DNA from: an uncultured Clostridia bacterium
Lineage (GTDB): Bacteria; Bacillota; Clostridia; Saccharofermentanales; Saccharofermentanaceae
Assembly (NCBI GenBank): GCA_946611435.1
Contig: CAMODL010000001.1
Span: forward strand, 80,818 to 144,817
Length of the DNA: 64,000 nt
Direction of reading: 5' to 3'
In this document: positions 1 to 64,000 of the stretch, in pieces
How the letters are laid out: each line of letters opens with the position of its first letter
Numbering within the stretch: the first letter of the stretch is position 1
Position numbers and translations under genes: made by a program
The notes under the pieces: model-generated
What the model was told of the DNA's origin: nothing
Database searches by the model: none
What the model saw: only the letters and a program-made list of their open reading frames with translations

Positions 1-1
1 T

Positions 2-1018
2 AAGGCAACCGGCATCACAGCGACTGCCGGGATAGGAACGAATATGTATCTGTGCAAGGTGGCGATGGACATTGTTGCCAAGCACATTCCGGCTGATAAG
101 GACGGTGTGAGGATCGCCGAGATAGATGAACGGAGCTACCGTGAACTCCTGTGGGATCACAGACCGATCACCGATTTCTGGAGAGTCGGCAAGGGGACGG
201 CAGCGAAGCTCGCCGAATGCGGAATGTATACCATGGGAGATATTGCACGTTGCTCGCTCGGTGGCAGGAATGATTACCACAATGAGGATCTGCTGTATAA
301 GCTGTGCGGAGTCGCAGCGGAGTATCTGATAGATCATGCATGGGGAGTGGAGCCGTGTACGATCGCCGATGTTAAGGCATACCGGCCGGTGTCGTCGAGC
401 CTTTCTTCCGGTCAGGTGCTGATGGAACCTTACACATACCGTAAGACGGAAGTGATCGTGCGTGAGATGACGGATGCGCTCGTACTCGATCTTGTCGACA
501 AGGGACTGGTGACGAGTCAGATTGTTCTCACGATCGGCTATGATACGGAGAATCTCAATAATCCGGACATCATGAGGCGTTACAGAGGACCGGTGGTTTA
601 TGACTACTATGGAAGGCGTGTGCCCAAGCATGCGCACGGAACGGTAAAACTCGAACGGCATACTTCTTCGACGTCGATAATCGTAGGAAAGATGATGGAG
701 CTCTACGGGAAGATTACGGACAGGGACCTTCTGGTAAGAAGAGTTACCGTAGCGGCCGCGGATCTGGCGCCTGAAGGAGCAGTGCTTCCGTACGACGATA
801 CTGCCGGTGAGCAGATGGATCTTTTTACGGACTATGAAGCGCGCGAGGAGGAGCGTAAGGCAGAGCAGGAGAGGCTTGCCAGAGAGAAGACGCTCAATAA
901 GGCGATGCTGGATATCAAGAAGAAGTATGGCGGCAATTCGCTTCTTAAGGCATCGAGTCTTAAGGAGGGATCTACTGCGGCTAAGCGCAATAAACAGATC
1001 GGAGGGCATCAGGCATGA
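2..1018 (+). CDS. Y-family (DinB/UmuC-type) translesion DNA polymerase, 5' end cut by the window edge
   Basis: The frame is open from base 2 (KATGITATAGIGTNMYLCKVAMD...). This matches the GIGxNxxLAKxAxD region of Y-family polymerases and is followed by a little-finger-like C-terminus. The ORF-track entry 44..1018 is the internal-ATG version. Confidence 0.85.
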   Translation, partial: KATGITATAGIGTNMYLCKVAMDIVAKHIPADKDGVRIAEIDERSYRELLWDHRPITDFWRVGKGTAAKLAECGMYTMGDIARCSLGGRNDYHNEDLLYKLCGVAAEYLIDHAWGVEPCTIADVKAYRPVSSSLSSGQVLMEPYTYRKTEVIVREMTDALVLDLVDKGLVTSQIVLTIGYDTENLNNPDIMRRYRGPVVYDYYGRRVPKHAHGTVKLERHTSSTSIIVGKMMELYGKITDRDLLVRRVTVAAADLAPEGAVLPYDDTAGEQMDLFTDYEAREEERKAEQERLAREKTLNKAMLDIKKKYGGNSLLKASSLKEGSTAAKRNKQIGGHQA

Positions 1019-1428
1019 CAACCCCCGATTTCCCGTATGCCGATATCCTGGATAAGGAACGTCCCCGTTCTGCCTCCCACCCTCCGTCGCCGAGGGCTGA
1101 CAGAGCAGTTCAGTTTGCTGCTTTCGCTGCGCTGACGGGTTATGGCGATGCAGTAAATGAGACCGCACGCCTTACGGATCACAGGCCTGAGATCACCGAG
1201 GATATGAAGAATGTCCTCGACATGAAGCTGTGTGAGATAGAGTCCCGTGAAGGATCTCAGCCGGAGGTCATACTTAGCGTCTACGAGCCCGACCCGCACA
1301 AATCAGGAGGACGTATCGTTTCCGTAAGCGGGAGGGTAAGGCGGATAGATCAGGCACTCAGGACAATAGAACTGACGGACAGACGGTCATATAAGATAGA
1401 TGATGTGTACGGGATCCGGATACCGTAA
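1015..1428 (+). CDS. YolD-like protein, the usual partner of UvrX/UmuC-type polymerases
   Basis: It overlaps the polymerase stop by 4 nt. It carries the motif RADRAVQFAAFAALTGY that is typical of YolD-like proteins, and its size is 137 aa. Confidence 0.7.
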   Translation: MTTPDFPYADILDKERPRSASHPPSPRADRAVQFAAFAALTGYGDAVNETARLTDHRPEITEDMKNVLDMKLCEIESREGSQPEVILSVYEPDPHKSGGRIVSVSGRVRRIDQALRTIELTDRRSYKIDDVYGIRIP

Positions 1429-1442
1429 TGAACGGACAAAAA

Positions 1443-1478
1443 GGCGTCCCGTTGATGATGTGGGACGCCCTTCGTGTT
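1443..1478 (+). terminator. Putative intrinsic terminator after the polymerase/YolD operon
   Basis: GGCGTCCC (1443-1450) pairs with GGGACGCC (1462-1469). The stem is followed by a T-containing tract. Confidence 0.55.
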
Positions 1479-1480
1479 AG

Positions 1481-1556
1481 TGGAGCCTCCAGCCGGGATC
1501 GAACCGGCGACCTCATCCTTACCATGGATGCGCTCTACCTACTGAGCTATAGAGGC
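1481..1556 (-). tRNA. tRNA-Thr (anticodon GGU), CCA encoded
   Basis: The reverse complement is GCCTCTATAGCTCAGTAGGTAGAGCGCATCCATGGTAAGGATGAGGTCGCCGGTTCGATCCCGGCTGGAGGCTCCA. It folds as a cloverleaf with a 7-bp acceptor stem (one G-U pair), anticodon stem CATCC/GGATG, loop ATGGTAA, and T-loop TTCGATC. Confidence 0.9.
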
Positions 1557-1626
1557 GGATACATAACGGAGAGGATTATAACACAGCTTTGTTTATCTAA
1601 CAATAAGCACTCGGCAAATGGTCAGA

Positions 1627-1938
1627 TCATCTGAGAAGCAGTGCCACCATAAACGTTACCGCGCATGTTCCCATCGCTACGACCAGGAGCGACTTGTTCT
1701 TCCAGGACAGCATCATCGCAGTCAGAAGGCCGCAGGAAGCAGCTGCGATATTGCCGGTCGAATAGAGCATCGCAGGGAAAGTCATCGAGGACAGTACAGT
1801 GTACGGAATATAGTCCAGGAAAGCTTTTACGCGTTTGTTGGTGATCTTCTTTTTAAACAGTACAAAAGGAAGAGCGCGGATCAGATATGTGACCACGACC
1901 ATAACGACAAGCAGCGGGAAGTAAACGGAATTATCCAT
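1627..1938 (-). CDS. azlD: Branched-chain amino acid exporter small subunit, AzlD family
   Basis: A small hydrophobic protein directly after azlC. I prefer the internal ATG at 1938 (MDNSVYFPLL...) because it is preceded by GGAAGGAGG. The ORF track extends to 1965. Confidence 0.8.
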   Translation of the reverse strand: MDNSVYFPLLVVMVVVTYLIRALPFVLFKKKITNKRVKAFLDYIPYTVLSSMTFPAMLYSTGNIAAASCGLLTAMMLSWKNKSLLVVAMGTCAVTFMVALLLR

Positions 1939-2662
1939 TGGCGCCTCCTTCCGCATTGTCGTCATACGGCGTCATGAAGACACCGATAAGAGCGGCAACG
2001 GATGCACAGATAATGATCGCGAATCCGGACGAGATATGTGCGTGAAGGAAGTCGACATAGCGGAAGACGACAGCCAGAGTGACGGCTATCAGGCAGCTCC
2101 ACATAACGGTGCGGTCCTTTCTTGTTTGAGGGAGTACTATCGCGACGAACATACCGTAGATACCGATCGCGAGCGATTCGGATACGATATCGGGCATTAT
2201 GCTTCCGAAGATCGCACCGAGAAGTGTTCCCAGTGTCCAGCCGATAAGCGGGAGGGATGCCAAGCCTGCCATATATCGTCTCCCGACCGGATGCGGGGCG
2301 CCCGCTGCAACGCCGAAGATCTCGTCGGTAATGAAGTTGGCAAGGGCGATCCTCGCCGGTGTGGTCATGCTCTCATCGGTCTTCTGTGACAGCGAGATCG
2401 ACATAAGTGAATAACGGATATTGATTATCGCCGTCGTCACGGCCATCTCGATAAGTCCGCCTGAGGCAGACATTATCCCGACACCTGCAACTTGCCCGGC
2501 CGACGTCAGATTAGCGAACGACATTATCACGGCCTGCCACCAGGACAGACCGGATGTCACGGCCATGACGCCGAAAGAGAATGAGACAGACAGATAACCG
2601 AGACCGATCGCCAGTCCGTCTCTTAACCCTTTGGACAGGGAAGAGGCATTATTATCCTGCAT
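1931..2662 (-). CDS. azlC: AzlC-family branched-chain amino acid exporter
   Basis: 243-aa polytopic membrane protein. Its N-terminus (GLRDGLAIGLGYLSVSFSFGVMAV) is typical of AzlC, and it overlaps azlD. Confidence 0.85.
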   Translation of the reverse strand: MQDNNASSLSKGLRDGLAIGLGYLSVSFSFGVMAVTSGLSWWQAVIMSFANLTSAGQVAGVGIMSASGGLIEMAVTTAIINIRYSLMSISLSQKTDESMTTPARIALANFITDEIFGVAAGAPHPVGRRYMAGLASLPLIGWTLGTLLGAIFGSIMPDIVSESLAIGIYGMFVAIVLPQTRKDRTVMWSCLIAVTLAVVFRYVDFLHAHISSGFAIIICASVAALIGVFMTPYDDNAEGGANG

Positions 2663-3233
2663 AGGCAGAGATCACCTCATCGAAGGTCCTGTATGAAGAA
2701 GGCACCTGATCATCCTCAAGGAGCGTATAAGTTACCTGACCGTCAAGGTCACTGTCGACGGCATAGACATCGGTTCCGTTGACCATAACGTACTTGTAGA
2801 TATCCATCAAGAGGTTACCGGTACTGTCCGTAGACACCGTAGTCATGATCAGATACATCATATCGTCAGCCACATCATAGAATTCATAATGCTTCTCATC
2901 ATTGGTATTTTTATCGAAAACAACCTCGATGGAACGATACGTTCCCTCATCAGCGCTGATAAAGTACGATTCATACTCATTTCCGTCAGCGTCCGTGCCG
3001 CTACCCGGGGTGCGCTCGGCCTGAGCTCCCTCTTCCATCATATATGCGGTCCTCTGAGAGCTCCAAAGATCAAATCGTCCCTGATAATCCGTGATATCGG
3101 CGGCAGCACTCTCACCGGTCGACTCGATGTCCGCCCCGGCAGCCCCTGAAGTCTCGTCGCTGTCCTTCCCGGAACATCCGGCACCTGTCACCATAGTAAA
3201 GATCAAAACTGCTGCCAGTATCTTTCTGCGCAT
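2652..3233 (-). CDS. Lipoprotein of unknown function
   Basis: Start at the internal ATG (MRRKILAAVLIFTMVTGAGCSGKD), which gives a signal peptide plus lipobox Cys. It overlaps the azlC start by 11 nt, so it is probably in the same operon. Confidence 0.7.
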   Translation of the reverse strand: MRRKILAAVLIFTMVTGAGCSGKDSDETSGAAGADIESTGESAAADITDYQGRFDLWSSQRTAYMMEEGAQAERTPGSGTDADGNEYESYFISADEGTYRSIEVVFDKNTNDEKHYEFYDVADDMMYLIMTTVSTDSTGNLLMDIYKYVMVNGTDVYAVDSDLDGQVTYTLLEDDQVPSSYRTFDEVISAYAG

Positions 3234-3437
3234 ATATAACACATCCTTTGTAATAACATTCTGTTCAAATACAGACGGATTATAGCACATGATCCGTGAT
3301 AGTTCGCCCCTGACATCGGTCTGACGAAGAGCTGTGCCCTTTTACTTTCGATGGTCAGTTGACAAACGCCATAAATGCAAGTAAAATTACAAGGCATTTT
3401 GCGATAGACATTAGTTTAACGCGACCATATGGCACAC

Positions 3438-3530
3438 GGAGAAGTCGCCTAGCCTGGTCGAGGGCGCACGACTGGAAATCGTGTAAACCCCAAAAGGGTT
3501 TCGAGAGTTCGAATCTCTCCTTCTCCGCCA
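3438..3530 (+). tRNA. tRNA-Ser (anticodon GGA), class II with long variable arm, CCA encoded
   Basis: Sequence GGAGAAGTCGCCTAGCCTGGTCGAGGGCGCACGACTGGAAATCGTGTAAACCCCAAAAGGGTTTCGAGAGTTCGAATCTCTCCTTCTCCGCCA. Acceptor stem GGAGAAG/CTTCTCC, anticodon loop CTGGAAA. Confidence 0.9.
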
Positions 3531-3562
3531 AAGTTTATTTACATTCGCGATATATTCGCCGT

Positions 3563-3600
3563 AAAGGGTTGAAAACATTAGGTTTTCGACCCTTTTTCGT
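3563..3600 (+). terminator. Putative terminator after tRNA-Ser
   Basis: GGGTTGAAAAC ... GTTTTCGACCC stem followed by TTTTT. Confidence 0.55.
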
Positions 3601-3807
3601 TGGTTCACAAACATGTCGTTTTTCCGGTTATATTTTTGACGTTTTACTAAGAAGAGAGATTCGAACCCCCGATCAACCAAGTCGGGTTTAATCTGTATGG
3701 TAAAATATGGGAAAACGATTGATCCTACCGTAATTAGAATCACCAATTGTATAATAATGAGCAATACTCTTTTTATGAATAAAAATCAATAGAAGGAGAC
3801 ACTTTCT

Positions 3808-4797
3808 ATGAAAACAACAATCAAGACACTCTCAGTCATCATGGCTGCAACACTTATCTTTGCTATGACAGCATGTGGTAAAAAGACTGAGGAAACAGGC
3901 ATACCTACAGTAGCACCCGATACCTCCACAACCATCAGTGAAACCGAAAAGCCTGCAGATGAAACAACAACTGCTCCTACAGACGTAACAGAAATAACAG
4001 AGGAACCTTCCGGAACTGTTATCGATCCTACAGGAGAAACATCTGCAGTATCCGGCAACGATATATCGAATGTTCAAGGTTCGGATGGTGACTATGTTGT
4101 TTTCGGACGGTATGAGCAGGATAACGATCTTGGTAACGGTCCGGAGCCGATCGAGTGGGAAATACTTGCTGAAGAAGACGGAAGACTGCTCCTTATAAGC
4201 AGATATATATTGGATTGCCAGAAATTCCATAACGATCAAACGGAGATAACATGGGAGACAAGTGATTTAAGATCATGGCTAAACGAATCTTTCTTAAAAG
4301 CTGCATTCTCATCTGAAGAACAGCAGATGATAAACCTGTCAACGCTTGCTAATCCAACCGTTCCCGGACAGACTGATCCTAATGTGACACAGGATAAGGT
4401 ATTCTGTCTAAGCATCGACGAGGTAATGCAGTATTATGAATTTGACTACGGATTTGAAGATGACGATGACTTGTATGATGCAGGCTATAGTCATCAGCTG
4501 ATAACTGCTCCTACTGCATATGCAATAGCACAAAGGGTCCGCTATGAAACGATATCTCCGGATTGTGAACTATATGATTTTTGGAATCTCCGTTATGACG
4601 AATATGGTATTGACGTTATCGGCATGGTAGGTGCATGGTGGTGGCTGCGCACAGTACCTGTCGAATACGAGGTGAATACAGTCTGTGATGTAATGATTCC
4701 CGGTCATGCCGGCTGGGGACAGGGTAACAACCAATGCGGACCACACGGAGTGCGTCCCGCTATTTGGGTAGATGCAAGCGCTGTCCAATCTGATTAG
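3808..4797 (+). CDS. Secreted lipoprotein, DUF6273-like family (family name from memory)
   Basis: SD AGAAGGAGA upstream. Lipobox LIFAMTACGKK. It carries the conserved FGRYEQD...PIEWEIL...LLLISRY...TWETSDLRSWLNESFL signature seen in a family of secreted Firmicutes proteins. Confidence 0.75.
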   Translation: MKTTIKTLSVIMAATLIFAMTACGKKTEETGIPTVAPDTSTTISETEKPADETTTAPTDVTEITEEPSGTVIDPTGETSAVSGNDISNVQGSDGDYVVFGRYEQDNDLGNGPEPIEWEILAEEDGRLLLISRYILDCQKFHNDQTEITWETSDLRSWLNESFLKAAFSSEEQQMINLSTLANPTVPGQTDPNVTQDKVFCLSIDEVMQYYEFDYGFEDDDDLYDAGYSHQLITAPTAYAIAQRVRYETISPDCELYDFWNLRYDEYGIDVIGMVGAWWWLRTVPVEYEVNTVCDVMIPGHAGWGQGNNQCGPHGVRPAIWVDASAVQSD

Positions 4798-4900
4798 CAT
4801 ATAAAAACCCGGGGACAAGCTGTGAATCTCGGGCTTTTTCAGGTTCATTTAAGGTTCACGTTATAAAGTGAGTTTATAGCAAGAACGGAGGTGAACTGAA

Positions 4901-6373
4901 ATGTTAAACAAAAAGTTCATAAAAATATTGTCCTTAACGACAGTTGCAACTGTTACAATGTCGTTTGTCGCATGTAATAGTTCAAATTCAGAAACTGAAC
5001 CGGATGTATCGGTCGAAGTGTCAACGACATCAACGGAATCAGAATCAATGTTGGATGAATCTTCAGAGGCTGACTCATACATCTCAACAGAACTCTTAAG
5101 TGCAGATGATATTGTTATCAACGAAGAAATGTCGAGTGCCAATGACAGCGAACATGTTATCGAAGCTGATGGAGAAGCGATAGAATATTCAAATGTTGGT
5201 ATTACAAAGACCGGGGATTCAGATCAGGGAGATGAGGCAGATTTCTACGGCGATAACAGTGCCGTTTTCGCTACAAACGGAGCAACACTCACATTATCTG
5301 AAATGGTTATCGACACTGATGGTACACATGCGAACGCCGTTTTTTCTTATGGCGAAAACACAACAGTAAACGTGAGCGATTCGGTAATTACTACGAGTGG
5401 GAATTGTTCCGGCGGCATCATGACAACCGGAGGCGGTACAATGAATGCAAACAACCTTACTGTTCATACCACAGGCAATTCTTCGGCTGCTATAAGGTCT
5501 GATCGAGGCGGTGGTACTGTTACAGTTAACGGCGGATCTTATACAACAGACGGTACGGGTTCCCCTGCTATCTATTCAACAGCTGATATTACAGTAGACG
5601 ATGCTATGCTTGAGTCAACAGCTGCTCAGGGCGTTGTAGTAGAAGGTCAGAACAGCGTCACACTTAATAACGTTACCTTGATTGCGGACAATAATACAAA
5701 GAATGGTGATAAGTCCGATTACTATCAGGCGGTAATGATCTACCAGTCTATGTCAGGCGATGCAGACGAGGGCTTGGCAGCGTTCTCGATGACAGACGGT
5801 TCACTTACAAATGCTAACGGAGACATCTTCTTTGTAAATAATACAGTAGCAACGATTACGCTTGAGAACGTCAGTATAATAAATCAAGACTCAAGCGGAG
5901 TATTTCTCAGAGCTGAAGCAGCAGGCTGGGGATCAGAAGGATCTAACGGCGGAAAGGTTAATCTCTATCTCGTAGATCAGACAGCAGATGGGAATATTGT
6001 AGTGGATGAAGTATCTGCGCTCAATATGTATATGACATCAGGATCGAGCTATGAAGGGACGATCAATACAGATAACGAAGGCGAAGTTTATGTTGAGATC
6101 GAATCTGGATCTACTTGGACACTTACCGGAGACTCCTATATATCATCTCTTACTTGTGATTCCGGTTGTATCGATCTCAATGGACATAAACTCTATGTAA
6201 ATGGAATTGAATACTCAGAAGGTTCTTCATCAGAAGGAACAGCAATCACGCTGGCGACAACAAGTTCATCTTCAGATCATAACGGCAGACCTGATGGAGA
6301 GCCTCCTGAGATGCCGGATGGTAATGGAGGCCCCGGTGGTGAGGGAGAAGAACCGCCGGCAAAGCCGGACTGA
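4901..6373 (+). CDS. Secreted lipoprotein with repetitive beta-helix-like G/T/N/S-rich repeats
   Basis: SD GGAGGTG upstream. Lipobox SFVACNSS. Repeated segments such as NAVFSYGENTTVNVSDSVITTSGN and GGTMNANNLTVHTTGNSSAAIRSDRGGGTVTVNGG suggest parallel beta-helix turns. The C-terminal tail is Pro/Gly/Glu-rich. Confidence 0.7.
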   Translation: MLNKKFIKILSLTTVATVTMSFVACNSSNSETEPDVSVEVSTTSTESESMLDESSEADSYISTELLSADDIVINEEMSSANDSEHVIEADGEAIEYSNVGITKTGDSDQGDEADFYGDNSAVFATNGATLTLSEMVIDTDGTHANAVFSYGENTTVNVSDSVITTSGNCSGGIMTTGGGTMNANNLTVHTTGNSSAAIRSDRGGGTVTVNGGSYTTDGTGSPAIYSTADITVDDAMLESTAAQGVVVEGQNSVTLNNVTLIADNNTKNGDKSDYYQAVMIYQSMSGDADEGLAAFSMTDGSLTNANGDIFFVNNTVATITLENVSIINQDSSGVFLRAEAAGWGSEGSNGGKVNLYLVDQTADGNIVVDEVSALNMYMTSGSSYEGTINTDNEGEVYVEIESGSTWTLTGDSYISSLTCDSGCIDLNGHKLYVNGIEYSEGSSSEGTAITLATTSSSSDHNGRPDGEPPEMPDGNGGPGGEGEEPPAKPD

Positions 6374-6528
6374 TCAGTTTTTGAAAATGGTACTATAAAA
6401 GTATCAAATTAAAAATAGTAGTTGAAACCGGTATATTACCTGCCGCGTATCATTCCCTATAATCTTGCACTTTGTGGTAGAATAACAAGCTGAATTACAG
6501 ATCAATCTTGTTATAAAGAGGAGAAGCT

Positions 6529-7230
6529 ATGAATAAGTATTACAAACAGGGAATCGCATTGCTGATGGCAGCAGTTATGCTCTCAGGCGTTGCATGTTCC
6601 AACAAAGATGTTAAAGAAGAGTCTGAGGCTGAATCAGTTGCTGAGTCTGTTTCAGAAACAGCAGAAACTGTATCTGCCATTATAACTCCCGCAGGACATT
6701 CCGATTCTGAAGGCTGGATCTGCCCTAATTGCGGAGCAGCAGGTAACCTCGGAGCCTTCTGTGCCTCATGCGGTTCGCCCAAGCCTGCATCAGCTGAAAC
6801 AGAAGATACCGCTCTTCAGACAGAACCGTCTGTTACCATGATGACTTATGAGACATTTGAGGATCAGAACGGCACAGGCAGCACGCATGGCGTTTTTGGT
6901 ACCCAAAGTCCCTTCACTGTCTTAGACCCTGAGACAGGGCTTGAGCTCCAGTTAGTAGGCAACGGATCATTTAGCTACGACCTTGGAGAAAATGAGGTAA
7001 GCGAGGATCTGATAAAGGCTAATCTTATAGCATCATTCCAGAGCAGAGCAGTCAATGCGGTCGAAGCAGAAGGTTACTCAAACCTTAACAAAAACATCCC
7101 TGATATCGAAAAAGGTATTGAGAGTGACTTAAGGCTTGCTTTGGGCATTGTCAATGTTGATGTCGCTATCAATGCATGCATTCTTAACGAAGAGAGCCAG
7201 GAGGCTTACGACGCAGCAACAGGACGTTGA
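6529..7230 (+). CDS. Lipoprotein with an internal zinc-ribbon (CPNCG...CASCG)
   Basis: SD AAGAGGAGAA upstream. Lipobox LSGVACSNK. The motif is CxxC-x12-CxxC. Confidence 0.7.
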   Translation: MNKYYKQGIALLMAAVMLSGVACSNKDVKEESEAESVAESVSETAETVSAIITPAGHSDSEGWICPNCGAAGNLGAFCASCGSPKPASAETEDTALQTEPSVTMMTYETFEDQNGTGSTHGVFGTQSPFTVLDPETGLELQLVGNGSFSYDLGENEVSEDLIKANLIASFQSRAVNAVEAEGYSNLNKNIPDIEKGIESDLRLALGIVNVDVAINACILNEESQEAYDAATGR

Positions 7231-7340
7231 AAGGCCTTATCCTTTTGAATGCAAAAGTGTCAATTATATGATCTAAGGCAAGCATCATAAAAAGTTAAGT
7301 CTTGCCCGGCGGCTCAGGAGTTGCTGCAATCTGATGCCGT

Positions 7341-7576
7341 CTCTGCCGCCTAATGTGAGGGCAGTACCACACTTTCCTTGAATATGGCCGATAATGTGGT
7401 ACGGGATGGCTTCTTATTACCACACTTTCTTCGATTTTTGCCAATAATGTGGTAAAGCCAGCACTCGGATTACCACACTTTTCTCGATTTTCGCCAATAA
7501 TGTGGTAAACCCAGCACCCGGACTACCACATTTTCATCGATTATAGCCAATCGTGTGGTACAGACGAGGGGGCGGC
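7341..7576. repeat. Tandem array of about 4.5 units with a 53-bp period. Each unit holds a 37-nt element with the terminal dyad TACCACA...TGTGGTA.
   Basis: Units start at 7365, 7418, 7471 and 7524, exactly 53 bp apart, and a partial unit sits at 7341-7364. Units 2 and 3 are nearly identical. Units 1 and 4 are more diverged. Confidence 0.85.
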
Positions 7577-7580
7577 CCTC

Positions 7581-7937
7581 ATGTTGAACGATGCACCAGT
7601 TTTGGAGTATCATTCAGGTAGTAGTATTTTAAGGCTTTTCAGCACCTCACCCATCCCCGAACTCGGAGCCGAACTTAGGACTTCACGCAATATCATTCTC
7701 AAGGTATTATTCGAGCCTGATATGAAGTGGCGTCTGGTCGAAGAATTCGGATCCGACTGCTGCGAAGTACAGGAAGACGGCAGGCTTCTTCTGATAAGAA
7801 ACTATGTTGACATGGATAATCTTACTATGTGGATGCTCACATTCGGCGATAAGGCGGAAGTGATCAAACTGCAGGAGGTTCGCGAAAAGATTAAGGCAAT
7901 AGCAGGATCAATGATCAGGAAATACGGAGGTAAATAA
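7581..7937 (+). pseudogene. C-terminal (WCX-like) fragment of an HTH-WYL (YafY/PafBC-type) regulator. The HTH and WYL parts are missing.
   Basis: The 118-aa ORF ends with ...MWMLTFGDKAEVIKLQEVREKIKAI..., which is typical of the C-terminal domain of WYL regulators. No HTH is encoded upstream, where the repeat array lies instead. Confidence 0.5.
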
Positions 7938-7938
7938 G

Positions 7939-8198
7939 ATGGCAGACAGACCGGAATTAACAACTGAATTGAAGAGAAAAGAGTTCCTTGAATACTATTA
8001 TCTCAAGGAAGAATTGGTTTGTTTCTGCCGCGAAAACGGATTGCCGACATCCGGCGGAAAAGCGGAAAGACATATGCAGATGCGATAGCTGCATATAAAG
8101 AAATAAAGCGCACAAAGAAACCCGAAAAAAAGGACATAGATAAGCAGTTTGAATATAATACTTATGTACGGTCTGACCTGACAGCATTGGACCCGTAA
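7939..8198 (+). pseudogene. Frameshifted SAP-domain protein gene
   Basis: The ATG at 7939 gives MADRPELTTELKRKEFLEYYYLKEELVCFCRENGLPTSGGK..., a SAP-like motif, and hits a stop at 8086-8088. The reading continues in another frame from 8088 (AAYKEIKRTKKPEKKDIDKQFEYNTYVRSDLTALDP*) to 8198. Confidence 0.5.
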
Positions 8199-8240
8199 AT
8201 CAGGAAAACCAACTGATTAGCTTTTTGTTATAATGTCATC

Positions 8241-9233
8241 ATGGTTATTATCTGGTTGGCATTGATCAATATCGTAGCTTTTGTCGTCTTCGGGATCGAT
8301 AAATTCAAGGCGGTTGCAGGGACTTGGCGTGTGCCTGAGCGCGTGCTGATCGCACTGGCGGTCATAGGCGGCAGCATCGGTGCTCTTCTCGGAATGCTGA
8401 TCTGGCGGCACAAGATCCGTAAGCCCAAGTTCTATATTACGATACCTGTCCTGATCATCGTGCAGGCCTTGCTGATCTTTTGGGGGTACTATCAGAACAA
8501 TCATCTGACCACCTCATACTATGATCTTGATATCGGATTGGGTCACGAGATGACCATCGTTCAGGTATCCGACCTGCATGCAAAAGTCTTCGGAAGGTCT
8601 CCGGAAGAACTCCTCGACCGGATCGGGGAATGCGACCCGGATATCATCGTGGTGACCGGTGATGCAGTCGACGGGATCCATCCGAGCTTCAATAAGGCGG
8701 AGCAGTTCTTTGAAGGAGCGGTCGAGATAGCTCCTGTTTATTATATAAGCGGCAACCATGAAGCCATGCTGAGCGAGAGTGCCCGCGATGACTTTTATGA
8801 ACATATCGAGAACATGGGTGTGATCCTTGCAGATGATCATGTCTTTGAATTTGACGGACTTACTATCGCAGCGATCGGTGATGACACATTGACAAGAGCA
8901 GGGACCCCTGACAGATTTGGCCTTTTCGACAGGTTTAATGATGAAGATCCTGTCCTGCTTCTGGCTCATGAACCGGGGTTCACTGAGCTATATACATGGT
9001 TAGGTGCCGACCTCGTGCTGACGGGTCATATCCACGGAGGCCAGATCATTATCCCGGGTAAGGGCGGACTCATATCTCCCGATGTCGAATTCTTCCCGGA
9101 ATACTATGACGGTCTGTATGAATTAGGCGGTGAATGTAACACCCGCATGATCGTGAGCCGCGGTATCGGAAACAGCGTGCTCCCGCTGAGGATCAATAAT
9201 TATCCGGAACTCGTGGTAGTGACTGTCCGTTGA
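8241..9233 (+). CDS. DUF1294 membrane domain fused to a calcineurin-like metallophosphoesterase (YkuE-like)
   Basis: The N-terminus (INIVAFVVFGIDKFKA...ERVLIALAVIGGSIGALLGMLIWRHKIRKPKF) is DUF1294-like. The C-terminus has the phosphoesterase motifs GDAVDG, GNHE and LTGHIHGGQ. Confidence 0.75.
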   Translation: MVIIWLALINIVAFVVFGIDKFKAVAGTWRVPERVLIALAVIGGSIGALLGMLIWRHKIRKPKFYITIPVLIIVQALLIFWGYYQNNHLTTSYYDLDIGLGHEMTIVQVSDLHAKVFGRSPEELLDRIGECDPDIIVVTGDAVDGIHPSFNKAEQFFEGAVEIAPVYYISGNHEAMLSESARDDFYEHIENMGVILADDHVFEFDGLTIAAIGDDTLTRAGTPDRFGLFDRFNDEDPVLLLAHEPGFTELYTWLGADLVLTGHIHGGQIIIPGKGGLISPDVEFFPEYYDGLYELGGECNTRMIVSRGIGNSVLPLRINNYPELVVVTVR

Positions 9234-9342
9234 GATAGGGGCGACCTCGGACAGGTCGTTACTTTTCGAGGTCAAAATCATATGATGTTCCCGTAAATAT
9301 AGAGTATAATGTTATATGATGTTCATTTAAACGAGGGAACTT

Positions 9343-12300
9343 ATGAGCATAAAGAGAAGATCGGACAGGAAGATACTCAGACTGAGTGTTTTGCCGGCAG
9401 CGGTGATACTGTTCATTACTCTTGCGCCTTTTCTACTTATGGCAGGGCATGCCGAAGCCCATATTAACACTGATGTCATCAGTTTTGATGAGACAGATGC
9501 GGACAATGGTGATAATCCGAACGAAGATGCTGATGCTCATATCCTGTCTGTTGATCCCACCACGCATTCTGACGGCTATTCTGCTGTTTTGTACGATAAC
9601 ACGAACGGGCTTCCGACCTCTGAAGCTAATGCCATAGTGCAGACATCCGACGGATTCATCTGGATCGGAAGCTACAGCGGACTTATCAGGTATGACGGCA
9701 ATACTTTCGAGAGGATGACTTCGATCGGTATTCCGAGTGTAGTCAGCCTGTATGTCGATTCTCATGACCGTCTGTGGATAGGTTCTAACGACAGCGGTGC
9801 TGCCGTCGTCGAAGGTGAACAGACCAGGATCTTCAATAAGACGGATGGTTTGAATTCTCTTTATGTCAGATCCATCATCGAAGATTCAGAAGGCAATATC
9901 TATCTCGGAACGACGAGCGGTGTGTCGATCATCGACAGCGATATGAACGTTACCAATCTGGATGATCCGAAGATCCGCGATCACTATGTGATGAGGCTTT
10001 TTGAGTGTTGTGACGGCTCGATCTGCGGTGTTACCAGAGAAGGTGCGGTATTCACCGTAAAGGACGGTGTACTGACAGGCTTCTATGACTCTTCATTTAC
10101 CGGAGTCAACAACATACATGCGGTCCTGCCCGATCCTGAGAAGCCGGGCTACTTCTATTTTGGAACGACCGGCACGTCCATTTATTACGGACGGCTCGAC
10201 AGTAACGGCTTTGACTGTTCCGAGATCATTTCCGTGACGTCGTTGTCATATATCAATGCGATCTACAGTATCGAAGATATGATCTGGATCTGTACCGACA
10301 CCGGCATGGGAGTATTACGAGACGGTACGGTGGATGTAGTCGACTATGTTCCGATGACGTCATCAGTCGATAACATGATGGTCGACTATATGGGTAACCT
10401 CTGGTTTGTATCATCCAAACAGGGCGTCATGAAGATCGTTCCGAACAGGTTCAACGACCTTTTTGCCAAATATGATATCGAGGAAGAACTGGTCTATTCT
10501 ACATGCCTGTATGAGAACATGCTCCTCATCGGAACGAAGACCAGAGGACTTATCGCGATAAGCAACGGTCAGATCGTCAATTCGATCCCGGTCACGAGTT
10601 CCGTCTCGGCATCGGGTACGGTCTATGACAGAGATGAAGACCTTATCGAGATGTTCGACGGGTACAGGATAAGGTCGATCATTCCGGACAGTCAGGGCCG
10701 CGTGTGGATATCGTCTTTCAGTGAGCAGCCGTTAGTCAGGTTCGGCGGTGGTGAAGTAGTAAAGTTCACGAGTGAAGACGGTCTTCCTTCGGACCGGGTC
10801 AGAGCGGTTTACGAGTGCGACGACGGTTCATTCCTCGTATGCTGCACGGGCGGACTGGCGATCATCAAAGACGATAAGGTAATAAGGGTCTACGACGAGA
10901 CAGACGGACTTACGAATACCGAGATCCTGACAGCGGCCGAAGCCCCGAACGGTGATTACATAATCGGTACCGACGGCGGCGGACTCTATGTCATCTCAGA
11001 TGACAGCATCACTCACATCGGTACGGATGAAGGGCTGAGTTCGGATGTAATAATGCGGGTAAAGCCAGACAAGAAGAGAGATCTTGTCTGGCTCGTAGCA
11101 AGTAATGCCATTTGTTATCTGACCGAGGACTATGAGATACACGTAATAGATCAGTTCCCTTATACCAATAACTTTGACCTGTACGAGAACAGCGAGAACG
11201 AGATGTGGATCTTAAGCAGTAACGGGATCTATGTGACGGATGTTGATTCGCTGCTGAACAATGAAGATATCGACCCTCTGTTCTACGGAAGTGACAACGG
11301 CATGTCTACTATGCCGACGTCCAATTCCTACAGCGAACTCCTGAGTAACGGTGACCTCTTTATTGCAGGCAGCACGGGTGTCGATAAAGTCAATATCGAG
11401 CAGTCGGCAGTGGATGTCAGCGACTTAAAGATCGCAGTCCCGTATGTCCAGGCAGATGATGAGTTCATCTATCCCGACAGCGCAGGCAAATTCGTTATCC
11501 CGGCTGACACCGAGAGGCTGACGATCTACAGTTATGTATTCAACTATTCGCTCATCAATCCGACGGTCACTTATCGTCTTGTCGGCTTCGAGAGCCGTTC
11601 TACGGTTGTCAACAGAAGCGAGCTTGCACCGATCACATATACCAACCTCGACGGAGGTGAGTATATCTTCGAGATGCAGGTCGATGATCCACACGGCAAC
11701 AACAGTCAGGAGATCAGCGTAGTCATCGTAAAGAAGAAAGCTTTCTGGGAACAGGTGTGGGTCCGCATCCTGGCGTTTGTCGCGCTTATTGCCATCATAT
11801 GCGGCGTCGTCATGTTCCTGATGGACCGCAGGACCAAAGCCTTCTTGAAGAAAGAAGAAGAGCAGAAAGAATTGATCCGCGAGATCGTTGAGGCATTTGC
11901 CAAAGTAATCGATATGAAGGATAAATATACCAACGGTCACTCCACCAGAGTTGCCGAATTCACGGCCATGCTTACACGCGAACTCGGGTATGACGAGGAC
12001 ACGATCGAGAAGTACTACAACATTGCCCTCATGCACGACATAGGCAAGATCGGCATCCCGCCCGAAGTCCTGAACAAACCCGGCAAGCTCGATGACAACG
12101 AATATCACGTCATCCAGTCGCACGCCTCACTCGGCTACGACACTCTCAAAGACATCAGCATAATGCCCGAGCTTGCGACCGGCGCCGGAGCGCATCACGA
12201 GCGTCCCGACGGCAAGGGCTACCCGAACGGTCTCAAGGGTGACGAGATCCCGCGCGTCGCACAGATCATCGCAGTGGCCGATACGTTCGATGCAATGTAT

Positions 12301-12507
12301 TCCGAGCGTCCCTACCGCAAGCGCATGAACTTCGAACGCGTCGTCTCCATCATCAAAGACGCCCGCGGCACCCAGCTGACGGCTGACGTAGTCGATGCCT
12401 TCCTCCGCCTCGTCGAAAAGGGTGAATTCCGCGCCCCGGACGATATCGGCGGCGGCACGACAGAAGACATCAACAACATCCACAAGAAGTTTAATAAGGA
12501 GAAGTGA
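9343..12507 (+). CDS. Sensor protein: extracytoplasmic two-component-regulator propeller repeats + Y_Y_Y domain, one TM, cytoplasmic HD-GYP phosphodiesterase domain
   Basis: It has a signal/TM segment at the N-terminus. Repeated ...DG.IWIGS..GL..YDG... propeller blades follow, and a TM segment at about aa 810. The HD-GYP motifs are HDIGKIGIP and HHERPDGKGYP. Confidence 0.85.
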   Translation: MSIKRRSDRKILRLSVLPAAVILFITLAPFLLMAGHAEAHINTDVISFDETDADNGDNPNEDADAHILSVDPTTHSDGYSAVLYDNTNGLPTSEANAIVQTSDGFIWIGSYSGLIRYDGNTFERMTSIGIPSVVSLYVDSHDRLWIGSNDSGAAVVEGEQTRIFNKTDGLNSLYVRSIIEDSEGNIYLGTTSGVSIIDSDMNVTNLDDPKIRDHYVMRLFECCDGSICGVTREGAVFTVKDGVLTGFYDSSFTGVNNIHAVLPDPEKPGYFYFGTTGTSIYYGRLDSNGFDCSEIISVTSLSYINAIYSIEDMIWICTDTGMGVLRDGTVDVVDYVPMTSSVDNMMVDYMGNLWFVSSKQGVMKIVPNRFNDLFAKYDIEEELVYSTCLYENMLLIGTKTRGLIAISNGQIVNSIPVTSSVSASGTVYDRDEDLIEMFDGYRIRSIIPDSQGRVWISSFSEQPLVRFGGGEVVKFTSEDGLPSDRVRAVYECDDGSFLVCCTGGLAIIKDDKVIRVYDETDGLTNTEILTAAEAPNGDYIIGTDGGGLYVISDDSITHIGTDEGLSSDVIMRVKPDKKRDLVWLVASNAICYLTEDYEIHVIDQFPYTNNFDLYENSENEMWILSSNGIYVTDVDSLLNNEDIDPLFYGSDNGMSTMPTSNSYSELLSNGDLFIAGSTGVDKVNIEQSAVDVSDLKIAVPYVQADDEFIYPDSAGKFVIPADTERLTIYSYVFNYSLINPTVTYRLVGFESRSTVVNRSELAPITYTNLDGGEYIFEMQVDDPHGNNSQEISVVIVKKKAFWEQVWVRILAFVALIAIICGVVMFLMDRRTKAFLKKEEEQKELIREIVEAFAKVIDMKDKYTNGHSTRVAEFTAMLTRELGYDEDTIEKYYNIALMHDIGKIGIPPEVLNKPGKLDDNEYHVIQSHASLGYDTLKDISIMPELATGAGAHHERPDGKGYPNGLKGDEIPRVAQIIAVADTFDAMYSERPYRKRMNFERVVSIIKDARGTQLTADVVDAFLRLVEKGEFRAPDDIGGGTTEDINNIHKKFNKEK

Positions 12508-12610
12508 GGGACGAGCGGAGCATTTGCCTCACTAAGACTCTTTCCATGCCCTCCGGTAACGATTCCGGCTACGATCCTTAAAAAATAACTGCTGTCATTA
12601 CGGACGCCCC

Positions 12611-12639
12611 TTGACAACCATTGCCCCAAGGGTGATAAT
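12611..12639 (+). promoter_or_regulatory. Sigma-A-type promoter of the ctsR operon
   Basis: TTGACA (12611-12616), a 17-nt spacer, then GATAAT (12634-12639). Confidence 0.65.
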
Positions 12640-12645
12640 ATAATT

Positions 12646-12669
12646 AGTCAAAGATAGTCAAAGTCAAAA
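12646..12669 (+). promoter_or_regulatory. CtsR operator: direct heptad repeats AGTCAAA-GAT-AGTCAAA plus an adjoining GTCAAAA
   Basis: It matches the (A/G)GTCAAA-NAN-(A/G)GTCAAA CtsR box. It sits 7 nt downstream of the -10 box, directly upstream of ctsR. Confidence 0.85.
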
Positions 12670-12749
12670 CAAAAGCAAGATCATCACCATAAACAATGAC
12701 AGATGATGGTAAAGGCGCATAAGCAAGACAGCAGGAAAGGAGAGGCGTT

Positions 12750-13211
12750 ATGGCAAGGTTGGTCGATGTCATCGAGATGATGATAAAGGACATGCTCGAT
12801 GAGAATAACGGGAGTGCCACGATCAGCAGGAGCGTGCTCGCAGAGAAGGCGAATTGTGTTCCGTCGCAGGTTACGTATGTGCTGTCGACCAGGTTCTCGA
12901 CCGGAAACGGTTATCTGGTCGAGAGCAGAAGAGGCGGCGGCGGACAGATCACTATTACGAGAGTTCAGCCGATGAACAGGGGCGATTATATAAGTTCGGT
13001 CATCAAGTCGGTCGAGAACGTTCTGACACAGGAGCAGGCGAGGACGCTTCTTACGAATACGGTGGCGTGCGGGGCGATCAGTTCCAGGGAGGCAACAGCG
13101 GTCATGGCGGCTGTGTCGGACAGGGCGCTCGCCAAGATAGACAGCGATATCAGATCGGTAGTAAGGGCTGACATCTTCAAGAATACGATGTTGGCATTGA
13201 TGATGGATTAA
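12750..13211 (+). CDS. ctsR: Class III stress-gene repressor CtsR
   Basis: 153 aa. It has the winged-HTH with the Gly-rich loop ESRRGGGGQITI and sits first in a ctsR-mcsA-mcsB-clpC arrangement. Confidence 0.9.
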   Translation: MARLVDVIEMMIKDMLDENNGSATISRSVLAEKANCVPSQVTYVLSTRFSTGNGYLVESRRGGGGQITITRVQPMNRGDYISSVIKSVENVLTQEQARTLLTNTVACGAISSREATAVMAAVSDRALAKIDSDIRSVVRADIFKNTMLALMMD

Positions 13212-13232
13212 GAGAGGAGAGGAGAAGAGATT

Positions 13233-13931
13233 ATGAGATGTGAGAAATGCGGTGCCTTACTGGGCAATAGACTGATAAAGATCAACGGAGTGTTGTTGTG
13301 TGAGAATTGTGCACGTGAGGTGACACGGGATCAGCAGCTGCTGTTTAATTCTGCTTTTCCGATCCTTGATGAACTGACGGGCGGATTTATGAATGGCGGA
13401 CTCGATTTCGCGAATACGAGGATCACCTGTTCCAAGTGCGGTTCGACACTGAGAGATATTGAGGCGAGCGGCAAGGTCGGATGTATTGACTGCTATAACA
13501 CGTTTAATGAGACGATCCTTAAGTTCTTACTTAAGCGTCAGGGCAACAGCGAGTACAGAGGAAGATCGCCGGGCGAAGAGATCCTGATCGAGACGGCCGG
13601 GAACGAGGAAGATGATCCCGTAGCAGGAAACAAGGATGAGGTTAACGCTGCCGAGAAGACTTCGAGTGCACGCCGTACTGCAAAGAAGAAGGCAGAGGAT
13701 AAGCCTGAGGAGAAGACTGAGAAGGTCAGCGCAAAGAAGACGGAGAAGGCTTCTGATACAAAGGCAGGGGCAAGCAGGGAAGACCGCATCGCCAAGCTCA
13801 ACAAGGCAGATCTGGGGATGCTCGACGACAAGGCACTGGAAGATGGTATGAAGCTGGCGGTCGAGTGCGAGGACTATGCGCTCGCGGCAAGGCTGAGAGA
13901 TGAGCTTAAGAGCAGGAAAGGAGACAAGTGA
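13233..13931 (+). CDS. mcsA: McsA-like zinc-finger/UVR-domain protein with a long Lys/Glu-rich insert
   Basis: Two pairs of CxxC motifs (CEKCG...CENCA and CSKCG...CIDCY). A C-terminal UVR-like helix (DYALAARLRDELKSRK). Its operon position fits. Confidence 0.8.
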   Translation: MRCEKCGALLGNRLIKINGVLLCENCAREVTRDQQLLFNSAFPILDELTGGFMNGGLDFANTRITCSKCGSTLRDIEASGKVGCIDCYNTFNETILKFLLKRQGNSEYRGRSPGEEILIETAGNEEDDPVAGNKDEVNAAEKTSSARRTAKKKAEDKPEEKTEKVSAKKTEKASDTKAGASREDRIAKLNKADLGMLDDKALEDGMKLAVECEDYALAARLRDELKSRKGDK

Positions 13932-13932
13932 C

Positions 13933-14955
13933 ATGTGGTATGAGAAGAGCGGGAAAGATACCGATATCGTTTTATACTCGAGAGCATGTATCTATCGTAA
14001 TATCAAGGGGATCCCCTTTCCGCAGAAGATGGTGTCTTCGGACAGGGAGCACGTTATCGACACGGTGAGAGAGGCAGTCAAGGGCAGCGGCATGAAGTTC
14101 GTGAGGCTTGATGAGCTGGATGATAAGTCTAAGGCGGATCTTTTCGATCAGTATTATGCGACTTACGCGTTCCTGAATGACGGCGGTGAGTCGGCGTTCC
14201 TGATAGATACCGAGAACAGCACGTGCGTTACTGTCAACAGGACGGAACATATCGAGATCGATACCATACTCGCAGGATCGAATATACGGGAAGTCTTCAA
14301 CAGGTCGAACAAGGTTGCGGTCGATCTCGAAAAGAAGATCGACATCGCCTACAGCGAGAAGTTCGGTTTCCTGACGTCTGACCTGAGACTTCTCGGTACA
14401 GGATTACAGCTGGTCTTCCTTGTGGCGCTTCCGGGGATAGAGAAGACGCAGGCGGCATATCAGATGCTGTCGCAGCGTATAGCTCAGTACGACTGGAAGA
14501 TAGAGCCGGCGATCTTCGCTGAAGAGACTAATCAGGCAGGACTCTATATCATACATAATGTGGCGACCCTCGGTGTTGAGGAAGTTTCTCAGCTTGAGAT
14601 GGCGAACAGGCTGATAAACGAAGTCATCTTCCTTGAGAGGAAATGCCGGTCCAACATCGTGAGGAAGAAATCACTGATCGTCGAGGATCAGTACTATCGC
14701 GCATACGGACTTCTCCGCTATGCGAGGAAACTTACGACATCGGAGGTTATGAGTCTTCTGCTGTGGCTGAGGCTCGGACTGGAGCGGATCGAGAATGATG
14801 AGACAGACCTCGACTGGTACAGACTTAATCGAATAACGCATGATGCCAGACGCGATTACGGAACGATGATGATGAGCGGGAACAATGCTTCCCAGAAGGC
14901 GATAAGACGCGCTGAACGTGTAAGGAAGATCTTGAAGGGAGATGATGAGATATGA
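13933..14955 (+). CDS. mcsB: McsB-like ATP:guanido phosphotransferase homolog with a degenerate catalytic signature
   Basis: Operon position fits, and it aligns without gaps to the McsB core (DIVLxSRxxxxRN, LTS....GTGL, HLPxL-like LPGI). I prefer the ATG at 13933 (MWYEKSG) over the ORF-track start at 13900. See the findings for the lost catalytic residues. Confidence 0.8.
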   Translation: MWYEKSGKDTDIVLYSRACIYRNIKGIPFPQKMVSSDREHVIDTVREAVKGSGMKFVRLDELDDKSKADLFDQYYATYAFLNDGGESAFLIDTENSTCVTVNRTEHIEIDTILAGSNIREVFNRSNKVAVDLEKKIDIAYSEKFGFLTSDLRLLGTGLQLVFLVALPGIEKTQAAYQMLSQRIAQYDWKIEPAIFAEETNQAGLYIIHNVATLGVEEVSQLEMANRLINEVIFLERKCRSNIVRKKSLIVEDQYYRAYGLLRYARKLTTSEVMSLLLWLRLGLERIENDETDLDWYRLNRITHDARRDYGTMMMSGNNASQKAIRRAERVRKILKGDDEI

Positions 14956-17570
14956 GGTTAACGGAAGATACCACACAGGTAATCATAATGGCCAAACGCC
15001 TTGCCGATTCGCAGGGCGGAAAGATGATGTCAACGGAATTCATCCTGGCGGGGCTTCTTGCCGTCGACGGTCCTGCGTGCGATACGCTGAACCGTAACGG
15101 ACTGGATCTCGAGACAGTATGTAATATACTGAGTGCGGATCCGACTACATTGTCAGAGCCTACTAAGGAATATGAGATTGAAGAAGGATTAAGGTCGTTC
15201 AGACTTGAGACGAAGAGGCTTTTCGCTGATGCGGCTGATGCCAGCAGAAGGTCGGGGAGCAAGGGTGTCATCAAGCCTGAGCATCTCCTGTTCGGGATCG
15301 CCAGTAACAGGAGTTTTACTGCCTACAATCTTCTTGTCAGAGCTGATGTGGATGTAAAGGCGTTACTCGAGGATACCGTCTCGGGGTTCGGAAGCGGCGG
15401 ACATTCAGACGATATGCCTTTTGACGAGGAGAATGATGACTTCCCGATGATGGGTGACCGTGCTTCATCACGTCCCCGTACGTCGAGGAACGGAAAGAGA
15501 GGCAAGGGCAAGACGCTCGATCAGTTCGGCAAGAACCTGACACAGATGGCAAAGGACGGCAAGATCGATCCTGTCATCGGACGTGAGGAAGAGATCAACC
15601 GCGTTATGCAGATCCTTGCAAGACGCACAAAGAATAATCCTTGTCTCGTAGGTGACCCCGGTGTCGGTAAGACGGCGATAGCCGAAGGTCTGGCTCTCAA
15701 GATAGCGACGGACGATGTGCCGGATATCCTGAAGGGTAAGACAGTCTATTCGATCGATATGGGTTCCATGGTTGCCGGTTCCAAGTACAGAGGTGACTTC
15801 GAAGAGAGGATCAAGAACGTACTCACCGAAGCGTGTGAAGACTCGAACATCATCCTCTTCATCGATGAGATCCATACTCTTATAGGCGCCGGCGGAGGCG
15901 AGGGCTCACTCGATGCCGCGAACATCATGAAGCCGATGCTTACAAAGAATGAGCTGCAGGTCATCGGTGCGACAACTCTTGATGAGTACAGCAAGCATAT
16001 CGAAAAGGATTCCGCTCTTGAGAGACGTTTCCAGAAGGTCCTTGTAAACGAGCCTTCGGTTCCGGAAGCGATCGAGATACTTAAGGGACTTCGTCCGAGG
16101 TACGAAGAGCATCATAAGATCAGGATATCCGATGAGGCTATCGAGCAGGCTGTATTGCTGTCGACGAGATATATCTCCGATCGTTTCCTCCCGGATAAAG
16201 CCATCGACCTTGTCGATGAGGCGGCTGCGCGTAAGAGGATCAATTTTGCCGATTCCGATGAGAAGCATAAGCTCGAGAGCAGGCTCGCTGCCATCGCCGA
16301 AGAGAAGCAGACTGCGGTCAATAATATGGAGTTCGAGAAGGCGGCAGTACTTCGTGACGAAGAGAAGACGATCAACGAGAAGCTCGATGCGATAAGCAGC
16401 AAGTCCGAGCCTGATGAGGACGGATTCACGGGAGTGCTCACGGTAGACGATATTGCAGACGTACTCGCGAAGTGGTCGGGCATTCCCGTATCGAAGATCA
16501 CCGAGTCTGATGCCGAGAGATTAAAGAGTCTCGAGGACGAATTGAAGAAGAGAGTTATCGGACAGGACGAGGCGGTCACGGCAATCGCGAAGGCAATCAG
16601 AAGATCGAGACTCGGTCTTAAGGATCCGACAAAACCGTCGGGAACGTTCATCTTCCTCGGAACGACCGGAGTAGGTAAGACAGAACTTGCCAAGGCACTC
16701 GCGGAAGTCATGTTCGGCAATGAGAACGCACTTGTCAGGATCGATATGTCGGAGTATATGGAGAAACACGATGTAAGTAAGCTCATCGGATCTCCGCCGG
16801 GATATGTAGGTTACGAAGAGGGCGGACAGCTCACCGAGAAGGTACGTCGTCATCCGTATTCGGTCGTGCTTTTCGATGAGATAGAGAAGGCACATCCCGA
16901 CATCTTCAATTCGATGCTTCAGGTGCTCGACGACGGCAGACTTACGGACGGAAAGGGACGAGTCGTCGACTTCAAGAATACGATCATAATCATGACATCG
17001 AATATCGGTGCCAGGATGCTGACGGGAGATGCGGGAAGACGCATCGGATTCAATCTTGAAGACAAGGATGACAAGGATGAGGCGAGCCGCGAGAGACTCT
17101 ACGGCGGTAAGAGTTATGACGAGGCAAAATCGGTCGTTCTCGAAGAACTCAAGAAGGCTTTCTCTCCGGAGTTCGTTAACCGTGTCGATGAGATCATCTT
17201 CTTCAGGATGCTCGGTAAGGATTCGCTGATCAAGATCGTCGATCTTCTTACGGCATCAGTCGGCAAGCGTGTTCAGGATATCGGTATCGAGATCCGTCTT
17301 ACCGATGAAGCAAAAGAGATCCTCGCACGTAAAGGATACGATCCTCAGTACGGCGCGAGACCGCTGAGAAGAGTCATTCAGTCGATGGTAGAAGATACCT
17401 TCTCCGAAGCGCTTCTTGACGGTGTAATAAAGCCCGGATGTATCGCCGAAGTAATAGCCGGGGATGACGGTGAGAGCGTTAAGATAATCAACGCGGGACC
17501 GATCCAAAAAGAGGCTTCTTCCGGTAGCAAAAAGAAGGATAAAAAGAAGACGGAACCGGCATCAAAATAA
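14952..17570 (+). CDS. clpC: ATP-dependent Clp protease ATP-binding subunit ClpC
   Basis: 872 aa. It has a double Clp_N repeat and two AAA+ modules (GDPGVGKT and [12 protein letters not shown]). A UVR-like M-domain is present ([20 protein letters not shown]). It overlaps the mcsB stop. Confidence 0.92.
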
Positions 17571-17601
17571 AGGTGTAAAACAACAGTCTTTTCACAAACA
17601 T

Positions 17602-17639
17602 AAACGATCGGGTCTTATATCGGATCCGATCGTTTTTTA
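17602..17639 (+). terminator. Intrinsic terminator after clpC
   Basis: AAACGATCGG...CCGATCGTTT stem followed by TTTT. Confidence 0.75.
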
Positions 17640-17781
17640 TTCATTTATAGTTGATATTATCCGAATGAGAAAAGGATTATTCAAGTTTTTTTGTCTAAAA
17701 GCGTCAAAACAAAATCTAAAGACATTTTTAGTGATTCTGTATAGAATAATAGCAGTTCACTTTATATGGAGGTAAATTGAA

Positions 17782-18144
17782 ATGCCCAAAGCAAAGAAGA
17801 CAGAAGCTGCTGAGAAGACAGCAGAAGTAAAAGTAACACCCGTAGTAGAGGCTAAGAAGGCTGAAGAGAAGAAGGTTGCTGCTCCTGCAGCTGCTGCAAA
17901 GAAGCCCGCTGCAAAGAAGGCTCCCGCAAAGAAGCCCGCTGCTAAGAAGCCTGCTGCAAAGAAGACAGCTGCTAAGAAGCCTGCTGCTAAGAAGCTCGGC
18001 AAGATCATCTTCGAGATCGATGGTCAGCAGATCGACTTCAAGGCTATCGAGAAGAAGGCTGCTAAGCTCGGCGGTGACGTTTATGTTGTTGCTGCTGAGA
18101 AGAAGATCTACGATGCAGAAGGAAAGTCTGTAGAGCTCTTCTAA
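17782..18144 (+). CDS. Lys/Ala-rich histone-H1-like repeat protein with a small globular C-terminal domain
   Basis: SD GGAGGT upstream. The N-terminal half contains AAKKPAAKK repeats. The C-terminal roughly 50 aa (KIIFEIDGQQIDFKAIEKKAAKLGGDVYVVAAEKKIYDAEGKSVELF) is non-repetitive. A strong terminator lies downstream. Confidence 0.7.
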   Translation: MPKAKKTEAAEKTAEVKVTPVVEAKKAEEKKVAAPAAAAKKPAAKKAPAKKPAAKKPAAKKTAAKKPAAKKLGKIIFEIDGQQIDFKAIEKKAAKLGGDVYVVAAEKKIYDAEGKSVELF

Positions 18145-18166
18145 TTGATCGCTAATGATCGCACAT

Positions 18167-18200
18167 AAGACCGCTTCAGCGATGAAGCGGTCTTTTTATT
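18167..18200 (+). terminator. Intrinsic terminator
   Basis: AAGACCGCTTC-AGCGAT-GAAGCGGTCTT followed by TTTATTTT. Confidence 0.8.
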
Positions 18201-18382
18201 TTCAATTACATAGATGTATATCTATGCAACACGGATGAGAGCCCGCAGACTCAATATCGACGGCTGTCTATCTAAAATTTAAATGACTAAAATCCTCTTG
18301 TACAAAGGCGTGCAATCGCTGTAAAATAGCTATGTACGACTGAACGTGCGTAATAGCATGTGACTTATGTGAGGTTAAATAT

Positions 18383-20143
18383 ATGGACGTATTCTCGTTT
18401 ATACAGCTCTTCGGCGGCCTGGCCTTTTTCCTGTATGGAATGAATATTCTATCATCTGCTCTTAAGAAGACTGCCGGAGGTAAACTCGAGAAACTCCTTA
18501 AGAAGGCAACCGATAATCGGTTCAAAGGATTGCTGATCGGTGCACTCATTACGATCGCCATTCAATCCTCGTCTGCCATGACGGTAATGCTCGTAGGTTT
18601 TGTAAACTCCGGCATAATGGAACTGGCTCAGACGGTGGGAGTTATCTTCGGATCTGACATAGGAACTACACTCACGGCATGGATCCTCTCACTGTCAGGT
18701 ATCAATTCATCCGGCAACGTATTCCTGAGACTTCTCGAACCGAAGTGTTTCTCTCTTATCTTCGCTCTGATCGGTATACTCATGGTAATGGTATCCAAGA
18801 AGCAGAAGCGCAAGGATATCGGAACGATGCTCCTCGGCTTTGCGATCCTCATGCAGGGTATGACCATGATGTCCGGATCCATGGCTCCTCTAAGGGAGAT
18901 GGACGAATTCACCAATATGATCACTGCGTTCAAGAACCCGCTCCTTGGTGTTCTTGCAGGTACGGTCGTTACGGGTATCATCCAGAGCTCAGCGGCGTCC
19001 ATCGGTATCCTCCAGAGCTTGGCTCTGACAGGAACGATCTCATATGAGATGGCTATCCCGATCATCATGGGTGCCAATATCGGTACATGCTGTACCGCTC
19101 TGCTGTCGTCCATCGGCGTTAACAGGGCAGCCAAGAGAGTTACGGTTATCCATATCGCCATCAAGGTTATCGGATGTATATTATGGCTCGTTATCTTCTA
19201 TTCGCTCCATGCGATATTCGACTTCGCTTTCATGGACAATACGATCGGCGTCGTAGGTATAGCCGCATTCCACTCGATCTTCAATATCGTCAATACTATC
19301 CTTCTCTTCCCGTTCCATAAGCAGCTCGTTAAGTTTGCCGGTATCGTTATTAAGGACAGTGACGAAGATAAGGAACTCTTCCTCGATGAGCGTCTCATGC
19401 TCACACCTACCATTGCCGTAGCCGAGTCTGCCAACTCCGTCAACAAGATGGTCAGGAAGACAAGAGAGGGTCTTGACCGTGCAGTCGGAATGCTCCGGAA
19501 CGGATACAATGACGACGACTTCGAATATGTCGTTCGTAATGAGGATAAGGTCGACGGATATGAGGACCATATCGGTGCATATCTGATGAAGCTCACAACG
19601 ACACAGCACCTGAACGAAGAGGATAAGAACCGTTCGTCCAAGATGCTGCAGGTCATCGGAGAATTTGAGCGTCTGGCTGACCATGCGCTTTATATGGCTA
19701 AGTCGGCAGAGGAACTTAATACCAAGGGGATATCTTTCTCGCCTTTTGCCCGGGAGGAGCTCAAGAGGATAATCGCAGCCGTCTACGATATCTATAACAT
19801 GGCACTTGATGCTTATGAGACAGGCGACATGGTCAAGGTTATGAATATCGGACCTCTGCGCATCGTAGTCAGCGAGATGTGTGATGCATATAAGGCTTCC
19901 CACGTTGAGCGTCTCGCTCAGGGTATATGTACTGCCGAGCAGGGATTTGTCTTCAATGATATCCTCTACAGCTGCGGCCGTATCGCCGATCACAGCATGA
20001 ACATCGCCGCCATCGTTTACCGTTTCTCATCGGTCAACCAGAAGAGCGGCGCATATATGCACGACTTCAAGCAGCGTAAGGATAACTTCAATGAGGAGTC
20101 ATATCGTGCATACTATGACAAGTATGTGGTGAATGAGATCTGA
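18383..20143 (+). CDS. Na/Pi-cotransporter family protein with C-terminal PhoU-like domains
   Basis: 586 aa. The N-terminus (FGGLAFFLYGMNILSSALKK...QSSSAMTVMLVGFV, with a repeated QSSAASIGIL) is typical of NptA-type transporters. The C-terminal half is soluble and helical. Confidence 0.85.
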   Translation: MDVFSFIQLFGGLAFFLYGMNILSSALKKTAGGKLEKLLKKATDNRFKGLLIGALITIAIQSSSAMTVMLVGFVNSGIMELAQTVGVIFGSDIGTTLTAWILSLSGINSSGNVFLRLLEPKCFSLIFALIGILMVMVSKKQKRKDIGTMLLGFAILMQGMTMMSGSMAPLREMDEFTNMITAFKNPLLGVLAGTVVTGIIQSSAASIGILQSLALTGTISYEMAIPIIMGANIGTCCTALLSSIGVNRAAKRVTVIHIAIKVIGCILWLVIFYSLHAIFDFAFMDNTIGVVGIAAFHSIFNIVNTILLFPFHKQLVKFAGIVIKDSDEDKELFLDERLMLTPTIAVAESANSVNKMVRKTREGLDRAVGMLRNGYNDDDFEYVVRNEDKVDGYEDHIGAYLMKLTTTQHLNEEDKNRSSKMLQVIGEFERLADHALYMAKSAEELNTKGISFSPFAREELKRIIAAVYDIYNMALDAYETGDMVKVMNIGPLRIVVSEMCDAYKASHVERLAQGICTAEQGFVFNDILYSCGRIADHSMNIAAIVYRFSSVNQKSGAYMHDFKQRKDNFNEESYRAYYDKYVVNEI

Positions 20144-20188
20144 CGGCAGAGGGACAAAAGATTTTCATTTAATGAACATTGACGGAAT

Positions 20189-20228
20189 AAGCGGCCGATA
20201 TCACATCGGTCGCTTCATTTTCGCCCCT
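20189..20228 (+). terminator. Putative terminator after the Na/Pi transporter gene
   Basis: AAGCGGCCGAT-ATCAC-ATCGGTCGCTT followed by a T-rich tract. Confidence 0.6.
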
Positions 20229-20236
20229 TTTTATTC

Positions 20237-20265
20237 TTTAAACCCCTTGTCGAAAATTGTATAAT
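20237..20265 (+). promoter_or_regulatory. Putative promoter of pgk-tpiA
   Basis: TTTAAA (20237-20242), a 17-nt spacer, then TATAAT (20260-20265) preceded by TG. Confidence 0.4.
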
Positions 20266-20329
20266 ACAACCCGTGAGTGCGCAGTTAAGCGTTTAACAGT
20301 AAATCTATATCCAGGAGTGTGAACATCTT

Positions 20330-22285
20330 ATGGCACAGTATTTGAAGAAGAATGTTGAAGATTTGGATGTTGCCGGCAAGAGAGTCATCGTACGTGTTGA
20401 TTTTAATGTACCTTTGGACAAGGAAACAGGCACAAAGATCACAGACGACAAGCGTATCAAGGGCGCTCTTCCCACAATTAAGTATCTCGTAGACAATAAT
20501 GCAAAGGTTATCCTTGTTTCTCACCTCGGCCGTCCGAAGAACGGACCTGAGGCTAAGTTCTCAATGAAGCCCGCAGCAGACAGACTCGCTGAGCTCATCG
20601 GCAAGCCCGTTACACTTGCAGCAGACGTTATCGGCGAGGATGCAAAGGCAAAGGCAGCTGCCCTTAAGGACGGCGAGATCCTCATGCTCGAGAATGTCCG
20701 TTTCCACAAGGAAGAGACAAAGAATGATCCCAAGTTTGCAGCAGAGCTCGCTTCCATGGCTGACCTCTATGTAAATGATGCTTTCGGTACGGCTCACAGA
20801 GCTCATGCCTCAACAGCAGGACTTGCTAACTACCTGCCTTCCGCATCCGGTTATCTGATCCAGAAGGAGATCGACTTCATCGGCGGTGCTCTTTCCAATC
20901 CTCAGAGACCTTTCGTTGCTATCTTGGGCGGTGCTAAGGTATCCGATAAGATCGGCGTTATCACAAACCTCATGGATAAGGCTGATACGATCATCATCGG
21001 CGGCGGTATGGCTTACACATTCATCGCTGCTCAGGGTGGTTCCATCGGTAATTCCCTTTTCGAGGCTGATAAGGTAGATCTCGCTAAGGAGCTCCTCGCT
21101 AAGGCTGAGGAGAAGGGCGTTAAGCTCCTCCTGCCCGAGGATACGGTTGTAGCTGATGATTTCTCCAACGACGCTAATTCCCAGGTCGTTCCTACAATGG
21201 AGATCCCCGACGGTTGGGAGGGTCTCGATATCGGTCCCAAGACTATCGAGAAGTTCTCTGCTGCCATCAAGGAAGCTAAGACAGTAATCTGGAACGGTCC
21301 TGCAGGCGTATTCGAGTTCGAGAAGTTCGCTGTAGGTACAAAGGCTCTTGCAGCTGCTATCGCTGAGTCTGACGCTATCTCCATCATCGGCGGCGGTGAT
21401 TCCGCAGCTGCTATCGAGAAGCTCGGCTTCGCTGATAAGGTATCTCACATCTCCACAGGCGGCGGCGCTTCTCTCGAGTTCATCGAGGGTAAGGTACTTC
21501 CCGGTATCGATTGCCTCCTCGACAAGGAGAACGGCAGAACATTTGCAGCAGGTAACTGGAAGATGAACTGCGGTGTACCTGCAGACGCAGCTAAGCTCAT
21601 CAATGAGCTCAAGCCTCTCGTTAAGGATGCTACGGCTAAGATCGCTCTCGGCGTTCCTGCTACAGCTCTTGCAGCAGCTGTTGAGGCAGCAGCTTATTCC
21701 AACATCAAGATCGCAGCCGAGAACTGCCACTTCGAGGAGAAGGGTGCTTTCACAGGTGAGATCTCTCCTCTCTGGCTCGCTAAGATGGGCGTTAACTACT
21801 GCATCATCGGTCATTCCGAGAGACGTGAGTATTTCGCTGAGACAGATGAGACAGTAAACAAGAAGGCTCATGCTCTTCTTAAGTATGGTGTTAAGCCTAT
21901 CATCTGCTGCGGTGAGTCTCTCGCTCAGCGTGAGGCAGGCGAGACATTTGACTGGATCAAGAGTCAGATCGTCGGCGCTTTCAAGGATATCCCTGCTGAG
22001 AAGCTCTGTCAGATCACTATCGCTTATGAGCCTATCTGGGCTATCGGTACAGGTAAGACAGCTACAGATGAGCAGGCTCAGGAAGTTTGCGCATTCATCC
22101 GCGGCGTTATCGCTGAGCTCTATTGCCAGAAGTGTGCTGACGCTATGACGATCCTGTATGGCGGTTCCTGCAACGCTAAGAATGCAGCAGGTCTCTTCGC
22201 TCAGAAGGACATCAACGGCGGTCTCGTAGGTGGTGCTTCCCTCAAGGCTGAGGACTTCTCCATCATCTGCAACGCAGGCAAGTAA
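20330..22285 (+). CDS. pgk-tpiA: Bifunctional phosphoglycerate kinase / triosephosphate isomerase (in-frame fusion)
   Basis: One 651-aa ORF. The first roughly 400 aa are PGK ([23 protein letters not shown]). The ORF then runs straight into TIM (AAGNWKMN...IIGHSERR...[12 protein letters not shown]...GGASL) without a stop. Confidence 0.9.
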
Positions 22286-22316
22286 TAAACACCTGATCAT
22301 AAATGATCGACATATG

Positions 22317-22350
22317 GCCGTCCCGGTATTCACATTCCGGGGCGGTTTTT
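22317..22350 (+). terminator. Intrinsic terminator after pgk-tpiA
   Basis: GGCCGTCCCGG...CCGGGGCGG stem followed by TTTTT. Confidence 0.75.
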
Positions 22351-22536
22351 GTCTGCTCGAAAACATATAAATGTGTCATCGTGACCGGGATAATACACAT
22401 CTAACCGCACATCTGCCTCAGTAGATAATTGATGTTTGCTTCGGTAAATTATAAAATCATTATGGGTTTATGGGGCAGCTCCGGTCATGGGGCCTTCCCG
22501 GAACGACTTTAAGTGTAATGCACGAGAGGTAAGGAT

Positions 22537-23256
22537 ATGTTGTGGTATTACGGTATAGCAATTGGAATCATGATATGGAGCCTGGTCGTCCAGTCTTCTC
22601 TTAAGAGGAAGGCTCAGAAGGGAAGCGAGGTTATGGCAGCTTCCGGCAAGACGGCAAACCAGGTCGTAGAAGAGATGCTGCGGTCTCACGGAGTATACGG
22701 AATAGTTATTGATCACAAGCCCGGAAGTCTCACGGACTGTTACTCTCCCAAGGAGGGAAAGATCTATCTGTCGGATACCACATACGGGCGTAACACTGTT
22801 ACAGCCATAGCAATTGCGGCACATGAGTGCGGCCATGCCATCCAGGATGCCGAGGGTATGATCATCTACAGGATCAGACAGATGCTCGCTCCAATGGCAG
22901 GTTTTGCATCGAACTTCGGTGTATGGATAACCATCATCGGTGTCATGATCATGTATGCTTCTACTGACAGCAACGGAAATGTCAACGGAAGTATGGGCTA
23001 TACCATCAGTACTATCGGTCTGGTCGTCTACAGCATAGCTTTCCTGTTCTATCTGTTCATGCTCCCGGTCGAGCGTAATGCCAGCCGACGCGCCTTCAAG
23101 GATATGAAGGAATACAGATGGGTATCGGAGGATCAGTATTCACAGGCTCATTCTCTTCTGAGATCTGCCGGCGATACTTATGCGATCGCACTTGCTTCCT
23201 CAGCTCTGACACTGCTGAGACTTCTGGCTATGAGAGGCGGCAGCAGAAGAAGATAA
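22537..23256 (+). CDS. YugP-like membrane zinc metallopeptidase (Zn_peptidase_2 type)
   Basis: 239 aa. It has the HECGHAIQ motif, an N-terminal TM and C-terminal TM segments. Confidence 0.8.
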   Translation: MLWYYGIAIGIMIWSLVVQSSLKRKAQKGSEVMAASGKTANQVVEEMLRSHGVYGIVIDHKPGSLTDCYSPKEGKIYLSDTTYGRNTVTAIAIAAHECGHAIQDAEGMIIYRIRQMLAPMAGFASNFGVWITIIGVMIMYASTDSNGNVNGSMGYTISTIGLVVYSIAFLFYLFMLPVERNASRRAFKDMKEYRWVSEDQYSQAHSLLRSAGDTYAIALASSALTLLRLLAMRGGSRRR

Positions 23257-23278
23257 TCATCATACTCGGAGGGGCGAT

Positions 23279-25987
23279 ATGAAGAGCTACAGCTTTATTG
23301 ACGGAAACGGAACGTTCGAACTCAAAGATGCAGACAGGATGAGCTACCTTTATTTTCCGGTAGCTTCCGTAAACGGAATGATGGGAGCTGTAACTCCCGA
23401 GCTCGGAGGAGATCTTAAGACAAGCCAGAACACGTTTATCCTTGAGCCGGTAAGCAGTGATAATCTCCATAACAACAGATCCACAAGGAACTTCTGGATA
23501 TCTGCTCTTCGAGACGGTGACAGTAAGGCTGTCCTCGTGTCTGCGACGGGAGCCTCCGCGGCTCAGCACGCTTCTAAGGCATCAGGCGATAAGGATGCCG
23601 ATCAGGTTACGGTATACGGCGGGCTTCTGTATCAGAGAGTAGTAAGGCAGATGCCTAAGGTCGGCCTTAAGTGTGAAGTAACTACATTTGTCCCTTCCGG
23701 AACGGATGTTAAAGCAGAGATAACGAGAGTTGATATAACGAACACCGGATCAGACGATATTCACATCACTCCTACGGCCGCAGTTCCGATCTACGGACGC
23801 TCGGCCGATAATATCAGAGACCACAGAAATGTTACCTCGATGCTCAACAGAGTTCTGGTGACGGAGTATGGGATCGTAAACGATCCTACGCTTACTTTCG
23901 ATGAGAGAGGTCACAGGCGCAATAAGATCTCCTATGGACTCTTTGCCGCAGACGTAACTGACGGTACGAATGCCCCCGCAGGCTTTTGCCCCGTAGTTGA
24001 GGATTATATAGGAGAGGGCGGAACATTTGATGCACCGTCATATCCTGCTGTGCATGAGCCTGAGATGAAGCCGGGTGACAGAGTTGACGGATTTGAAGTG
24101 ATCGGTGCAGCGAGATTTGATGCCAGGACGATCAAGGCAAGTGAGAAGGCATCTTACATCTTTATCCTGACTCTTAATGAGAACGGTGAAGCCGCCGATG
24201 ACGAGGCGACGATATTATCACACGCTTCTTCTTTGCAAAAGGATATCCTCCCCTTCCTCAACAGCGCTACAGAGAGATCCGCATTTGAGGCGCAGAAGGA
24301 ATATTGGATAAGGCGCGATAACGTCAGATTCAGGAGCGGTGATAAGTCATTTGATAATTGGATGTATTGGGTCGGTATCCAGCCGATGCTACGAAGGATA
24401 TACGGATGCTCTTTCCTTCCGCATCATGATTACGGCAAGGGCGGAAGAGGCTGGCGTGACCTGTGGCAGGATTGCCTTGCACTGATAATAATGGATCCTT
24501 CGGATGTCAGGGATATGCTCGCCGAGAACTTCGGCGGAGTCAGGACAGACGGAACGAATGCGACGATAATCGGCAGCGGAAGAGGCGAGTTCATTGCAGA
24601 CCGTAACGGGATAACGAGAGTGTGGATGGATCACGCCATGTGGCCGTTCATGACTATGGAACTCTATATCAACCAGAGCGGTGACTTCGGAATCCTCGAC
24701 GAGACAGCGCCTTACTTCATCGACCGTCAGGTCATGAGAGGAGAGAAGCTCTTGTCCAAGGATGATCATACTGATGACGATATAGCTTCAATGAAGTCCG
24801 AAGGAACAGTACTCGAGCATCTCCTGCTCCAGAATATGGCTGCTTTCTTCGACATCGGCGAACACGGGCACATGAGGATTCGAGGAGCTGACTGGAATGA
24901 TGCTCTCGATATGGCTGCCAAGCGCGGCGAGAGTGTGGCATTTACTGCTGCCTACGCGGGCAATATGAGAAGGCTGGCATCTCTTCTTGATAAGTATTCT
25001 GAGGTGACACACAAAGACAGCATCGAGATGGCTTCAGAGATCGAGCTTCTCTTCGGTACAGGAGATTCGGATGATGACAGAAGAGATATCCTTTCCTCAT
25101 ACTGCTCACTTGTAAAAGAAGGATTTAAGGCTCCCGTAAAGAGCATTAAGATATCCGATATCAGGGAGGATCTCCTTGCCAAGGCAGAGCATATCGCTGC
25201 TCATATAACAGAGAGCGAATGGTTTACGGACGCATCCGGTTATTCGAGATTCAACGGTTATTATGACGATTCCGGGCGTCCGCTCGAGAGTATCGCAGAC
25301 GGCAGGATGATGCTGACTTCACAGGTGTTTACGATCATGAGCGGGATCGCTTCTGAAGAGCAGATCAGCGGGATCGTAAGATCGGCAGATAAGTATATCT
25401 ATGACGAAGCGATAGGCGGCTACAGACTCAATACGAACTTCCGTGAGGTCAAGACCGATATGGGCCGTATGTTCGGATTCGCATACGGGCAGAAAGAGAA
25501 CGGCGCAGTCTTCTCTCATATGACGACGATGTACGGTAATGCACTCTATACGAGAGGATTCAAGAAAGAAGGCTTCAAGGTCATCGATACGCTCTACAGA
25601 CATGCTGCAGACTTCGAGTCGGCAGGGATCTATCCCGGGGTTCCCGAGTACTTTGATCCGAAGGGAAGAGGTGTATATCACTATCTGACCGGCGCGGCCT
25701 CATGGCTCATGCTGACGGTGCTGACGGAGATGTTCGGCGTTAAGGGACAGTGGGGCGATATCGTTTTCGAGCCGAAGCTGTTGCCCGAACAGTTTGATGG
25801 TGAAGGCAAGGCGGGCGTGTCGATGGAGTTTAACGGTTGTCCGATCGACATCACTTATGTTAAGACATCATCCGGCGACAGCGTAACGGCAGTAGAGGTC
25901 GACGGTGTTGTTATGGACGGCAATCGCGTTCCGGCAGATAAGCTGTCCACGGATAAGACAACGTATATCAGGGTCACTCTGGATTGA
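23279..25987 (+). CDS. GH94-like glycoside phosphorylase superfamily protein (cellobiose/cellodextrin-phosphorylase-like)
   Basis: 902 aa. Motifs GRGWRDLWQDC, GADWNDALD and GQKENGAVFSHM resemble the catalytic (alpha/alpha)6 domain of GH94-type phosphorylases. The substrate is not inferable. Confidence 0.65.
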   Translation: MKSYSFIDGNGTFELKDADRMSYLYFPVASVNGMMGAVTPELGGDLKTSQNTFILEPVSSDNLHNNRSTRNFWISALRDGDSKAVLVSATGASAAQHASKASGDKDADQVTVYGGLLYQRVVRQMPKVGLKCEVTTFVPSGTDVKAEITRVDITNTGSDDIHITPTAAVPIYGRSADNIRDHRNVTSMLNRVLVTEYGIVNDPTLTFDERGHRRNKISYGLFAADVTDGTNAPAGFCPVVEDYIGEGGTFDAPSYPAVHEPEMKPGDRVDGFEVIGAARFDARTIKASEKASYIFILTLNENGEAADDEATILSHASSLQKDILPFLNSATERSAFEAQKEYWIRRDNVRFRSGDKSFDNWMYWVGIQPMLRRIYGCSFLPHHDYGKGGRGWRDLWQDCLALIIMDPSDVRDMLAENFGGVRTDGTNATIIGSGRGEFIADRNGITRVWMDHAMWPFMTMELYINQSGDFGILDETAPYFIDRQVMRGEKLLSKDDHTDDDIASMKSEGTVLEHLLLQNMAAFFDIGEHGHMRIRGADWNDALDMAAKRGESVAFTAAYAGNMRRLASLLDKYSEVTHKDSIEMASEIELLFGTGDSDDDRRDILSSYCSLVKEGFKAPVKSIKISDIREDLLAKAEHIAAHITESEWFTDASGYSRFNGYYDDSGRPLESIADGRMMLTSQVFTIMSGIASEEQISGIVRSADKYIYDEAIGGYRLNTNFREVKTDMGRMFGFAYGQKENGAVFSHMTTMYGNALYTRGFKKEGFKVIDTLYRHAADFESAGIYPGVPEYFDPKGRGVYHYLTGAASWLMLTVLTEMFGVKGQWGDIVFEPKLLPEQFDGEGKAGVSMEFNGCPIDITYVKTSSGDSVTAVEVDGVVMDGNRVPADKLSTDKTTYIRVTLD

Positions 25988-25999
25988 CGGAGATTCCGG

Positions 26000-26980
26000 A
26001 TGAATGCTGAGAGGATAGTGTTTGATGCGGCAGCAGGAGGGGGTAACAGGATCGTTGCCTTTATATGCCCTGCGACAACCGGCGATATAAAAGGAGTGTT
26101 TCAGATCTGTCACGGGATGACGGATCACTTCGGTCGCTACGAAGAGATGACGGACTATCTTAACAGCAAAGGCTGGCATGTGTGCGGACTTGATATGTTG
26201 GGTCACGGCGAGACGTGGAAGACCAATATCGGCAACAACATGCCTAAGGGCTTCTTCGGTGCATGTAAGGATTCTGCCGAATGTATCCTGAGGGATGAGA
26301 TGGAGCTTCACCGGATAGTAAAGGAAAGATTCGGAGACGGACTCGATTACATCCTCTACGGACACAGCATGGGATCATTCATCGTCCGGAATATGTATAT
26401 CGACAGGAAGTATTCTGATGAGTTTGACCGCTTTATCTTTGCATCGACTATGGGGCCCAATCCCGGCGTCGGAGCAGGGCTTGCATTGTCACGGATAACT
26501 AATCTGTTCGGGCAGCGCCGTAAGCCGGGTAAGCTCATCAACAGCATAGCTTTTAAGCCTTACAACAAAAGGATAGATCACCCCAAGACAAGCTTTGACT
26601 GGCTGTCGACCGATGACGAAGAGATCCGTAAATACATAGAAGACGAGATGGCAGGATTCCTCTTCACCTCCAAAGGGTTTACAGATCTCTTTACGCTCAT
26701 ATCGCGTATGCAGAGCAGTAAGGCATATAGAGATCTGCCTGATAAGCCGGCCTTCATGCCGTATGGAGAAGAGGATCCCGTGGGAGGATACGGCAAGGGA
26801 GTCCGGAAGGTCGAGGAAAGACTTCGGGCGGCAGGTGCTGATATCACTGTCAAGGATTACGGTCACTACAGACACGAACTGCAGCATGAACCGGTACGGT
26901 ATGAGTATTTCGATGATATAGACAGATTTGCCTCCGGGCAGGAAATAACAGTAACACAAGGAGAAAAAAATGGTATTTGA
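26000..26980 (+). CDS. Alpha/beta hydrolase (lysophospholipase/monoacylglycerol-lipase-like)
   Basis: Nucleophile elbow GHSMGS and oxyanion region CHGMTDH. 326 aa. Confidence 0.8.
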   Translation: MNAERIVFDAAAGGGNRIVAFICPATTGDIKGVFQICHGMTDHFGRYEEMTDYLNSKGWHVCGLDMLGHGETWKTNIGNNMPKGFFGACKDSAECILRDEMELHRIVKERFGDGLDYILYGHSMGSFIVRNMYIDRKYSDEFDRFIFASTMGPNPGVGAGLALSRITNLFGQRRKPGKLINSIAFKPYNKRIDHPKTSFDWLSTDDEEIRKYIEDEMAGFLFTSKGFTDLFTLISRMQSSKAYRDLPDKPAFMPYGEEDPVGGYGKGVRKVEERLRAAGADITVKDYGHYRHELQHEPVRYEYFDDIDRFASGQEITVTQGEKNGI

Positions 26981-27389
26981 ATACGAACACGTTGTCCAGT
27001 ACTACGAGACAGATCAGATGGGGGTAGTGCATCATTCCAACTATATTCGCTGGTTCGAGGAAGCCAGGAGCTATGTTTTCGATAAGATCGGGCTCGGATG
27101 CAGAGAGATGGAAGAGATCGGGATCATAAGTCCGGTAGTCGGAGTCTCCGCCAAATACAAGACCATGGCAAAGTACTACGACACTGTTATCGTTGAGATG
27201 GCAATAACGGATTTTACGGGTGTACGCTTCAAGATAAGATATACCGTAAAAGACAAGAAGACAGGAGATATAAGGTGCACGGGTAACAGTGAACACTGCT
27301 TCATTAATCCCGAAGGAAGGATCCTGTCATTGAAGCGCGATCATCAGGATCTGTACGAACAGTTGCTTCCATACATTACAAAGGAGTGA
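26970..27389 (+). CDS. Acyl-CoA thioesterase, 4HBT/YbgC hot-dog family
   Basis: The N-terminus (VQYYETDQMGVVHHSNYIRWFEEAR) is typical of this family. 139 aa. It overlaps the hydrolase gene. Confidence 0.8.
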   Translation: MVFEYEHVVQYYETDQMGVVHHSNYIRWFEEARSYVFDKIGLGCREMEEIGIISPVVGVSAKYKTMAKYYDTVIVEMAITDFTGVRFKIRYTVKDKKTGDIRCTGNSEHCFINPEGRILSLKRDHQDLYEQLLPYITKE

Positions 27390-27394
27390 ACGAT

Positions 27395-28312
27395 ATGGCA
27401 GATATCGCGATCATCGGAGCAGGAACGGCAGGATTAACGGCAGCGATCTATGCATGTCGCGCCGGAATGGATACAGTGATCTTCGAGGGCGAGGCTTACG
27501 GCGGGCAGATAATAAACACGCCCGAGATCGTCAACTATCCCGGTATCGCGAATATCTCCGGATTCGACTTTGCGACGGGGCTATATGAACAGGCAACCGC
27601 ATTGGGTGCCCGTCTCGAATTCGATCGTGTAAACTCGATCACGGGATCTGCGGATAACGGGTTCACACTCACGGGTGAATACGGTACAACAGTCGAAGCA
27701 AAGGCCCTTATAATCGCGACCGGTGCTTCACACCGTAAGCTTGGCATCGCGTCGGAAGACAGCCTGGTCGGCAAGGGGATATCTTACTGTGCCACATGTG
27801 ACGGTTCGTTCTTCAAGGACAAGGATGTAGCTGTCGTCGGCGGAGGCAACACTGCTCTCGAAGATGCCGAGTACCTGGCCGGGATATGTAATAAGGTCTA
27901 TCTCATTCACCGGAGAGACGAATTCCGCGGTGACAAGGCTAACGTGGATCGCCTTCTTGCTTCTCCCGCTGTCGAGCCTTTGATGTCTTATACCGTTAAG
28001 GAGCTCAAGAGTGAAGAAGGAAAGCTCAGGGGGCTGACACTCGCGAGTACAAAGGGTGAGGGTGATCTTGATATAGATGTAAGCGCGCTGTTTATCGCCG
28101 TAGGTCAGATCCCTTCATCGGATCTTGTTCGAGAGCTTGTTGATATCGATCCTTCCGGGTATATCGTTGCAGGTGAGGACTGCACAACTTCGGGGCGTGG
28201 GATCTTCGTAGCGGGAGATGTCAGAACGAAGGACTTAAGGCAACTTACGACAGCTGCTTCTGACGGCGCCGTTGCAGCTACCAAGGCATGTGAGTTTATA
28301 AGATCTATGTAG
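27395..28312 (+). CDS. trxB: Thioredoxin-disulfide reductase
   Basis: FAD motif IIGAGTAGLTAA, redox-active CATCDG, NADPH motif VVGGGNTALEDA. I prefer the ATG at 27395, 8 nt after AAGGAG, over the GTG at 27386 in the ORF track. Confidence 0.9.
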   Translation: MADIAIIGAGTAGLTAAIYACRAGMDTVIFEGEAYGGQIINTPEIVNYPGIANISGFDFATGLYEQATALGARLEFDRVNSITGSADNGFTLTGEYGTTVEAKALIIATGASHRKLGIASEDSLVGKGISYCATCDGSFFKDKDVAVVGGGNTALEDAEYLAGICNKVYLIHRRDEFRGDKANVDRLLASPAVEPLMSYTVKELKSEEGKLRGLTLASTKGEGDLDIDVSALFIAVGQIPSSDLVRELVDIDPSGYIVAGEDCTTSGRGIFVAGDVRTKDLRQLTTAASDGAVAATKACEFIRSM

Positions 28313-28374
28313 TCATACATCCCACGTTTTGATATCATTGAGTCATAACACTTCAAAACGAGGGGGTAATAGTT

Positions 28375-29142
28375 ATGAATTGTGTTCAATGCGGCAATCC
28401 GCTTCCGGACGGTGCAGTAGTATGCAATAACTGCGGTGCTCCGACAGGTGTTCCCGTACAGCCTCAATTCCAGAGTGCACCGCCGCCGATGGGACAGCCT
28501 GTTCCTGCTCCGATGCCGGGACAGCCTTATATGCAGCCCATGTATCAGCCGGCAGCGCCTGCCATCCAGATGACACCAAGCATGGTACTCAGGATATGCG
28601 CTATCGCTACTGCGGTGATCTATATCATTCTCGGTATCGTTCACGGCAACATGAAGCAGGCAGATCTGTTTGCACCTCATTACTTCGGTTCTGACCTGAT
28701 CTTCTGGCTGGGCATCTTCCCGACGATCCTGTTTGGTCTTCTCATTATCAAGGATCGTAACTTCGATCTGGTAGCATCCATCGGTGCATTTGCTCCGGTA
28801 CTCTATATCACCTTCAGAACATTTAAGGATATCGAAAAGTTCAAGGAGTTCCTCGCAGCTACTTCTGATGTAATGAACAATATCCTTGTTCCCGGGGTAG
28901 CCGGTGTACTCCTTATCATTGTATGTCTCCGTGACGGAGCCCTGGCGCGTCTCTTCTGCAATATAATCGCTGCGATCGAAGGATGGCAGCTGGTAGCCAG
29001 CATGTTCGCTCTGTTCTATTACTTTGGTGTAGACGACACGAGCTTCATGAGACTCGGATCTTTTATGGATATGCTCTTCAACCTGTCTATCATCTTTATT
29101 GCAATGGCATTTAAGATGGAGCGGGATCAAAGCAGGGGCTGA
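28375..29142 (+). CDS. Zinc-ribbon / Pro-Gln-rich / multi-TM membrane protein
   Basis: The N-terminus is MNCVQCGNPLPDGAVVCNNCG. A P/Q-rich linker follows, then about five hydrophobic segments. Confidence 0.7.
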   Translation: MNCVQCGNPLPDGAVVCNNCGAPTGVPVQPQFQSAPPPMGQPVPAPMPGQPYMQPMYQPAAPAIQMTPSMVLRICAIATAVIYIILGIVHGNMKQADLFAPHYFGSDLIFWLGIFPTILFGLLIIKDRNFDLVASIGAFAPVLYITFRTFKDIEKFKEFLAATSDVMNNILVPGVAGVLLIIVCLRDGALARLFCNIIAAIEGWQLVASMFALFYYFGVDDTSFMRLGSFMDMLFNLSIIFIAMAFKMERDQSRG

Positions 29143-29172
29143 TCCGATAGGATAATCAACGTATAGACTAAG

Positions 29173-29208
29173 CCCGCCGGTACTTTTTTGAGGAACCGGC
29201 GGGTTTTG
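29173..29208 (+). terminator. Intrinsic terminator
   Basis: CCCGCCGGT...ACCGGCGGG stem followed by TTTTG. Confidence 0.75.
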
Positions 29209-29324
29209 TAATCTGTTGATCCTTCGGCTGTCCCGGGTATCATCCTCATTTTCCCGGGTAAGTTTTGTTTTGGGACAAATGGTGATAGAATAGTGAGGCT
29301 TATTTAAACACGGAGGATACTTCA

Positions 29325-30557
29325 ATGAGTAAGAATGTTTTCGATACGCTGGAAGAGAGAGGATACTTCTCGCAGGCAACACATAAGGAGGAGATCTACG
29401 ATCTGCTCAGCAAGCCCGGTGTATCTTTCTATATAGGATTTGATCCGACGGCAGACAGCCTTCACGTAGGACACTTTGTCCAGATGATGGTAATGAGCCA
29501 TATGCAGAAGGCAGGGCACAGACCTATTGCACTTATGGGCGGCGGAACCGGAATGATCGGAGACCCGACCGGCAGAACAGACATGAGACAGATGATGACG
29601 GTAGAGACTATCGACCATAATGTCGAGTGCTTCAAGAAGCAGATGGGCAAAGTTGTCGACTTCTCTGACGGCAAGGCGATCATCGTCAATAACGCAGACT
29701 GGCTCAGAGACCTCAACTACATCGAGTTCCTAAGAGAGATCGGTCCGCACTTCTCGGTAAACAAGATGCTCACTGCCGAGTGCTACAAGCAGCGTCTCGA
29801 GAAGGGTCTGTCCTTCCTGGAGTTCAACTATATGCTCATGCAGAGCTACGACTTCTATTACCTCCATAAGAAGTATGACTGCTGCCTCGAGTTAGGCGGC
29901 GACGACCAGTGGTCGAATATCATCGGTGGCGTAGAACTGATCAGACGTAAAGATCAGGCACCTGCATATGGTCTTACATTTACACTCCTTACGAACAGTG
30001 AGGGTAAGAAGATGGGTAAGACTGCCAAGGGTGCTGTCTGGCTCGATCCGAACAAGACTTCCGTCTTCGATTTCTATCAGTACTGGCGTAATATCGACGA
30101 TGCTGATGTCATCAAGTGCATGAAGCTCCTGACATTCCTTGAGATGGATGAGATCAATGAATATGCCAAACTCAAGGATTCAGCCATCAACGAGGCAAAG
30201 AAGAGACTTGCATATGAAGTCACCAAGATCGTGCACGGTGAAGAGCAGGCAGATATCGCCAAGAAGACGACCGAGGATATATACGAGAATCACGGACGTT
30301 CCGAGGATATGAAGACGACAGAGATCAGTTCTTCCGATATCGCAGCAGGTCTTCAGATCGCTGACGTTCTCGTTACCGCGGGTCTTATGAAGTCAAAGGG
30401 TGAGGCAAGAAGAATGATCCAGCAGAAGGGTGTATATCTGAACGATGTTGCTGTCGAGGATCAGTTCTATAATCTGGCGGAGTCTGACTTCGATAAGGAC
30501 GGCGAGGCTATCATTCGTAAGGGCAAGAAGAATTATCACAGATTAAAGCTCGTATAA
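29325..30557 (+). CDS. tyrS: Tyrosine--tRNA ligase
   Basis: 410 aa. It has the HIGH-type motif (DSLHVGHF), KMSKS-type motif (KMGKT) and a C-terminal S4-like domain. Confidence 0.92.
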
Positions 30558-30590
30558 GTCATGACCGAGCATTAGAAAAATAGTTATCGG

Positions 30591-30622
30591 GAGACCGTCT
30601 CATCTGTTGGGGCGGTCTTTTG
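30591..30622 (+). terminator. Intrinsic terminator after tyrS
   Basis: GAGACCGTC...GGCGGTCTT stem followed by TTG. Confidence 0.65.
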
Positions 30623-30638
30623 CATGGGATCCAGCTTC

Positions 30639-30833
30639 TTGTCGCAAAGATCCCATTCTCGAAGTTTTGAGACAAGTTTTACTTTGAATTCTTGTCGTAA
30701 ATGTATCGAAAAGTCTCACATGCGATGATTTCTCGCGATAAACATGTCGTAATCTTAAACAATCAACTGAATTACGACAAAAAAAACATCTATTAATCGT
30801 CGCAGATGAGCGAAAATGAGAGTTTTACGACAA
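30639..30833. repeat. Dispersed 9-mer TTGTCGTAA / TTACGACAA motif copies
   Basis: TTGTCGCAA at 30639-30647. TTGTCGTAA at 30692-30700. TGTCGTAAT at 30745-30753. TTACGACAA at 30772-30780 and at 30825-30833. The copies at 30745 and 30771 form a 9-bp inverted repeat with a 17-nt spacer. Confidence 0.75.
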
Positions 30834-31001
30834 GCCGAAGCCGCCGGGTGTCATGCTCAGTTCTTATCTCAGGTGTGCATCCTGCTGCTCGAAATCGGTG
30901 TAACCGGAGCAAATCTCTCAAATTGAGAAAACAGCAAGACAACATCAGTGAAGAATGACAATCAGAGCGAATTGAATAATTGTAATAACCTAACACCATG
31001 C

Positions 31002-31098
31002 AAGTTGTCATGTTCAAAAGTCCCTCAAAGCACTGAAAATGCTGCATTCCTTTCCTGAAGTTGTCATACTTGTCATATTAAAGTTGTCAGTTGACAAG
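31002..31098. repeat. Four AAGTTGTCA-type motif copies, ending in the palindrome TTGTCA-GT-TGACAA
   Basis: AAGTTGTCA at 31002-31010, 31058-31066 and 31081-31089, and CTTGTCA at 31069-31075. The palindrome lies at 31084-31097. Confidence 0.75.
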
Positions 31099-31119
31099 TG
31101 TGTTTTTATCACATAGATT
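31091..31119 (+). promoter_or_regulatory. Putative promoter of the first XRE-TM gene, with the -35 box inside the palindrome
   Basis: TTGACA (31091-31096), a 17-nt spacer, then TAGATT (31114-31119). Confidence 0.4.
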
Positions 31120-31150
31120 CAACTTAAATATACGTATGGAGGATATAGTC

Positions 31151-31717
31151 TTGTCAGGTGTAAAGATTAAAGAATATAGAGAAAAAATGAATTTCTCACA
31201 GAGAGATCTGGCAGGGCTTCTTGGTGTTAGCGTTCGTTCTGTTGCAAGGTGGGAACGGAATATCAGTAAACCCCATCCTGATGAGATGAAAAAGATTACA
31301 AAAATTACGGGGATCACGGAGGACGAGCTGCTTAGATCTGATGATACATCGTATGAATCTAAGAAAACGGTTTTGGATGAGATAGCAGACGGAGTTGGTA
31401 ATCTCGTAACCGGACAAGACATCATAAATGAATCACTGAATATAAATCATAATGAGTTGGTAAAAGAACTCCAAGCACAGAATGAGCAGTTACTTTCTAT
31501 CATCGATTCGTACAAAGCTGCTTTGGATTCAAGTAGGAATGATCTTCGTCAAAAGAGAATAAGGACGATAACAATATTGATTACATGTCTATTAATCCTG
31601 ATATTGATTTTTGGAACATGGCTTTATTGGAGAAATCACGGTTTTGACGGAAGGGTCATTGAAGGATCAGCTGAATTAGGGACACCGTCGTACAATCAAG
31701 TCGATGATGGACAATAA
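31151..31717 (+). CDS. Membrane-anchored XRE-family HTH regulator (HTH, coiled coil, single TM, short external tail), paralog 1
   Basis: The HTH is IKEYREKMNFSQRDLAGLLGVSVRSVARWERN and the TM is ITILITCLLILILIFGTWLYW. The likely start is TTG at 31151, 8 nt after GGAGG. The ORF track starts further upstream at 31091. Confidence 0.75.
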   Translation: MSGVKIKEYREKMNFSQRDLAGLLGVSVRSVARWERNISKPHPDEMKKITKITGITEDELLRSDDTSYESKKTVLDEIADGVGNLVTGQDIINESLNINHNELVKELQAQNEQLLSIIDSYKAALDSSRNDLRQKRIRTITILITCLLILILIFGTWLYWRNHGFDGRVIEGSAELGTPSYNQVDDGQ

Positions 31718-31735
31718 AAACGGAGGTATAAACCC

Positions 31736-32332
31736 ATGAAGAAAGTATTAGCAACATTATTGACAATATCGGTTATATTTTGCGTTTTGGGGATACCCGA
31801 CTCTTCGTGCAGAGCTTCCGAGTCTGAATTCAGCCTCATTGAGTATCTCGAGACACATGATATAAACAGTTATTCCGAGTTTAGAGAAGTTATTGAATCA
31901 AATTGTCCTTATTCGAAAACTGAAGATAGTATAGACTCTGACGATATCACATATTTCAGCATAGAGATAGATTATGAGGATATGACTGTATCAGTGACAA
32001 CAATGGGAGATGCATCGCTTGATAGATCACAGGAAGCAAGTAACAGCGCCTCGAAGACATATTATGCTTCGAACGGGCTTCCTATATTCACAATTCATGT
32101 AGATGGCTCTTTTATCTATATGGCAGGTTCTTGTAATGCAACATCTGCTAGTGGTTCTTTCAACAGAGCGGCACTAAGCACATGGACCAGTAATCCGACC
32201 ATATCTTCAGGAAATATAACCGCAAGCAAAGCTTATGTGCGTATATATGGAATAGCTTCAAGTAATGGTCAGAGCAAATCATATACACTAACACTTACAT
32301 GTGACAGTACAGGACACTTCACAAGCTATTGA
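31736..32332 (+). CDS. Secreted protein of unknown function
   Basis: SD ACGGAGG upstream. Signal peptide MKKVLATLLTISVIFCVLG. 198 aa. The C-terminal half is Ser/Thr/Gly-rich. Confidence 0.65.
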   Translation: MKKVLATLLTISVIFCVLGIPDSSCRASESEFSLIEYLETHDINSYSEFREVIESNCPYSKTEDSIDSDDITYFSIEIDYEDMTVSVTTMGDASLDRSQEASNSASKTYYASNGLPIFTIHVDGSFIYMAGSCNATSASGSFNRAALSTWTSNPTISSGNITASKAYVRIYGIASSNGQSKSYTLTLTCDSTGHFTSY

Positions 32333-32363
32333 CAGACAGATAAGAACAAGGAGGTACAGACCC

Positions 32364-32480
32364 ATGGGCTACATATCAGGCTGTATCGACATAAAAGAAG
32401 ACTCGCACTGCAATACGAGTCTTCGGGTCAGATACAGCAAGGCGCAGGAGCCTCAACACCATCTGAGCACATTTACTTAA
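32364..32480 (+). CDS. Candidate small ORF (38 aa), absent from the ORF track
   Basis: AAGGAGG lies 7 nt upstream of the ATG. The peptide is MGYISGCIDIKEDSHCNTSLRVRYSKAQEPQHHLSTFT. I have no homology evidence. Confidence 0.35.
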   Translation: MGYISGCIDIKEDSHCNTSLRVRYSKAQEPQHHLSTFT

Positions 32481-32545
32481 TAACACAGAATGGCTGTTGA
32501 GGCAAGGACTGAATGAGCGATATTGAATTGCAGAAAGAGTTCATT

Positions 32546-32953
32546 ATGTTAAAGAAAAAACTATTATCCGTGGTCGTTGCATCAGTTATGCTTGTCGCCA
32601 TGGCTTTCTCTGTAAGTGCAGCTTCAAGAGTGACTGGAACATATTCTACTTCAGGCGGTAATATGTCTTACAACGGTTCGCAGACAGTTAGCGGCGCGTG
32701 TATCTACTATTATTTGCGACTGAATTCCGTGTCGTTTAATGGGCTACCGTCAAACACTTTCCCAAGCAATGCATATGTGCATCTTTCAATCTGTAAGAAC
32801 AAGTCTGAAAAAGCAAGCAAGAATTTCTACAGTTGTTATGGACATACGGGTTCGTATTCACAGAGTGGCGGTACATATCAGTTAGGTTTATCTTCAAATT
32901 CAACTTTGGGTTTAACTGTCGGAGCAACATGGAATGCGCAGGAAATACTGTAA
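32546..32953 (+). CDS. Small secreted protein of unknown function
   Basis: Signal peptide MLKKKLLSVVVASVMLVAMAFSVSAAS, from the internal ATG at 32546. The ORF track starts at 32513. Confidence 0.6.
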   Translation: MLKKKLLSVVVASVMLVAMAFSVSAASRVTGTYSTSGGNMSYNGSQTVSGACIYYYLRLNSVSFNGLPSNTFPSNAYVHLSICKNKSEKASKNFYSCYGHTGSYSQSGGTYQLGLSSNSTLGLTVGATWNAQEIL

Positions 32954-33992
32954 AACCGTTGTATTATTGATCGTTTTGTTGACCATGTGTTCATGCAAAA
33001 ACGGTAAAAACGTCGAGGATGATTCTTCATCCTCGACAGTTTCTGTTGCTCAGACGATAGAGGACATCGAGCAGAGCAGCATAACGGATATTGGGCAGGT
33101 GCGTATCCTCAACGTTAACGGAAATGAAGATGAGATACCAAGCAGCGTATCTGTGTACAGAATCCGGATATGTGACAATTCAGATGATAACCGTCGATGC
33201 AGTATCAGTAACATCGAAGACGGAATACAGGTAACCCAATATACTCTTCCGTTTTATACCGGAGGTGCTTACGAGAATAACAACGATATACCATATGAAA
33301 CTATAAAACAGGAAGATCTTCGGTGTTTTACAGATTCTATTCATGTCGGCAATTCGGAAGAAGGACAAATAACCATTGAATCAGAATATGAATCTGTATA
33401 TCTGATATTCCGATTGCCATATTATTCCGATTTTATCAGTTTGACATTTGGAGATGATGGCGCGGAAATAGCTACCGGTGTTGAGTTATCCTGCGTGTTT
33501 GTCAGACAGTCAGTTGAAGATCTTCCAATCGGAATGCCATACATATATCAAACTGATACGAATTACGATTATGTATGGAATGAAGATATAAGGGGTATTG
33601 CACACCCTGAAGCATCAGTATCTCCCCAGTATTATGTTAGTGACTCAATATACATAGTTGATAATCTGGAGTACGATCTTGAACCGGTCGAATCGGATGT
33701 CGGAATCATACCTTTTGAAGAGTGTGTTGACGGGATCAATGAATCCATTAACCGAATGAATGTGGACAATCACCTATATGATATCACTCCATATGCGGCC
33801 GAGTTATGTTATGTTCCGATATTATCTTTCGATTCCGGAGGAGTTGTAACTGATGAGAACGGACTGAAAGTATACTATCTTGTTCCTTGCTGGGTAGTTT
33901 ATTATCAGAACAATATAGACGGAAACTCTAATACCAGATTTGCCGGAACTGTAATTGTAAATGCCTCTACTGGGCAGATGATGATGGAGTAG
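32934..33992 (+). CDS. Lipoprotein of unknown function with a PepSY-like C-terminal signature
   Basis: Lipobox LLTMCSCKNG. The C-terminus (LVPCWVVYY...GTVIVNASTGQ) resembles PepSY-type beta-sheet ends, which is an inference. It overlaps the preceding gene by 20 nt. Confidence 0.65.
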   Translation: MRRKYCKTVVLLIVLLTMCSCKNGKNVEDDSSSSTVSVAQTIEDIEQSSITDIGQVRILNVNGNEDEIPSSVSVYRIRICDNSDDNRRCSISNIEDGIQVTQYTLPFYTGGAYENNNDIPYETIKQEDLRCFTDSIHVGNSEEGQITIESEYESVYLIFRLPYYSDFISLTFGDDGAEIATGVELSCVFVRQSVEDLPIGMPYIYQTDTNYDYVWNEDIRGIAHPEASVSPQYYVSDSIYIVDNLEYDLEPVESDVGIIPFEECVDGINESINRMNVDNHLYDITPYAAELCYVPILSFDSGGVVTDENGLKVYYLVPCWVVYYQNNIDGNSNTRFAGTVIVNASTGQMMME

Positions 33993-33997
33993 GATGA

Positions 33998-36163
33998 ATG
34001 ATCAAGAACTGTTGTAAGAAGGGAATCTCTCTGTTGATCGTATCAGCGTTAGCTGTTCCTTTAATCTCGTGTTCCAAAAAGGATGAGGAATCCTGGGTAA
34101 AGATCAATGAACGGCGAGGATATAAAGTCCATGATTGTATTATCGATAATGACTGTACGTATATTACCGAGATAGACAACGTGTTCAATTATGATGATCA
34201 TTATTATGTCTGTGTATCGTATCATAATGACTCTGATGAAGGCATTTCAGATGAATTGATCAGGTCTGTGTATGTGTTAGATTCTGAAGATAATGTTGTG
34301 GATACTATCAGGCTGTCGGATAACGAGCTGCCTCAGTGTATTGTAGATGATAAATATGTCCGTGTTGACAACAAGAATAAATATGAATACTCCCTGTCAG
34401 ACGGGTCGTTGATCAATACTGTCGAAATATCTGCTTCAGGTGCCGTGTCTGCTGTTCCTACAACAAATGGATACATCGTTTTCGCTCGTGAAAGGATAGT
34501 TAAATATGATAACAATGATAATGAGATTGGATTTGTTACATTAACTGACTCTGTTTATCCGAGTGCTATGTCATCTTATTATGAAGACAACGGTAAAGAA
34601 TACATTGTTATTCCCGATACGTTTTACGACAATTATTATGAAGTTGACTTTGATTCGGATATCATAAATCTTGTTTTATCGACAAGTGAAATAAGCGAGA
34701 AACTCGGCATAAGCAATGGTAATCATATTATTGACGGGACGGCAGACTATAAAGTTGACATCAGTAATAAAACCATAGAGATCCTGGCGGATTTTGATTA
34801 TGTGAATATAAAACCTGAAGGCAGCGGATGCCAGTCAACAACTTATTATCCTTTTGATGATAATAGCTTTGCAGTCGGGTACGGTTACTATGGCGGGAGT
34901 ATAGAGATTCAGATCATGGAGTATGACAGCAGTATCGACTATAGCAATATGGAAGAGATCGAGATCGGCGGCTTTGACCTGTCATACGATCTTCCTCTCA
35001 AATGGGCTATTTATAAATTCAATACTTCCCAAGATCGATACAGGGTTATCACTACCGATTATACTAATATATTTAATTGGATGAATGGATCCGAGGCTCA
35101 GGTTGTTACGGCAGAAATGATCTCGTACTTCAATGACGGGAATGCTCCTGATATCTTCTACGGTTCGTTCTTTGACTATCGTAATCTATATAATTCGGGA
35201 TTAGTAATAGACATGGCTCCTTACTGTATGGGGTACAAAGCATTTGAATCGGGTTTTATGCCGGAAAACATCGAGAAGCTTATGTTGAATGACGATGTTT
35301 GCTACAGTGTATTTGCAGCTTTTTACTTAAGCGGATATTGGGGTAAGGCGGATATCTTTAATACAAATGACGTTTCCATTTACGATATGCAGGCTCTGTC
35401 AGAAGAGACCGGAATACTTCCGATGGCGGGAGAGTATTCTCGAAATATCGCTGATTCTGTCTTAAGATATTCTGTCGATATGCGTGTTGATGATCCGTAT
35501 TCCGAGCATGTGTATGGTACCGAAGAGTTGGTCGATACTTTGGAATATGCAATTGAATACGGAATACCGACCGGATCGACTCCCGGGGAATTGCCAAACT
35601 TTGACTTGGTACGCGCGGATCAGTATCTATCATGCTTAAGCTTTATGAATAGTATTTATGACTTGAATTATTACGTAAGAGGTTCCGAAGGCGGATTTGT
35701 ATATATCGGTTATCCGTCAATCGACGGGTCAGTTCGACTGGCAAATCCTGTCGGACAGGTCAGTATATCATCTAGTTCAGAGAGACCTGACATATGCTGG
35801 CAGTTTATCTCAATGCTGTTTGATGAAGATGTCCAAAGGATTATTGCGACAAATCAGAGCATTCCCGTATCAAGACAGGTGCTTGATGAATTGAGTGAAT
35901 CAACAAGTCATCCGGAGACAGTTGATCCTGAATCTCCGTTTTATTCTTATGTACACAGATTGCCTCCTGTCGATGAAGTTACAGTCGAGCTTTTTAATGA
36001 ATCTGTTGAATCTGTTAACACTTTGCTTTCTTATGATTGGGGTGTTTATAACATTATCTGCGAAGAAGTTGATTCATATGATCTGCAGGGTAAAACCATA
36101 CAGGACATAGCTGAATCACTGCAATCAAGAATCGATCTGTATGTATCGGAAAACTACCGGTAG
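33998..36163 (+). CDS. Large lipoprotein whose C-terminal half resembles family-1 extracellular solute-binding proteins (tentative)
   Basis: Lipobox VPLISCSKK. Segments such as GNAPDIFYGSFFDYRNLYNSGLVIDMAPY and the C-terminal ...GKTIQDIAESLQSRIDLYVSENY resemble large Firmicutes SBPs. No ABC permease or ATPase gene is nearby. Confidence 0.65.
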   Translation: MIKNCCKKGISLLIVSALAVPLISCSKKDEESWVKINERRGYKVHDCIIDNDCTYITEIDNVFNYDDHYYVCVSYHNDSDEGISDELIRSVYVLDSEDNVVDTIRLSDNELPQCIVDDKYVRVDNKNKYEYSLSDGSLINTVEISASGAVSAVPTTNGYIVFARERIVKYDNNDNEIGFVTLTDSVYPSAMSSYYEDNGKEYIVIPDTFYDNYYEVDFDSDIINLVLSTSEISEKLGISNGNHIIDGTADYKVDISNKTIEILADFDYVNIKPEGSGCQSTTYYPFDDNSFAVGYGYYGGSIEIQIMEYDSSIDYSNMEEIEIGGFDLSYDLPLKWAIYKFNTSQDRYRVITTDYTNIFNWMNGSEAQVVTAEMISYFNDGNAPDIFYGSFFDYRNLYNSGLVIDMAPYCMGYKAFESGFMPENIEKLMLNDDVCYSVFAAFYLSGYWGKADIFNTNDVSIYDMQALSEETGILPMAGEYSRNIADSVLRYSVDMRVDDPYSEHVYGTEELVDTLEYAIEYGIPTGSTPGELPNFDLVRADQYLSCLSFMNSIYDLNYYVRGSEGGFVYIGYPSIDGSVRLANPVGQVSISSSSERPDICWQFISMLFDEDVQRIIATNQSIPVSRQVLDELSESTSHPETVDPESPFYSYVHRLPPVDEVTVELFNESVESVNTLLSYDWGVYNIICEEVDSYDLQGKTIQDIAESLQSRIDLYVSENYR

Positions 36164-36192
36164 ATTACCAGAATTAGTGGGAGTAAACGACA

Positions 36193-36476
36193 GTGTTCAG
36201 GAGTAAAGCACATCAAAACACTATTGTTATCCTTCTGACGATCATACTGTCAGGGATTCATCTGACAGGATGTTCGAAGGGTGAGAATGAACGGAAGATC
36301 CGTTATATTGACGAGAATACTCCGTGGTATGAGTGTGAAACGATTACGTACGATCTGTGTATGTGATGATCAATGAGGAGCTGGAGACGTATGATCTCCA
36401 GGGCAAACCGATAGAGGACATTGCCGATGTGCTGTATTCCAAGCTGAGCCTGTATGCGAGTGAGCATTATTCATAG
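36193..36476 (+). pseudogene. Internally deleted remnant of a paralog of the 33998..36163 lipoprotein
   Basis: The GTG at 36193 gives a lipoprotein leader (...LLTIILSGIHLTGCSKGENERK...) that stops at 36364-36366. The overlapping frame from 36366 reads MINEELETYDLQGKPIEDIADVLYSKLSLYASEHYS*. That aligns with the last 36 aa of the 721-aa protein (...EEVDSYDLQGKTIQDIAESLQSRIDLYVSENYR*). Confidence 0.6.
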
Positions 36477-36480
36477 AAGA

Positions 36481-36548
36481 ACATGTCACATATAAAAAAC
36501 CGGTGGAAGCTTGAATTAATTGAGTTTGCCCAGGCAGATGTGACATGT
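36481..36548. repeat. Perfect 11-bp inverted repeat ACATGTCACAT / ATGTGACATGT with a 46-nt spacer
   Basis: The arms lie at 36481-36491 and 36538-36548. It sits between the remnant and the second XRE-TM gene. Confidence 0.8.
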
Positions 36549-36625
36549 GTCGCAAATAAATGTCACTTGACGAAATACAGTTTTTTATTCAGACTGAGAA
36601 TATACCTATAAGGAGGATCAGGGTC

Positions 36626-37312
36626 TTGTTCGGAGAGCAGCTTAAATCTTATAGAATGAAGAATGGGTATTCTCAGAAGAGAATGGCTGAGATCCTCGGT
36701 GTCAGTTCCCGCACGATAATAAGGTGGGAGCTGAATTGTACTGAACCCGATCAGGAAGAGATAAAAAGGATCTCATCCAAGCTAAATCTGAACGAATGTC
36801 GCTTTTTGTTTGACGAAGGCCGATCTGTCTCTTTTGTGTCCTCTCTGTCAAACAGTAAAGATCTTGCCAAGATAAACGATAATATCGATAAACTTATAAG
36901 CAGACAGGATGCGCTCAGCGAGACACTTGCTTCATACTGTAGTGAGCAGGCAAATATTATCCGTGAACTGAAAGATCAGAACCAAAAGCTTATGGATAAG
37001 CTTGAAGAGCAGGCAGCTGTTATATCTTCCTGTGAGATCGCTCTTGATATGAATGAGTTCGGTAAAGGGCGTAAGAAGGCCCACAAGAAAGCACTTGCTA
37101 TATGCGGTTCAGTTGCTGCCGCCGTGATCCTTCTGGTTGGTGGGGTAGTATTAAATAAAAATGTGAGCCTGGGGAACAAAGAAGATGAATCCTCCAATAT
37201 GAGTCTTTACGAGTTTAAGCAGATATTGAATAACGGCTATACAGGAGAGATCATCGAAGGCCCCGCGATAATGGGGACGCCCACATATTTTGAGATAGAC
37301 GATGGAATGTGA
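36626..37312 (+). CDS. Membrane-anchored XRE-family HTH regulator, paralog 2
   Basis: The HTH is LKSYRMKNGYSQKRMAEILGVSSRTIIRWELN and the TM is ALAICGSVAAAVILLVGGVVL. The likely start is TTG at 36626, 9 nt after AAGGAGG. The ORF track starts at 36560. Confidence 0.75.
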   Translation: MFGEQLKSYRMKNGYSQKRMAEILGVSSRTIIRWELNCTEPDQEEIKRISSKLNLNECRFLFDEGRSVSFVSSLSNSKDLAKINDNIDKLISRQDALSETLASYCSEQANIIRELKDQNQKLMDKLEEQAAVISSCEIALDMNEFGKGRKKAHKKALAICGSVAAAVILLVGGVVLNKNVSLGNKEDESSNMSLYEFKQILNNGYTGEIIEGPAIMGTPTYFEIDDGM

Positions 37313-37322
37313 GAATTATTAA

Positions 37323-37358
37323 CACCCCGAACCTCGGATTTAATGAAGGTTCGGGGTG
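37323..37358. terminator. Bidirectional terminator between convergent genes
   Basis: CACCCCGAACC...GGTTCGGGGTG stem. Confidence 0.75.
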
Positions 37359-37396
37359 ATATTTGGGAAGAGTTGAGAATAATCTCAGTTTAATTA

Positions 37397-38554
37397 TTAT
37401 GTCTCACTGTTCCTATCCTCGGGGACTGTTTCAGCTTCAATAGCTGCTACGGGAGTTTCCGCTGACGCCTCATTCTCTTCTGCGGAATTTGCTGCGGCTG
37501 CCTTTGCGGCCTTCTTGTGCTTCTTGTGTACTATAACTACGATGATCACGATGATGATGACCGGAACGAGTCCTGCGAGTACGAGGAGGATGTAGGGAAC
37601 TACGCCTGCGAAGTCGACTGCGAGGTTACGTGCACCTTTTCTGATATCCTTGATGGTATCGTTCAAGCTTCCGCGCATCTCTTCTCTGAAGGAAGGATCA
37701 TCTTCGGGAGTAGGTGTGGGGGTTACTTCTTCCTCTTCCTCGACTGTCTCTCTTACTGTCAGAGTGAGTGTACCGAAGGAAGAGAGGTTGGAGAGGATCC
37801 TTGCCTGAGACTCATAGCTCTCGATCTCATAGCTCAGCTGTGTGAGACGTGTCTGGAGAGTGAGGATATAATCGATATTATCTGTATTGGCAAGAAGCTC
37901 CATAAGCGTGTTCTGCTCCGTGCGGAGAGCCTCGATATGGCTCTCGATATCGGAGTACTGAAGTGTAACGTCCTCGGTGCTCTCATTCTGTGACAGTACT
38001 GTGCAGTATCCGCCGAAAGAATTGATCAGCTCATCAAGATATTCGGAAGGAACGCGGATAACAAATACGCCGGTCCTCAGGTCTTTCTCTTCTCCTGTTC
38101 CGTATTCGGAAGAACTCTCTACATAACCTCCGAGTGCGACTGTCTGTGCACGGACTGACATAACAACATCCGTATACCGGAGCGTCTCGACTTCCATCGT
38201 AACTCGGCGGATCAGCATCCTTGTGTTATACGTGATATTAACGTCATTAGTGTTATATCCGTCCGGAGTGCTGCCGCTATTGATATAATCGGACATCTCA
38301 TCGGTTACGGCGTTGTGCATATCGGCATCATCGGCACCGTAATATGCGTCCTCTTCCCAATATGCTTCAGTCTCATATGCAGGATACTCGGCCGATACAT
38401 ATTCTTCCAACTCGGGAATAGTCGTTTCCTCGGTCGTGTGTCTGTCGCCACTCCTGCTGTTCTTGTCGTCGTCCTTGGATGATCCGCATGCTGCCAGACC
38501 CATGATGAGTCCGGTTACGAGCACCAAAGATACTATAGGTATTAACTTTTTCAT
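37397..38554 (-). CDS. DUF4349-domain lipoprotein with a C-terminal TM anchor
   Basis: Lipobox MGLAACGSS. The central region (MLIRRVTMEVETLRYTDVVMSVRAQTVALGGYVESS...VIRVPSEYLDELINSFGG...LQYSDIESHIEALRTEQNTLMELL) is typical of DUF4349. The C-terminal TM is VVPYILLVLAGLVPVIIIVIIVVIV. Confidence 0.8.
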   Translation of the reverse strand: MKKLIPIVSLVLVTGLIMGLAACGSSKDDDKNSRSGDRHTTEETTIPELEEYVSAEYPAYETEAYWEEDAYYGADDADMHNAVTDEMSDYINSGSTPDGYNTNDVNITYNTRMLIRRVTMEVETLRYTDVVMSVRAQTVALGGYVESSSEYGTGEEKDLRTGVFVIRVPSEYLDELINSFGGYCTVLSQNESTEDVTLQYSDIESHIEALRTEQNTLMELLANTDNIDYILTLQTRLTQLSYEIESYESQARILSNLSSFGTLTLTVRETVEEEEEVTPTPTPEDDPSFREEMRGSLNDTIKDIRKGARNLAVDFAGVVPYILLVLAGLVPVIIIVIIVVIVHKKHKKAAKAAAANSAEENEASAETPVAAIEAETVPEDRNSET

Positions 38555-38970
38555 TTCTGTGTCCTCCTTACCCTGTCGTTGTCATTCGGGTCTTATGCCT
38601 TTAATACAATCCGGGAATGAGGAATGTTGCAGACGATTATATTTTTTCGAAAAAAATATTTCTCGAAAAAGATCACCTCCCGATGCAACAAAACATTACC
38701 GGCAAATGTATATAGGGTAAGAACGTGAAGCGGGGAGGTATCAGGCAGGCAAAAGAAACGCATACGGCAAGTCCTTATGATATGTGTTATATTATTAGCG
38801 ATCACCTTAAAGGAGATACGGGATTGATAACACTTAGCATCAACAACAGGATAAGCCGGTTGATCACGTGGATATCTGATCTGGCATATCGTGCCGGGAT
38901 AAGATTCACGGATCTGACAGACGGAACATCCGGATCCGAGTATGAGGAGTTCAGCGATGCCGGGAACGGT

Positions 38971-39477
38971 ATGGGTCAGGGCTCTTACATACCGGATGAC
39001 GTGGCCGATAAGGCTGCGGAGCTGATGGACAAGTTCGGTAATACGATCATCAGATTCGCTTATACTTATGTCCACAATATGCAGGACGCAGAAGATATCC
39101 TGCAGGATGTTCTTATATCCTATATGCGTAAAGCGCCCGTATTCGAGAACGATGGTCACGCAAAGGCGTGGCTCCTGACGGTGACAGCCAATACCTCCAA
39201 GAACAGGATCAAATATAACAGCTACCGTTCTCACGACGAGCTCAATGAGACTCTCGTGGCACAGCACAAAGAGGATCTGTCCTTTATCTGGGAAGCAGTG
39301 AGTTCGCTTCCGGAGGACAGCAGAGAGATCTTCCATCTGTTCTATCAGGAAGATCTTACGACTGCACAGATAGCGCAGGTCCTCGGCGTGAAGGAATCGA
39401 CGATCAGGTCCAAGCTGAAGCGCGGACGTGACAAGCTGAAGACTGTATTGAAGGAGGTGTATGACTTTGGAGAATAA
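38971..39477 (+). CDS. ECF-type sigma-70 family RNA polymerase sigma factor
   Basis: Region 2 (AEDILQDVLISYM...KAWLLTVTANTSKNRI) and region 4 (EIFHLFYQEDLTTAQIAQVLGVKESTIRSKLKRGRDKL) are present. The start is uncertain: ATG 38971 gives about 168 aa, ATG 39025 is an alternative, and the ORF-track GTG at 38725 is probably too long. Confidence 0.8.
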   Translation: MGQGSYIPDDVADKAAELMDKFGNTIIRFAYTYVHNMQDAEDILQDVLISYMRKAPVFENDGHAKAWLLTVTANTSKNRIKYNSYRSHDELNETLVAQHKEDLSFIWEAVSSLPEDSREIFHLFYQEDLTTAQIAQVLGVKESTIRSKLKRGRDKLKTVLKEVYDFGE

Positions 39478-40246
39478 GTACAAAGAGATCATGAACCATG
39501 TTCAGGTCGACGAAGCCATGCGCGCCCGTATCCTTGAGAACCTTAGAGCGGAAGCTGCAGGGGATTATAACCCGCGGGCAGAAGTTACTTCCATTGAAGC
39601 TGATAGAGCAGCCCGCGAGAAGGGCAAGAGACGTGCAATGATGCTAAGACTCGTACCTGCAATTGCGGCCGCAGTCGCGGTCCTTGTAGCGGGTGTCCTG
39701 ATATTCAGCCGCACCGATGATAAGAAGGATGCTCTGACAGAAGATGCTGATCGCTCAAGGGGCACTTATACGTACAGCCATAACGGTATAGCTGATGAGG
39801 TAGATGCTGCGGCGGGCATAGAAGAGCTGGAGATAGACAGCTATCTATCGGAAGTGACAACGATCGCGGGACGGGACGATAATATTGTTCCTGAAGAGAC
39901 TGAAGCTGAAGAAGCAGAAGAGCCTGTCAGTAACGAGACAGCGAGTGCCGTAAACGGGTTTACGGTCATTACTTACAAGGCAGGCGCCGAGTCTTACACA
40001 TCGATCGACTCCGGACTGATAAGCGATCTGCTGACCTTTATGGCGGATGTCAGACGTCTGCCTTCATCCGATACGGGATCAGCCGACATAGAGTATCTCT
40101 TCGTTCTGTCAGGCGAAGACAACTGTGACGAATGTGTCATCGGGTTCATGGAAGGGTATATCTGGATAGACGGTATATTCTATGAATATCCGACTGCTCT
40201 CGACTATGGAGAGTATCTGGCTTCCATGGTCAGAGGATCAAGGTGA
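39461..40246 (+). CDS. Putative anti-sigma factor (single TM, extracytoplasmic domain)
   Basis: It overlaps the sigma gene by 17 nt. A short N-terminal helix (VDEAMRARILENL) is followed by the TM MLRLVPAIAAAVAVLVAGVLIF. Confidence 0.6.
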   Translation: MTLENKYKEIMNHVQVDEAMRARILENLRAEAAGDYNPRAEVTSIEADRAAREKGKRRAMMLRLVPAIAAAVAVLVAGVLIFSRTDDKKDALTEDADRSRGTYTYSHNGIADEVDAAAGIEELEIDSYLSEVTTIAGRDDNIVPEETEAEEAEEPVSNETASAVNGFTVITYKAGAESYTSIDSGLISDLLTFMADVRRLPSSDTGSADIEYLFVLSGEDNCDECVIGFMEGYIWIDGIFYEYPTALDYGEYLASMVRGSR

Positions 40247-40341
40247 TCACGCTCACAGTCTGAATAAGGTATTACATATTGATATGTGATATAATCAATG
40301 CTGTTCGTTTATGAACAGACAATGATAGGGGAGGAAAACAA

Positions 40342-41541
40342 ATGCACAACTTTAAGAAAGTTATCTGTATGGCAGTATCTGCTACGATGCTCGTTGGCTC
40401 TATTGCTGCCTGCAGCAAGAGTGACAAAGGCGGAGACGACGCAGATCTCGAAGATGTAGTGGCAACATATCTTGACAATGTCATCAATTCAAAGGTCGGC
40501 AAGAATGCCAAGATCGTTGAGGACGGTGAGGATGCCGTAGGTGAGATGGATCTTGATGCCACGTCTGAAGCTATCATCGCACTTATCGAGAATGCAGAGT
40601 ATGAGATCGTTGAGACCGATGCAGACAAGAAGACAGCTGAGGTCACAGTAGAGATCAGCACTGTTGCGATCGACGATATCATCGATTCCATCGATGGTGA
40701 GATCACAGTAGATGCTTTCATCGATGCTGTCGGAGATCTTGCTTCGGATGAGGACAGCTTCGAGGTAGAGGAATTTACTTTCGAGCTCGTTAAGGACGAT
40801 GATGAGTGGCTCATCTCTTCTGACAGCACTGAGGAATTCGCTGATTATCTGAAGGATCTGGTAGATGACGTAGACTTTATCTATGAAGTTGATATCCCGG
40901 ATATCGGCGGCGATCCGACAGAGCCTACAGAAACAGAGCCCGATGTGACAGAGTCTACGGAGCCTACAGACGTAGTTGCACCTACAGAGACAGAGCCCAC
41001 AGAGCCTACTGAGACAGAGACTCAGTCCACAGCTGCTCCGATCGATGTTTCCAACATCAGCGGAACATCTTATGTAGCTCATTATGACATTACGGATATG
41101 ATGGTCGAGAATATGGGTATCTCCGGCTATCAGCCCAACGGTTCCATCATCTTCGATATGCACCTTATACTCGGTGATGACGGCACGTTCACAATGTACT
41201 GTGACGGTAGTGAATTCGCTTCGAAGTTCGAAGACTTCTTCAGAACGAACATGCTGTCCATGATGGCTACAATGTACGGTATGTCAGAGACAGAGATCGA
41301 GTCACTCTTGACTTCAAGCGGAATGTCCATTGATCAGCTGGTCGAGGAAGCGCTGGCAGAGGCTGATTATTCCACCATCACGAACCAGGTAAGCGGCACA
41401 TATACGATCAGCGGCGATCAGGTCATCCTGTCAGCTGTCGGCATGGGCTCTTCCGCAGGTACGATCAGCGGCAACCAGATCACTATGGACTGGACAGATC
41501 CTTCACTCGGTGAGATGGAATTCGTCTTCGTTGAGGAATAA
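40342..41541 (+). CDS. Acidic lipoprotein of unknown function
   Basis: Lipobox VGSIAACSKS. The N-terminal domain is paralogous to that of 52400..54091. The linker is TEP-rich, and the C-terminal domain is paralogous to 41688..42251. Confidence 0.7.
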   Translation: MHNFKKVICMAVSATMLVGSIAACSKSDKGGDDADLEDVVATYLDNVINSKVGKNAKIVEDGEDAVGEMDLDATSEAIIALIENAEYEIVETDADKKTAEVTVEISTVAIDDIIDSIDGEITVDAFIDAVGDLASDEDSFEVEEFTFELVKDDDEWLISSDSTEEFADYLKDLVDDVDFIYEVDIPDIGGDPTEPTETEPDVTESTEPTDVVAPTETEPTEPTETETQSTAAPIDVSNISGTSYVAHYDITDMMVENMGISGYQPNGSIIFDMHLILGDDGTFTMYCDGSEFASKFEDFFRTNMLSMMATMYGMSETEIESLLTSSGMSIDQLVEEALAEADYSTITNQVSGTYTISGDQVILSAVGMGSSAGTISGNQITMDWTDPSLGEMEFVFVEE

Positions 41542-41578
41542 TAACGATCCGGCCATAAAGATCAAATGATCACAGATT

Positions 41579-41610
41579 CCGTCCTCTGCCTCGCAGAGGG
41601 CGGTTTTTTT
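41579..41610 (+). terminator. Intrinsic terminator
   Basis: CCGTCCTCTGC-CTC-GCAGAGGGCGG followed by TTTTTTT. Confidence 0.85.
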
Positions 41611-41687
41611 GACATCTCTTCTCGAAAATACTATAATCTTCGCGGCTGCTCTATCGGTGGCTGAACAAATGAATAAGGAGAAAAACA

Positions 41688-42251
41688 ATGAAAAAGTTTA
41701 CAAAGATCGCTTCCGTTATCGTTGCAGTAAGCATGATCGCCGCTGCAGCAACAGGATGCTCAAAGAGTAAGAAGGATGATGATGTAGAGGGAGAGTATTC
41801 CGCTCAGTACAATGTTGCAGACATGATCATGGCAGGTGCAGGTCTGAGTGCCGATGATGCTGAGATCTTCTTTGATGTCAGCCTCGAGCTCGATGACGGC
41901 AACTATGTTCTCGATTCAGACGGAGAGAAGAATCTCGACAACATCCTCGATTACATGACAAGTGATGAGGGAGTACAGATCATCCTCGACCAGTTCGGTG
42001 CTACAGAAGAGCAGGCTGATACTATGGCTCAGGCTCAGGGCTATGACACCTTCAGAGATTATATCGCTGATATGTTTACCTCTTATGATGCTGATGATCT
42101 TGCTATGCACGAAGAAGGCACATACGAGATCGACGGTGATACGATCACATTCACTCCTGAGGATGACGGTGAGATCGGTGAAGCTACTATCGATGACGGT
42201 GAGATCACTGTCGAATTCGAAGACGGTTCTTCCGTAGTATTCAGCAAGTAA
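41688..42251 (+). CDS. Acidic lipoprotein, paralog of the C-terminal domain of 40342..41541
   Basis: Lipobox AAATGCSKS. Shared segments are YNVADMIMAGAGLS versus YDITDMMVENMGIS, and GTYEIDGDTITF versus GTYTISGDQVIL. Confidence 0.7.
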   Translation: MKKFTKIASVIVAVSMIAAAATGCSKSKKDDDVEGEYSAQYNVADMIMAGAGLSADDAEIFFDVSLELDDGNYVLDSDGEKNLDNILDYMTSDEGVQIILDQFGATEEQADTMAQAQGYDTFRDYIADMFTSYDADDLAMHEEGTYEIDGDTITFTPEDDGEIGEATIDDGEITVEFEDGSSVVFSK

Positions 42252-42278
42252 TCTTATAATCAATAAGAATACAACAGG

Positions 42279-42310
42279 GCATCCCCGAGCGATCGGGGAT
42301 GTTTCTTTAT
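42279..42310 (+). terminator. Intrinsic terminator
   Basis: GCATCCCCGA-GCGA-TCGGGGATG followed by TTTCTTT. Confidence 0.8.
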
Positions 42311-42403
42311 CTATTCTTAAATATTACTTGACGTTTTTTTGAATAACGCCGTTTATTATGGAATCATCAGAAACAGGAAGGCCCCGGATCAGGAGGAGTA
42401 AAC

Positions 42404-43033
42404 ATGATAGACGTAAGATCTTTATTTGAAACGGAATTCACGAGCAGTTCGCTCGATCTTCAGGGATATTCATTTAACGAAGCCGGCAAGAAGAAGGTCG
42501 CCAAGACAAAGTTCAGGAATAAGATAGATTTTGATGTCGACTATGATCTTATAACAGACATCATGGCAAATAAGGGGAAGTTCTATTTCTTCAAACACAA
42601 TAAGAAGATCATTGCCGTTTATCCGATAAGAAGAGACGGCGGGACTTATACGATGGCAGAGAGGTTTTTCTCTCAGGATGTTGCCGAGAATATCAGGACA
42701 GAACTCGACAGGAAGATGACATTCTTCACGGCTTATCTTGCCACGACCGTAAAGGACGGCAAGGCGATCGTTGACGGCACAGAGCTCCCTGCACTGGGAG
42801 TTAAGTCCGGACCTTTTAACTGGCCGATGGCTCTACTGTTCGGCATTATCTACGGTAATATCTTCCGCATATCCATGTCGTCATGGGCAGGATTCGGGGT
42901 AGGATTTATAATGGGTATCGGCATAGGATCATGCTTCACGAAGCGTACTTATTACTTTAAGACCGACAAGGAGGATACTGCCTCCGGTGACGATGATACG
43001 GATGAAATGGATCCGTCGGATATAACAGACTGA
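42404..43033 (+). CDS. Hypothetical protein with C-terminal Gly-rich TM segments and an acidic tail
   Basis: 209-aa ORF with SD AGGAGGAG upstream. The hydrophobic segments are WPMALLFGIIYGNIF and WAGFGVGFIMGIGIGSCF. Confidence 0.6.
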   Translation: MIDVRSLFETEFTSSSLDLQGYSFNEAGKKKVAKTKFRNKIDFDVDYDLITDIMANKGKFYFFKHNKKIIAVYPIRRDGGTYTMAERFFSQDVAENIRTELDRKMTFFTAYLATTVKDGKAIVDGTELPALGVKSGPFNWPMALLFGIIYGNIFRISMSSWAGFGVGFIMGIGIGSCFTKRTYYFKTDKEDTASGDDDTDEMDPSDITD

Positions 43034-43046
43034 ATCTCTTCATAAT

Positions 43047-43086
43047 AAAGGCCTTCGCTAGCGGCGCAGCGAAGGCCTTCTTTTTG
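43047..43086. terminator. Bidirectional terminator (convergent with glnA)
   Basis: AAAGGCCTTCGC...GCGAAGGCCTTC stem, flanked by an A-run and a T-run. Confidence 0.85.
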
Positions 43087-43099
43087 GTTATGTCGTTGA

Positions 43100-44530
43100 T
43101 TACAGATCGTAGTACTTGGCGAACTCTGCCGGGTGAGGGATCCTGCCGATCTCATCAGCAGCCTTGGAAAGACGCTTGGTAAGCTGATCAAGTAGTCTCT
43201 CGGGGAATACACCGCCGACTGTCAGATAATCATGATCGGCCTTAAGAGCGGCTATGGCTTCAGGCAGTGATGCAGGCAGACCTTCGATCTTGGCCTTCTC
43301 TTCGTCAGACAGATCGAAAAGGTTGAAGTCGTAAGGTCCCCATCCTGCCTCATGAGGATCGATCTTATTCTTAATACCGTCCAGACCTGCCATAAGGATC
43401 GCCGCATAAGCATAGTAAGGATTACATGTAGCATCAGGGTTCCTGAGCTCGAATCTCTTAGTATCGGGAGTCTTGGCATAAGCAGGTATACGAACGACAG
43501 CGGATCTGTTGGCCATTGCATATCCGATGGTAACAGGCGCTTCGAATCCGGGAACCAGTCTCTTATAGGAATTCGTGGAAGGGTTCGTGATCGCGCAGAG
43601 TGAACGCGCATGTGTCAGGAGTCCTCCGATGAACCAGAGGGCTTCATTGCTGAGCTGTGCATAATTATCGGGATCGTAGAATATCGGCTTTCCGTCCTTT
43701 GTCAGGAGCATGTGAACGTGCATTCCGTTTCCGGCCTCGCCTGCCAGAGGCTTAGGCATAAGAGTAGCAGTTCTGCCGTCTGCAACAGCCTCATTCTTGA
43801 TAACATACTTGGCTGACATGGTGTCGTCGGCAAGCTTGAGCATCTCGCCCAGCTCTACTTCGATCTCCATCTGTCCGCAGCCGCCTACTTCAGGGTGATG
43901 ATACTTTACATCTATGCCCCACTCCTTCATGGCAAGGCACATCTTAGTTCTCAGATCATTACATACATCCATGGGCAGGCTGGTGTGATAGCCGGTGCCG
44001 TGAGGGATCTGGTAACCGTGGTTATTCTCGTAGGAATTGGAAGCCCAGTGAGCCTGCTTGGCGAAGATCTCATAGGACATGCTTTGGGATCTGACATCAA
44101 ATTCCACCGTATCGAAAATGTAGAATTCATATTCCGGACCGATGATCATCTTGTCAGCAATACCTGTTTCCTTCATGTACTCGAGAGCCCTGATCGCCAC
44201 ATTACGGGGATATTGGTCAAAGGGCTTGTTCTCGGGCAATGCGATAACTCTGACGTCACCGATCATGGAAAGAGTAGGGATCTGTGCGTAAGGGTCGATA
44301 ACAGCGGAATCAAGCACAGGTACAAATACCATGTCGCTGTTCTCTACCGGTGCATAGCCGTAGTTTGAGCCGTCGAAACCGATTCCTTGTGTCATCGTCT
44401 TCTCTGAGAGCCTCTCGGCGGGGATACTCAGGTGTCTCCAGCGACCGTCGATGTCGGTCAGCTTAAAATCCACCATCTTAATGTCGTTGTCCTTGATCAT
44501 CGCAAGGACGTCCTGCAAAGTTCTGCTCAT
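43100..44530 (-). CDS. glnA: Type I glutamine synthetase
   Basis: 476 aa. It has the N-terminal beta-grasp (IKMVDFKLTDIDGRWRHLSIP) and the catalytic-domain motifs (HHPEVGGCGQMEI, GNGMHVHMLL, NPSTNSYKRLVPGFEAP). Confidence 0.9.
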   Translation of the reverse strand: MSRTLQDVLAMIKDNDIKMVDFKLTDIDGRWRHLSIPAERLSEKTMTQGIGFDGSNYGYAPVENSDMVFVPVLDSAVIDPYAQIPTLSMIGDVRVIALPENKPFDQYPRNVAIRALEYMKETGIADKMIIGPEYEFYIFDTVEFDVRSQSMSYEIFAKQAHWASNSYENNHGYQIPHGTGYHTSLPMDVCNDLRTKMCLAMKEWGIDVKYHHPEVGGCGQMEIEVELGEMLKLADDTMSAKYVIKNEAVADGRTATLMPKPLAGEAGNGMHVHMLLTKDGKPIFYDPDNYAQLSNEALWFIGGLLTHARSLCAITNPSTNSYKRLVPGFEAPVTIGYAMANRSAVVRIPAYAKTPDTKRFELRNPDATCNPYYAYAAILMAGLDGIKNKIDPHEAGWGPYDFNLFDLSDEEKAKIEGLPASLPEAIAALKADHDYLTVGGVFPERLLDQLTKRLSKAADEIGRIPHPAEFAKYYDL

Positions 44531-44626
44531 AATACACCCCTGAAATATAAGTATTCGCCTTCGATGCGGCGTACTTATATTTTACCCTATGAAGGGGCAA
44601 AGGTGCATTTGATATTTATGGAAAGA

Positions 44627-45967
44627 TCAGTTCTCCATCAGCCAGACCTGAGAAGAGTAAGGCGGGAGCATCGATCCGCCGCCGAAGTCGTGGATCGTTC
44701 CCGTAAGAAGTTCCTTCGCCTGTCCGCATCCCGCATCGAAATGCGCCGTATATTCATTCCCGTCGGCATTGATGGCGATCAGTATCCTCTGTGAATCACA
44801 TCTGCGCTCGAAGATGCACTGCCGGTTGGTCAGCACTACAGACCTGAATGAACCGTAATTCAGCGCAGGCGATCCGGACTTGATCTTTGCAAGTCTTGAT
44901 ATATGTTCCGTAAGATCATTCCACTCCGGCTTATCAAGGCAGGGCCTCAAGACCGGATCTCCGTCTTCCTTACGTCCCTTAACGCCCCACTCGCTTCCGT
45001 AATAGACACAGGGGAAACCCGGCATACCGAAAGCCATCGTATAGATAAGCGGAAGGTGAGAGGGATTACCGAGGATCGAAGCTACTCTGGTCACATCGTG
45101 GTTATCGACAAAGCTCATCAGATGCTTTCCTCTGTACCAGCTCCAGTTCTCGGGACCGAACTGCTGTATAAGCGTGTTTATTATCTCGAACATATTCAGG
45201 CAATTGAAGCTGCTGTAAAGCCCCTTGTAACATGCGTAGTTCGTGCAGCTGTGGAGCATGCCGTCGTTAACGAACTGATTATAGTCACCGTGGAGAAGCT
45301 CGCCGAGGAGCAGGAATTCGGGTTTGATGCTGTTCGCGAACTCCCTTAATCTGTGTATAAAGTCACGATCAAGGCAATAGGCAACATCGAGCCTTAATCC
45401 GTCTATGTCAAAAAAGTCGACCCAGTATCTGATCTTATCGAGGATATGATCGATGACAGCAGGATTCCTGAGATTCAATTTGACCAGTGAGTAGTGGCCC
45501 TCCCAGCCTTCATACCAGAAGCCGTCGTTGTATGCCGAATTGCCGTCCCATGAGATATGGAACCAGTCCTTGTATGGTGAGTCCCACTTCTTCTCGATCA
45601 CATCCTTAAACGCCCAAAAGCCTCGACCTACATGATTGAACACACCGTCGAGGACAACGCGGATGCCTGCCTCGTGAAGCTTTTGTACGACAGTTCTGAA
45701 GTCTTCGTTGGTGCCGAGTCTTCTGTCGATCAGTCCGTAGTCCCTTGTATCGTATCCGTGCGAGTCCGATTCGAAGACCGGCGAAAAGTATATGGCCGTT
45801 ATGCCGAGCTTGCTGAAATGGGGGATCCAGTCGATAACCTTATTGATCGGCGCAGGGCTGAGGGCAGGTGCATCGACAGGCATAGTGTTGGCAAAATTCC
45901 CGTCCGCGGGTGCTCCGCAGAATCCCATAGGGTATATCTGATAAAAGACTGCTTCTTCAAACCACAT
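44627..45967 (-). CDS. GH13 alpha-amylase-family glycosidase
   Basis: The GH13 conserved regions are DGVFNHV, GLRLDVA, LLGELLH and FVDNHD. I prefer the ATG at 45967, 11 nt after GGGAGG. The ORF-track start at 45976 is a TTG. Confidence 0.85.
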   Translation of the reverse strand: MWFEEAVFYQIYPMGFCGAPADGNFANTMPVDAPALSPAPINKVIDWIPHFSKLGITAIYFSPVFESDSHGYDTRDYGLIDRRLGTNEDFRTVVQKLHEAGIRVVLDGVFNHVGRGFWAFKDVIEKKWDSPYKDWFHISWDGNSAYNDGFWYEGWEGHYSLVKLNLRNPAVIDHILDKIRYWVDFFDIDGLRLDVAYCLDRDFIHRLREFANSIKPEFLLLGELLHGDYNQFVNDGMLHSCTNYACYKGLYSSFNCLNMFEIINTLIQQFGPENWSWYRGKHLMSFVDNHDVTRVASILGNPSHLPLIYTMAFGMPGFPCVYYGSEWGVKGRKEDGDPVLRPCLDKPEWNDLTEHISRLAKIKSGSPALNYGSFRSVVLTNRQCIFERRCDSQRILIAINADGNEYTAHFDAGCGQAKELLTGTIHDFGGGSMLPPYSSQVWLMEN

Positions 45968-46128
45968 ATATAACAAAACCTCCCGGTTGTTTTTTTATCC
46001 GTCGCGTCCTTGAAAGGACCACCAAGACAGTATAGCACAACGCAGTGGGTGAGTTTCTGATAATAGAGTCGGATTCTGAGCAAAAATACAGGTTAAAGCT
46101 TACGGTTCAGTAAGGTATTCCTCTTAAA

Positions 46129-46168
46129 GAAAAAGTCGAGGTGCTTGAACTCAAGCCCTCGACTTTTG
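46129..46168 (-). terminator. Terminator after the first LRR-DUF4214 gene
   Basis: GTCGAGG...CCTCGAC stem flanked by A/T runs. Confidence 0.65.
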
Positions 46169-46188
46169 TATTTCCGATCTGTCAGATC

Positions 46189-48186
46189 TTATTTAAGGAT
46201 ACCGTACTCGGCACAGATGCCTGCCCACTCGGCAGATCCGGCAAAGCCCTGGAATACGGCCTCACGGGACTGACCCGAAGAGAGAGCACTCATCCAGTTA
46301 TTGTAACCGCCCTGATCGGGTTCACGGCCCATAAACGTGCGGTAGAGCCTTGTAACGTACTCGGAATCAGAATGCCCGGCATTGATAAACTCTGCCGAGA
46401 AGAAGAAACCGTGCGCGGCTTCAGATCCCGAGATCTGCATATTTGCAAGAGCTGACGCCCAGTTGTTGAGTCCGTTCGTATCGGGGTTCCTTCCGAGACA
46501 AGTCGTATAGAGTCTCTTCGCGAAAGCGACAACATCAGCAGAAGGCTGGATCACGATATTAGGCGGACAGTTAGTGCCTGATGCAATCCCGTATGTAAGA
46601 CACAGATTAGCCCACTCTGTCGAGTTGATAAATCCGTCGATGACCTGCTTCTTTGTCCAGCCCTGATTGAGCAGACCCTGCCAGTAGGACTTCTGGGAGT
46701 CGGCTGCACGGTTGAAGAAAGTCATATAGAGGACATCGAGGAAAGCCGAGTCGCTCATATTCTTGCCGAGGAACTCATCGGAGAAGAGGAAACCTCTTGC
46801 AAGATCGGCGCCCGTATATCCCTGTGTGCGAACGCGGTTCACCCAGTCAGCTTTTCCATAAGGATCGGAAGCGCGACCAAGGGCTACTGTGTAAAGTCTC
46901 TCGATAAAGTCGGCAACGCCCGGATTTGAACTTGACGACGAGGAAGACCCGGAAGATGACGGCCTCGGTGTGGGAGTAGCAGTTGCTCTCGATCCGCCCG
47001 GCGTAGTCGGCTTGGGTGTTACTGTCGCACTGGGTCTTCTTGTAGGTGTTGCATTGCCTGAGGACGGTTTTGTCGTAGGAGTAGCCGTCGCAGGCTTAGT
47101 CGTAGGTGTGGCACCGCCTGAAGACGGCTTGGTAGTCGGAGTTGCCGTAGCGGGAGCAAGACCGTTTACGTAAGAAACTCTCTTGGAGAAACCGATCCAC
47201 TTACCGGAGTCGTATCCGGTAGCATTGGCGGGTACGGTGAAGTTGGTTGTAAGCTTAAAGGAATTCTTGTTTTGGGCGCCTCTGTCATATGAGATAGTCG
47301 GTGCTGTAGTCGCAAGGATAGTAGCATTTTTTACGCCCGATGAATTGAATGCGGCTTCTCCGATCGTCTTGATCGTGGCAGGAAGTCGGATCTCAGTCAG
47401 GCTGCTGCAATTCTCAAAGGCATGTGAGCCGATCGTTGTAAGTGCCGGCGGGAATGATACATTCGTCAGAGCAGAGCACTGCTTGAATGTGATATCAGGG
47501 ATAGTCGTGAGTCTGGAACACATGCTCATGTCAACTGTCTTAAGCGATGTACACTGTTCGAATACTCCTGTTACTCCGGATCCGAGAGACGTGAGAGATG
47601 AGGACAAAGAGATACTCGTAAGAGCGCTGCACTGAAGGAAGGCTGAAAAGCCGATCTCCGTGACAGAGCTCGGGATATTGATGGAGTTGAGCTTGCCGCA
47701 TCTTACGAATGCGCTGCTTCCGATCTTCTTAAGACCCTCGGGAAGTGTAACTGTAGTAAGACTTGTACAGTCAGCGAAAGCATCGTTCTCGATGGTCGTA
47801 CATACGCTTCCGCTCTTGAAGGAGACCTTCGTTATTCCTGTGCAGGAATCAAATGCATGAGATTCGATGGTCTGAACATTCTTACCGATCGTTATTGATG
47901 TGATCTTAGTGTAGTCATTCGGATTGGTGGGATCGTAGAAGGCCGAGTTGTTGATCTTCCAGACCTTATATGTCTGTCCCTTATATGTGATGCTGTCAGG
48001 GATCGTGACTGCACCCGAGACGCCTGTCTTCCACTTATCAAGGCTCGCACCGCTTGATGATATCTGATAGGTGTTTCCGTCAGTTCCGGTGACGACTTCG
48101 GCATTGATCCTGACCGCTGTGAACGGTACGAAGAAAGTAAGCAGCATCGTTGCGATCAGAATAAGGATTCCACTGTGTTTTCTCAT
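46189..48186 (-). CDS. Secreted BspA-type leucine-rich-repeat protein with a Pro/Thr-rich linker and two C-terminal DUF4214 domains (paralog 1)
   Basis: It has a signal peptide. The LRR_5-like repeats include IGSSAFVRCGKLNSINIPSSVTEIGFSAFLQCSALTSISL. The linker reads ATPTTKPSSG.... Two DUF4214-like modules are present (DFIERLYTVALGRASDPYGKADWVNRV and FAKRLYTTCLGRNPDTNGLNNW). Confidence 0.8.
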   Translation of the reverse strand: MRKHSGILILIATMLLTFFVPFTAVRINAEVVTGTDGNTYQISSSGASLDKWKTGVSGAVTIPDSITYKGQTYKVWKINNSAFYDPTNPNDYTKITSITIGKNVQTIESHAFDSCTGITKVSFKSGSVCTTIENDAFADCTSLTTVTLPEGLKKIGSSAFVRCGKLNSINIPSSVTEIGFSAFLQCSALTSISLSSSLTSLGSGVTGVFEQCTSLKTVDMSMCSRLTTIPDITFKQCSALTNVSFPPALTTIGSHAFENCSSLTEIRLPATIKTIGEAAFNSSGVKNATILATTAPTISYDRGAQNKNSFKLTTNFTVPANATGYDSGKWIGFSKRVSYVNGLAPATATPTTKPSSGGATPTTKPATATPTTKPSSGNATPTRRPSATVTPKPTTPGGSRATATPTPRPSSSGSSSSSSSNPGVADFIERLYTVALGRASDPYGKADWVNRVRTQGYTGADLARGFLFSDEFLGKNMSDSAFLDVLYMTFFNRAADSQKSYWQGLLNQGWTKKQVIDGFINSTEWANLCLTYGIASGTNCPPNIVIQPSADVVAFAKRLYTTCLGRNPDTNGLNNWASALANMQISGSEAAHGFFFSAEFINAGHSDSEYVTRLYRTFMGREPDQGGYNNWMSALSSGQSREAVFQGFAGSAEWAGICAEYGILK

Positions 48187-48279
48187 ACAAAGACCCCCAA
48201 TTGATTAGTCCATCACTAATTCTAATTGGAGGTCGTTTGTTTTTCAATATCCTAAGCCCATTAAACAGGCTACATTCGG

Positions 48280-50775
48280 TTATCTCAGTATTCCGTAATC
48301 GGCACAGATCGCGGCGAATTCCGCCGAACTTGCAAATCCTCTGAATACGTCTTCACGGCTCTGCCCCGAAGCGATAGCTCTCATCCAGGCATCAAAGCCT
48401 CCCTGATCGGGGTCTCGTCCCATGAATGTCCGATAGAGCCTGGTGACAAATTCCGCGTCACTGTACCCGGCATTGATGAACTCTCCCGAGAAGAAGAAGC
48501 CGTGAGCGGCAGCTGAACCCGAGATCCTCATATTGGCTATATCACGGGCCCATGAGTTAAGCCCCGCGGGGTCGGCATCACGACCGAGACAGGTTGTATA
48601 AAGTCTCCTTGCGAATTCGATAACTTCGGCTGAAGGTTCGACTTCGATATTCGGCGGACATGTGGTGCCCGATGCGATTCCGTACGTAAGACAGAGGTTT
48701 GCCCACTCGGTGGAATTGATGAAACCGTCGATGACCTGTTTCTTGGTCCATCCGGCAGACATCAATCCCAGCCAGTTCGATTTCTGGGAATCAGCCGGTC
48801 TGTTAAAGAAGGTCAGATAGAGCGTATCCATGAAGTCGGAATTATTCATATTCTTTCCGAGGAATTCTCCTGAGAAGAGGAAACCTCTGGCCAGATCTGC
48901 TCCGGTATATCCTTCTGTCTTGACGCGGTTAACCCAGTCGTTCTTTCCATAGGGATCGGACGGACGCCCCAGTGCAACCGTATAGAGTCTCTCGACGAAG
49001 TCCGCTACGCCGGGGGCCTGACTGTTCTGCTGAGTACTGCCGGTAGATGGTCCCGGCGTAGGTGTAGAAGTCGGTTTTTGGGTCGCTGTGGGTTTCCTTG
49101 TCGGAGTGGACGTAGGATGCCATGTAGGGGACGGTGTTGCCGTCGCGTGTCTTGTCGGCCTTGAAGTCACAGGTTTAGGCGACGGTGTAGTTGTGGCGCT
49201 TGGTCTGCGACCTGAAGTCGGACTTGGCGACGGGGTACTTGTTGATTGCTGCTGACCTGAGCCCGGTCTCGTCGTCGGAACAGGCGTATTCGACGCCGTA
49301 GGTTTAGGCGTGTTGGACGCCGTAGGTTTAGGTGTGTTTGACGCCGTAGGTTTAGGCGTGTTGGACGCCGTTGGTTTAGGTGTGTTTGACGCCGTTGGTT
49401 TAGGCGTGTTGGACGCCGTCGGTTTAGGCGTATTCGACGCCGTTGGTTTAGGCGTGTTGGACGCCGTTGGCTTAGGCGTATTAGACGCCGTCGGCTTAGG
49501 TGTATTCGACGCCGTAGGTTTAGGCGTGTTGGACGCCGTTGGTTTAGGCGTGTTAGACGCCGTCGGCTTAGGTGTATTCGACGCCGTAGGTTTAGGCGTG
49601 TTGGACGCCGTCGGCTTAGGCGTGTTGGACGCCGTAGGCTTAGGCGTGTTGGACGCCGTCGGCTTAGGTGTGTTGGACGCCGTCGGCTTAGGCGTATTCG
49701 ATACTGTAGGAACAGGGCTTACCGAGGGCGTAGGTGTTGTCGGGAGAAGATCATCACTATAAGTGATCTTTGTATATCTCGACCAGGGGGACTCCGTATA
49801 TCCGCCGGCACCGGTAGGTACGGTGAACCTTATTGAAGTAGCAAATGAGTTATTAGCCGTCTTTGCTCTGTCATAGGTTATGGAAGGTGCAGTCATCGCA
49901 AGGATCGTTACATTCTTAAGACTGCTACATCCGCTGAAAGCAGATTTTCCTATCTGTGCGATAGTGCGGGGGAGTGTAATGTTATTAAGAAGGGAACAAC
50001 CATGGAAAGCATTTATACCGATCGTTACGAGTCCTTCGGCAAACGTAACTGTCGTAAGAGCAGTACAGCCGGAGAAAGTGTTTTCAGGTATCGACGTGAG
50101 AGAAGTACATCTGCTCATATCAACAGTCTTAAGTGACGTGCACTGCTCAAAGACACCTGTGGTAAGAAATCCAAGTGTTGTCAGAGATGCAGGAAGTGTG
50201 ACAGACGCAAGTGATGAACACTGAAGGAATGCGGAATAGCCGATCTCAGTTACGGAGTCGGGGATATTAATGGTAGTCAGGCTGCTGCACTGAAGGAACG
50301 CGCTGCTACCGATAGTCTGGAGTCCTGAAGGAAGCTGTACCGTTGTAAGAGCCGAACACTCTGCGAAAGCATCATTCTCGATCGTCTTACATACACTGCC
50401 GGACTTAAAGCTGACGCTCTTAAGTCCCTTACAGGAATCGAATGCTCTTGACTCGATCGTTTGAACGTTCTTACCGATCGTTACAGACGTTATGCCGATA
50501 TACTCATCAGGGATCGTGGGATTATAGAAAGCCGCGTTGTTGATCTTCCAGACATTATATCTCTGGCCGTTGTAGGTGATCGTATCGGGGATCGTGATAG
50601 CACCGGAATTGCCGGCGTTCCATTTATCCAGACTGGCTCCGTTAGCGGATATCTGATATTGATTGCCGTCAGGTCCGACTATGACCTCGGCATTTATTCT
50701 GACAGATGTGAACGGAAAGATGATCGTTAGGATAAGTGAAGTCAGCAACAAAAGTATTCCGCGGTGTTTCCTCAT
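48280..50775 (-). CDS. Secreted BspA-type LRR protein with a TASNTPKP tandem-repeat linker and two DUF4214 domains (paralog 2)
   Basis: Same architecture as paralog 1, and the N-terminal LRR region is clearly homologous to it. I prefer the ATG at 50775 (MRKHRGILLL) after GGGGGGA over the ORF-track start at 50808. Confidence 0.8.
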   Translation of the reverse strand: MRKHRGILLLLTSLILTIIFPFTSVRINAEVIVGPDGNQYQISANGASLDKWNAGNSGAITIPDTITYNGQRYNVWKINNAAFYNPTIPDEYIGITSVTIGKNVQTIESRAFDSCKGLKSVSFKSGSVCKTIENDAFAECSALTTVQLPSGLQTIGSSAFLQCSSLTTINIPDSVTEIGYSAFLQCSSLASVTLPASLTTLGFLTTGVFEQCTSLKTVDMSRCTSLTSIPENTFSGCTALTTVTFAEGLVTIGINAFHGCSLLNNITLPRTIAQIGKSAFSGCSSLKNVTILAMTAPSITYDRAKTANNSFATSIRFTVPTGAGGYTESPWSRYTKITYSDDLLPTTPTPSVSPVPTVSNTPKPTASNTPKPTASNTPKPTASNTPKPTASNTPKPTASNTPKPTASNTPKPTASNTPKPTASNTPKPTASNTPKPTASNTPKPTASNTPKPTASNTPKPTASNTPKPTASNTPKPTASNTPKPTASNTPKPTASNTPVPTTRPGSGQQQSTSTPSPSPTSGRRPSATTTPSPKPVTSRPTRHATATPSPTWHPTSTPTRKPTATQKPTSTPTPGPSTGSTQQNSQAPGVADFVERLYTVALGRPSDPYGKNDWVNRVKTEGYTGADLARGFLFSGEFLGKNMNNSDFMDTLYLTFFNRPADSQKSNWLGLMSAGWTKKQVIDGFINSTEWANLCLTYGIASGTTCPPNIEVEPSAEVIEFARRLYTTCLGRDADPAGLNSWARDIANMRISGSAAAHGFFFSGEFINAGYSDAEFVTRLYRTFMGRDPDQGGFDAWMRAIASGQSREDVFRGFASSAEFAAICADYGILR
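49283..49710 (-). repeat. Coding tandem repeat, 24-bp unit, about 17-18 copies, encoding (TASNTPKP)n
   Basis: The plus strand reads GACGCCGTNGGYTTAGGYGTRTTN repeatedly. Units differ only at five positions. Confidence 0.9.
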
Positions 50776-50960
50776 TATTAGTTCCCCCCAAATGACAGTC
50801 CGTTTCATATTCTACGGTATAGGGCAGTGCTATTTCTACAAGGAATATTTGATATTAACGTTACAAAATTGTTTTCGAGGAGAAGTTAAACCGGCGGAAT
50901 TACCGACAGTGTTACCGGGGCTATCGATAAGGGCGTATGGAAGTGCCCTCAAAACAGCAA

Positions 50961-50993
50961 AATAAAACCCCGCGAGCTTAAGTCCCGCGGGGC
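50961..50993 (-). terminator. Terminator after the third LRR-DUF4214 gene
   Basis: On the minus strand: CCCCGCGGGACTTAAGCTCGCGGGG followed by TTTTATTTT. Confidence 0.8.
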
Positions 50994-51016
50994 CACTGAA
51001 CATCAGTTAAGAGTGA

Positions 51017-52318
51017 TCATCTCAGGATCCCGTAGTCTTTGCAGATCAGATTGAATTCGACGGAATTCGCGAAGCCGTAGAAGACGTCTTCACGTGTAGC
51101 GCCGTCAGCGAGTCTGCCTACCCAGTCGTTAAATCCTGCAGTATCGGGAGTCCTGCCCAGGAATGTCCTGTAGAGCCTTGTGACGAATTCTCCGTCAGAA
51201 TAGTGTGCGTCCAGGAACTCGGGACTGAAGAAGAATCCGCGAGCGACCTCCGTACCTGTTACCGTCTGCGATCTGAGCTTATTCGCCCAGTCAGCGAGTC
51301 CGTTCGCATCAGGCGTCCTTCCGAGACATGTCGAATAGAGACGTGCTGCAAAAGCCGTTATCTTGTCACTGCTACCATCAGAAGAGATCTGATCTCTTCC
51401 TGACTCGATACCGTAGGAGGCACAGAGGGCCGCCCACTCATCGGAGCCGATAAAGCCGTTGATGACGTCCTGCTTTGTCCAGCCGTCAGCCATCCTGCCT
51501 GTCCAGTCATCCTTGCCGTCTTTATCTGCTTCACGGTCGAAAAATGTTCTGTAAAGGATATCAAGGAAGTCTGAAGTCTCGAGGTTCTTATCGAGGAATT
51601 CGGGGGAGAAGAGGAAGCCGTGTGCAAGATCTGCACCTGTGTACCCCTGCTTCTCGGCTCTGTCGACCCAGTCTGCCTTGCCGAGCGGATCGGAAGGGCG
51701 GCCAAGGGCTACCGTATAGAGTCTCTCGACAAAGTCTGCTACTGTACCTGTTACCTCGGGCTTGGTCGTATCATCGCCCTCTGAAGGATCTGTCGGATCC
51801 GTAGCGGGATCCGTAGTGTCGTCACCCTCTGAAGCAGCGGGTACGACATTAACTGCGGCCCAGGCTTCTGCATCGTATCCGGTCGACTCGGCAGGTACAT
51901 TTACCGTGGCGGATTCATTAAAGACATCAGTTCCGATCGAGGGGGCCGCGGAAGACTGCATATTCACCGTCGTAAGATTCTCGCCTGCGAGAGCTCCGTC
52001 ACCTATGCTCGCGATCGTTGCGGGGATCGTGATCGTCTTAAGTGTGGAGATGCCCGAGAAGACGTTGTCGCCTATTCCGATAACATCATATGTCTCGGTC
52101 CCGTCGGTCGCGGTCTCGGAGAGCGTGATCTCCTCGGAAGTGTCGGCGGGATCCCAGCCTGTCAGAATAACGGCTGAGGCGTCATCCGTAAGAGTATAAG
52201 TCGCATTGCCATCCGTAAACTCGGAGGGTTCAGCCAGTGTCTTAAGAGAGGCACCGGGGGCAAGAGCGACTGCGATTGCTATGGCAGCGGTTGCTGCCGC
52301 GATCAATGCTTTTCTCAT
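51017..52318 (-). CDS. Secreted short-LRR protein with an acidic linker and two DUF4214 domains (paralog 3)
   Basis: It has a signal peptide and a short LRR_5-like N-terminal region. The linker is EGDDTTDPATDPTDPSEGDDTTKPE. The two DUF4214 modules are homologous to those of paralogs 1 and 2. Confidence 0.8.
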   Translation of the reverse strand: MRKALIAAATAAIAIAVALAPGASLKTLAEPSEFTDGNATYTLTDDASAVILTGWDPADTSEEITLSETATDGTETYDVIGIGDNVFSGISTLKTITIPATIASIGDGALAGENLTTVNMQSSAAPSIGTDVFNESATVNVPAESTGYDAEAWAAVNVVPAASEGDDTTDPATDPTDPSEGDDTTKPEVTGTVADFVERLYTVALGRPSDPLGKADWVDRAEKQGYTGADLAHGFLFSPEFLDKNLETSDFLDILYRTFFDREADKDGKDDWTGRMADGWTKQDVINGFIGSDEWAALCASYGIESGRDQISSDGSSDKITAFAARLYSTCLGRTPDANGLADWANKLRSQTVTGTEVARGFFFSPEFLDAHYSDGEFVTRLYRTFLGRTPDTAGFNDWVGRLADGATREDVFYGFANSVEFNLICKDYGILR

Positions 52319-52399
52319 GTTTTTTCCTCCATTATCTTTGATGGTTCCTCTATTCTACGAGCAATAATAAATCTTTTCCACCTCAATAGTGTGGCAATT

Positions 52400-54091
52400 T
52401 TAACCCTGAGACTCATATACTATGAAGCTTATGGTCGTGAGCAGTGTATTTCTGGTGCCTCCGACATCGTACAGGTTGATTATGTAGTCTCCTGTACGAA
52501 GACCGTTCGGGTCAGTATATCCGATGAATATGTCATTTGTCGCAGCATAGCCGCTGGTCGACGTTGTCCAGGATGTTCCCAGATACTCCCCTCGATAATA
52601 GATATCGTAGAGGAATGTGATGTCGGGAGATAAACCATCTCTCGTCTTGACATTGATGACGAATCCGTCCATGGTGTTGCAGAAGTCAACAACTTCATCC
52701 CCGTTCAGATCCATATAGAGGACATCGCTGATCTCGCCGGTCTCATTAGTAAAGATGTAAGGTTCATTACTTACCTCGGGAGCCTCGGGAGCAGATTCAT
52801 CTTCGAAAAGCACACACTGCTCCGTTTGATCTCTTAATACCTCTTCGGGAGCACGGCCGTCATCATCGAGTCCTCCGGGGAACTGACCGGGAGTCGGAGT
52901 TGCATCCGACTCATACCAGTCAGGGAATACGCCGAATGTAGCCTGGTATATAGCTGCAGCATCATCTGCACCGAGTCTTCCGTCTTCATAAAGGAGCGTT
53001 ATTGCAGCCCCCAGATATTCCGACGACAGATCAGACGGGACATCCGCGCCGGTTGACAGAGTATTATCAGGCTCTGCGGGGATCAGCTTCAGTTCACCGC
53101 CGTCTCTTACTACAACGACATCCTGTGTAAAGCCGGTCGTTGCTACGGAAGCAACACGGGAACTCACAAAGTCTCTTATCCTGCTGACAACTTCAGGAGT
53201 AATATCTTCACCGTCATAATCCTCACCCGATAGTCCCGTATAGAGTTCATCTGCAAAGATGGCGACCATGAGATCCCTGTCGTTATAGAGTTCAAGCGAG
53301 AGGGTGGTAAGATCAGGTCCGGTGACATCAGCCGTTATCGTGACGGATTCTTCATCGATGCCGGTCGTGGAAAGACTGTAGGACATATTGGCGTAGAAAG
53401 ATTCGACCATCAACCGGTCGAAAGTGTTGATCAGTTGAAGATCTTCATCTTCCGGGAACAGGAGTAACGAAGATGACGCTTCAAGATCTCCGCTCTGCAG
53501 GAGGGCGTAATATGAATTGACGATCTCATACGCTTCTTCTTCCGAGACGGCATTGAATGATACATTCTCGATCAGACCGAGCAGATAGTCTGCGACCGTA
53601 TCGGTTCCCTTGGAAGAGATAAGCCAGTCTTCTTCCTCCATCGTCATCTTGATCTTCAGTTCTTCTGTTATAAGGTTCTTGTCTTTACCGGACAGCGCCT
53701 CAATGATCCCGGCTGCTTCTTCAGCATTGGCAGGACCTTCGTCCATTACCTTCGTGAGATCCACCGTAGACAATTCTATCGTTACGTCTCCCTTGCCTGA
53801 ATCAGATGAGACATCAGAAGCGATGATCTCATATGACGCGCAAGACAGGAGTGACTCAAGAACAGCGGACTTATCATCATTCAGCTCGAGTTCGGTCATA
53901 CCGTCATTGCCTTTAACGTATTTACTGTTCTTGCTGAGCTTACCGGCGATCAGGTTATCCATATATGCCGTGACGGTTGCCTCGGCATCTTCGGCACTTG
54001 TGTCCTTACTGCCCTTTGAGCAGGATGTGACAGGCAATATCAGCATTACGGCTGCCAGTAAAACGGCTGCGGATCGCTTAAGGCTCTTCAT
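52400..54091 (-). CDS. Lipoprotein of unknown function
   Basis: I prefer the ATG at 54091 (MKSLKRSAAVLLAAVMLILPVTSCSKGSK) after GGAGG. The N-terminal domain is paralogous to that of 40342..41541. The gene starts 19 nt downstream of the GH3 gene. Confidence 0.7.
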   Translation of the reverse strand: MKSLKRSAAVLLAAVMLILPVTSCSKGSKDTSAEDAEATVTAYMDNLIAGKLSKNSKYVKGNDGMTELELNDDKSAVLESLLSCASYEIIASDVSSDSGKGDVTIELSTVDLTKVMDEGPANAEEAAGIIEALSGKDKNLITEELKIKMTMEEEDWLISSKGTDTVADYLLGLIENVSFNAVSEEEAYEIVNSYYALLQSGDLEASSSLLLFPEDEDLQLINTFDRLMVESFYANMSYSLSTTGIDEESVTITADVTGPDLTTLSLELYNDRDLMVAIFADELYTGLSGEDYDGEDITPEVVSRIRDFVSSRVASVATTGFTQDVVVVRDGGELKLIPAEPDNTLSTGADVPSDLSSEYLGAAITLLYEDGRLGADDAAAIYQATFGVFPDWYESDATPTPGQFPGGLDDDGRAPEEVLRDQTEQCVLFEDESAPEAPEVSNEPYIFTNETGEISDVLYMDLNGDEVVDFCNTMDGFVINVKTRDGLSPDITFLYDIYYRGEYLGTSWTTSTSGYAATNDIFIGYTDPNGLRTGDYIINLYDVGGTRNTLLTTISFIVYESQG

Positions 54092-54110
54092 AAAGACCTC
54101 CGTTCTGTGA

Positions 54111-56156
54111 TCAGTTCTGAGCGGTAGCGGATACGGTCGCGCTGTATCCGACATCGTGCCATACCTCGCTTGATCCTATCTGTCCTTCGGAGGAGTAGTA
54201 AGGCATAGGAAGTGTTCCGCCTGCCTCAGCTGCGCCTGTCAGGACGTCTGCTACGGCGTTACCGCCCTCTGTGCCGGGCAGGTAACACATGATTACCGTT
54301 GCCCAGTCATCAATATAGTTGGAGATGAGGACATTACGTCCTGCAACGATAAGTGTGATCGTGGGAATATCTGCTTCCTCGGCCAGAGCAATTGCTTCTG
54401 CATTGCCGGGCAGAGCGAGGTCACCGGTGATAGAGAGATTCTCCGCATCGCCGTACCACTCAGCATAAGGCATCTCGCCTACACAAAGGAGAACTACGTC
54501 ACATGTGTCTATCTCATCGGCATCCGTTACTATCTCGAAGCCGATCTCGTCGGCAGCATCCTCAAGAGCTTCAAGGATCGTATTGCCGGATCTCCACTCC
54601 ATGCCTGCTTCTTCATCTGACATACCCTGCCAGTTGTTTGTCCAACCGCCGCAGAGAACACCCATATCGTCAGCCGCAGGACCTGTAACGAATACACGCA
54701 TTCCCTCTGTCAGCTCCATGGGACCGTCGTCCTTCAGTACTACAAAAGACTCGGCTGCAGCCTGTCTCGCGATCTCGTGGGAATAGTCGGAATTCCAGTC
54801 GTAGGCCGGCTCTCTGTTCTGGAAATAAGGATCTTCGAAAAGCCCTGCTGCGATCTTAACCCTGAGTATGCGTGTAACGGCATCATCGATCCTCTCTTCG
54901 GAGATCTTACCGTCGTTTACGGCCTGAACGATGATATCTCTTGCTTCGTCAAATCCGGCGGGCTCCATGAGCATATCGCATCCTGCATTGATGCAGAGGA
55001 TGATATTGTCTGCATATGTCTCGCCGGAACAGTTATGGAGAGACTCCCAGTCGGTGATGATCATTCCTTCGAAGCCCATCTCATTCTTAAGCTTCATCAG
55101 GTACTCTTCATTCTCATGCATCTTAAGACCATTGAGGGAGGAGTGAGAAGGCATAATGACCTGTACGCCTTCGTCTATCAGTGCCTGATAGACGTCAAGT
55201 CTTGCCTGTATCTCTTCTTCGCTCAGCTGAGCATCACCTCTGTCTATGAGGTAGTCTCCCTCGCCTGTACCGAAAACAACGTCACCGTCACCGAAATAGT
55301 GCTTAGCGCAGACGATGACTCCCTGTGAGAGCATACCCTGTGTATATGCTACCGACATGTCGGTAACTCTTCCGAGATCGGACGAATAGGACTCATATGT
55401 GCGTCCCCACCTGGGATCCTGAGCATCGGCTACGCAAGGTGAGAAGTTCATTATCATTCCCGTATGGAGCATATCGCTTCCGGTGACAACACCTATCTCA
55501 TAAGCGAGTTCCGGATCATTCGCGGCTCCGATATTGATGTTGTGAGGGAAGATGACACAGGCGTCTGCCGTGTTGATACCGTGGACTGAATCCTGACCGT
55601 ATATATATGGTATACCGGCGTCTGATGAAATAGCCGCTGCCTGAAGGTTATTGACTGTCTCAAGCCACTTGACGTCGTTCGGGAAGGGGAAGGCGTCGAA
55701 TCTTCCGAGTACCGATCCGTAGCAGGCATTGAGCATATCATAATCGGATATCTCGTATACCCCGGGTTCGACCATCTGCGCCGCCTTCTCTTCAAGAGTC
55801 AGCATGCTGCAGATCTCTTCAGCCGAGAGCCCCTCGTACTCGGAACGAAGTGCCGGGAACGGATCCGGAGTCGGAGTAGGTGTATTGGTAGGCTTTGGAG
55901 TATTAGTCGGGATCGGGGTCTCCGTAGGAGCCTCTGTCTCAGTCGGTTCTGTCAGTTCCGTAGTCTCGGTTGCATCTGTCTCGACCGAAACATCTGTTGC
56001 GACTGTCTCTTCGTCCGTCTCGTCTGCTACGGCATCTGCCAGATCATCAAGACCTTCCTGAAGCTGGTCCTGGTCGATCGAACATGCCGATAAGAAAAAA
56101 GTTGCTGCAACAGTCATTGCGACAACCCTCTTGAGCTTAGTGTCAAATCTATGCAT
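54111..56156 (-). CDS. GH3 beta-glucosidase-like glycoside hydrolase, lipoprotein
   Basis: Lipobox FFLSACSID followed by a TEP-rich linker. The GH3 motifs are DPRWGRTYESYS and ITDWESL. Confidence 0.85.
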   Translation of the reverse strand: MHRFDTKLKRVVAMTVAATFFLSACSIDQDQLQEGLDDLADAVADETDEETVATDVSVETDATETTELTEPTETEAPTETPIPTNTPKPTNTPTPTPDPFPALRSEYEGLSAEEICSMLTLEEKAAQMVEPGVYEISDYDMLNACYGSVLGRFDAFPFPNDVKWLETVNNLQAAAISSDAGIPYIYGQDSVHGINTADACVIFPHNINIGAANDPELAYEIGVVTGSDMLHTGMIMNFSPCVADAQDPRWGRTYESYSSDLGRVTDMSVAYTQGMLSQGVIVCAKHYFGDGDVVFGTGEGDYLIDRGDAQLSEEEIQARLDVYQALIDEGVQVIMPSHSSLNGLKMHENEEYLMKLKNEMGFEGMIITDWESLHNCSGETYADNIILCINAGCDMLMEPAGFDEARDIIVQAVNDGKISEERIDDAVTRILRVKIAAGLFEDPYFQNREPAYDWNSDYSHEIARQAAAESFVVLKDDGPMELTEGMRVFVTGPAADDMGVLCGGWTNNWQGMSDEEAGMEWRSGNTILEALEDAADEIGFEIVTDADEIDTCDVVLLCVGEMPYAEWYGDAENLSITGDLALPGNAEAIALAEEADIPTITLIVAGRNVLISNYIDDWATVIMCYLPGTEGGNAVADVLTGAAEAGGTLPMPYYSSEGQIGSSEVWHDVGYSATVSATAQN

Positions 56157-56339
56157 TAGTATCTCCCCCTTGGTTCAATTACTAACCAAGATTATACAGG
56201 CTGACGGCAAATAAGTCACCCGTGCATATATACGCGCGGGTATAAACACATATTTACCGCCGGTTGAGCTCGGGTGTAAAATAACATTTGTTTCAAGAAC
56301 GGGCGACGCGCTTAGCCGATCGCTTTCGGGAGGAGAATA

Positions 56340-57857
56340 ATGTCAGATAGTAAGAACTGTGTAGTGAAGAATGCAGGTCCCGAGGTTTCCGGATCCGAAC
56401 CTTCACTTAAAAGACAACTTAATCCGACTCATGTTTGGGCGATCGCTTTCGGATGCATAATCGGCTGGGGCTCATTCGTTAATCCGGGCAAGAAGTTCCT
56501 GCCCAATTCCGGTGTCGCAGGTACAGCCATAGCGATGGTGCTGGGCGCCCTTGTTATGATGATCATCGCGTTCTCGTACGCATATATGGTACCCAAGTAT
56601 CCTAAGGCCGGCGGAGAGTTCACTTTCACAAAGATGTGCTTCGGCAAGGGGGCCGCCTATGTATGCGGCTGGTTCCTCGTAGCTGCCTATCTGACCAATG
56701 TACCGATGAACAGTACTGCCATCGGTCTGATCGTTGACGGTCTGGACGGGACCCGGGATATCCTTAAGTTCGGATTCCACTACACCATAGCTGATTTTGA
56801 AGTGTATATGGGCGAGATGCTTTTCGCTATGACAATACTCATCCTGTTTGGAGTGCTGAACATCATCGGCGTAAAAAAGGCCGGTATAGTTCAGACGATA
56901 TTGGCCGTTCTTCTGGGATTGTCGGTACTGACTCTTACGGTCGCGGCGCTCGTGTCCGGCAAGGTCAGCATCTCCAATATGACACCATGGTGGGGTTTTG
57001 ATAAGTCGGCGGCAGTGGAGGCCTATTCAAACGGTCAGTATACTACTGTCGACGAGTTCGCTCATTCGGGATCTCTCGGGATCATAAGCGCGATACTGGC
57101 GACATTTGCCATCGCTCCGTGGGCTTTCGTCGGATTTGATACGATCCCGCAGGCAGCCGAGGAATTCAAGTTCTCGTATCGTAAGGTCAGTGTCATCATG
57201 TTCATAGCGATCGTCTTCGGATGTTTTGTCTATACTGCCAATAATACGATCGCGGCAGCGGCTCTCGAGAACTGGCCGGAACTTATAGTCGAGAATTCAT
57301 CTACTCCATGGCTGCTCCTCGCAGCTGCCGAGAAACTTCTCGGTCTGCCGGGCAAGATACTTGTCGGAGTCGCTGTCAGCAGCGCGGTACTCTCGGGGAT
57401 CATGGGCTTCTATATGGCAAGTTCAAGGCTTATGTATTCCATGGCAAGAGACGGTTATCTCCCTGCCTTCTTCGGCAAGATCAATTCAAGGTTCAATACC
57501 CCGGTCAATGCCATGCTCTTCTGTATCATCGTATCCCTGTCCGGTCCTATCCTCGGCAGAGAGGCGCTGGGCTGGTTTGTTGATATGTCCGCGATCGGCG
57601 CATCCATCGGTTATCTGGCCACAAGTGCCGCAACGCTTAAGACCATTAGAAGAGACGGTGACGGTAAGCTGATGCTGAGGATCATGGCGATACTCGGCGT
57701 GCTCTTCAGCCTCACGTTTATCGTTCTCCAGCTTGTTCCGATACCCGGACTTGACGGGGTGCATTTCGGTGACGAATCGTATATTATGCTTGTAGTATGG
57801 ATCGTGATCGGAGCAGCATTCTATCTGTTTAGGAAAAAGAAATTCACGAACGACTGA
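56340..57857 (+). CDS. APC-superfamily amino acid permease
   Basis: 505 aa with about 12 TM segments. The N-terminal motif is [14 protein letters not shown]. Confidence 0.85.
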
Positions 57858-57879
57858 TCGAAAAGAAACGGAGGCGCTT

Positions 57880-59124
57880 ATGTCCTATAAGATCGCAGTA
57901 GCGGGAACAGGTTACGTCGGCTTATCACTGGCTGTGTTGCTTGCACAGAACAATGAGGTCACAGCCGTGGACATAGTGCCGTCGAAGGTGGATGCGATCA
58001 ACCGCAGGATCAGCCCGATAAAGGACGATTATATCGAGAAATATCTCGCCGGGAAGGATCTTGATCTTAAGGCCGTAACTGACGGCAAGGCAGCATATTC
58101 GGAGGCGGATATCGTGGTCATCGCGACGCCCACGAATTATGATCCCCATCTTAATTTTTTTGATTGTTCGGCAGTCGAGACAGTCCTCGGAACGATTATG
58201 GACGCCTGCAGAGAGCGCGGATCATATCCCGTCGTCGTGATCAAGTCCACGATCCCCGTCGGATATACAAAGTCACTTAAGGAGAAATATCCCGACGGAC
58301 CGGTCATTCTCTTCAGTCCGGAATTCCTGAGAGAATCCAAGGCACTGTACGATAACCTGTATCCTTCGAGGATAATCGTGGGTTCCGAGCCCGATTGCCG
58401 CGATAAGGCAAAGGTCTTTGCCGATCTGTTGGTGGAGGGTGCTCTTAAGGAAGATATTCCCGTTCTTATCATGGGAACGACCGAGGCCGAGGCGGTGAAG
58501 CTTTTCGCCAATACATATCTTGCACTCAGAGTGTCCTACTTCAATGAACTTGATACTTACGCCGAGATGAAGGGGCTTAATACCGCCGACATCATCGACG
58601 GCGTATGCCTGGATCCGAGGATAGGCTCTCAGTATAACAATCCGTCGTTCGGATACGGCGGTTATTGCCTGCCCAAGGACACCAAGCAACTGCTGGCTAA
58701 CTATGAGGACGTTCCGCAGAATATGATGACGGCGATCGTCGAGAGCAACCGCACTCGTAAGGACTTTATCTCGGATCGGGTCCTCGAGAAGGCCGGGTAC
58801 TATACCGGTTCGAGCAATTGGGATTCTGCCAGCGAGAAAAAAGTCGTTGTGGGCATCTACCGCCTCACGATGAAGAGCAATTCGGATAATTTCAGACAGT
58901 CTTCGGTACAGGGCATAATGAAGAGGATCAAGGCGAAGGGCGCCACGGTCATTGTCTATGAACCGACGCTTAAGGACGGCGAGACATTCTTCGGGAGTGA
59001 GGTCGTAAACGATCTCGAGGCGTTCAAAAATCGATCGGATACCATCGTTGCCAACAGGTATGACAGCTGTCTGGACGATGTGAAGGATAAAGTCTATACG
59101 AGAGATCTGTTCGGAAGGGACTAA
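57880..59124 (+). CDS. ugd: UDP-glucose 6-dehydrogenase family nucleotide-sugar dehydrogenase
   Basis: Rossmann motif [13 protein letters not shown] and catalytic Cys motif GGYCLPKD. 414 aa. Confidence 0.85.
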
Positions 59125-59267
59125 GTTCGCGGGCGATATGATCCGTAATACCGATTGTATATTGATTTTTGTTCCAAACAGGCGCATACTCTGTTCGTAA
59201 ATGAACACGCCTTCGTTTTGTTGACACGGTTCAGTTACCCTACAATCAACGATTCGGAGGCGTTCAT

Positions 59268-60164
59268 ATGAGCGGCGGATTATCACGTAAGCAATTCGAC
59301 ATCCTTGAGGCTATGGCTCTGGCCGAGGGATCCCTTACACAAAGACAGATCGAAGAGATCACAGGGCATTCGCTCGGAACCGTCAACCGCACGGTCAAGG
59401 AATTGAACGAGGCGGGATTTGCATCTGACGGGAAGATCACGGAGAAGGGATTCGAGGCATTGGAGCCCTATCGTGCCAAGAGAGCCGTGTTCATTGCAGC
59501 AGGGTTCGGAAGCCGCATGGTGCCGATCACTTTCAATACGCCTAAGCCGCTTGTAAGAGTACACGGTCAGAGGATCATCGACGGACTTCTCGATGCATGC
59601 CTCAAGGCGGGAATAGACGATATCTACATCGTTCGCGGATATCTGGCAGAACAGTTCGATCAGCTTCTTTATAAGTACCCGATGATCAAGTTCATCGAGA
59701 ATCCGATGTATAACGAAGCGAACAATATCTCTTCGTCGATGGTGGCGAGATATATGCTGTCCAACAGTTATGTTTTCGAGGCAGATCTGCTCATCGCCAA
59801 TCCCGATATCATCCGTAAGTACCACTACACCTCGGACTTCCTTGCAATAAAGAAGGATCGTACCGATGACTGGTGCTTTGAGGTGAAGGACGGCGTTATC
59901 GTCGAGGAGAAGGTCGGAGGCGAGGACTGCTGGCAGATGGTCGGCATCTCTTACTGGGATGAGGCTGACGGCAGGAAGCTCTGCAACGACATCAAGGAGA
60001 CATATGAGCAGCCGGGCGGTAAGGAAAGATACTGGGAACAGGTTCCGCTCGTTTACTGCAAGAAGAATTACAAGGTTGCTGTAAGAGAATGCAGGGAAGA
60101 GGATATAGTTGAGATCGATTCCTTCAGAGAGCTCAAGGCGATCGACAAGACATACGATGTGTGA
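59268..60164 (+). CDS. Winged-helix domain fused to a LicC-type nucleotidyltransferase. From context it is probably a phosphonate/phosphocholine cytidylyltransferase (PntC-like).
   Basis: The N-terminal roughly 65 aa are wHTH-like (QFDILEAMALAEGSLTQRQIEEITGHSLGTVNRTVKELNEAGF). The NTP-transferase G-loop follows (AVFIAAGFGSRMVPITFNTPKPL). The gene is adjacent to the AEP biosynthesis genes. Confidence 0.75.
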   Translation: MSGGLSRKQFDILEAMALAEGSLTQRQIEEITGHSLGTVNRTVKELNEAGFASDGKITEKGFEALEPYRAKRAVFIAAGFGSRMVPITFNTPKPLVRVHGQRIIDGLLDACLKAGIDDIYIVRGYLAEQFDQLLYKYPMIKFIENPMYNEANNISSSMVARYMLSNSYVFEADLLIANPDIIRKYHYTSDFLAIKKDRTDDWCFEVKDGVIVEEKVGGEDCWQMVGISYWDEADGRKLCNDIKETYEQPGGKERYWEQVPLVYCKKNYKVAVRECREEDIVEIDSFRELKAIDKTYDV

Positions 60165-60180
60165 AGGGAAGGGATTCTTA

Positions 60181-61314
60181 ATGGAAAGCATCAAACGTAA
60201 CATTCTGCTCAACCCCGGGCCATCTACAACGACCGATACGGTCAAGTATGCTCAGGTAGTACCGGATATCTGCCCGCGCGAAAAGGAATTCGCAGGCCTC
60301 ATGGACGGCCTGCGTCAGGATCTGGTGAAGATAGTTCACGGCAACCCTGACGAATATACTTCTGTACTGTTCTGCGGCTCCGGTACGATCAATATCGACG
60401 TGTGCATCAATTCCCTGCTTCCCGAAGGCGGCAAGGTCCTGATAGTTGATAACGGTGCATACAGCACCAGAGCAAGAGAGATCTGCGAATACTACGGTCT
60501 CCCGTTCATCGACATGAAGTATCCGGTAGATCAGCGCCCCGATCTTGATGAAGTCGAGAAGACCCTCAAGGAGAATCCCGACATCGCGCTGGTACATACG
60601 ACACACAATGAGACCGGAACGGGTATCCTGAATCCCATCCGCGAGATCGGTGAACTGGCTCACCGTTACGGTGCGGTCTTTACGGTCGATACCACATCCA
60701 CATATGCGATGAGACCGATCAATGTACATGAGGACAATATCGACTTCTGTATGGCATCTGCTCAGAAGGGTCTTATGGCTTTTACCGGACTGAGCTTTAT
60801 CGTCGGAAGGCGTGACATCATCGAGAAGTCAAAGGATTATCCCAAGAGATCTTATTACTGCAATCTCTATATGCAGTATGAGTATATGGAGAAGACGGGA
60901 GAGATGCACTTCACTCCGCCTGTCCAGACGATCTATGCCACGCTCCGGGCCCTCAAAGAGTATTGGGCAGAGGGTGAAGAGGCCAAGTGGGCACGTCATA
61001 CGAGGGTATTCAATGCGATCAACAATGGTCTTGATGAGCTCGGTTTCAGACAGGTTATCAAGCCTGAGTGGAGAACGGGTCTCGTGTCTTCGGCGATCTA
61101 TCCTGACGATCCCAATTGGAGCTTTGAGAAGGTTCACGATTACTGCTACGAGAGAGGATTTACCATCTACCCCGGTAAGATCAGCACGACAAATACTTTC
61201 CGTCTCTGTGCTCTCGGCGCCATTGATGAAGACGACATCAGGGATTTCTTCGTCGTATTTAAGGAAGCTCTTGTTACGACGGGAGTTCAGATCCCTGTCA
61301 AATATAAGGAATAA
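60181..61314 (+). CDS. phnW: 2-aminoethylphosphonate--pyruvate transaminase-like class V aminotransferase
   Basis: I prefer the start at ATG 60181 (MESIKRNILLNPGPSTTTDTV). PLP-Lys region ASAQKGL. The context is the pepM and ppd genes. Confidence 0.8.
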   Translation: MESIKRNILLNPGPSTTTDTVKYAQVVPDICPREKEFAGLMDGLRQDLVKIVHGNPDEYTSVLFCGSGTINIDVCINSLLPEGGKVLIVDNGAYSTRAREICEYYGLPFIDMKYPVDQRPDLDEVEKTLKENPDIALVHTTHNETGTGILNPIREIGELAHRYGAVFTVDTTSTYAMRPINVHEDNIDFCMASAQKGLMAFTGLSFIVGRRDIIEKSKDYPKRSYYCNLYMQYEYMEKTGEMHFTPPVQTIYATLRALKEYWAEGEEAKWARHTRVFNAINNGLDELGFRQVIKPEWRTGLVSSAIYPDDPNWSFEKVHDYCYERGFTIYPGKISTTNTFRLCALGAIDEDDIRDFFVVFKEALVTTGVQIPVKYKE

Positions 61315-61326
61315 GGAGATATTAAG

Positions 61327-62622
61327 ATGAAGACCGTTTACACATGTTTTTGCACTGATGTTATTCACGCCGGCCACTTGAACATAATAAATGAAGCCCG
61401 TAAACTCGGAAGAGTCATTGTCGGATGCCTTTCCGACGAAGCTTCCATCCGTTACAACAAGTTCCCGACCATCTCTCAGGAAGAGCGCATCAAGCTCTAC
61501 AAAAAACTTGAAGGGGTCGATGAAGTCGTTATCCAGAATGACATGCTCTATGATGACATAATCGCAAGCATTAAGCCGGACTATATTGTTCACGGTGACA
61601 ACTGGAAAGAAGGACCCGAGAAGCCTCTCAGGGATCACGTTGAATTTCTCCTCAAGAAATTCGGAGGCGAGCTCGTGGATATTCCTTACACATATAATGA
61701 TGAAGTCAGGAAGATCGATCTGCAGCTCAAGGAGAAGCTCGCCATGCCCGAGTACAGAAGAAAGAGACTCCGCCAGCTCCTCGGACTGACTCCTATCGTC
61801 AAGGCGATGGAAGCACACAGCGGTCTCACGGGTCTCATCGTCGAGAAGACGGTCGTTGAACACGAGGGCAGGCTTGATCAGTTCGACGCAATGTGGATCT
61901 CGTCGCTGTGCGACTCAACGGCAAAGGGTAAGCCTGATATCGAACTTGTTGACATGACATCCAGATTCAGGACCATTGACGATATCACGGAAGTAACCAC
62001 AAAGCCGATCATTTTCGACGGTGATACAGGCGGACTTACGGAGCACTTTGTTTACACGGTGCGTTCTCTGGAGAAGATGGGCGTATCCGCTGTCATCATC
62101 GAAGACAAGAAGGGCCTTAAGAAGAATTCGCTCTTCGGTACCGAAGTTAAGCAGACGCAGGCTACCATCGAGGAAATGAGTGCCAAGATCGCTGCAGGAA
62201 AGAAGGCTCAGCTTACGGATGATTTCATGATCATCGCGCGTATCGAGAGCCTTATCCTCGAACAGGGTATGGAAGACGCTCTGGCACGTGCGCATGCATT
62301 TGTTGAAGCAGGTGCTGACGGTATCATGATCCATTCCCGTAAGAAAGAACCCGATGAGATCCTGGAATTCTGTGATAAGTTCAGGGCCGATAACAAGGAG
62401 ACACCTATCGTAGTTGTCCCTTCAAGCTTTAACGTGATCACCGAAGAAGAACTTGCTGCTCACGGAGTCAACATCGTTATCTATGCTAACCAGTTGACGA
62501 GAGCTGCTTTCCCTGCGATGCAGAAGACCGCAGAGGACATCTTAAGGTATCACAGAGCCAAGGAAGTCGACGACAGGCTCATGAAGATCAAGGACATCAT
62601 CACTCTCATTGACGAGCTGTAA
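61327..62622 (+). CDS. pepM: Phosphoenolpyruvate mutase with an N-terminal cytidylyltransferase-like (HxGH) domain
   Basis: The N-terminus (CFCTDVIHAGHLNIINEARKLG) is a CTP-transferase-like motif. The C-terminal roughly 290 aa are PEP mutase/isocitrate lyase-like (EAHSGLTGLIVE, MWISSLCDSTAKGKPD, FDGDTGG, IEDK). Confidence 0.85.
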   Translation: MKTVYTCFCTDVIHAGHLNIINEARKLGRVIVGCLSDEASIRYNKFPTISQEERIKLYKKLEGVDEVVIQNDMLYDDIIASIKPDYIVHGDNWKEGPEKPLRDHVEFLLKKFGGELVDIPYTYNDEVRKIDLQLKEKLAMPEYRRKRLRQLLGLTPIVKAMEAHSGLTGLIVEKTVVEHEGRLDQFDAMWISSLCDSTAKGKPDIELVDMTSRFRTIDDITEVTTKPIIFDGDTGGLTEHFVYTVRSLEKMGVSAVIIEDKKGLKKNSLFGTEVKQTQATIEEMSAKIAAGKKAQLTDDFMIIARIESLILEQGMEDALARAHAFVEAGADGIMIHSRKKEPDEILEFCDKFRADNKETPIVVVPSSFNVITEEELAAHGVNIVIYANQLTRAAFPAMQKTAEDILRYHRAKEVDDRLMKIKDIITLIDEL

Positions 62623-62640
62623 TATCCCGGAGGCAAGAAT

Positions 62641-63762
62641 ATGCAAGTAACTACACTTATCAAAGCGATCGGTTCCGACTTCTATACAGGTGTTCCGGAT
62701 TCCCAGCTCAAGGCACTCTGCAATTACCTCATGAGCGAATACGGCATCGATCCCGCTCATCACATAATCGCCGCCAACGAAGGCAACTGTACCGCACTGG
62801 CAGCCGGTTACCATCTGGCTACCGGCAAGGTCCCCGTCGTCTATATGCAGAACAGCGGCGAGGGCAATATCATCAATCCGGTCGCATCCCTTCTGAACGA
62901 CAAGGTATATGCTATCCCCACCGTGTTCATTATCGGCTGGAGAGGCGAGCCCGGCGTACATGACGAGCCGCAGCATATCTATCAGGGTGAGGTAACGCTC
63001 AAGCTCCTCGAAGATATGGACATCGCATACTTTGTGATCGGCAAGGATACGACAGAGGATGATGTTAACAACGCAATGAAGGGCTTTAATGAGATCCTCG
63101 CCAAAGGCAAGGATGTAGCCTTTGTTATCCGTAAGGGCGCGCTCGAGTTCGACGGAAAGGTCGACTATACCAACAGCAATAAGCTGATCCGCGAGGACAT
63201 CATCAGACACATCGCAGCAGCAGCCGGGGAGGATCCGATAGTATCGACGACGGGTAAGGCGAGCCGCGAGCTTTTCGAGATAAGGACTGCCGCGGGCCAG
63301 AGCCACAAGTACGATTTCCTGACAGTCGGATCGATGGGACACAGCAGCAGTATCGCTCTCGGCATCGCACTCAACAAGCCGCAGCAGAAGATCTGGTGTA
63401 TCGACGGTGACGGTGCTGCCCTCATGCATATGGGTGCGATGGCCGTCATCGGTTCGAACAGACCATCGAATCTGATACACGTCCTGATCAATAACGGAGC
63501 ACACGAGACTGTCGGCGGCATGCCCACCGTAGCATCAGATATCGACATGGTATCCATCGCCAAAGCCTGCGGATACCCTCGCGCAGTACGCGTTGAGGAT
63601 GAGGAGTCTCTGGATCGCGCACTTGCCGAAGCTTCCGCATCCGGCGAGCTGTCATTCATCGAAGTAACATGCAACACCGGAGCCCGGGACGATCTCGGCA
63701 GGCCGACTACGACAGCCCTCGAGAACAAGAACAACTTCATGGATTACCTGAAGGAACTCTGA
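62641..63762 (+). CDS. ppd: Phosphonopyruvate decarboxylase (ThDP-dependent)
   Basis: 373 aa. The N-terminus is FYTGVPDSQLKALCNYL and the ThDP motif is GDGAALMHMGAMAVIGS...NNGAHETVGG. It lies directly after pepM. Confidence 0.85.
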   Translation: MQVTTLIKAIGSDFYTGVPDSQLKALCNYLMSEYGIDPAHHIIAANEGNCTALAAGYHLATGKVPVVYMQNSGEGNIINPVASLLNDKVYAIPTVFIIGWRGEPGVHDEPQHIYQGEVTLKLLEDMDIAYFVIGKDTTEDDVNNAMKGFNEILAKGKDVAFVIRKGALEFDGKVDYTNSNKLIREDIIRHIAAAAGEDPIVSTTGKASRELFEIRTAAGQSHKYDFLTVGSMGHSSSIALGIALNKPQQKIWCIDGDGAALMHMGAMAVIGSNRPSNLIHVLINNGAHETVGGMPTVASDIDMVSIAKACGYPRAVRVEDEESLDRALAEASASGELSFIEVTCNTGARDDLGRPTTTALENKNNFMDYLKEL

Positions 63763-63845
63763 TAAATATCTTATTTTATTGAGATATCCGTCAAGAATTG
63801 TTAAAATGAATATGTTTTGAATAAAAATAGTGGAGGTATGGAATT

Positions 63846-64000
63846 ATGGGTATGATCAAGTGTAGCTCCTGTGGCGCTGAAGTTGACGATCAGTACAGAT
63901 TTTGTTCCGAGTGCGGTTCGCCTATCGTGAAGGCCGAGGCAGCAGTCGAAGCAGCAACTGTCGCAGAAGAGGCAGCTGAGGCAGCAGAGGCTAAGATAGA
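63846..64000 (+). CDS. Zinc-ribbon protein, 3' end cut by the window edge
   Basis: SD GGAGGT upstream. The N-terminus MGMIKCSSCGAEVDDQYRFCSECGSP is followed by an Ala/Glu-rich segment. Confidence 0.5.
   Translation, partial: MGMIKCSSCGAEVDDQYRFCSECGSPIVKAEAAVEAATVAEEAAEAAEAKI

Follow-up and report, generated by a model that had tools for sequence, protein, structure and literature searches.

What input, if any, reaches two paralogous membrane-anchored transcription regulators through the short acidic tail that each appears to carry outside the cell? The two, XRE1 and XRE2, lie in a strain-variable island (30623-37360) of an uncultured gut or rumen Clostridia bacterium, within the 64,000-nt stretch of DNA analysed here (the window). 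An earlier reading of the letters, made without database searches (the sequence-only reading), had proposed a surface-signalling module in which a lipoprotein or secreted partner acts on the tail.

An AT-rich island and its borders

Every gene was found where the sequence-only reading had placed it, on the + strand. The features are as follows.

30588..30622, + strand: tyrS intrinsic terminator, left island border; 15-bp hairpin followed by UUUU (-21.8 kcal/mol, z -5.0)
31004..31097, + strand: XRE1 operator region, three GTTGTCA direct repeats (31004, 31060, 31083)
31091..31119, + strand: sigma-70-type promoter of the XRE1 operon (TTGACA, 17 nt, TAGATT)
31151..31717, + strand: XRE1, 188 aa; HTH aa 1-62, DNLVTGQ box aa 74-95, coiled coil with ELxxQNxxL aa 96-133, TM aa 140-158 (31568-31624)
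31631..31714, + strand: acidic exo-tail of XRE1, aa 161-188
31736..32332, + strand: sec198, secreted protein; N-terminal signal/anchor, acidic segment of ~70 aa, basic 97-aa domain
32349..32446, + strand: structured RNA leader; GGAGGUACAGACC-AUGG box, then a three-tier hairpin
32513..32953, + strand: sec146, small secreted S/T/G-rich protein; signal peptide from an internal Met at 32546
32934..33992, + strand: lipo352, lipoprotein-like signal peptide; conserved C-terminal ~100 aa (AELCY.P...P.WV.Y...NA.TG)
33998..36163, + strand: lipo721, lipoprotein with lipobox LISC; beta-propeller-like N-domain aa 40-314, sugar-type SBP fold aa 319-720
36193..36476, + strand: deletion scar; lipoprotein N-terminal fragment fused to the end of a lost 709-aa lipo721 paralog
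36561..36571, + strand: XRE2 operator core TGTCACTTGAC, including a -35-like TTGACG
36626..37312, + strand: XRE2, 228 aa, monocistronic; TM aa 158-176 (37097-37153)
37229..37309, + strand: XRE2 tail motif, aa 202-228
37323..37358, both strands: bidirectional terminator, right island border, common to the island and a convergent DUF4349 gene

The A/T-richness ascribed to the island was borne out, GC being 0.37-0.43 over 30.5-37.0 kb compared to 0.45-0.53 (about 0.50) in both flanks. Hairpin energies likewise agree with the two terminators said to bracket it, at -21.8 kcal/mol on the left and, at 37323-37358, -23.6 kcal/mol (+ strand, z -5.2) and -23.2 kcal/mol (- strand, z -5.5). XRE1 heads a string of XRE1, sec198, the RNA leader, sec146, lipo352 and lipo721. 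The four secreted proteins had no match to enzyme, transporter, mobility or defence families in Pfam, NCBIfam, PHROG or PADLOC, in keeping with the earlier statement that the island holds no recognisable enzyme, transporter core or mobility gene. No transporter gene is present in the island, and no ABC permease lies close to lipo721.

Two regulators of a small family

XRE1 and XRE2 align over their full length at 28% identity (BLASTP E 6e-27), which makes them paralogs, and each contains Pfam HTH_3 (E 8e-15 and 1e-10, respectively), as had been proposed. A single hydrophobic segment occurs in each (aa 140-158 in XRE1, aa 158-176 in XRE2); because K/R-rich residues precede it and the acidic tail follows, the predicted topology is N-in/C-out, and the layout first read from the letters (XRE HTH, coiled coil, TM, external tail) fits both proteins. 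The designs are alike, but XRE2 has an additional external spacer of 45 aa. The common coiled-coil motif is real, with E106, N111 and L114 invariant across the family. A cytoplasmic DNLVTGQ box is also conserved and had been overlooked in the sequence-only reading. The TTG starts proposed for both genes agree with a GGAGG 8 nt 5' of XRE1 (31138-31142) and 9 nt 5' of XRE2 (36612-36616). The XRE1 start is further supported because a duplicate of its 5' end in strain L009 has ATG at that codon. The alternative XRE2 ATG at 36560 would fall within the promoter/operator.

The XRE1 operator also holds TTGTCA at 31071 and the palindrome TTGTCA-GT-TGACAA (31084-31097), within which sits the -35 element of the region's best promoter match (10/12 positions). 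An inverted pair, GTGACAtgTGTCGC, is found at about 36543-36556, upstream of the XRE2 operator core, and the -10 element of XRE2 is a poor match. Exact TGTCASTTGAC sites occur only twice in the 64 kb, each about 65 nt before a regulator start codon. An operator of the form TGTCA(G/C)TTGA(C/A) over the -35 element is common to family members, with the motif at the matching offset in the L008, L018, L003-like and L019 promoters. Regulatory capture is seen in strains L008 and L009, where another lipo352-like/lipoA module is preceded by a duplicate, 298 bp long and 97% identical, of the XRE1 promoter with its operator and the HTH codons. From this position and conservation, we predict that the HTH binds the palindrome TTGTCAGTTGACAA.

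Outside the HTH, neither regulator had a match in Pfam, NCBIfam or PDB; among the closest solved HTH relatives is the structure of CylR2 (E about 1e-8). Two known families were considered and rejected, so that the regulators stand outside both. Like RodZ, XRE1 and XRE2 have an N-terminal XRE-type HTH, a single TM and an outside C-terminus, but they lack DUF4115 and any NCBIfam RodZ match and lie outside the core morphogenesis context, in an AT-rich strain-variable island and a tiny family, whereas RodZ is universal. A BcrR-like assignment fails on one TM rather than four. Their own family comprises 12 clusters at 90% identity and about 16 full-length clusters at 50% identity among 1.84 billion (1.84e9) representative proteins, and appears from these searches to be tiny, undescribed and from gut and rumen Clostridia. 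The earlier claim that this is not a described system thus stands for the family and falls for the design, since transmembrane transcription regulators are already known (census in PMC10269533).

Direct counting confirmed that the XRE1 and XRE2 tails are identical at 13 of 25 residues. Across the family, tails are 25-31 aa long, uniformly acidic (net charge -2 to -6) and end in the consensus GTP(S/T)Y..(I/V)DDG. The motif is found in every recovered locus and is kept down to 35-40% overall identity, EG.A..GTPSYFEIDDG being nearly identical between regulators that share no more than that. The tail is conserved, as claimed, but other parts of the protein surpass it: mean pairwise identity is 0.48 in both the HTH and the DNLVTGQ box, compared to 0.33 in the tail. 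Because the tail is less conserved than this box, the decisive input could be cytoplasmic.

Secreted neighbours, RNA leader and lost modules

The most consistent neighbour of the regulator family is sec198. The gap between XRE1 and sec198 measures 18 nt and holds a conserved ribosome-binding site, and a sec198-like gene lies 1-18 nt after the regulator in six loci (the window included, with L021, L024, L027 and L028 among them); in a seventh it follows the regulator at a distance made uncertain by an ambiguous start codon. In L027, where the regulator is 36% identical, the order XRE, sec198, sec146, lipo352, lipo721 is repeated in full. The expected co-occurrence of secreted genes with tailed regulators was therefore recovered in seven loci. 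No neighbour family is common to all tail loci: lipoB genes directly follow the regulator in L003 and L026, an FtsX-like gene does so in L025, and L018 has no sec198, with several of the loci deviating in their neighbours being on short contigs. Known family, tail conservation and neighbour co-occurrence were the three tests that the sequence-only reading had set itself, and none refuted its observation. Its interpretation is supported in part, docking on the tail or cleavage of it being putative.

The sec198 protein combines an acidic segment of pI 4.1 with a conserved 97-aa domain of pI 9.0 containing two Cys. In the family this domain has a pI of 8.6-9.5, giving charge complementarity to the acidic regulator tails, and 30 columns are invariant across 6 lineages. 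No match was found in Pfam, NCBIfam, PHROG or PADLOC.

Between sec198 and sec146, a 38-aa smORF (32364-32480) had been put forward as a candidate gene. It is not conserved, as the ORF at this position varies from 3 to 58 codons across loci (3 in three lineages, 8 in one, 16 in another), and it overlaps a covarying RNA. This leader has 24 pairs with 96.7% of cells paired and compensatory changes at 8 pairs, and 0 of 500 shuffles were equally good. Its covariance model found 9 copies, 2 of them outside the training set (E about 1e-15), and there was no Rfam match at E<=1. A second conserved helix, also covarying, lies 3' of the leader at about 32455-32506. The leader always precedes sec146 in XRE-tail loci; a sec146 homolog adjoins agrBD in L015 (E 4e-9).

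The 721-aa protein is a lipoprotein, as first read, but its supposed SBP half is a complete SBP fold (aa 319-720). The AF2 model (pLDDT 84, pTM 0.84) matched CbpC (7x0o, E 5e-15) and MalE-type SBPs in a Foldseek search of PDB, and WD40/Kelch/PQQ propellers in BFVD (E 1e-8). Twelve homologs were found in Clostridia metagenome-assembled genomes. For lipo352, an orphan at 90% clustering with an unusable single-sequence AF2 model, homologs were weak but consistent (L013, L015, L017, L019, L027), and the label "PepSY-like" is unsupported (0 of 7 family members with HMM support). Of the suggested link between lipoproteins and the tail, the SBP-like part holds, with a big SBP-like lipoprotein present in every locus that has at least 3 kb of flank; the lipo352 part is limited, this family being found with the tail in only about three lineages. 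The triad of sec146, lipo352 and lipo721 (lipoA) is also found elsewhere without a tailed regulator, beside OmpR-type two-component, Agr and BlaI/BlaR systems, which makes an output role for the lipoproteins no less likely than a sensor role.

The remnant of a second lipoprotein, noticed in the letters, was proven by comparison with the intact strain L008. By blastn, window 32338-36354 corresponds to L008 8341-12357 (99.7%), 36358-36476 to 14307-14425 (100%) and 36450-37500 to 18193-19243 (97%). Within the scar, 36193-36354 is 99.7% identical to intact-strain DNA upstream of and running into the 709-aa paralog, and 36358-36476 is 100% identical to the last 39 codons of that paralog. A second recombination at 36450-36476 removed a further regulator-like chimera and a 686-aa lipoprotein. 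The island is modular, with regulator/lipoprotein modules gained and lost by recombination between paralog ends. A regulator-lipoprotein "fusion" in other strains was rejected as proof of docking: it is a chimera of three parts joined by recombination, with a lipobox signal peptide inside it, and its origin means that it is not Rosetta-stone evidence.

Candidate inputs to the exo-tail

We judge it about evenly balanced whether XRE1 and XRE2 are autoregulated transmembrane regulators that take their input through the exo-tail, most plausibly by its binding a secreted partner encoded alongside, with sec198 first in line. The SBP-like lipoprotein had been stressed before; the most consistent candidate partner is sec198. 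Membrane-held dimers of XRE1 or XRE2 would bind the palindrome, leading to autoregulation and control of the secreted-protein operon, and occupancy of the tail would pass via the TM and stalk to alter dimer geometry or DNA binding. The likeliest ligand would be a co-encoded extracellular protein, with the basic two-cysteine domain of sec198 as first choice; the sec198 gene is probably translationally coupled to that of the regulator.

A sec198-tail pair would correspond, in a Gram-positive setting and with an XRE-type regulator, to ToxR/ToxS and VtrA/VtrC, Vibrio co-component sensors encoded by adjacent or overlapping genes (PMC9214523). In both cases one TM helix joins a DNA-binding domain in the cytoplasm to a small ectodomain, the adjacent downstream gene is apparently translationally coupled and encodes a beta-rich protein of about 150-200 aa that is secreted or anchored by its N-terminus, and the setting is one of fast-evolving cassettes in accessory DNA. 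In contrast, the regulators described here have XRE/HTH_3 instead of an OmpR-type winged helix and an ectodomain of about 27 rather than about 90 aa, and they occur in Gram-positive-type Clostridia. No similarity between sec198 and ToxS or VtrC was detected, and the heterodimer is putative.

Alternatively, the tail could respond to a secreted product of its own operon, as part of a feedback loop. CylR1/CylR2 of Enterococcus faecalis, an XRE-type HTH repressor plus a membrane component, senses the secreted product of its own operon. CylR1 and CylR2 are separate proteins, whereas XRE1 and XRE2 combine HTH and membrane anchor in one chain, and for them own-product sensing is hypothesised.

It seems unlikely that the acidic tail acts without a protein partner, directly sensing a non-encoded signal (cationic antimicrobial peptides, a metal ion like Ca2+, or pH), with all neighbouring genes as outputs, in the manner of BcrR or the acidic loops of intramembrane-sensing kinases. 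The tail is uniformly acidic and conserved whichever module comes next, the triad is found with other regulators, and FtsX/MacB-type ABC transporters, the usual partners in peptide detoxification, are beside the L018, L019, L020, L025 and L028 regulators. However, no transporter is encoded in the island of the window, the specificity of the GTPSY motif points beyond charge, and tight coupling to sec198 in most lineages would go unexplained. BcrR itself is a membrane-bound XRE-type one-component bacitracin sensor of E. faecalis (PMC10269533; PMC3968067) that binds DNA from the membrane and controls adjacent genes, a design predicted for the XRE regulators as well. In both, a membrane anchor is joined to an XRE-type HTH at the N-terminus, and some XRE-tail family members adjoin ABC transporters. 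BcrR differs in having four TM helices and intramembrane sensing, where XRE1 and XRE2 have a single TM between a long coiled-coil stalk and the external tail, and there is no sequence similarity outside the HTH.

We consider it distinctly improbable that the island is a bacteriocin-type competition locus, in which sec198 and sec146 would be secreted antagonists, the lipoproteins or ABC transporters self-protection, and the XRE proteins local repressors or inducers, although this is compatible with product feedback sensing. There were no matches to bacteriocin, toxin or immunity families (Pfam, NCBIfam, PADLOC, PHROGs), the window has no dedicated immunity-like membrane protein, and SBP-fold lipoproteins are not among known immunity types. 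These points stand against the acidic pro-region and basic two-cysteine domain of sec198, the small Sec-dependent proteins adjoining FtsX/MacB ABC genes in L019, L020 and L028, the L015 lipoA and sec146 homologs between agrBDCA and a 2468-aa RHS toxin, and the strain-variable, mosaic identity of the locus.

Insertase substrates typically have short acidic tails that are translocated, and membrane-tethered regulators commonly undergo regulated proteolysis. That the tail serves only biogenesis or turnover (YidC-type insertion and topology, or a degron/site-1 cleavage site releasing the HTH), with the real signal cytoplasmic through the DNLVTGQ box and stalk, is nevertheless very improbable despite these resemblances and the greater conservation of the box: none of the loci examined has a protease gene within it or close by, EG.A..GTPSYFEIDDG is more specific than a charge requirement needs, and the 45-aa XRE2 spacer before the motif is tolerated, which argues against a strict insertion role.

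With a co-encoded partner on the tail as the preferred reading, the beta-propeller and SBP lipoproteins and lipo352 would more probably be cargo under the control of the regulators, or auxiliary binders, than the main sensor. Clostridial three-component sugar sensors use sugar-binding SBPs. The general concept of SBPs as extracytoplasmic co-sensors is summarised in PMC9214523. Like such co-sensors, lipo721 and its paralogs have a MalE/CbpC-type fold and lie beside signal-transduction genes, not permeases; unlike them, they carry an extra N-terminal beta-propeller-like domain and occur as several paralogs per locus, and any ligand or signalling role of theirs is putative. The structured RNA leader may act as a second, post-transcriptional checkpoint ahead of the sec146-lipoprotein genes. 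Taken together, the XRE-tail regulators are apparently a new, rare form of a known signalling design.

Membrane-tethered XRE regulators in an AT-rich island

The region between tyrS and the convergent DUF4349 gene has a GC content of 0.37–0.43 over 30.5–37.0 kb, compared to 0.45–0.53 in both flanks, which bears out the AT-rich island described in the sequence-only reading. Its borders and genes, with strand, are as follows.

Features of the island (window positions)
30588–30622, +, tyrS terminator hairpin, left border (z about −5 vs shuffles)
31151–31717, +, XRE1, regulator
31736–32332, +, sec198, secreted protein
32513–32953, +, sec146, small secreted protein
32934–33992, +, lipo352, lipoprotein
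33998–36163, +, lipo721, lipoprotein
36193–36476, +, scar of deleted lipoprotein genes
36626–37312, +, XRE2, regulator paralogous to XRE1
37323–37358, both strands, bidirectional terminator, right border, common to the convergent DUF4349 gene (z about −5 vs shuffles)

Protein-family searches (Pfam, NCBIfam, PADLOC and PHROGs) matched only the two regulators, and these only through HTH_3. No Rfam 15 match was obtained at E ≤ 1 within 28000–40000, and no transporter gene lies in 30.6–37.4 kb. An anti-phage defence, prophage or plasmid origin was considered and rejected, as PADLOC and PHROGs give HTH matches only and the phage and plasmid collections contain no match.

Several observations concern the surroundings. 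About 430 bp (30623–31050) separate the tyrS terminator from the XRE1 operator region and are apparently non-coding, with no supported ORF or Rfam match; this segment is partly replaced in L009, one of the other strains with an island at this site, in which a match of 89.5% identity is interrupted at 30712/30799. Outside the island, 37397–40246 encodes the convergent DUF4349 membrane lipoprotein, an ECF-type sigma factor (38725–39477) and, overlapping this gene, a 261-aa protein that has a TM segment and resembles an anti-sigma factor for it. These three genes are core, being present in all strains. A zinc-ribbon membrane protein upstream of tyrS has one copy in the window (28375–29142) and two tandem paralogs of 254 and 281 aa in a second such strain, L008 (542–2271).

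XRE1 and XRE2 are paralogous end to end (E 6e-27, 28% identity). Each has an HTH_3 domain (Pfam, E 8e-15 and 1e-10) and a single hydrophobic segment with a positive-inside flank (19-residue Kyte-Doolittle 2.7 and 2.6; next-best window only 0.6–0.7). Because Lys/Arg precede this segment and the C-terminus after it is net acidic, the HTH is placed inside and the tail outside, leaving only 27–52 residues beyond the membrane. The ELxxQNxxL segment said to be shared by both proteins is present, and their tails are identical at 13 of 25 residues, as originally counted. The proposed TTG starts, 8–9 nt after GGAGG, are likewise supported, since family members begin at the same codon and, for XRE1, a duplicate of the 5' end in L009 carries ATG there. 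A cytoplasmic box, I-S-D-G-V-D-N-L-V-T-G-Q, had been overlooked. Mean pairwise identity in the family is 0.48 for this box (equal to the HTH), 0.33 for the tail, 0.25 for the coiled coil and 0.13 for the linker. Both proteins are XRE regulators anchored in the membrane that carry a conserved, acidic external tail; NHGFDGRVIEGSAELGTPSYNQVDDGQ is one such tail peptide.

The family of these regulators (XRE-tail) is rare, and its members all come from uncultured Clostridia of gut and rumen. We obtained 12 clusters by searching 5.8 billion proteins. When 1.84 billion representatives were searched exhaustively with a profile, about 16 full-length members emerged from tens of thousands of matches to the HTH alone. 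The tail consensus, W...N.G..G..IEG.A..GTPSYFEIDDG, is near-identical in proteins that are only 35–40% identical overall; all tails are 25–31 aa long with a net charge of −2 to −6. Using a pattern built from the tail alignment of four closer sequences, we scanned the genomes of 185,579 species and found only two loci, both in metagenome-assembled genomes of Clostridiales whose labels read yak rumen and sheep reticulum; scanning metagenomes gave another seven. The C-terminal 122 aa, beyond the HTH, have no significant relative among PDB sequences and no tblastn match in the phage or plasmid collections. We found no paper describing the family in a literature search. The nearest solved HTH domains are those of SinR, P22 C2 and CylR2; CylR1/CylR2 senses a secreted product of its own operon.

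Predicted operator, sec198 and a structured RNA leader

The top sigma-70 match in the island is TTGACA-17-TAGATT (31091–31119). Its −35 element is covered by a conserved palindrome, TTGTCA-GT-TGACAA, and the 80 bp upstream of the palindrome contain three more GTTGTCA/TTGTCA direct repeats. The core TGTCASTTGAC occurs at exactly two sites in the 64-kb window, each about 65 nt before a regulator start codon, where base composition predicts about 0.06 exact matches by chance. Among the compared loci, the core lies at the same offset in the promoters of L018 and an L003-like variant and slightly further upstream in L019, and all three carry extra TGTCAC/GTGACA palindromes upstream. From the position of the core and its conservation across lineages, it is reasonable to infer that the regulators autoregulate from the membrane.

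sec198 has 30 invariant columns and two conserved Cys, arranged as a signal/anchor segment, an acidic segment of about 70 aa (pI 4.1) and a basic 97-aa domain (pI 8.6–9.5). Coupling to the regulator is tight. A sec198-like gene follows the regulator in seven loci (the window, L008, L020, L021, L024, L027 and L028), with remnants in L019; the two genes are separated by 1–18 nt wherever the sec198 start is clear (the window, L021, L024, L027 and L028), and they adjoin in L008 and L020 too. Association with large SBP-like lipoproteins also recurs, with at least one at each locus that has at least 3 kb of flank. Thus, the proposed co-occurrence of the tail with secreted and SBP-like neighbours holds. 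The full order (XRE, sec198, RNA, sec146, lipo352, and lipoA, a lipo721-type lipoprotein) is found in L027, where the regulator is only 36% identical to XRE1 and the chromosomal context is different.

The intergenic DNA after sec198 is conserved at the nucleotide level between lineages. A 38-aa smORF had been suggested here, and we reject it as a gene because ORF length varies while nucleotide sequence and base pairing are kept: from the leader ATG, the ORF at orthologous positions has 3 codons in L021, L027 and L028, 8 in L020, 16 in L008, 38 in the window and 58 in L026. Conservation covers a GGAGGUACAGACC(A/C)AUGG box and, after it, a hairpin of three tiers (GCUGUA/UACAGC, UUGAC/GUCAA and an inner stem that varies). 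Of the 24 pairs in the RNAalifold prediction, 8 show compensatory changes, and 96.7% of cells are paired; none of 500 shuffles was as good, and sliding the partners abolishes pairing. A covariance model from five leader sequences found nine copies, including two outside the training set (L026 and L019, E about 1e-15) in which the inner stem differs again in sequence and pairing is kept.

Copies of the RNA leader
window, 32349–32446
L008, 5382–5479 and 8352–8449
L009, 2538–2635
L019, 949–1048
L020, 3272–3370
L021, 6709–6808
L026, 2491–2589
L027, 8614–8713

Every copy lies 65–115 nt upstream of a small secreted-protein gene. A second, downstream helix, GCCUCAAC/GUUGAGGC, covaries too and reaches about 32506 in the window. 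A structured RNA precedes the second half of the operon. The element at 32349–32446, a candidate new cis-regulatory RNA, matches no Rfam 15 covariance model at E ≤ 1. By eye, GUACAG in the 5' box is able to pair with CUGUAC in the 5' arm of the hairpin as an alternative to the main stem, which suggests a possible translation- or factor-dependent switch.

Surface lipoproteins, strain variation and recombination

Small secreted proteins rich in S/T/G form a looser family, of which sec146 is a member. lipo352 is an orphan at the 90% level, with weak homologs sharing a C-terminal motif. The PepSY-like label given to it from sequence is not supported, as none of seven family members matches the PepSY HMM even at E ≤ 10 and a profile search of the PDB was empty; its single-sequence AF2 model (pLDDT 29) is too poor to use and hints at a C-terminal helix followed by three strands. 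lipo721 had been read as carrying an orphan SBP-like half. Its AF2 model (pLDDT 84, pTM 0.84) instead contains a complete sugar-type, two-lobed class II SBP fold at aa 319–720, with Foldseek matches to CbpC (7x0o; E 5e-15, target-normalised TM-score 0.64), MalE (3uor), and xylo-oligosaccharide and lacto-N-tetraose binders. Residues 40–314 are all-beta and match WD40/Kelch/PQQ propellers (viral library). lipo721 itself has no Pfam match, SBP_bac_1/8 included; a paralog subfamily (781 and 779 aa) has SBP_bac_8 and one homolog has a faint SBP_bac_1 match. Genes for the ABC permease and ATPase of an importer are absent from the island and from three related loci (L008, L009 and L027).

A recurrent strand, (Y/F)Y(E/K)(V/L/I)(D/N)(F/L), is seen in the lipoA propeller domain (e.g. 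YYEVDFD and SYYEVNLDDG); the lipo721 copy is at aa 213–219 (window 34634–34654), with equivalent positions in homologs. The tail end SYFEIDDG resembles this strand. The likeness would fit strand mimicry, and we set it aside as too short and degenerate a match for significance.

In several assemblies of this organism or a close relative, the island is likewise located between tyrS and DUF4349, with differing content. The order in L008 is XRE, sec198, a 122-aa gene, a 781-aa lipoprotein (SBP_bac_8), sec146, lipo352, lipo721, a 709-aa paralog, a 476-aa chimera, a 686-aa lipoprotein and XRE2. L009 is without the 709-aa gene, and the window is without the 709-aa gene, the chimera and the 686-aa gene. 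Comparison with L008 by blastn places deletion junctions in the window at 36354/36358 and 36450–36476, the latter in the conserved 3' ends of paralogous lipoprotein genes, and so confirms the deleted remnant of a second lipoprotein copy. Against L008, the XRE1 and sec198 module (30994–32506) is only 74% identical and the sec146-lipo352-lipo721 block (32338–36354) 99.7%; the island is therefore a mosaic, and this pattern of identity points to recent recombination or allele replacement within it.

The N-terminal part of the scar (36193–36354; L008 12196–12357) is a fragment of yet another lipoprotein gene, with a signal peptide ending LTGCSK, and is 33–40% identical to the N-termini of the lipoB proteins of L003 (other large lipoproteins). 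The L008 copy of this fragment already runs on in frame into the 709-aa gene, and that gene has a signal peptide of its own beginning MRRIVLAIVG.

An ORF of 471–476 aa in L008 and L009 (14607–16120 and 6847–8360) combines an HTH 86–89% identical to XRE1 with a TM segment and a lipo352-homologous domain. We considered it as Rosetta-stone proof of docking between regulator and lipo352 and rejected it on its structure. The 5' part is a 298-bp duplicate (97% identity, sharp borders) of window 31053–31350, comprising the XRE1 promoter, operator, ribosome-binding site and first 72 codons. Next, in frame, comes a stretch with homology to a sec146-like C-terminus and after that a lipoprotein gene, giving three parts in all. 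The lipoprotein gene still has a lipobox signal peptide of its own, Met-Arg-Gln-Arg...LGAC, together with what may be a ribosome-binding site, and its ortholog in L019 stands alone. Judged from these joints, the ORF is a recombination chimera, in which the XRE1 promoter and operator have been captured to drive another lipoprotein module. Such capture supports the lipoproteins as outputs and says nothing certain on docking.

Four loci (L019, L020, L025 and L028) have a second module type: a small secreted protein, an FtsX-like protein, an ABC ATPase, a MacB-like protein, a BspA-type LRR lipoprotein and then an SBP-like lipoprotein. These modules, which include a MacB_PCD protein, are at L019 10423–16035, L020 3882–9507, L028 2232–5342 and L025 409–1730. 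The sec146/lipo352/lipo721 triad is also found without an XRE-tail protein in L013, beside an OmpR-type two-component system; in L015, with agrBDCA and an RHS toxin; and in L017, beside BlaI/BlaR-like genes. The 773-aa histidine kinase of L013 has local similarity to FtsX-like proteins. In L015 (3471–18026), the triad homologs are flanked on one side by a complete quorum-sensing cassette of the agrBDCA type and on the other by a 2468-aa RHS/YD-repeat toxin with CBM_2 and lectin domains, with a 150-aa gene downstream. This context is a hint that the triad may be part of loci for competition or surface interaction.

Relation to known sensors and possible mechanism

To our knowledge, the working of few transmembrane transcription regulators is understood, and of hardly any in anaerobic Firmicutes from gut or rumen. 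XRE1 and XRE2 have the features of this known, widespread class, in which one polypeptide combines a DNA-binding domain with one or more TM helices (PMC10269533); the census of the class also lists BreG, a membrane protein that regulates bacteriocin genes. They share with RodZ an N-terminal XRE-type HTH and a single TM, but lack the DUF4115 that follows the TM in RodZ and match no RodZ model (Pfam and NCBIfam, E ≤ 0.1). The BcrR sensor has four C-terminal TM helices, whereas each regulator here has one hydrophobic segment; BcrR also adjoins a bcrABD-type ABC transporter/undecaprenol kinase operon, while the island has no transporter. Some distant XRE-tail members adjoin FtsX/MacB ABC genes, unlike those in the window. 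RRNPP/Rgg proteins carry a cytoplasmic TPR peptide-binding domain after the HTH, and neither regulator has a TPR-type match. Domain content thus rules out RodZ, BcrR and Rgg/RRNPP membership; the sequence-only reading had named RodZ and BcrR as families to which the regulators should not belong, and nothing beyond HTH_3 was found. ToxR and VtrA have an OmpR-type winged helix in place of HTH_3/XRE (no Trans_reg_C match here), yet their adjacent or overlapping downstream gene for an anchored or secreted partner has its counterpart in the sec198-like gene. In those systems, the ectodomain of the regulator and its partner form an obligate heterodimer. By these defining features, the XRE-tail family is not RodZ, BcrR, ToxR-like or RRNPP. 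What is new is an exo-tail that is very short and strongly patterned, the use of an XRE fold where the genes are arranged as in co-component systems, and the association with beta-propeller and SBP lipoproteins and a new RNA leader.

We propose that the regulators bind the palindrome as dimers while in the membrane and autoregulate, and that the exo-tail would be the input element. The ligand would most plausibly be a co-encoded extracellular protein, with sec198 the best candidate because of its adjacency, conservation and complementary charge. The logic would be that of the co-component sensors ToxR/ToxS and VtrA/VtrC (PMC9214523) or of own-product sensing by CylR1/CylR2. Taken as a whole, we consider this composite moderately likely; within it, membrane-tethered autoregulators of the operon are far more secure than a tail that docks a partner. 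More tentatively, the XRE-tail protein and sec198 may form a hitherto undescribed Gram-positive co-component receptor, in which the acidic 27-aa tail completes or clamps the basic two-cysteine domain and reads the cell's own secreted protein (autocrine, quorum-like) or a ligand that it holds. The RNA leader would gate surface-lipoprotein output a second time, and the system would be an independent XRE-type analogue of ToxR/ToxS in anaerobic gut Firmicutes; this extended version is doubtful.

Other explanations of the same locus have been weighed. The tail, net acidic in all members, could be an autonomous sensor of cationic peptides or ions, which we think unlikely, and sec198-like genes recur beside the regulator. 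A bacteriocin-type locus has a lower probability still. A tail role limited to insertion or proteolysis is improbable, and the tail is near-identical in otherwise divergent proteins.

A 27-residue conserved peptide must carry nearly all external information and the palindromic operator offers a defined read-out, so what a membrane-tethered regulator senses, and how, is directly testable. Should nothing bind the tail, the case would come down to yet another XRE protein with local control over hypothetical surface proteins. The rarity of the family limits immediate impact yet gives a clean minimal system, and the candidate new cis-regulatory RNA is a by-product of the locus. The island also shows that surface-lipoprotein repertoires of uncultured rumen bacteria are reshuffled via recombination between paralog ends. 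If a secreted co-encoded protein binds the tail, the co-component principle of Vibrio virulence regulators would reach another DNA-binding fold and another type of cell envelope.
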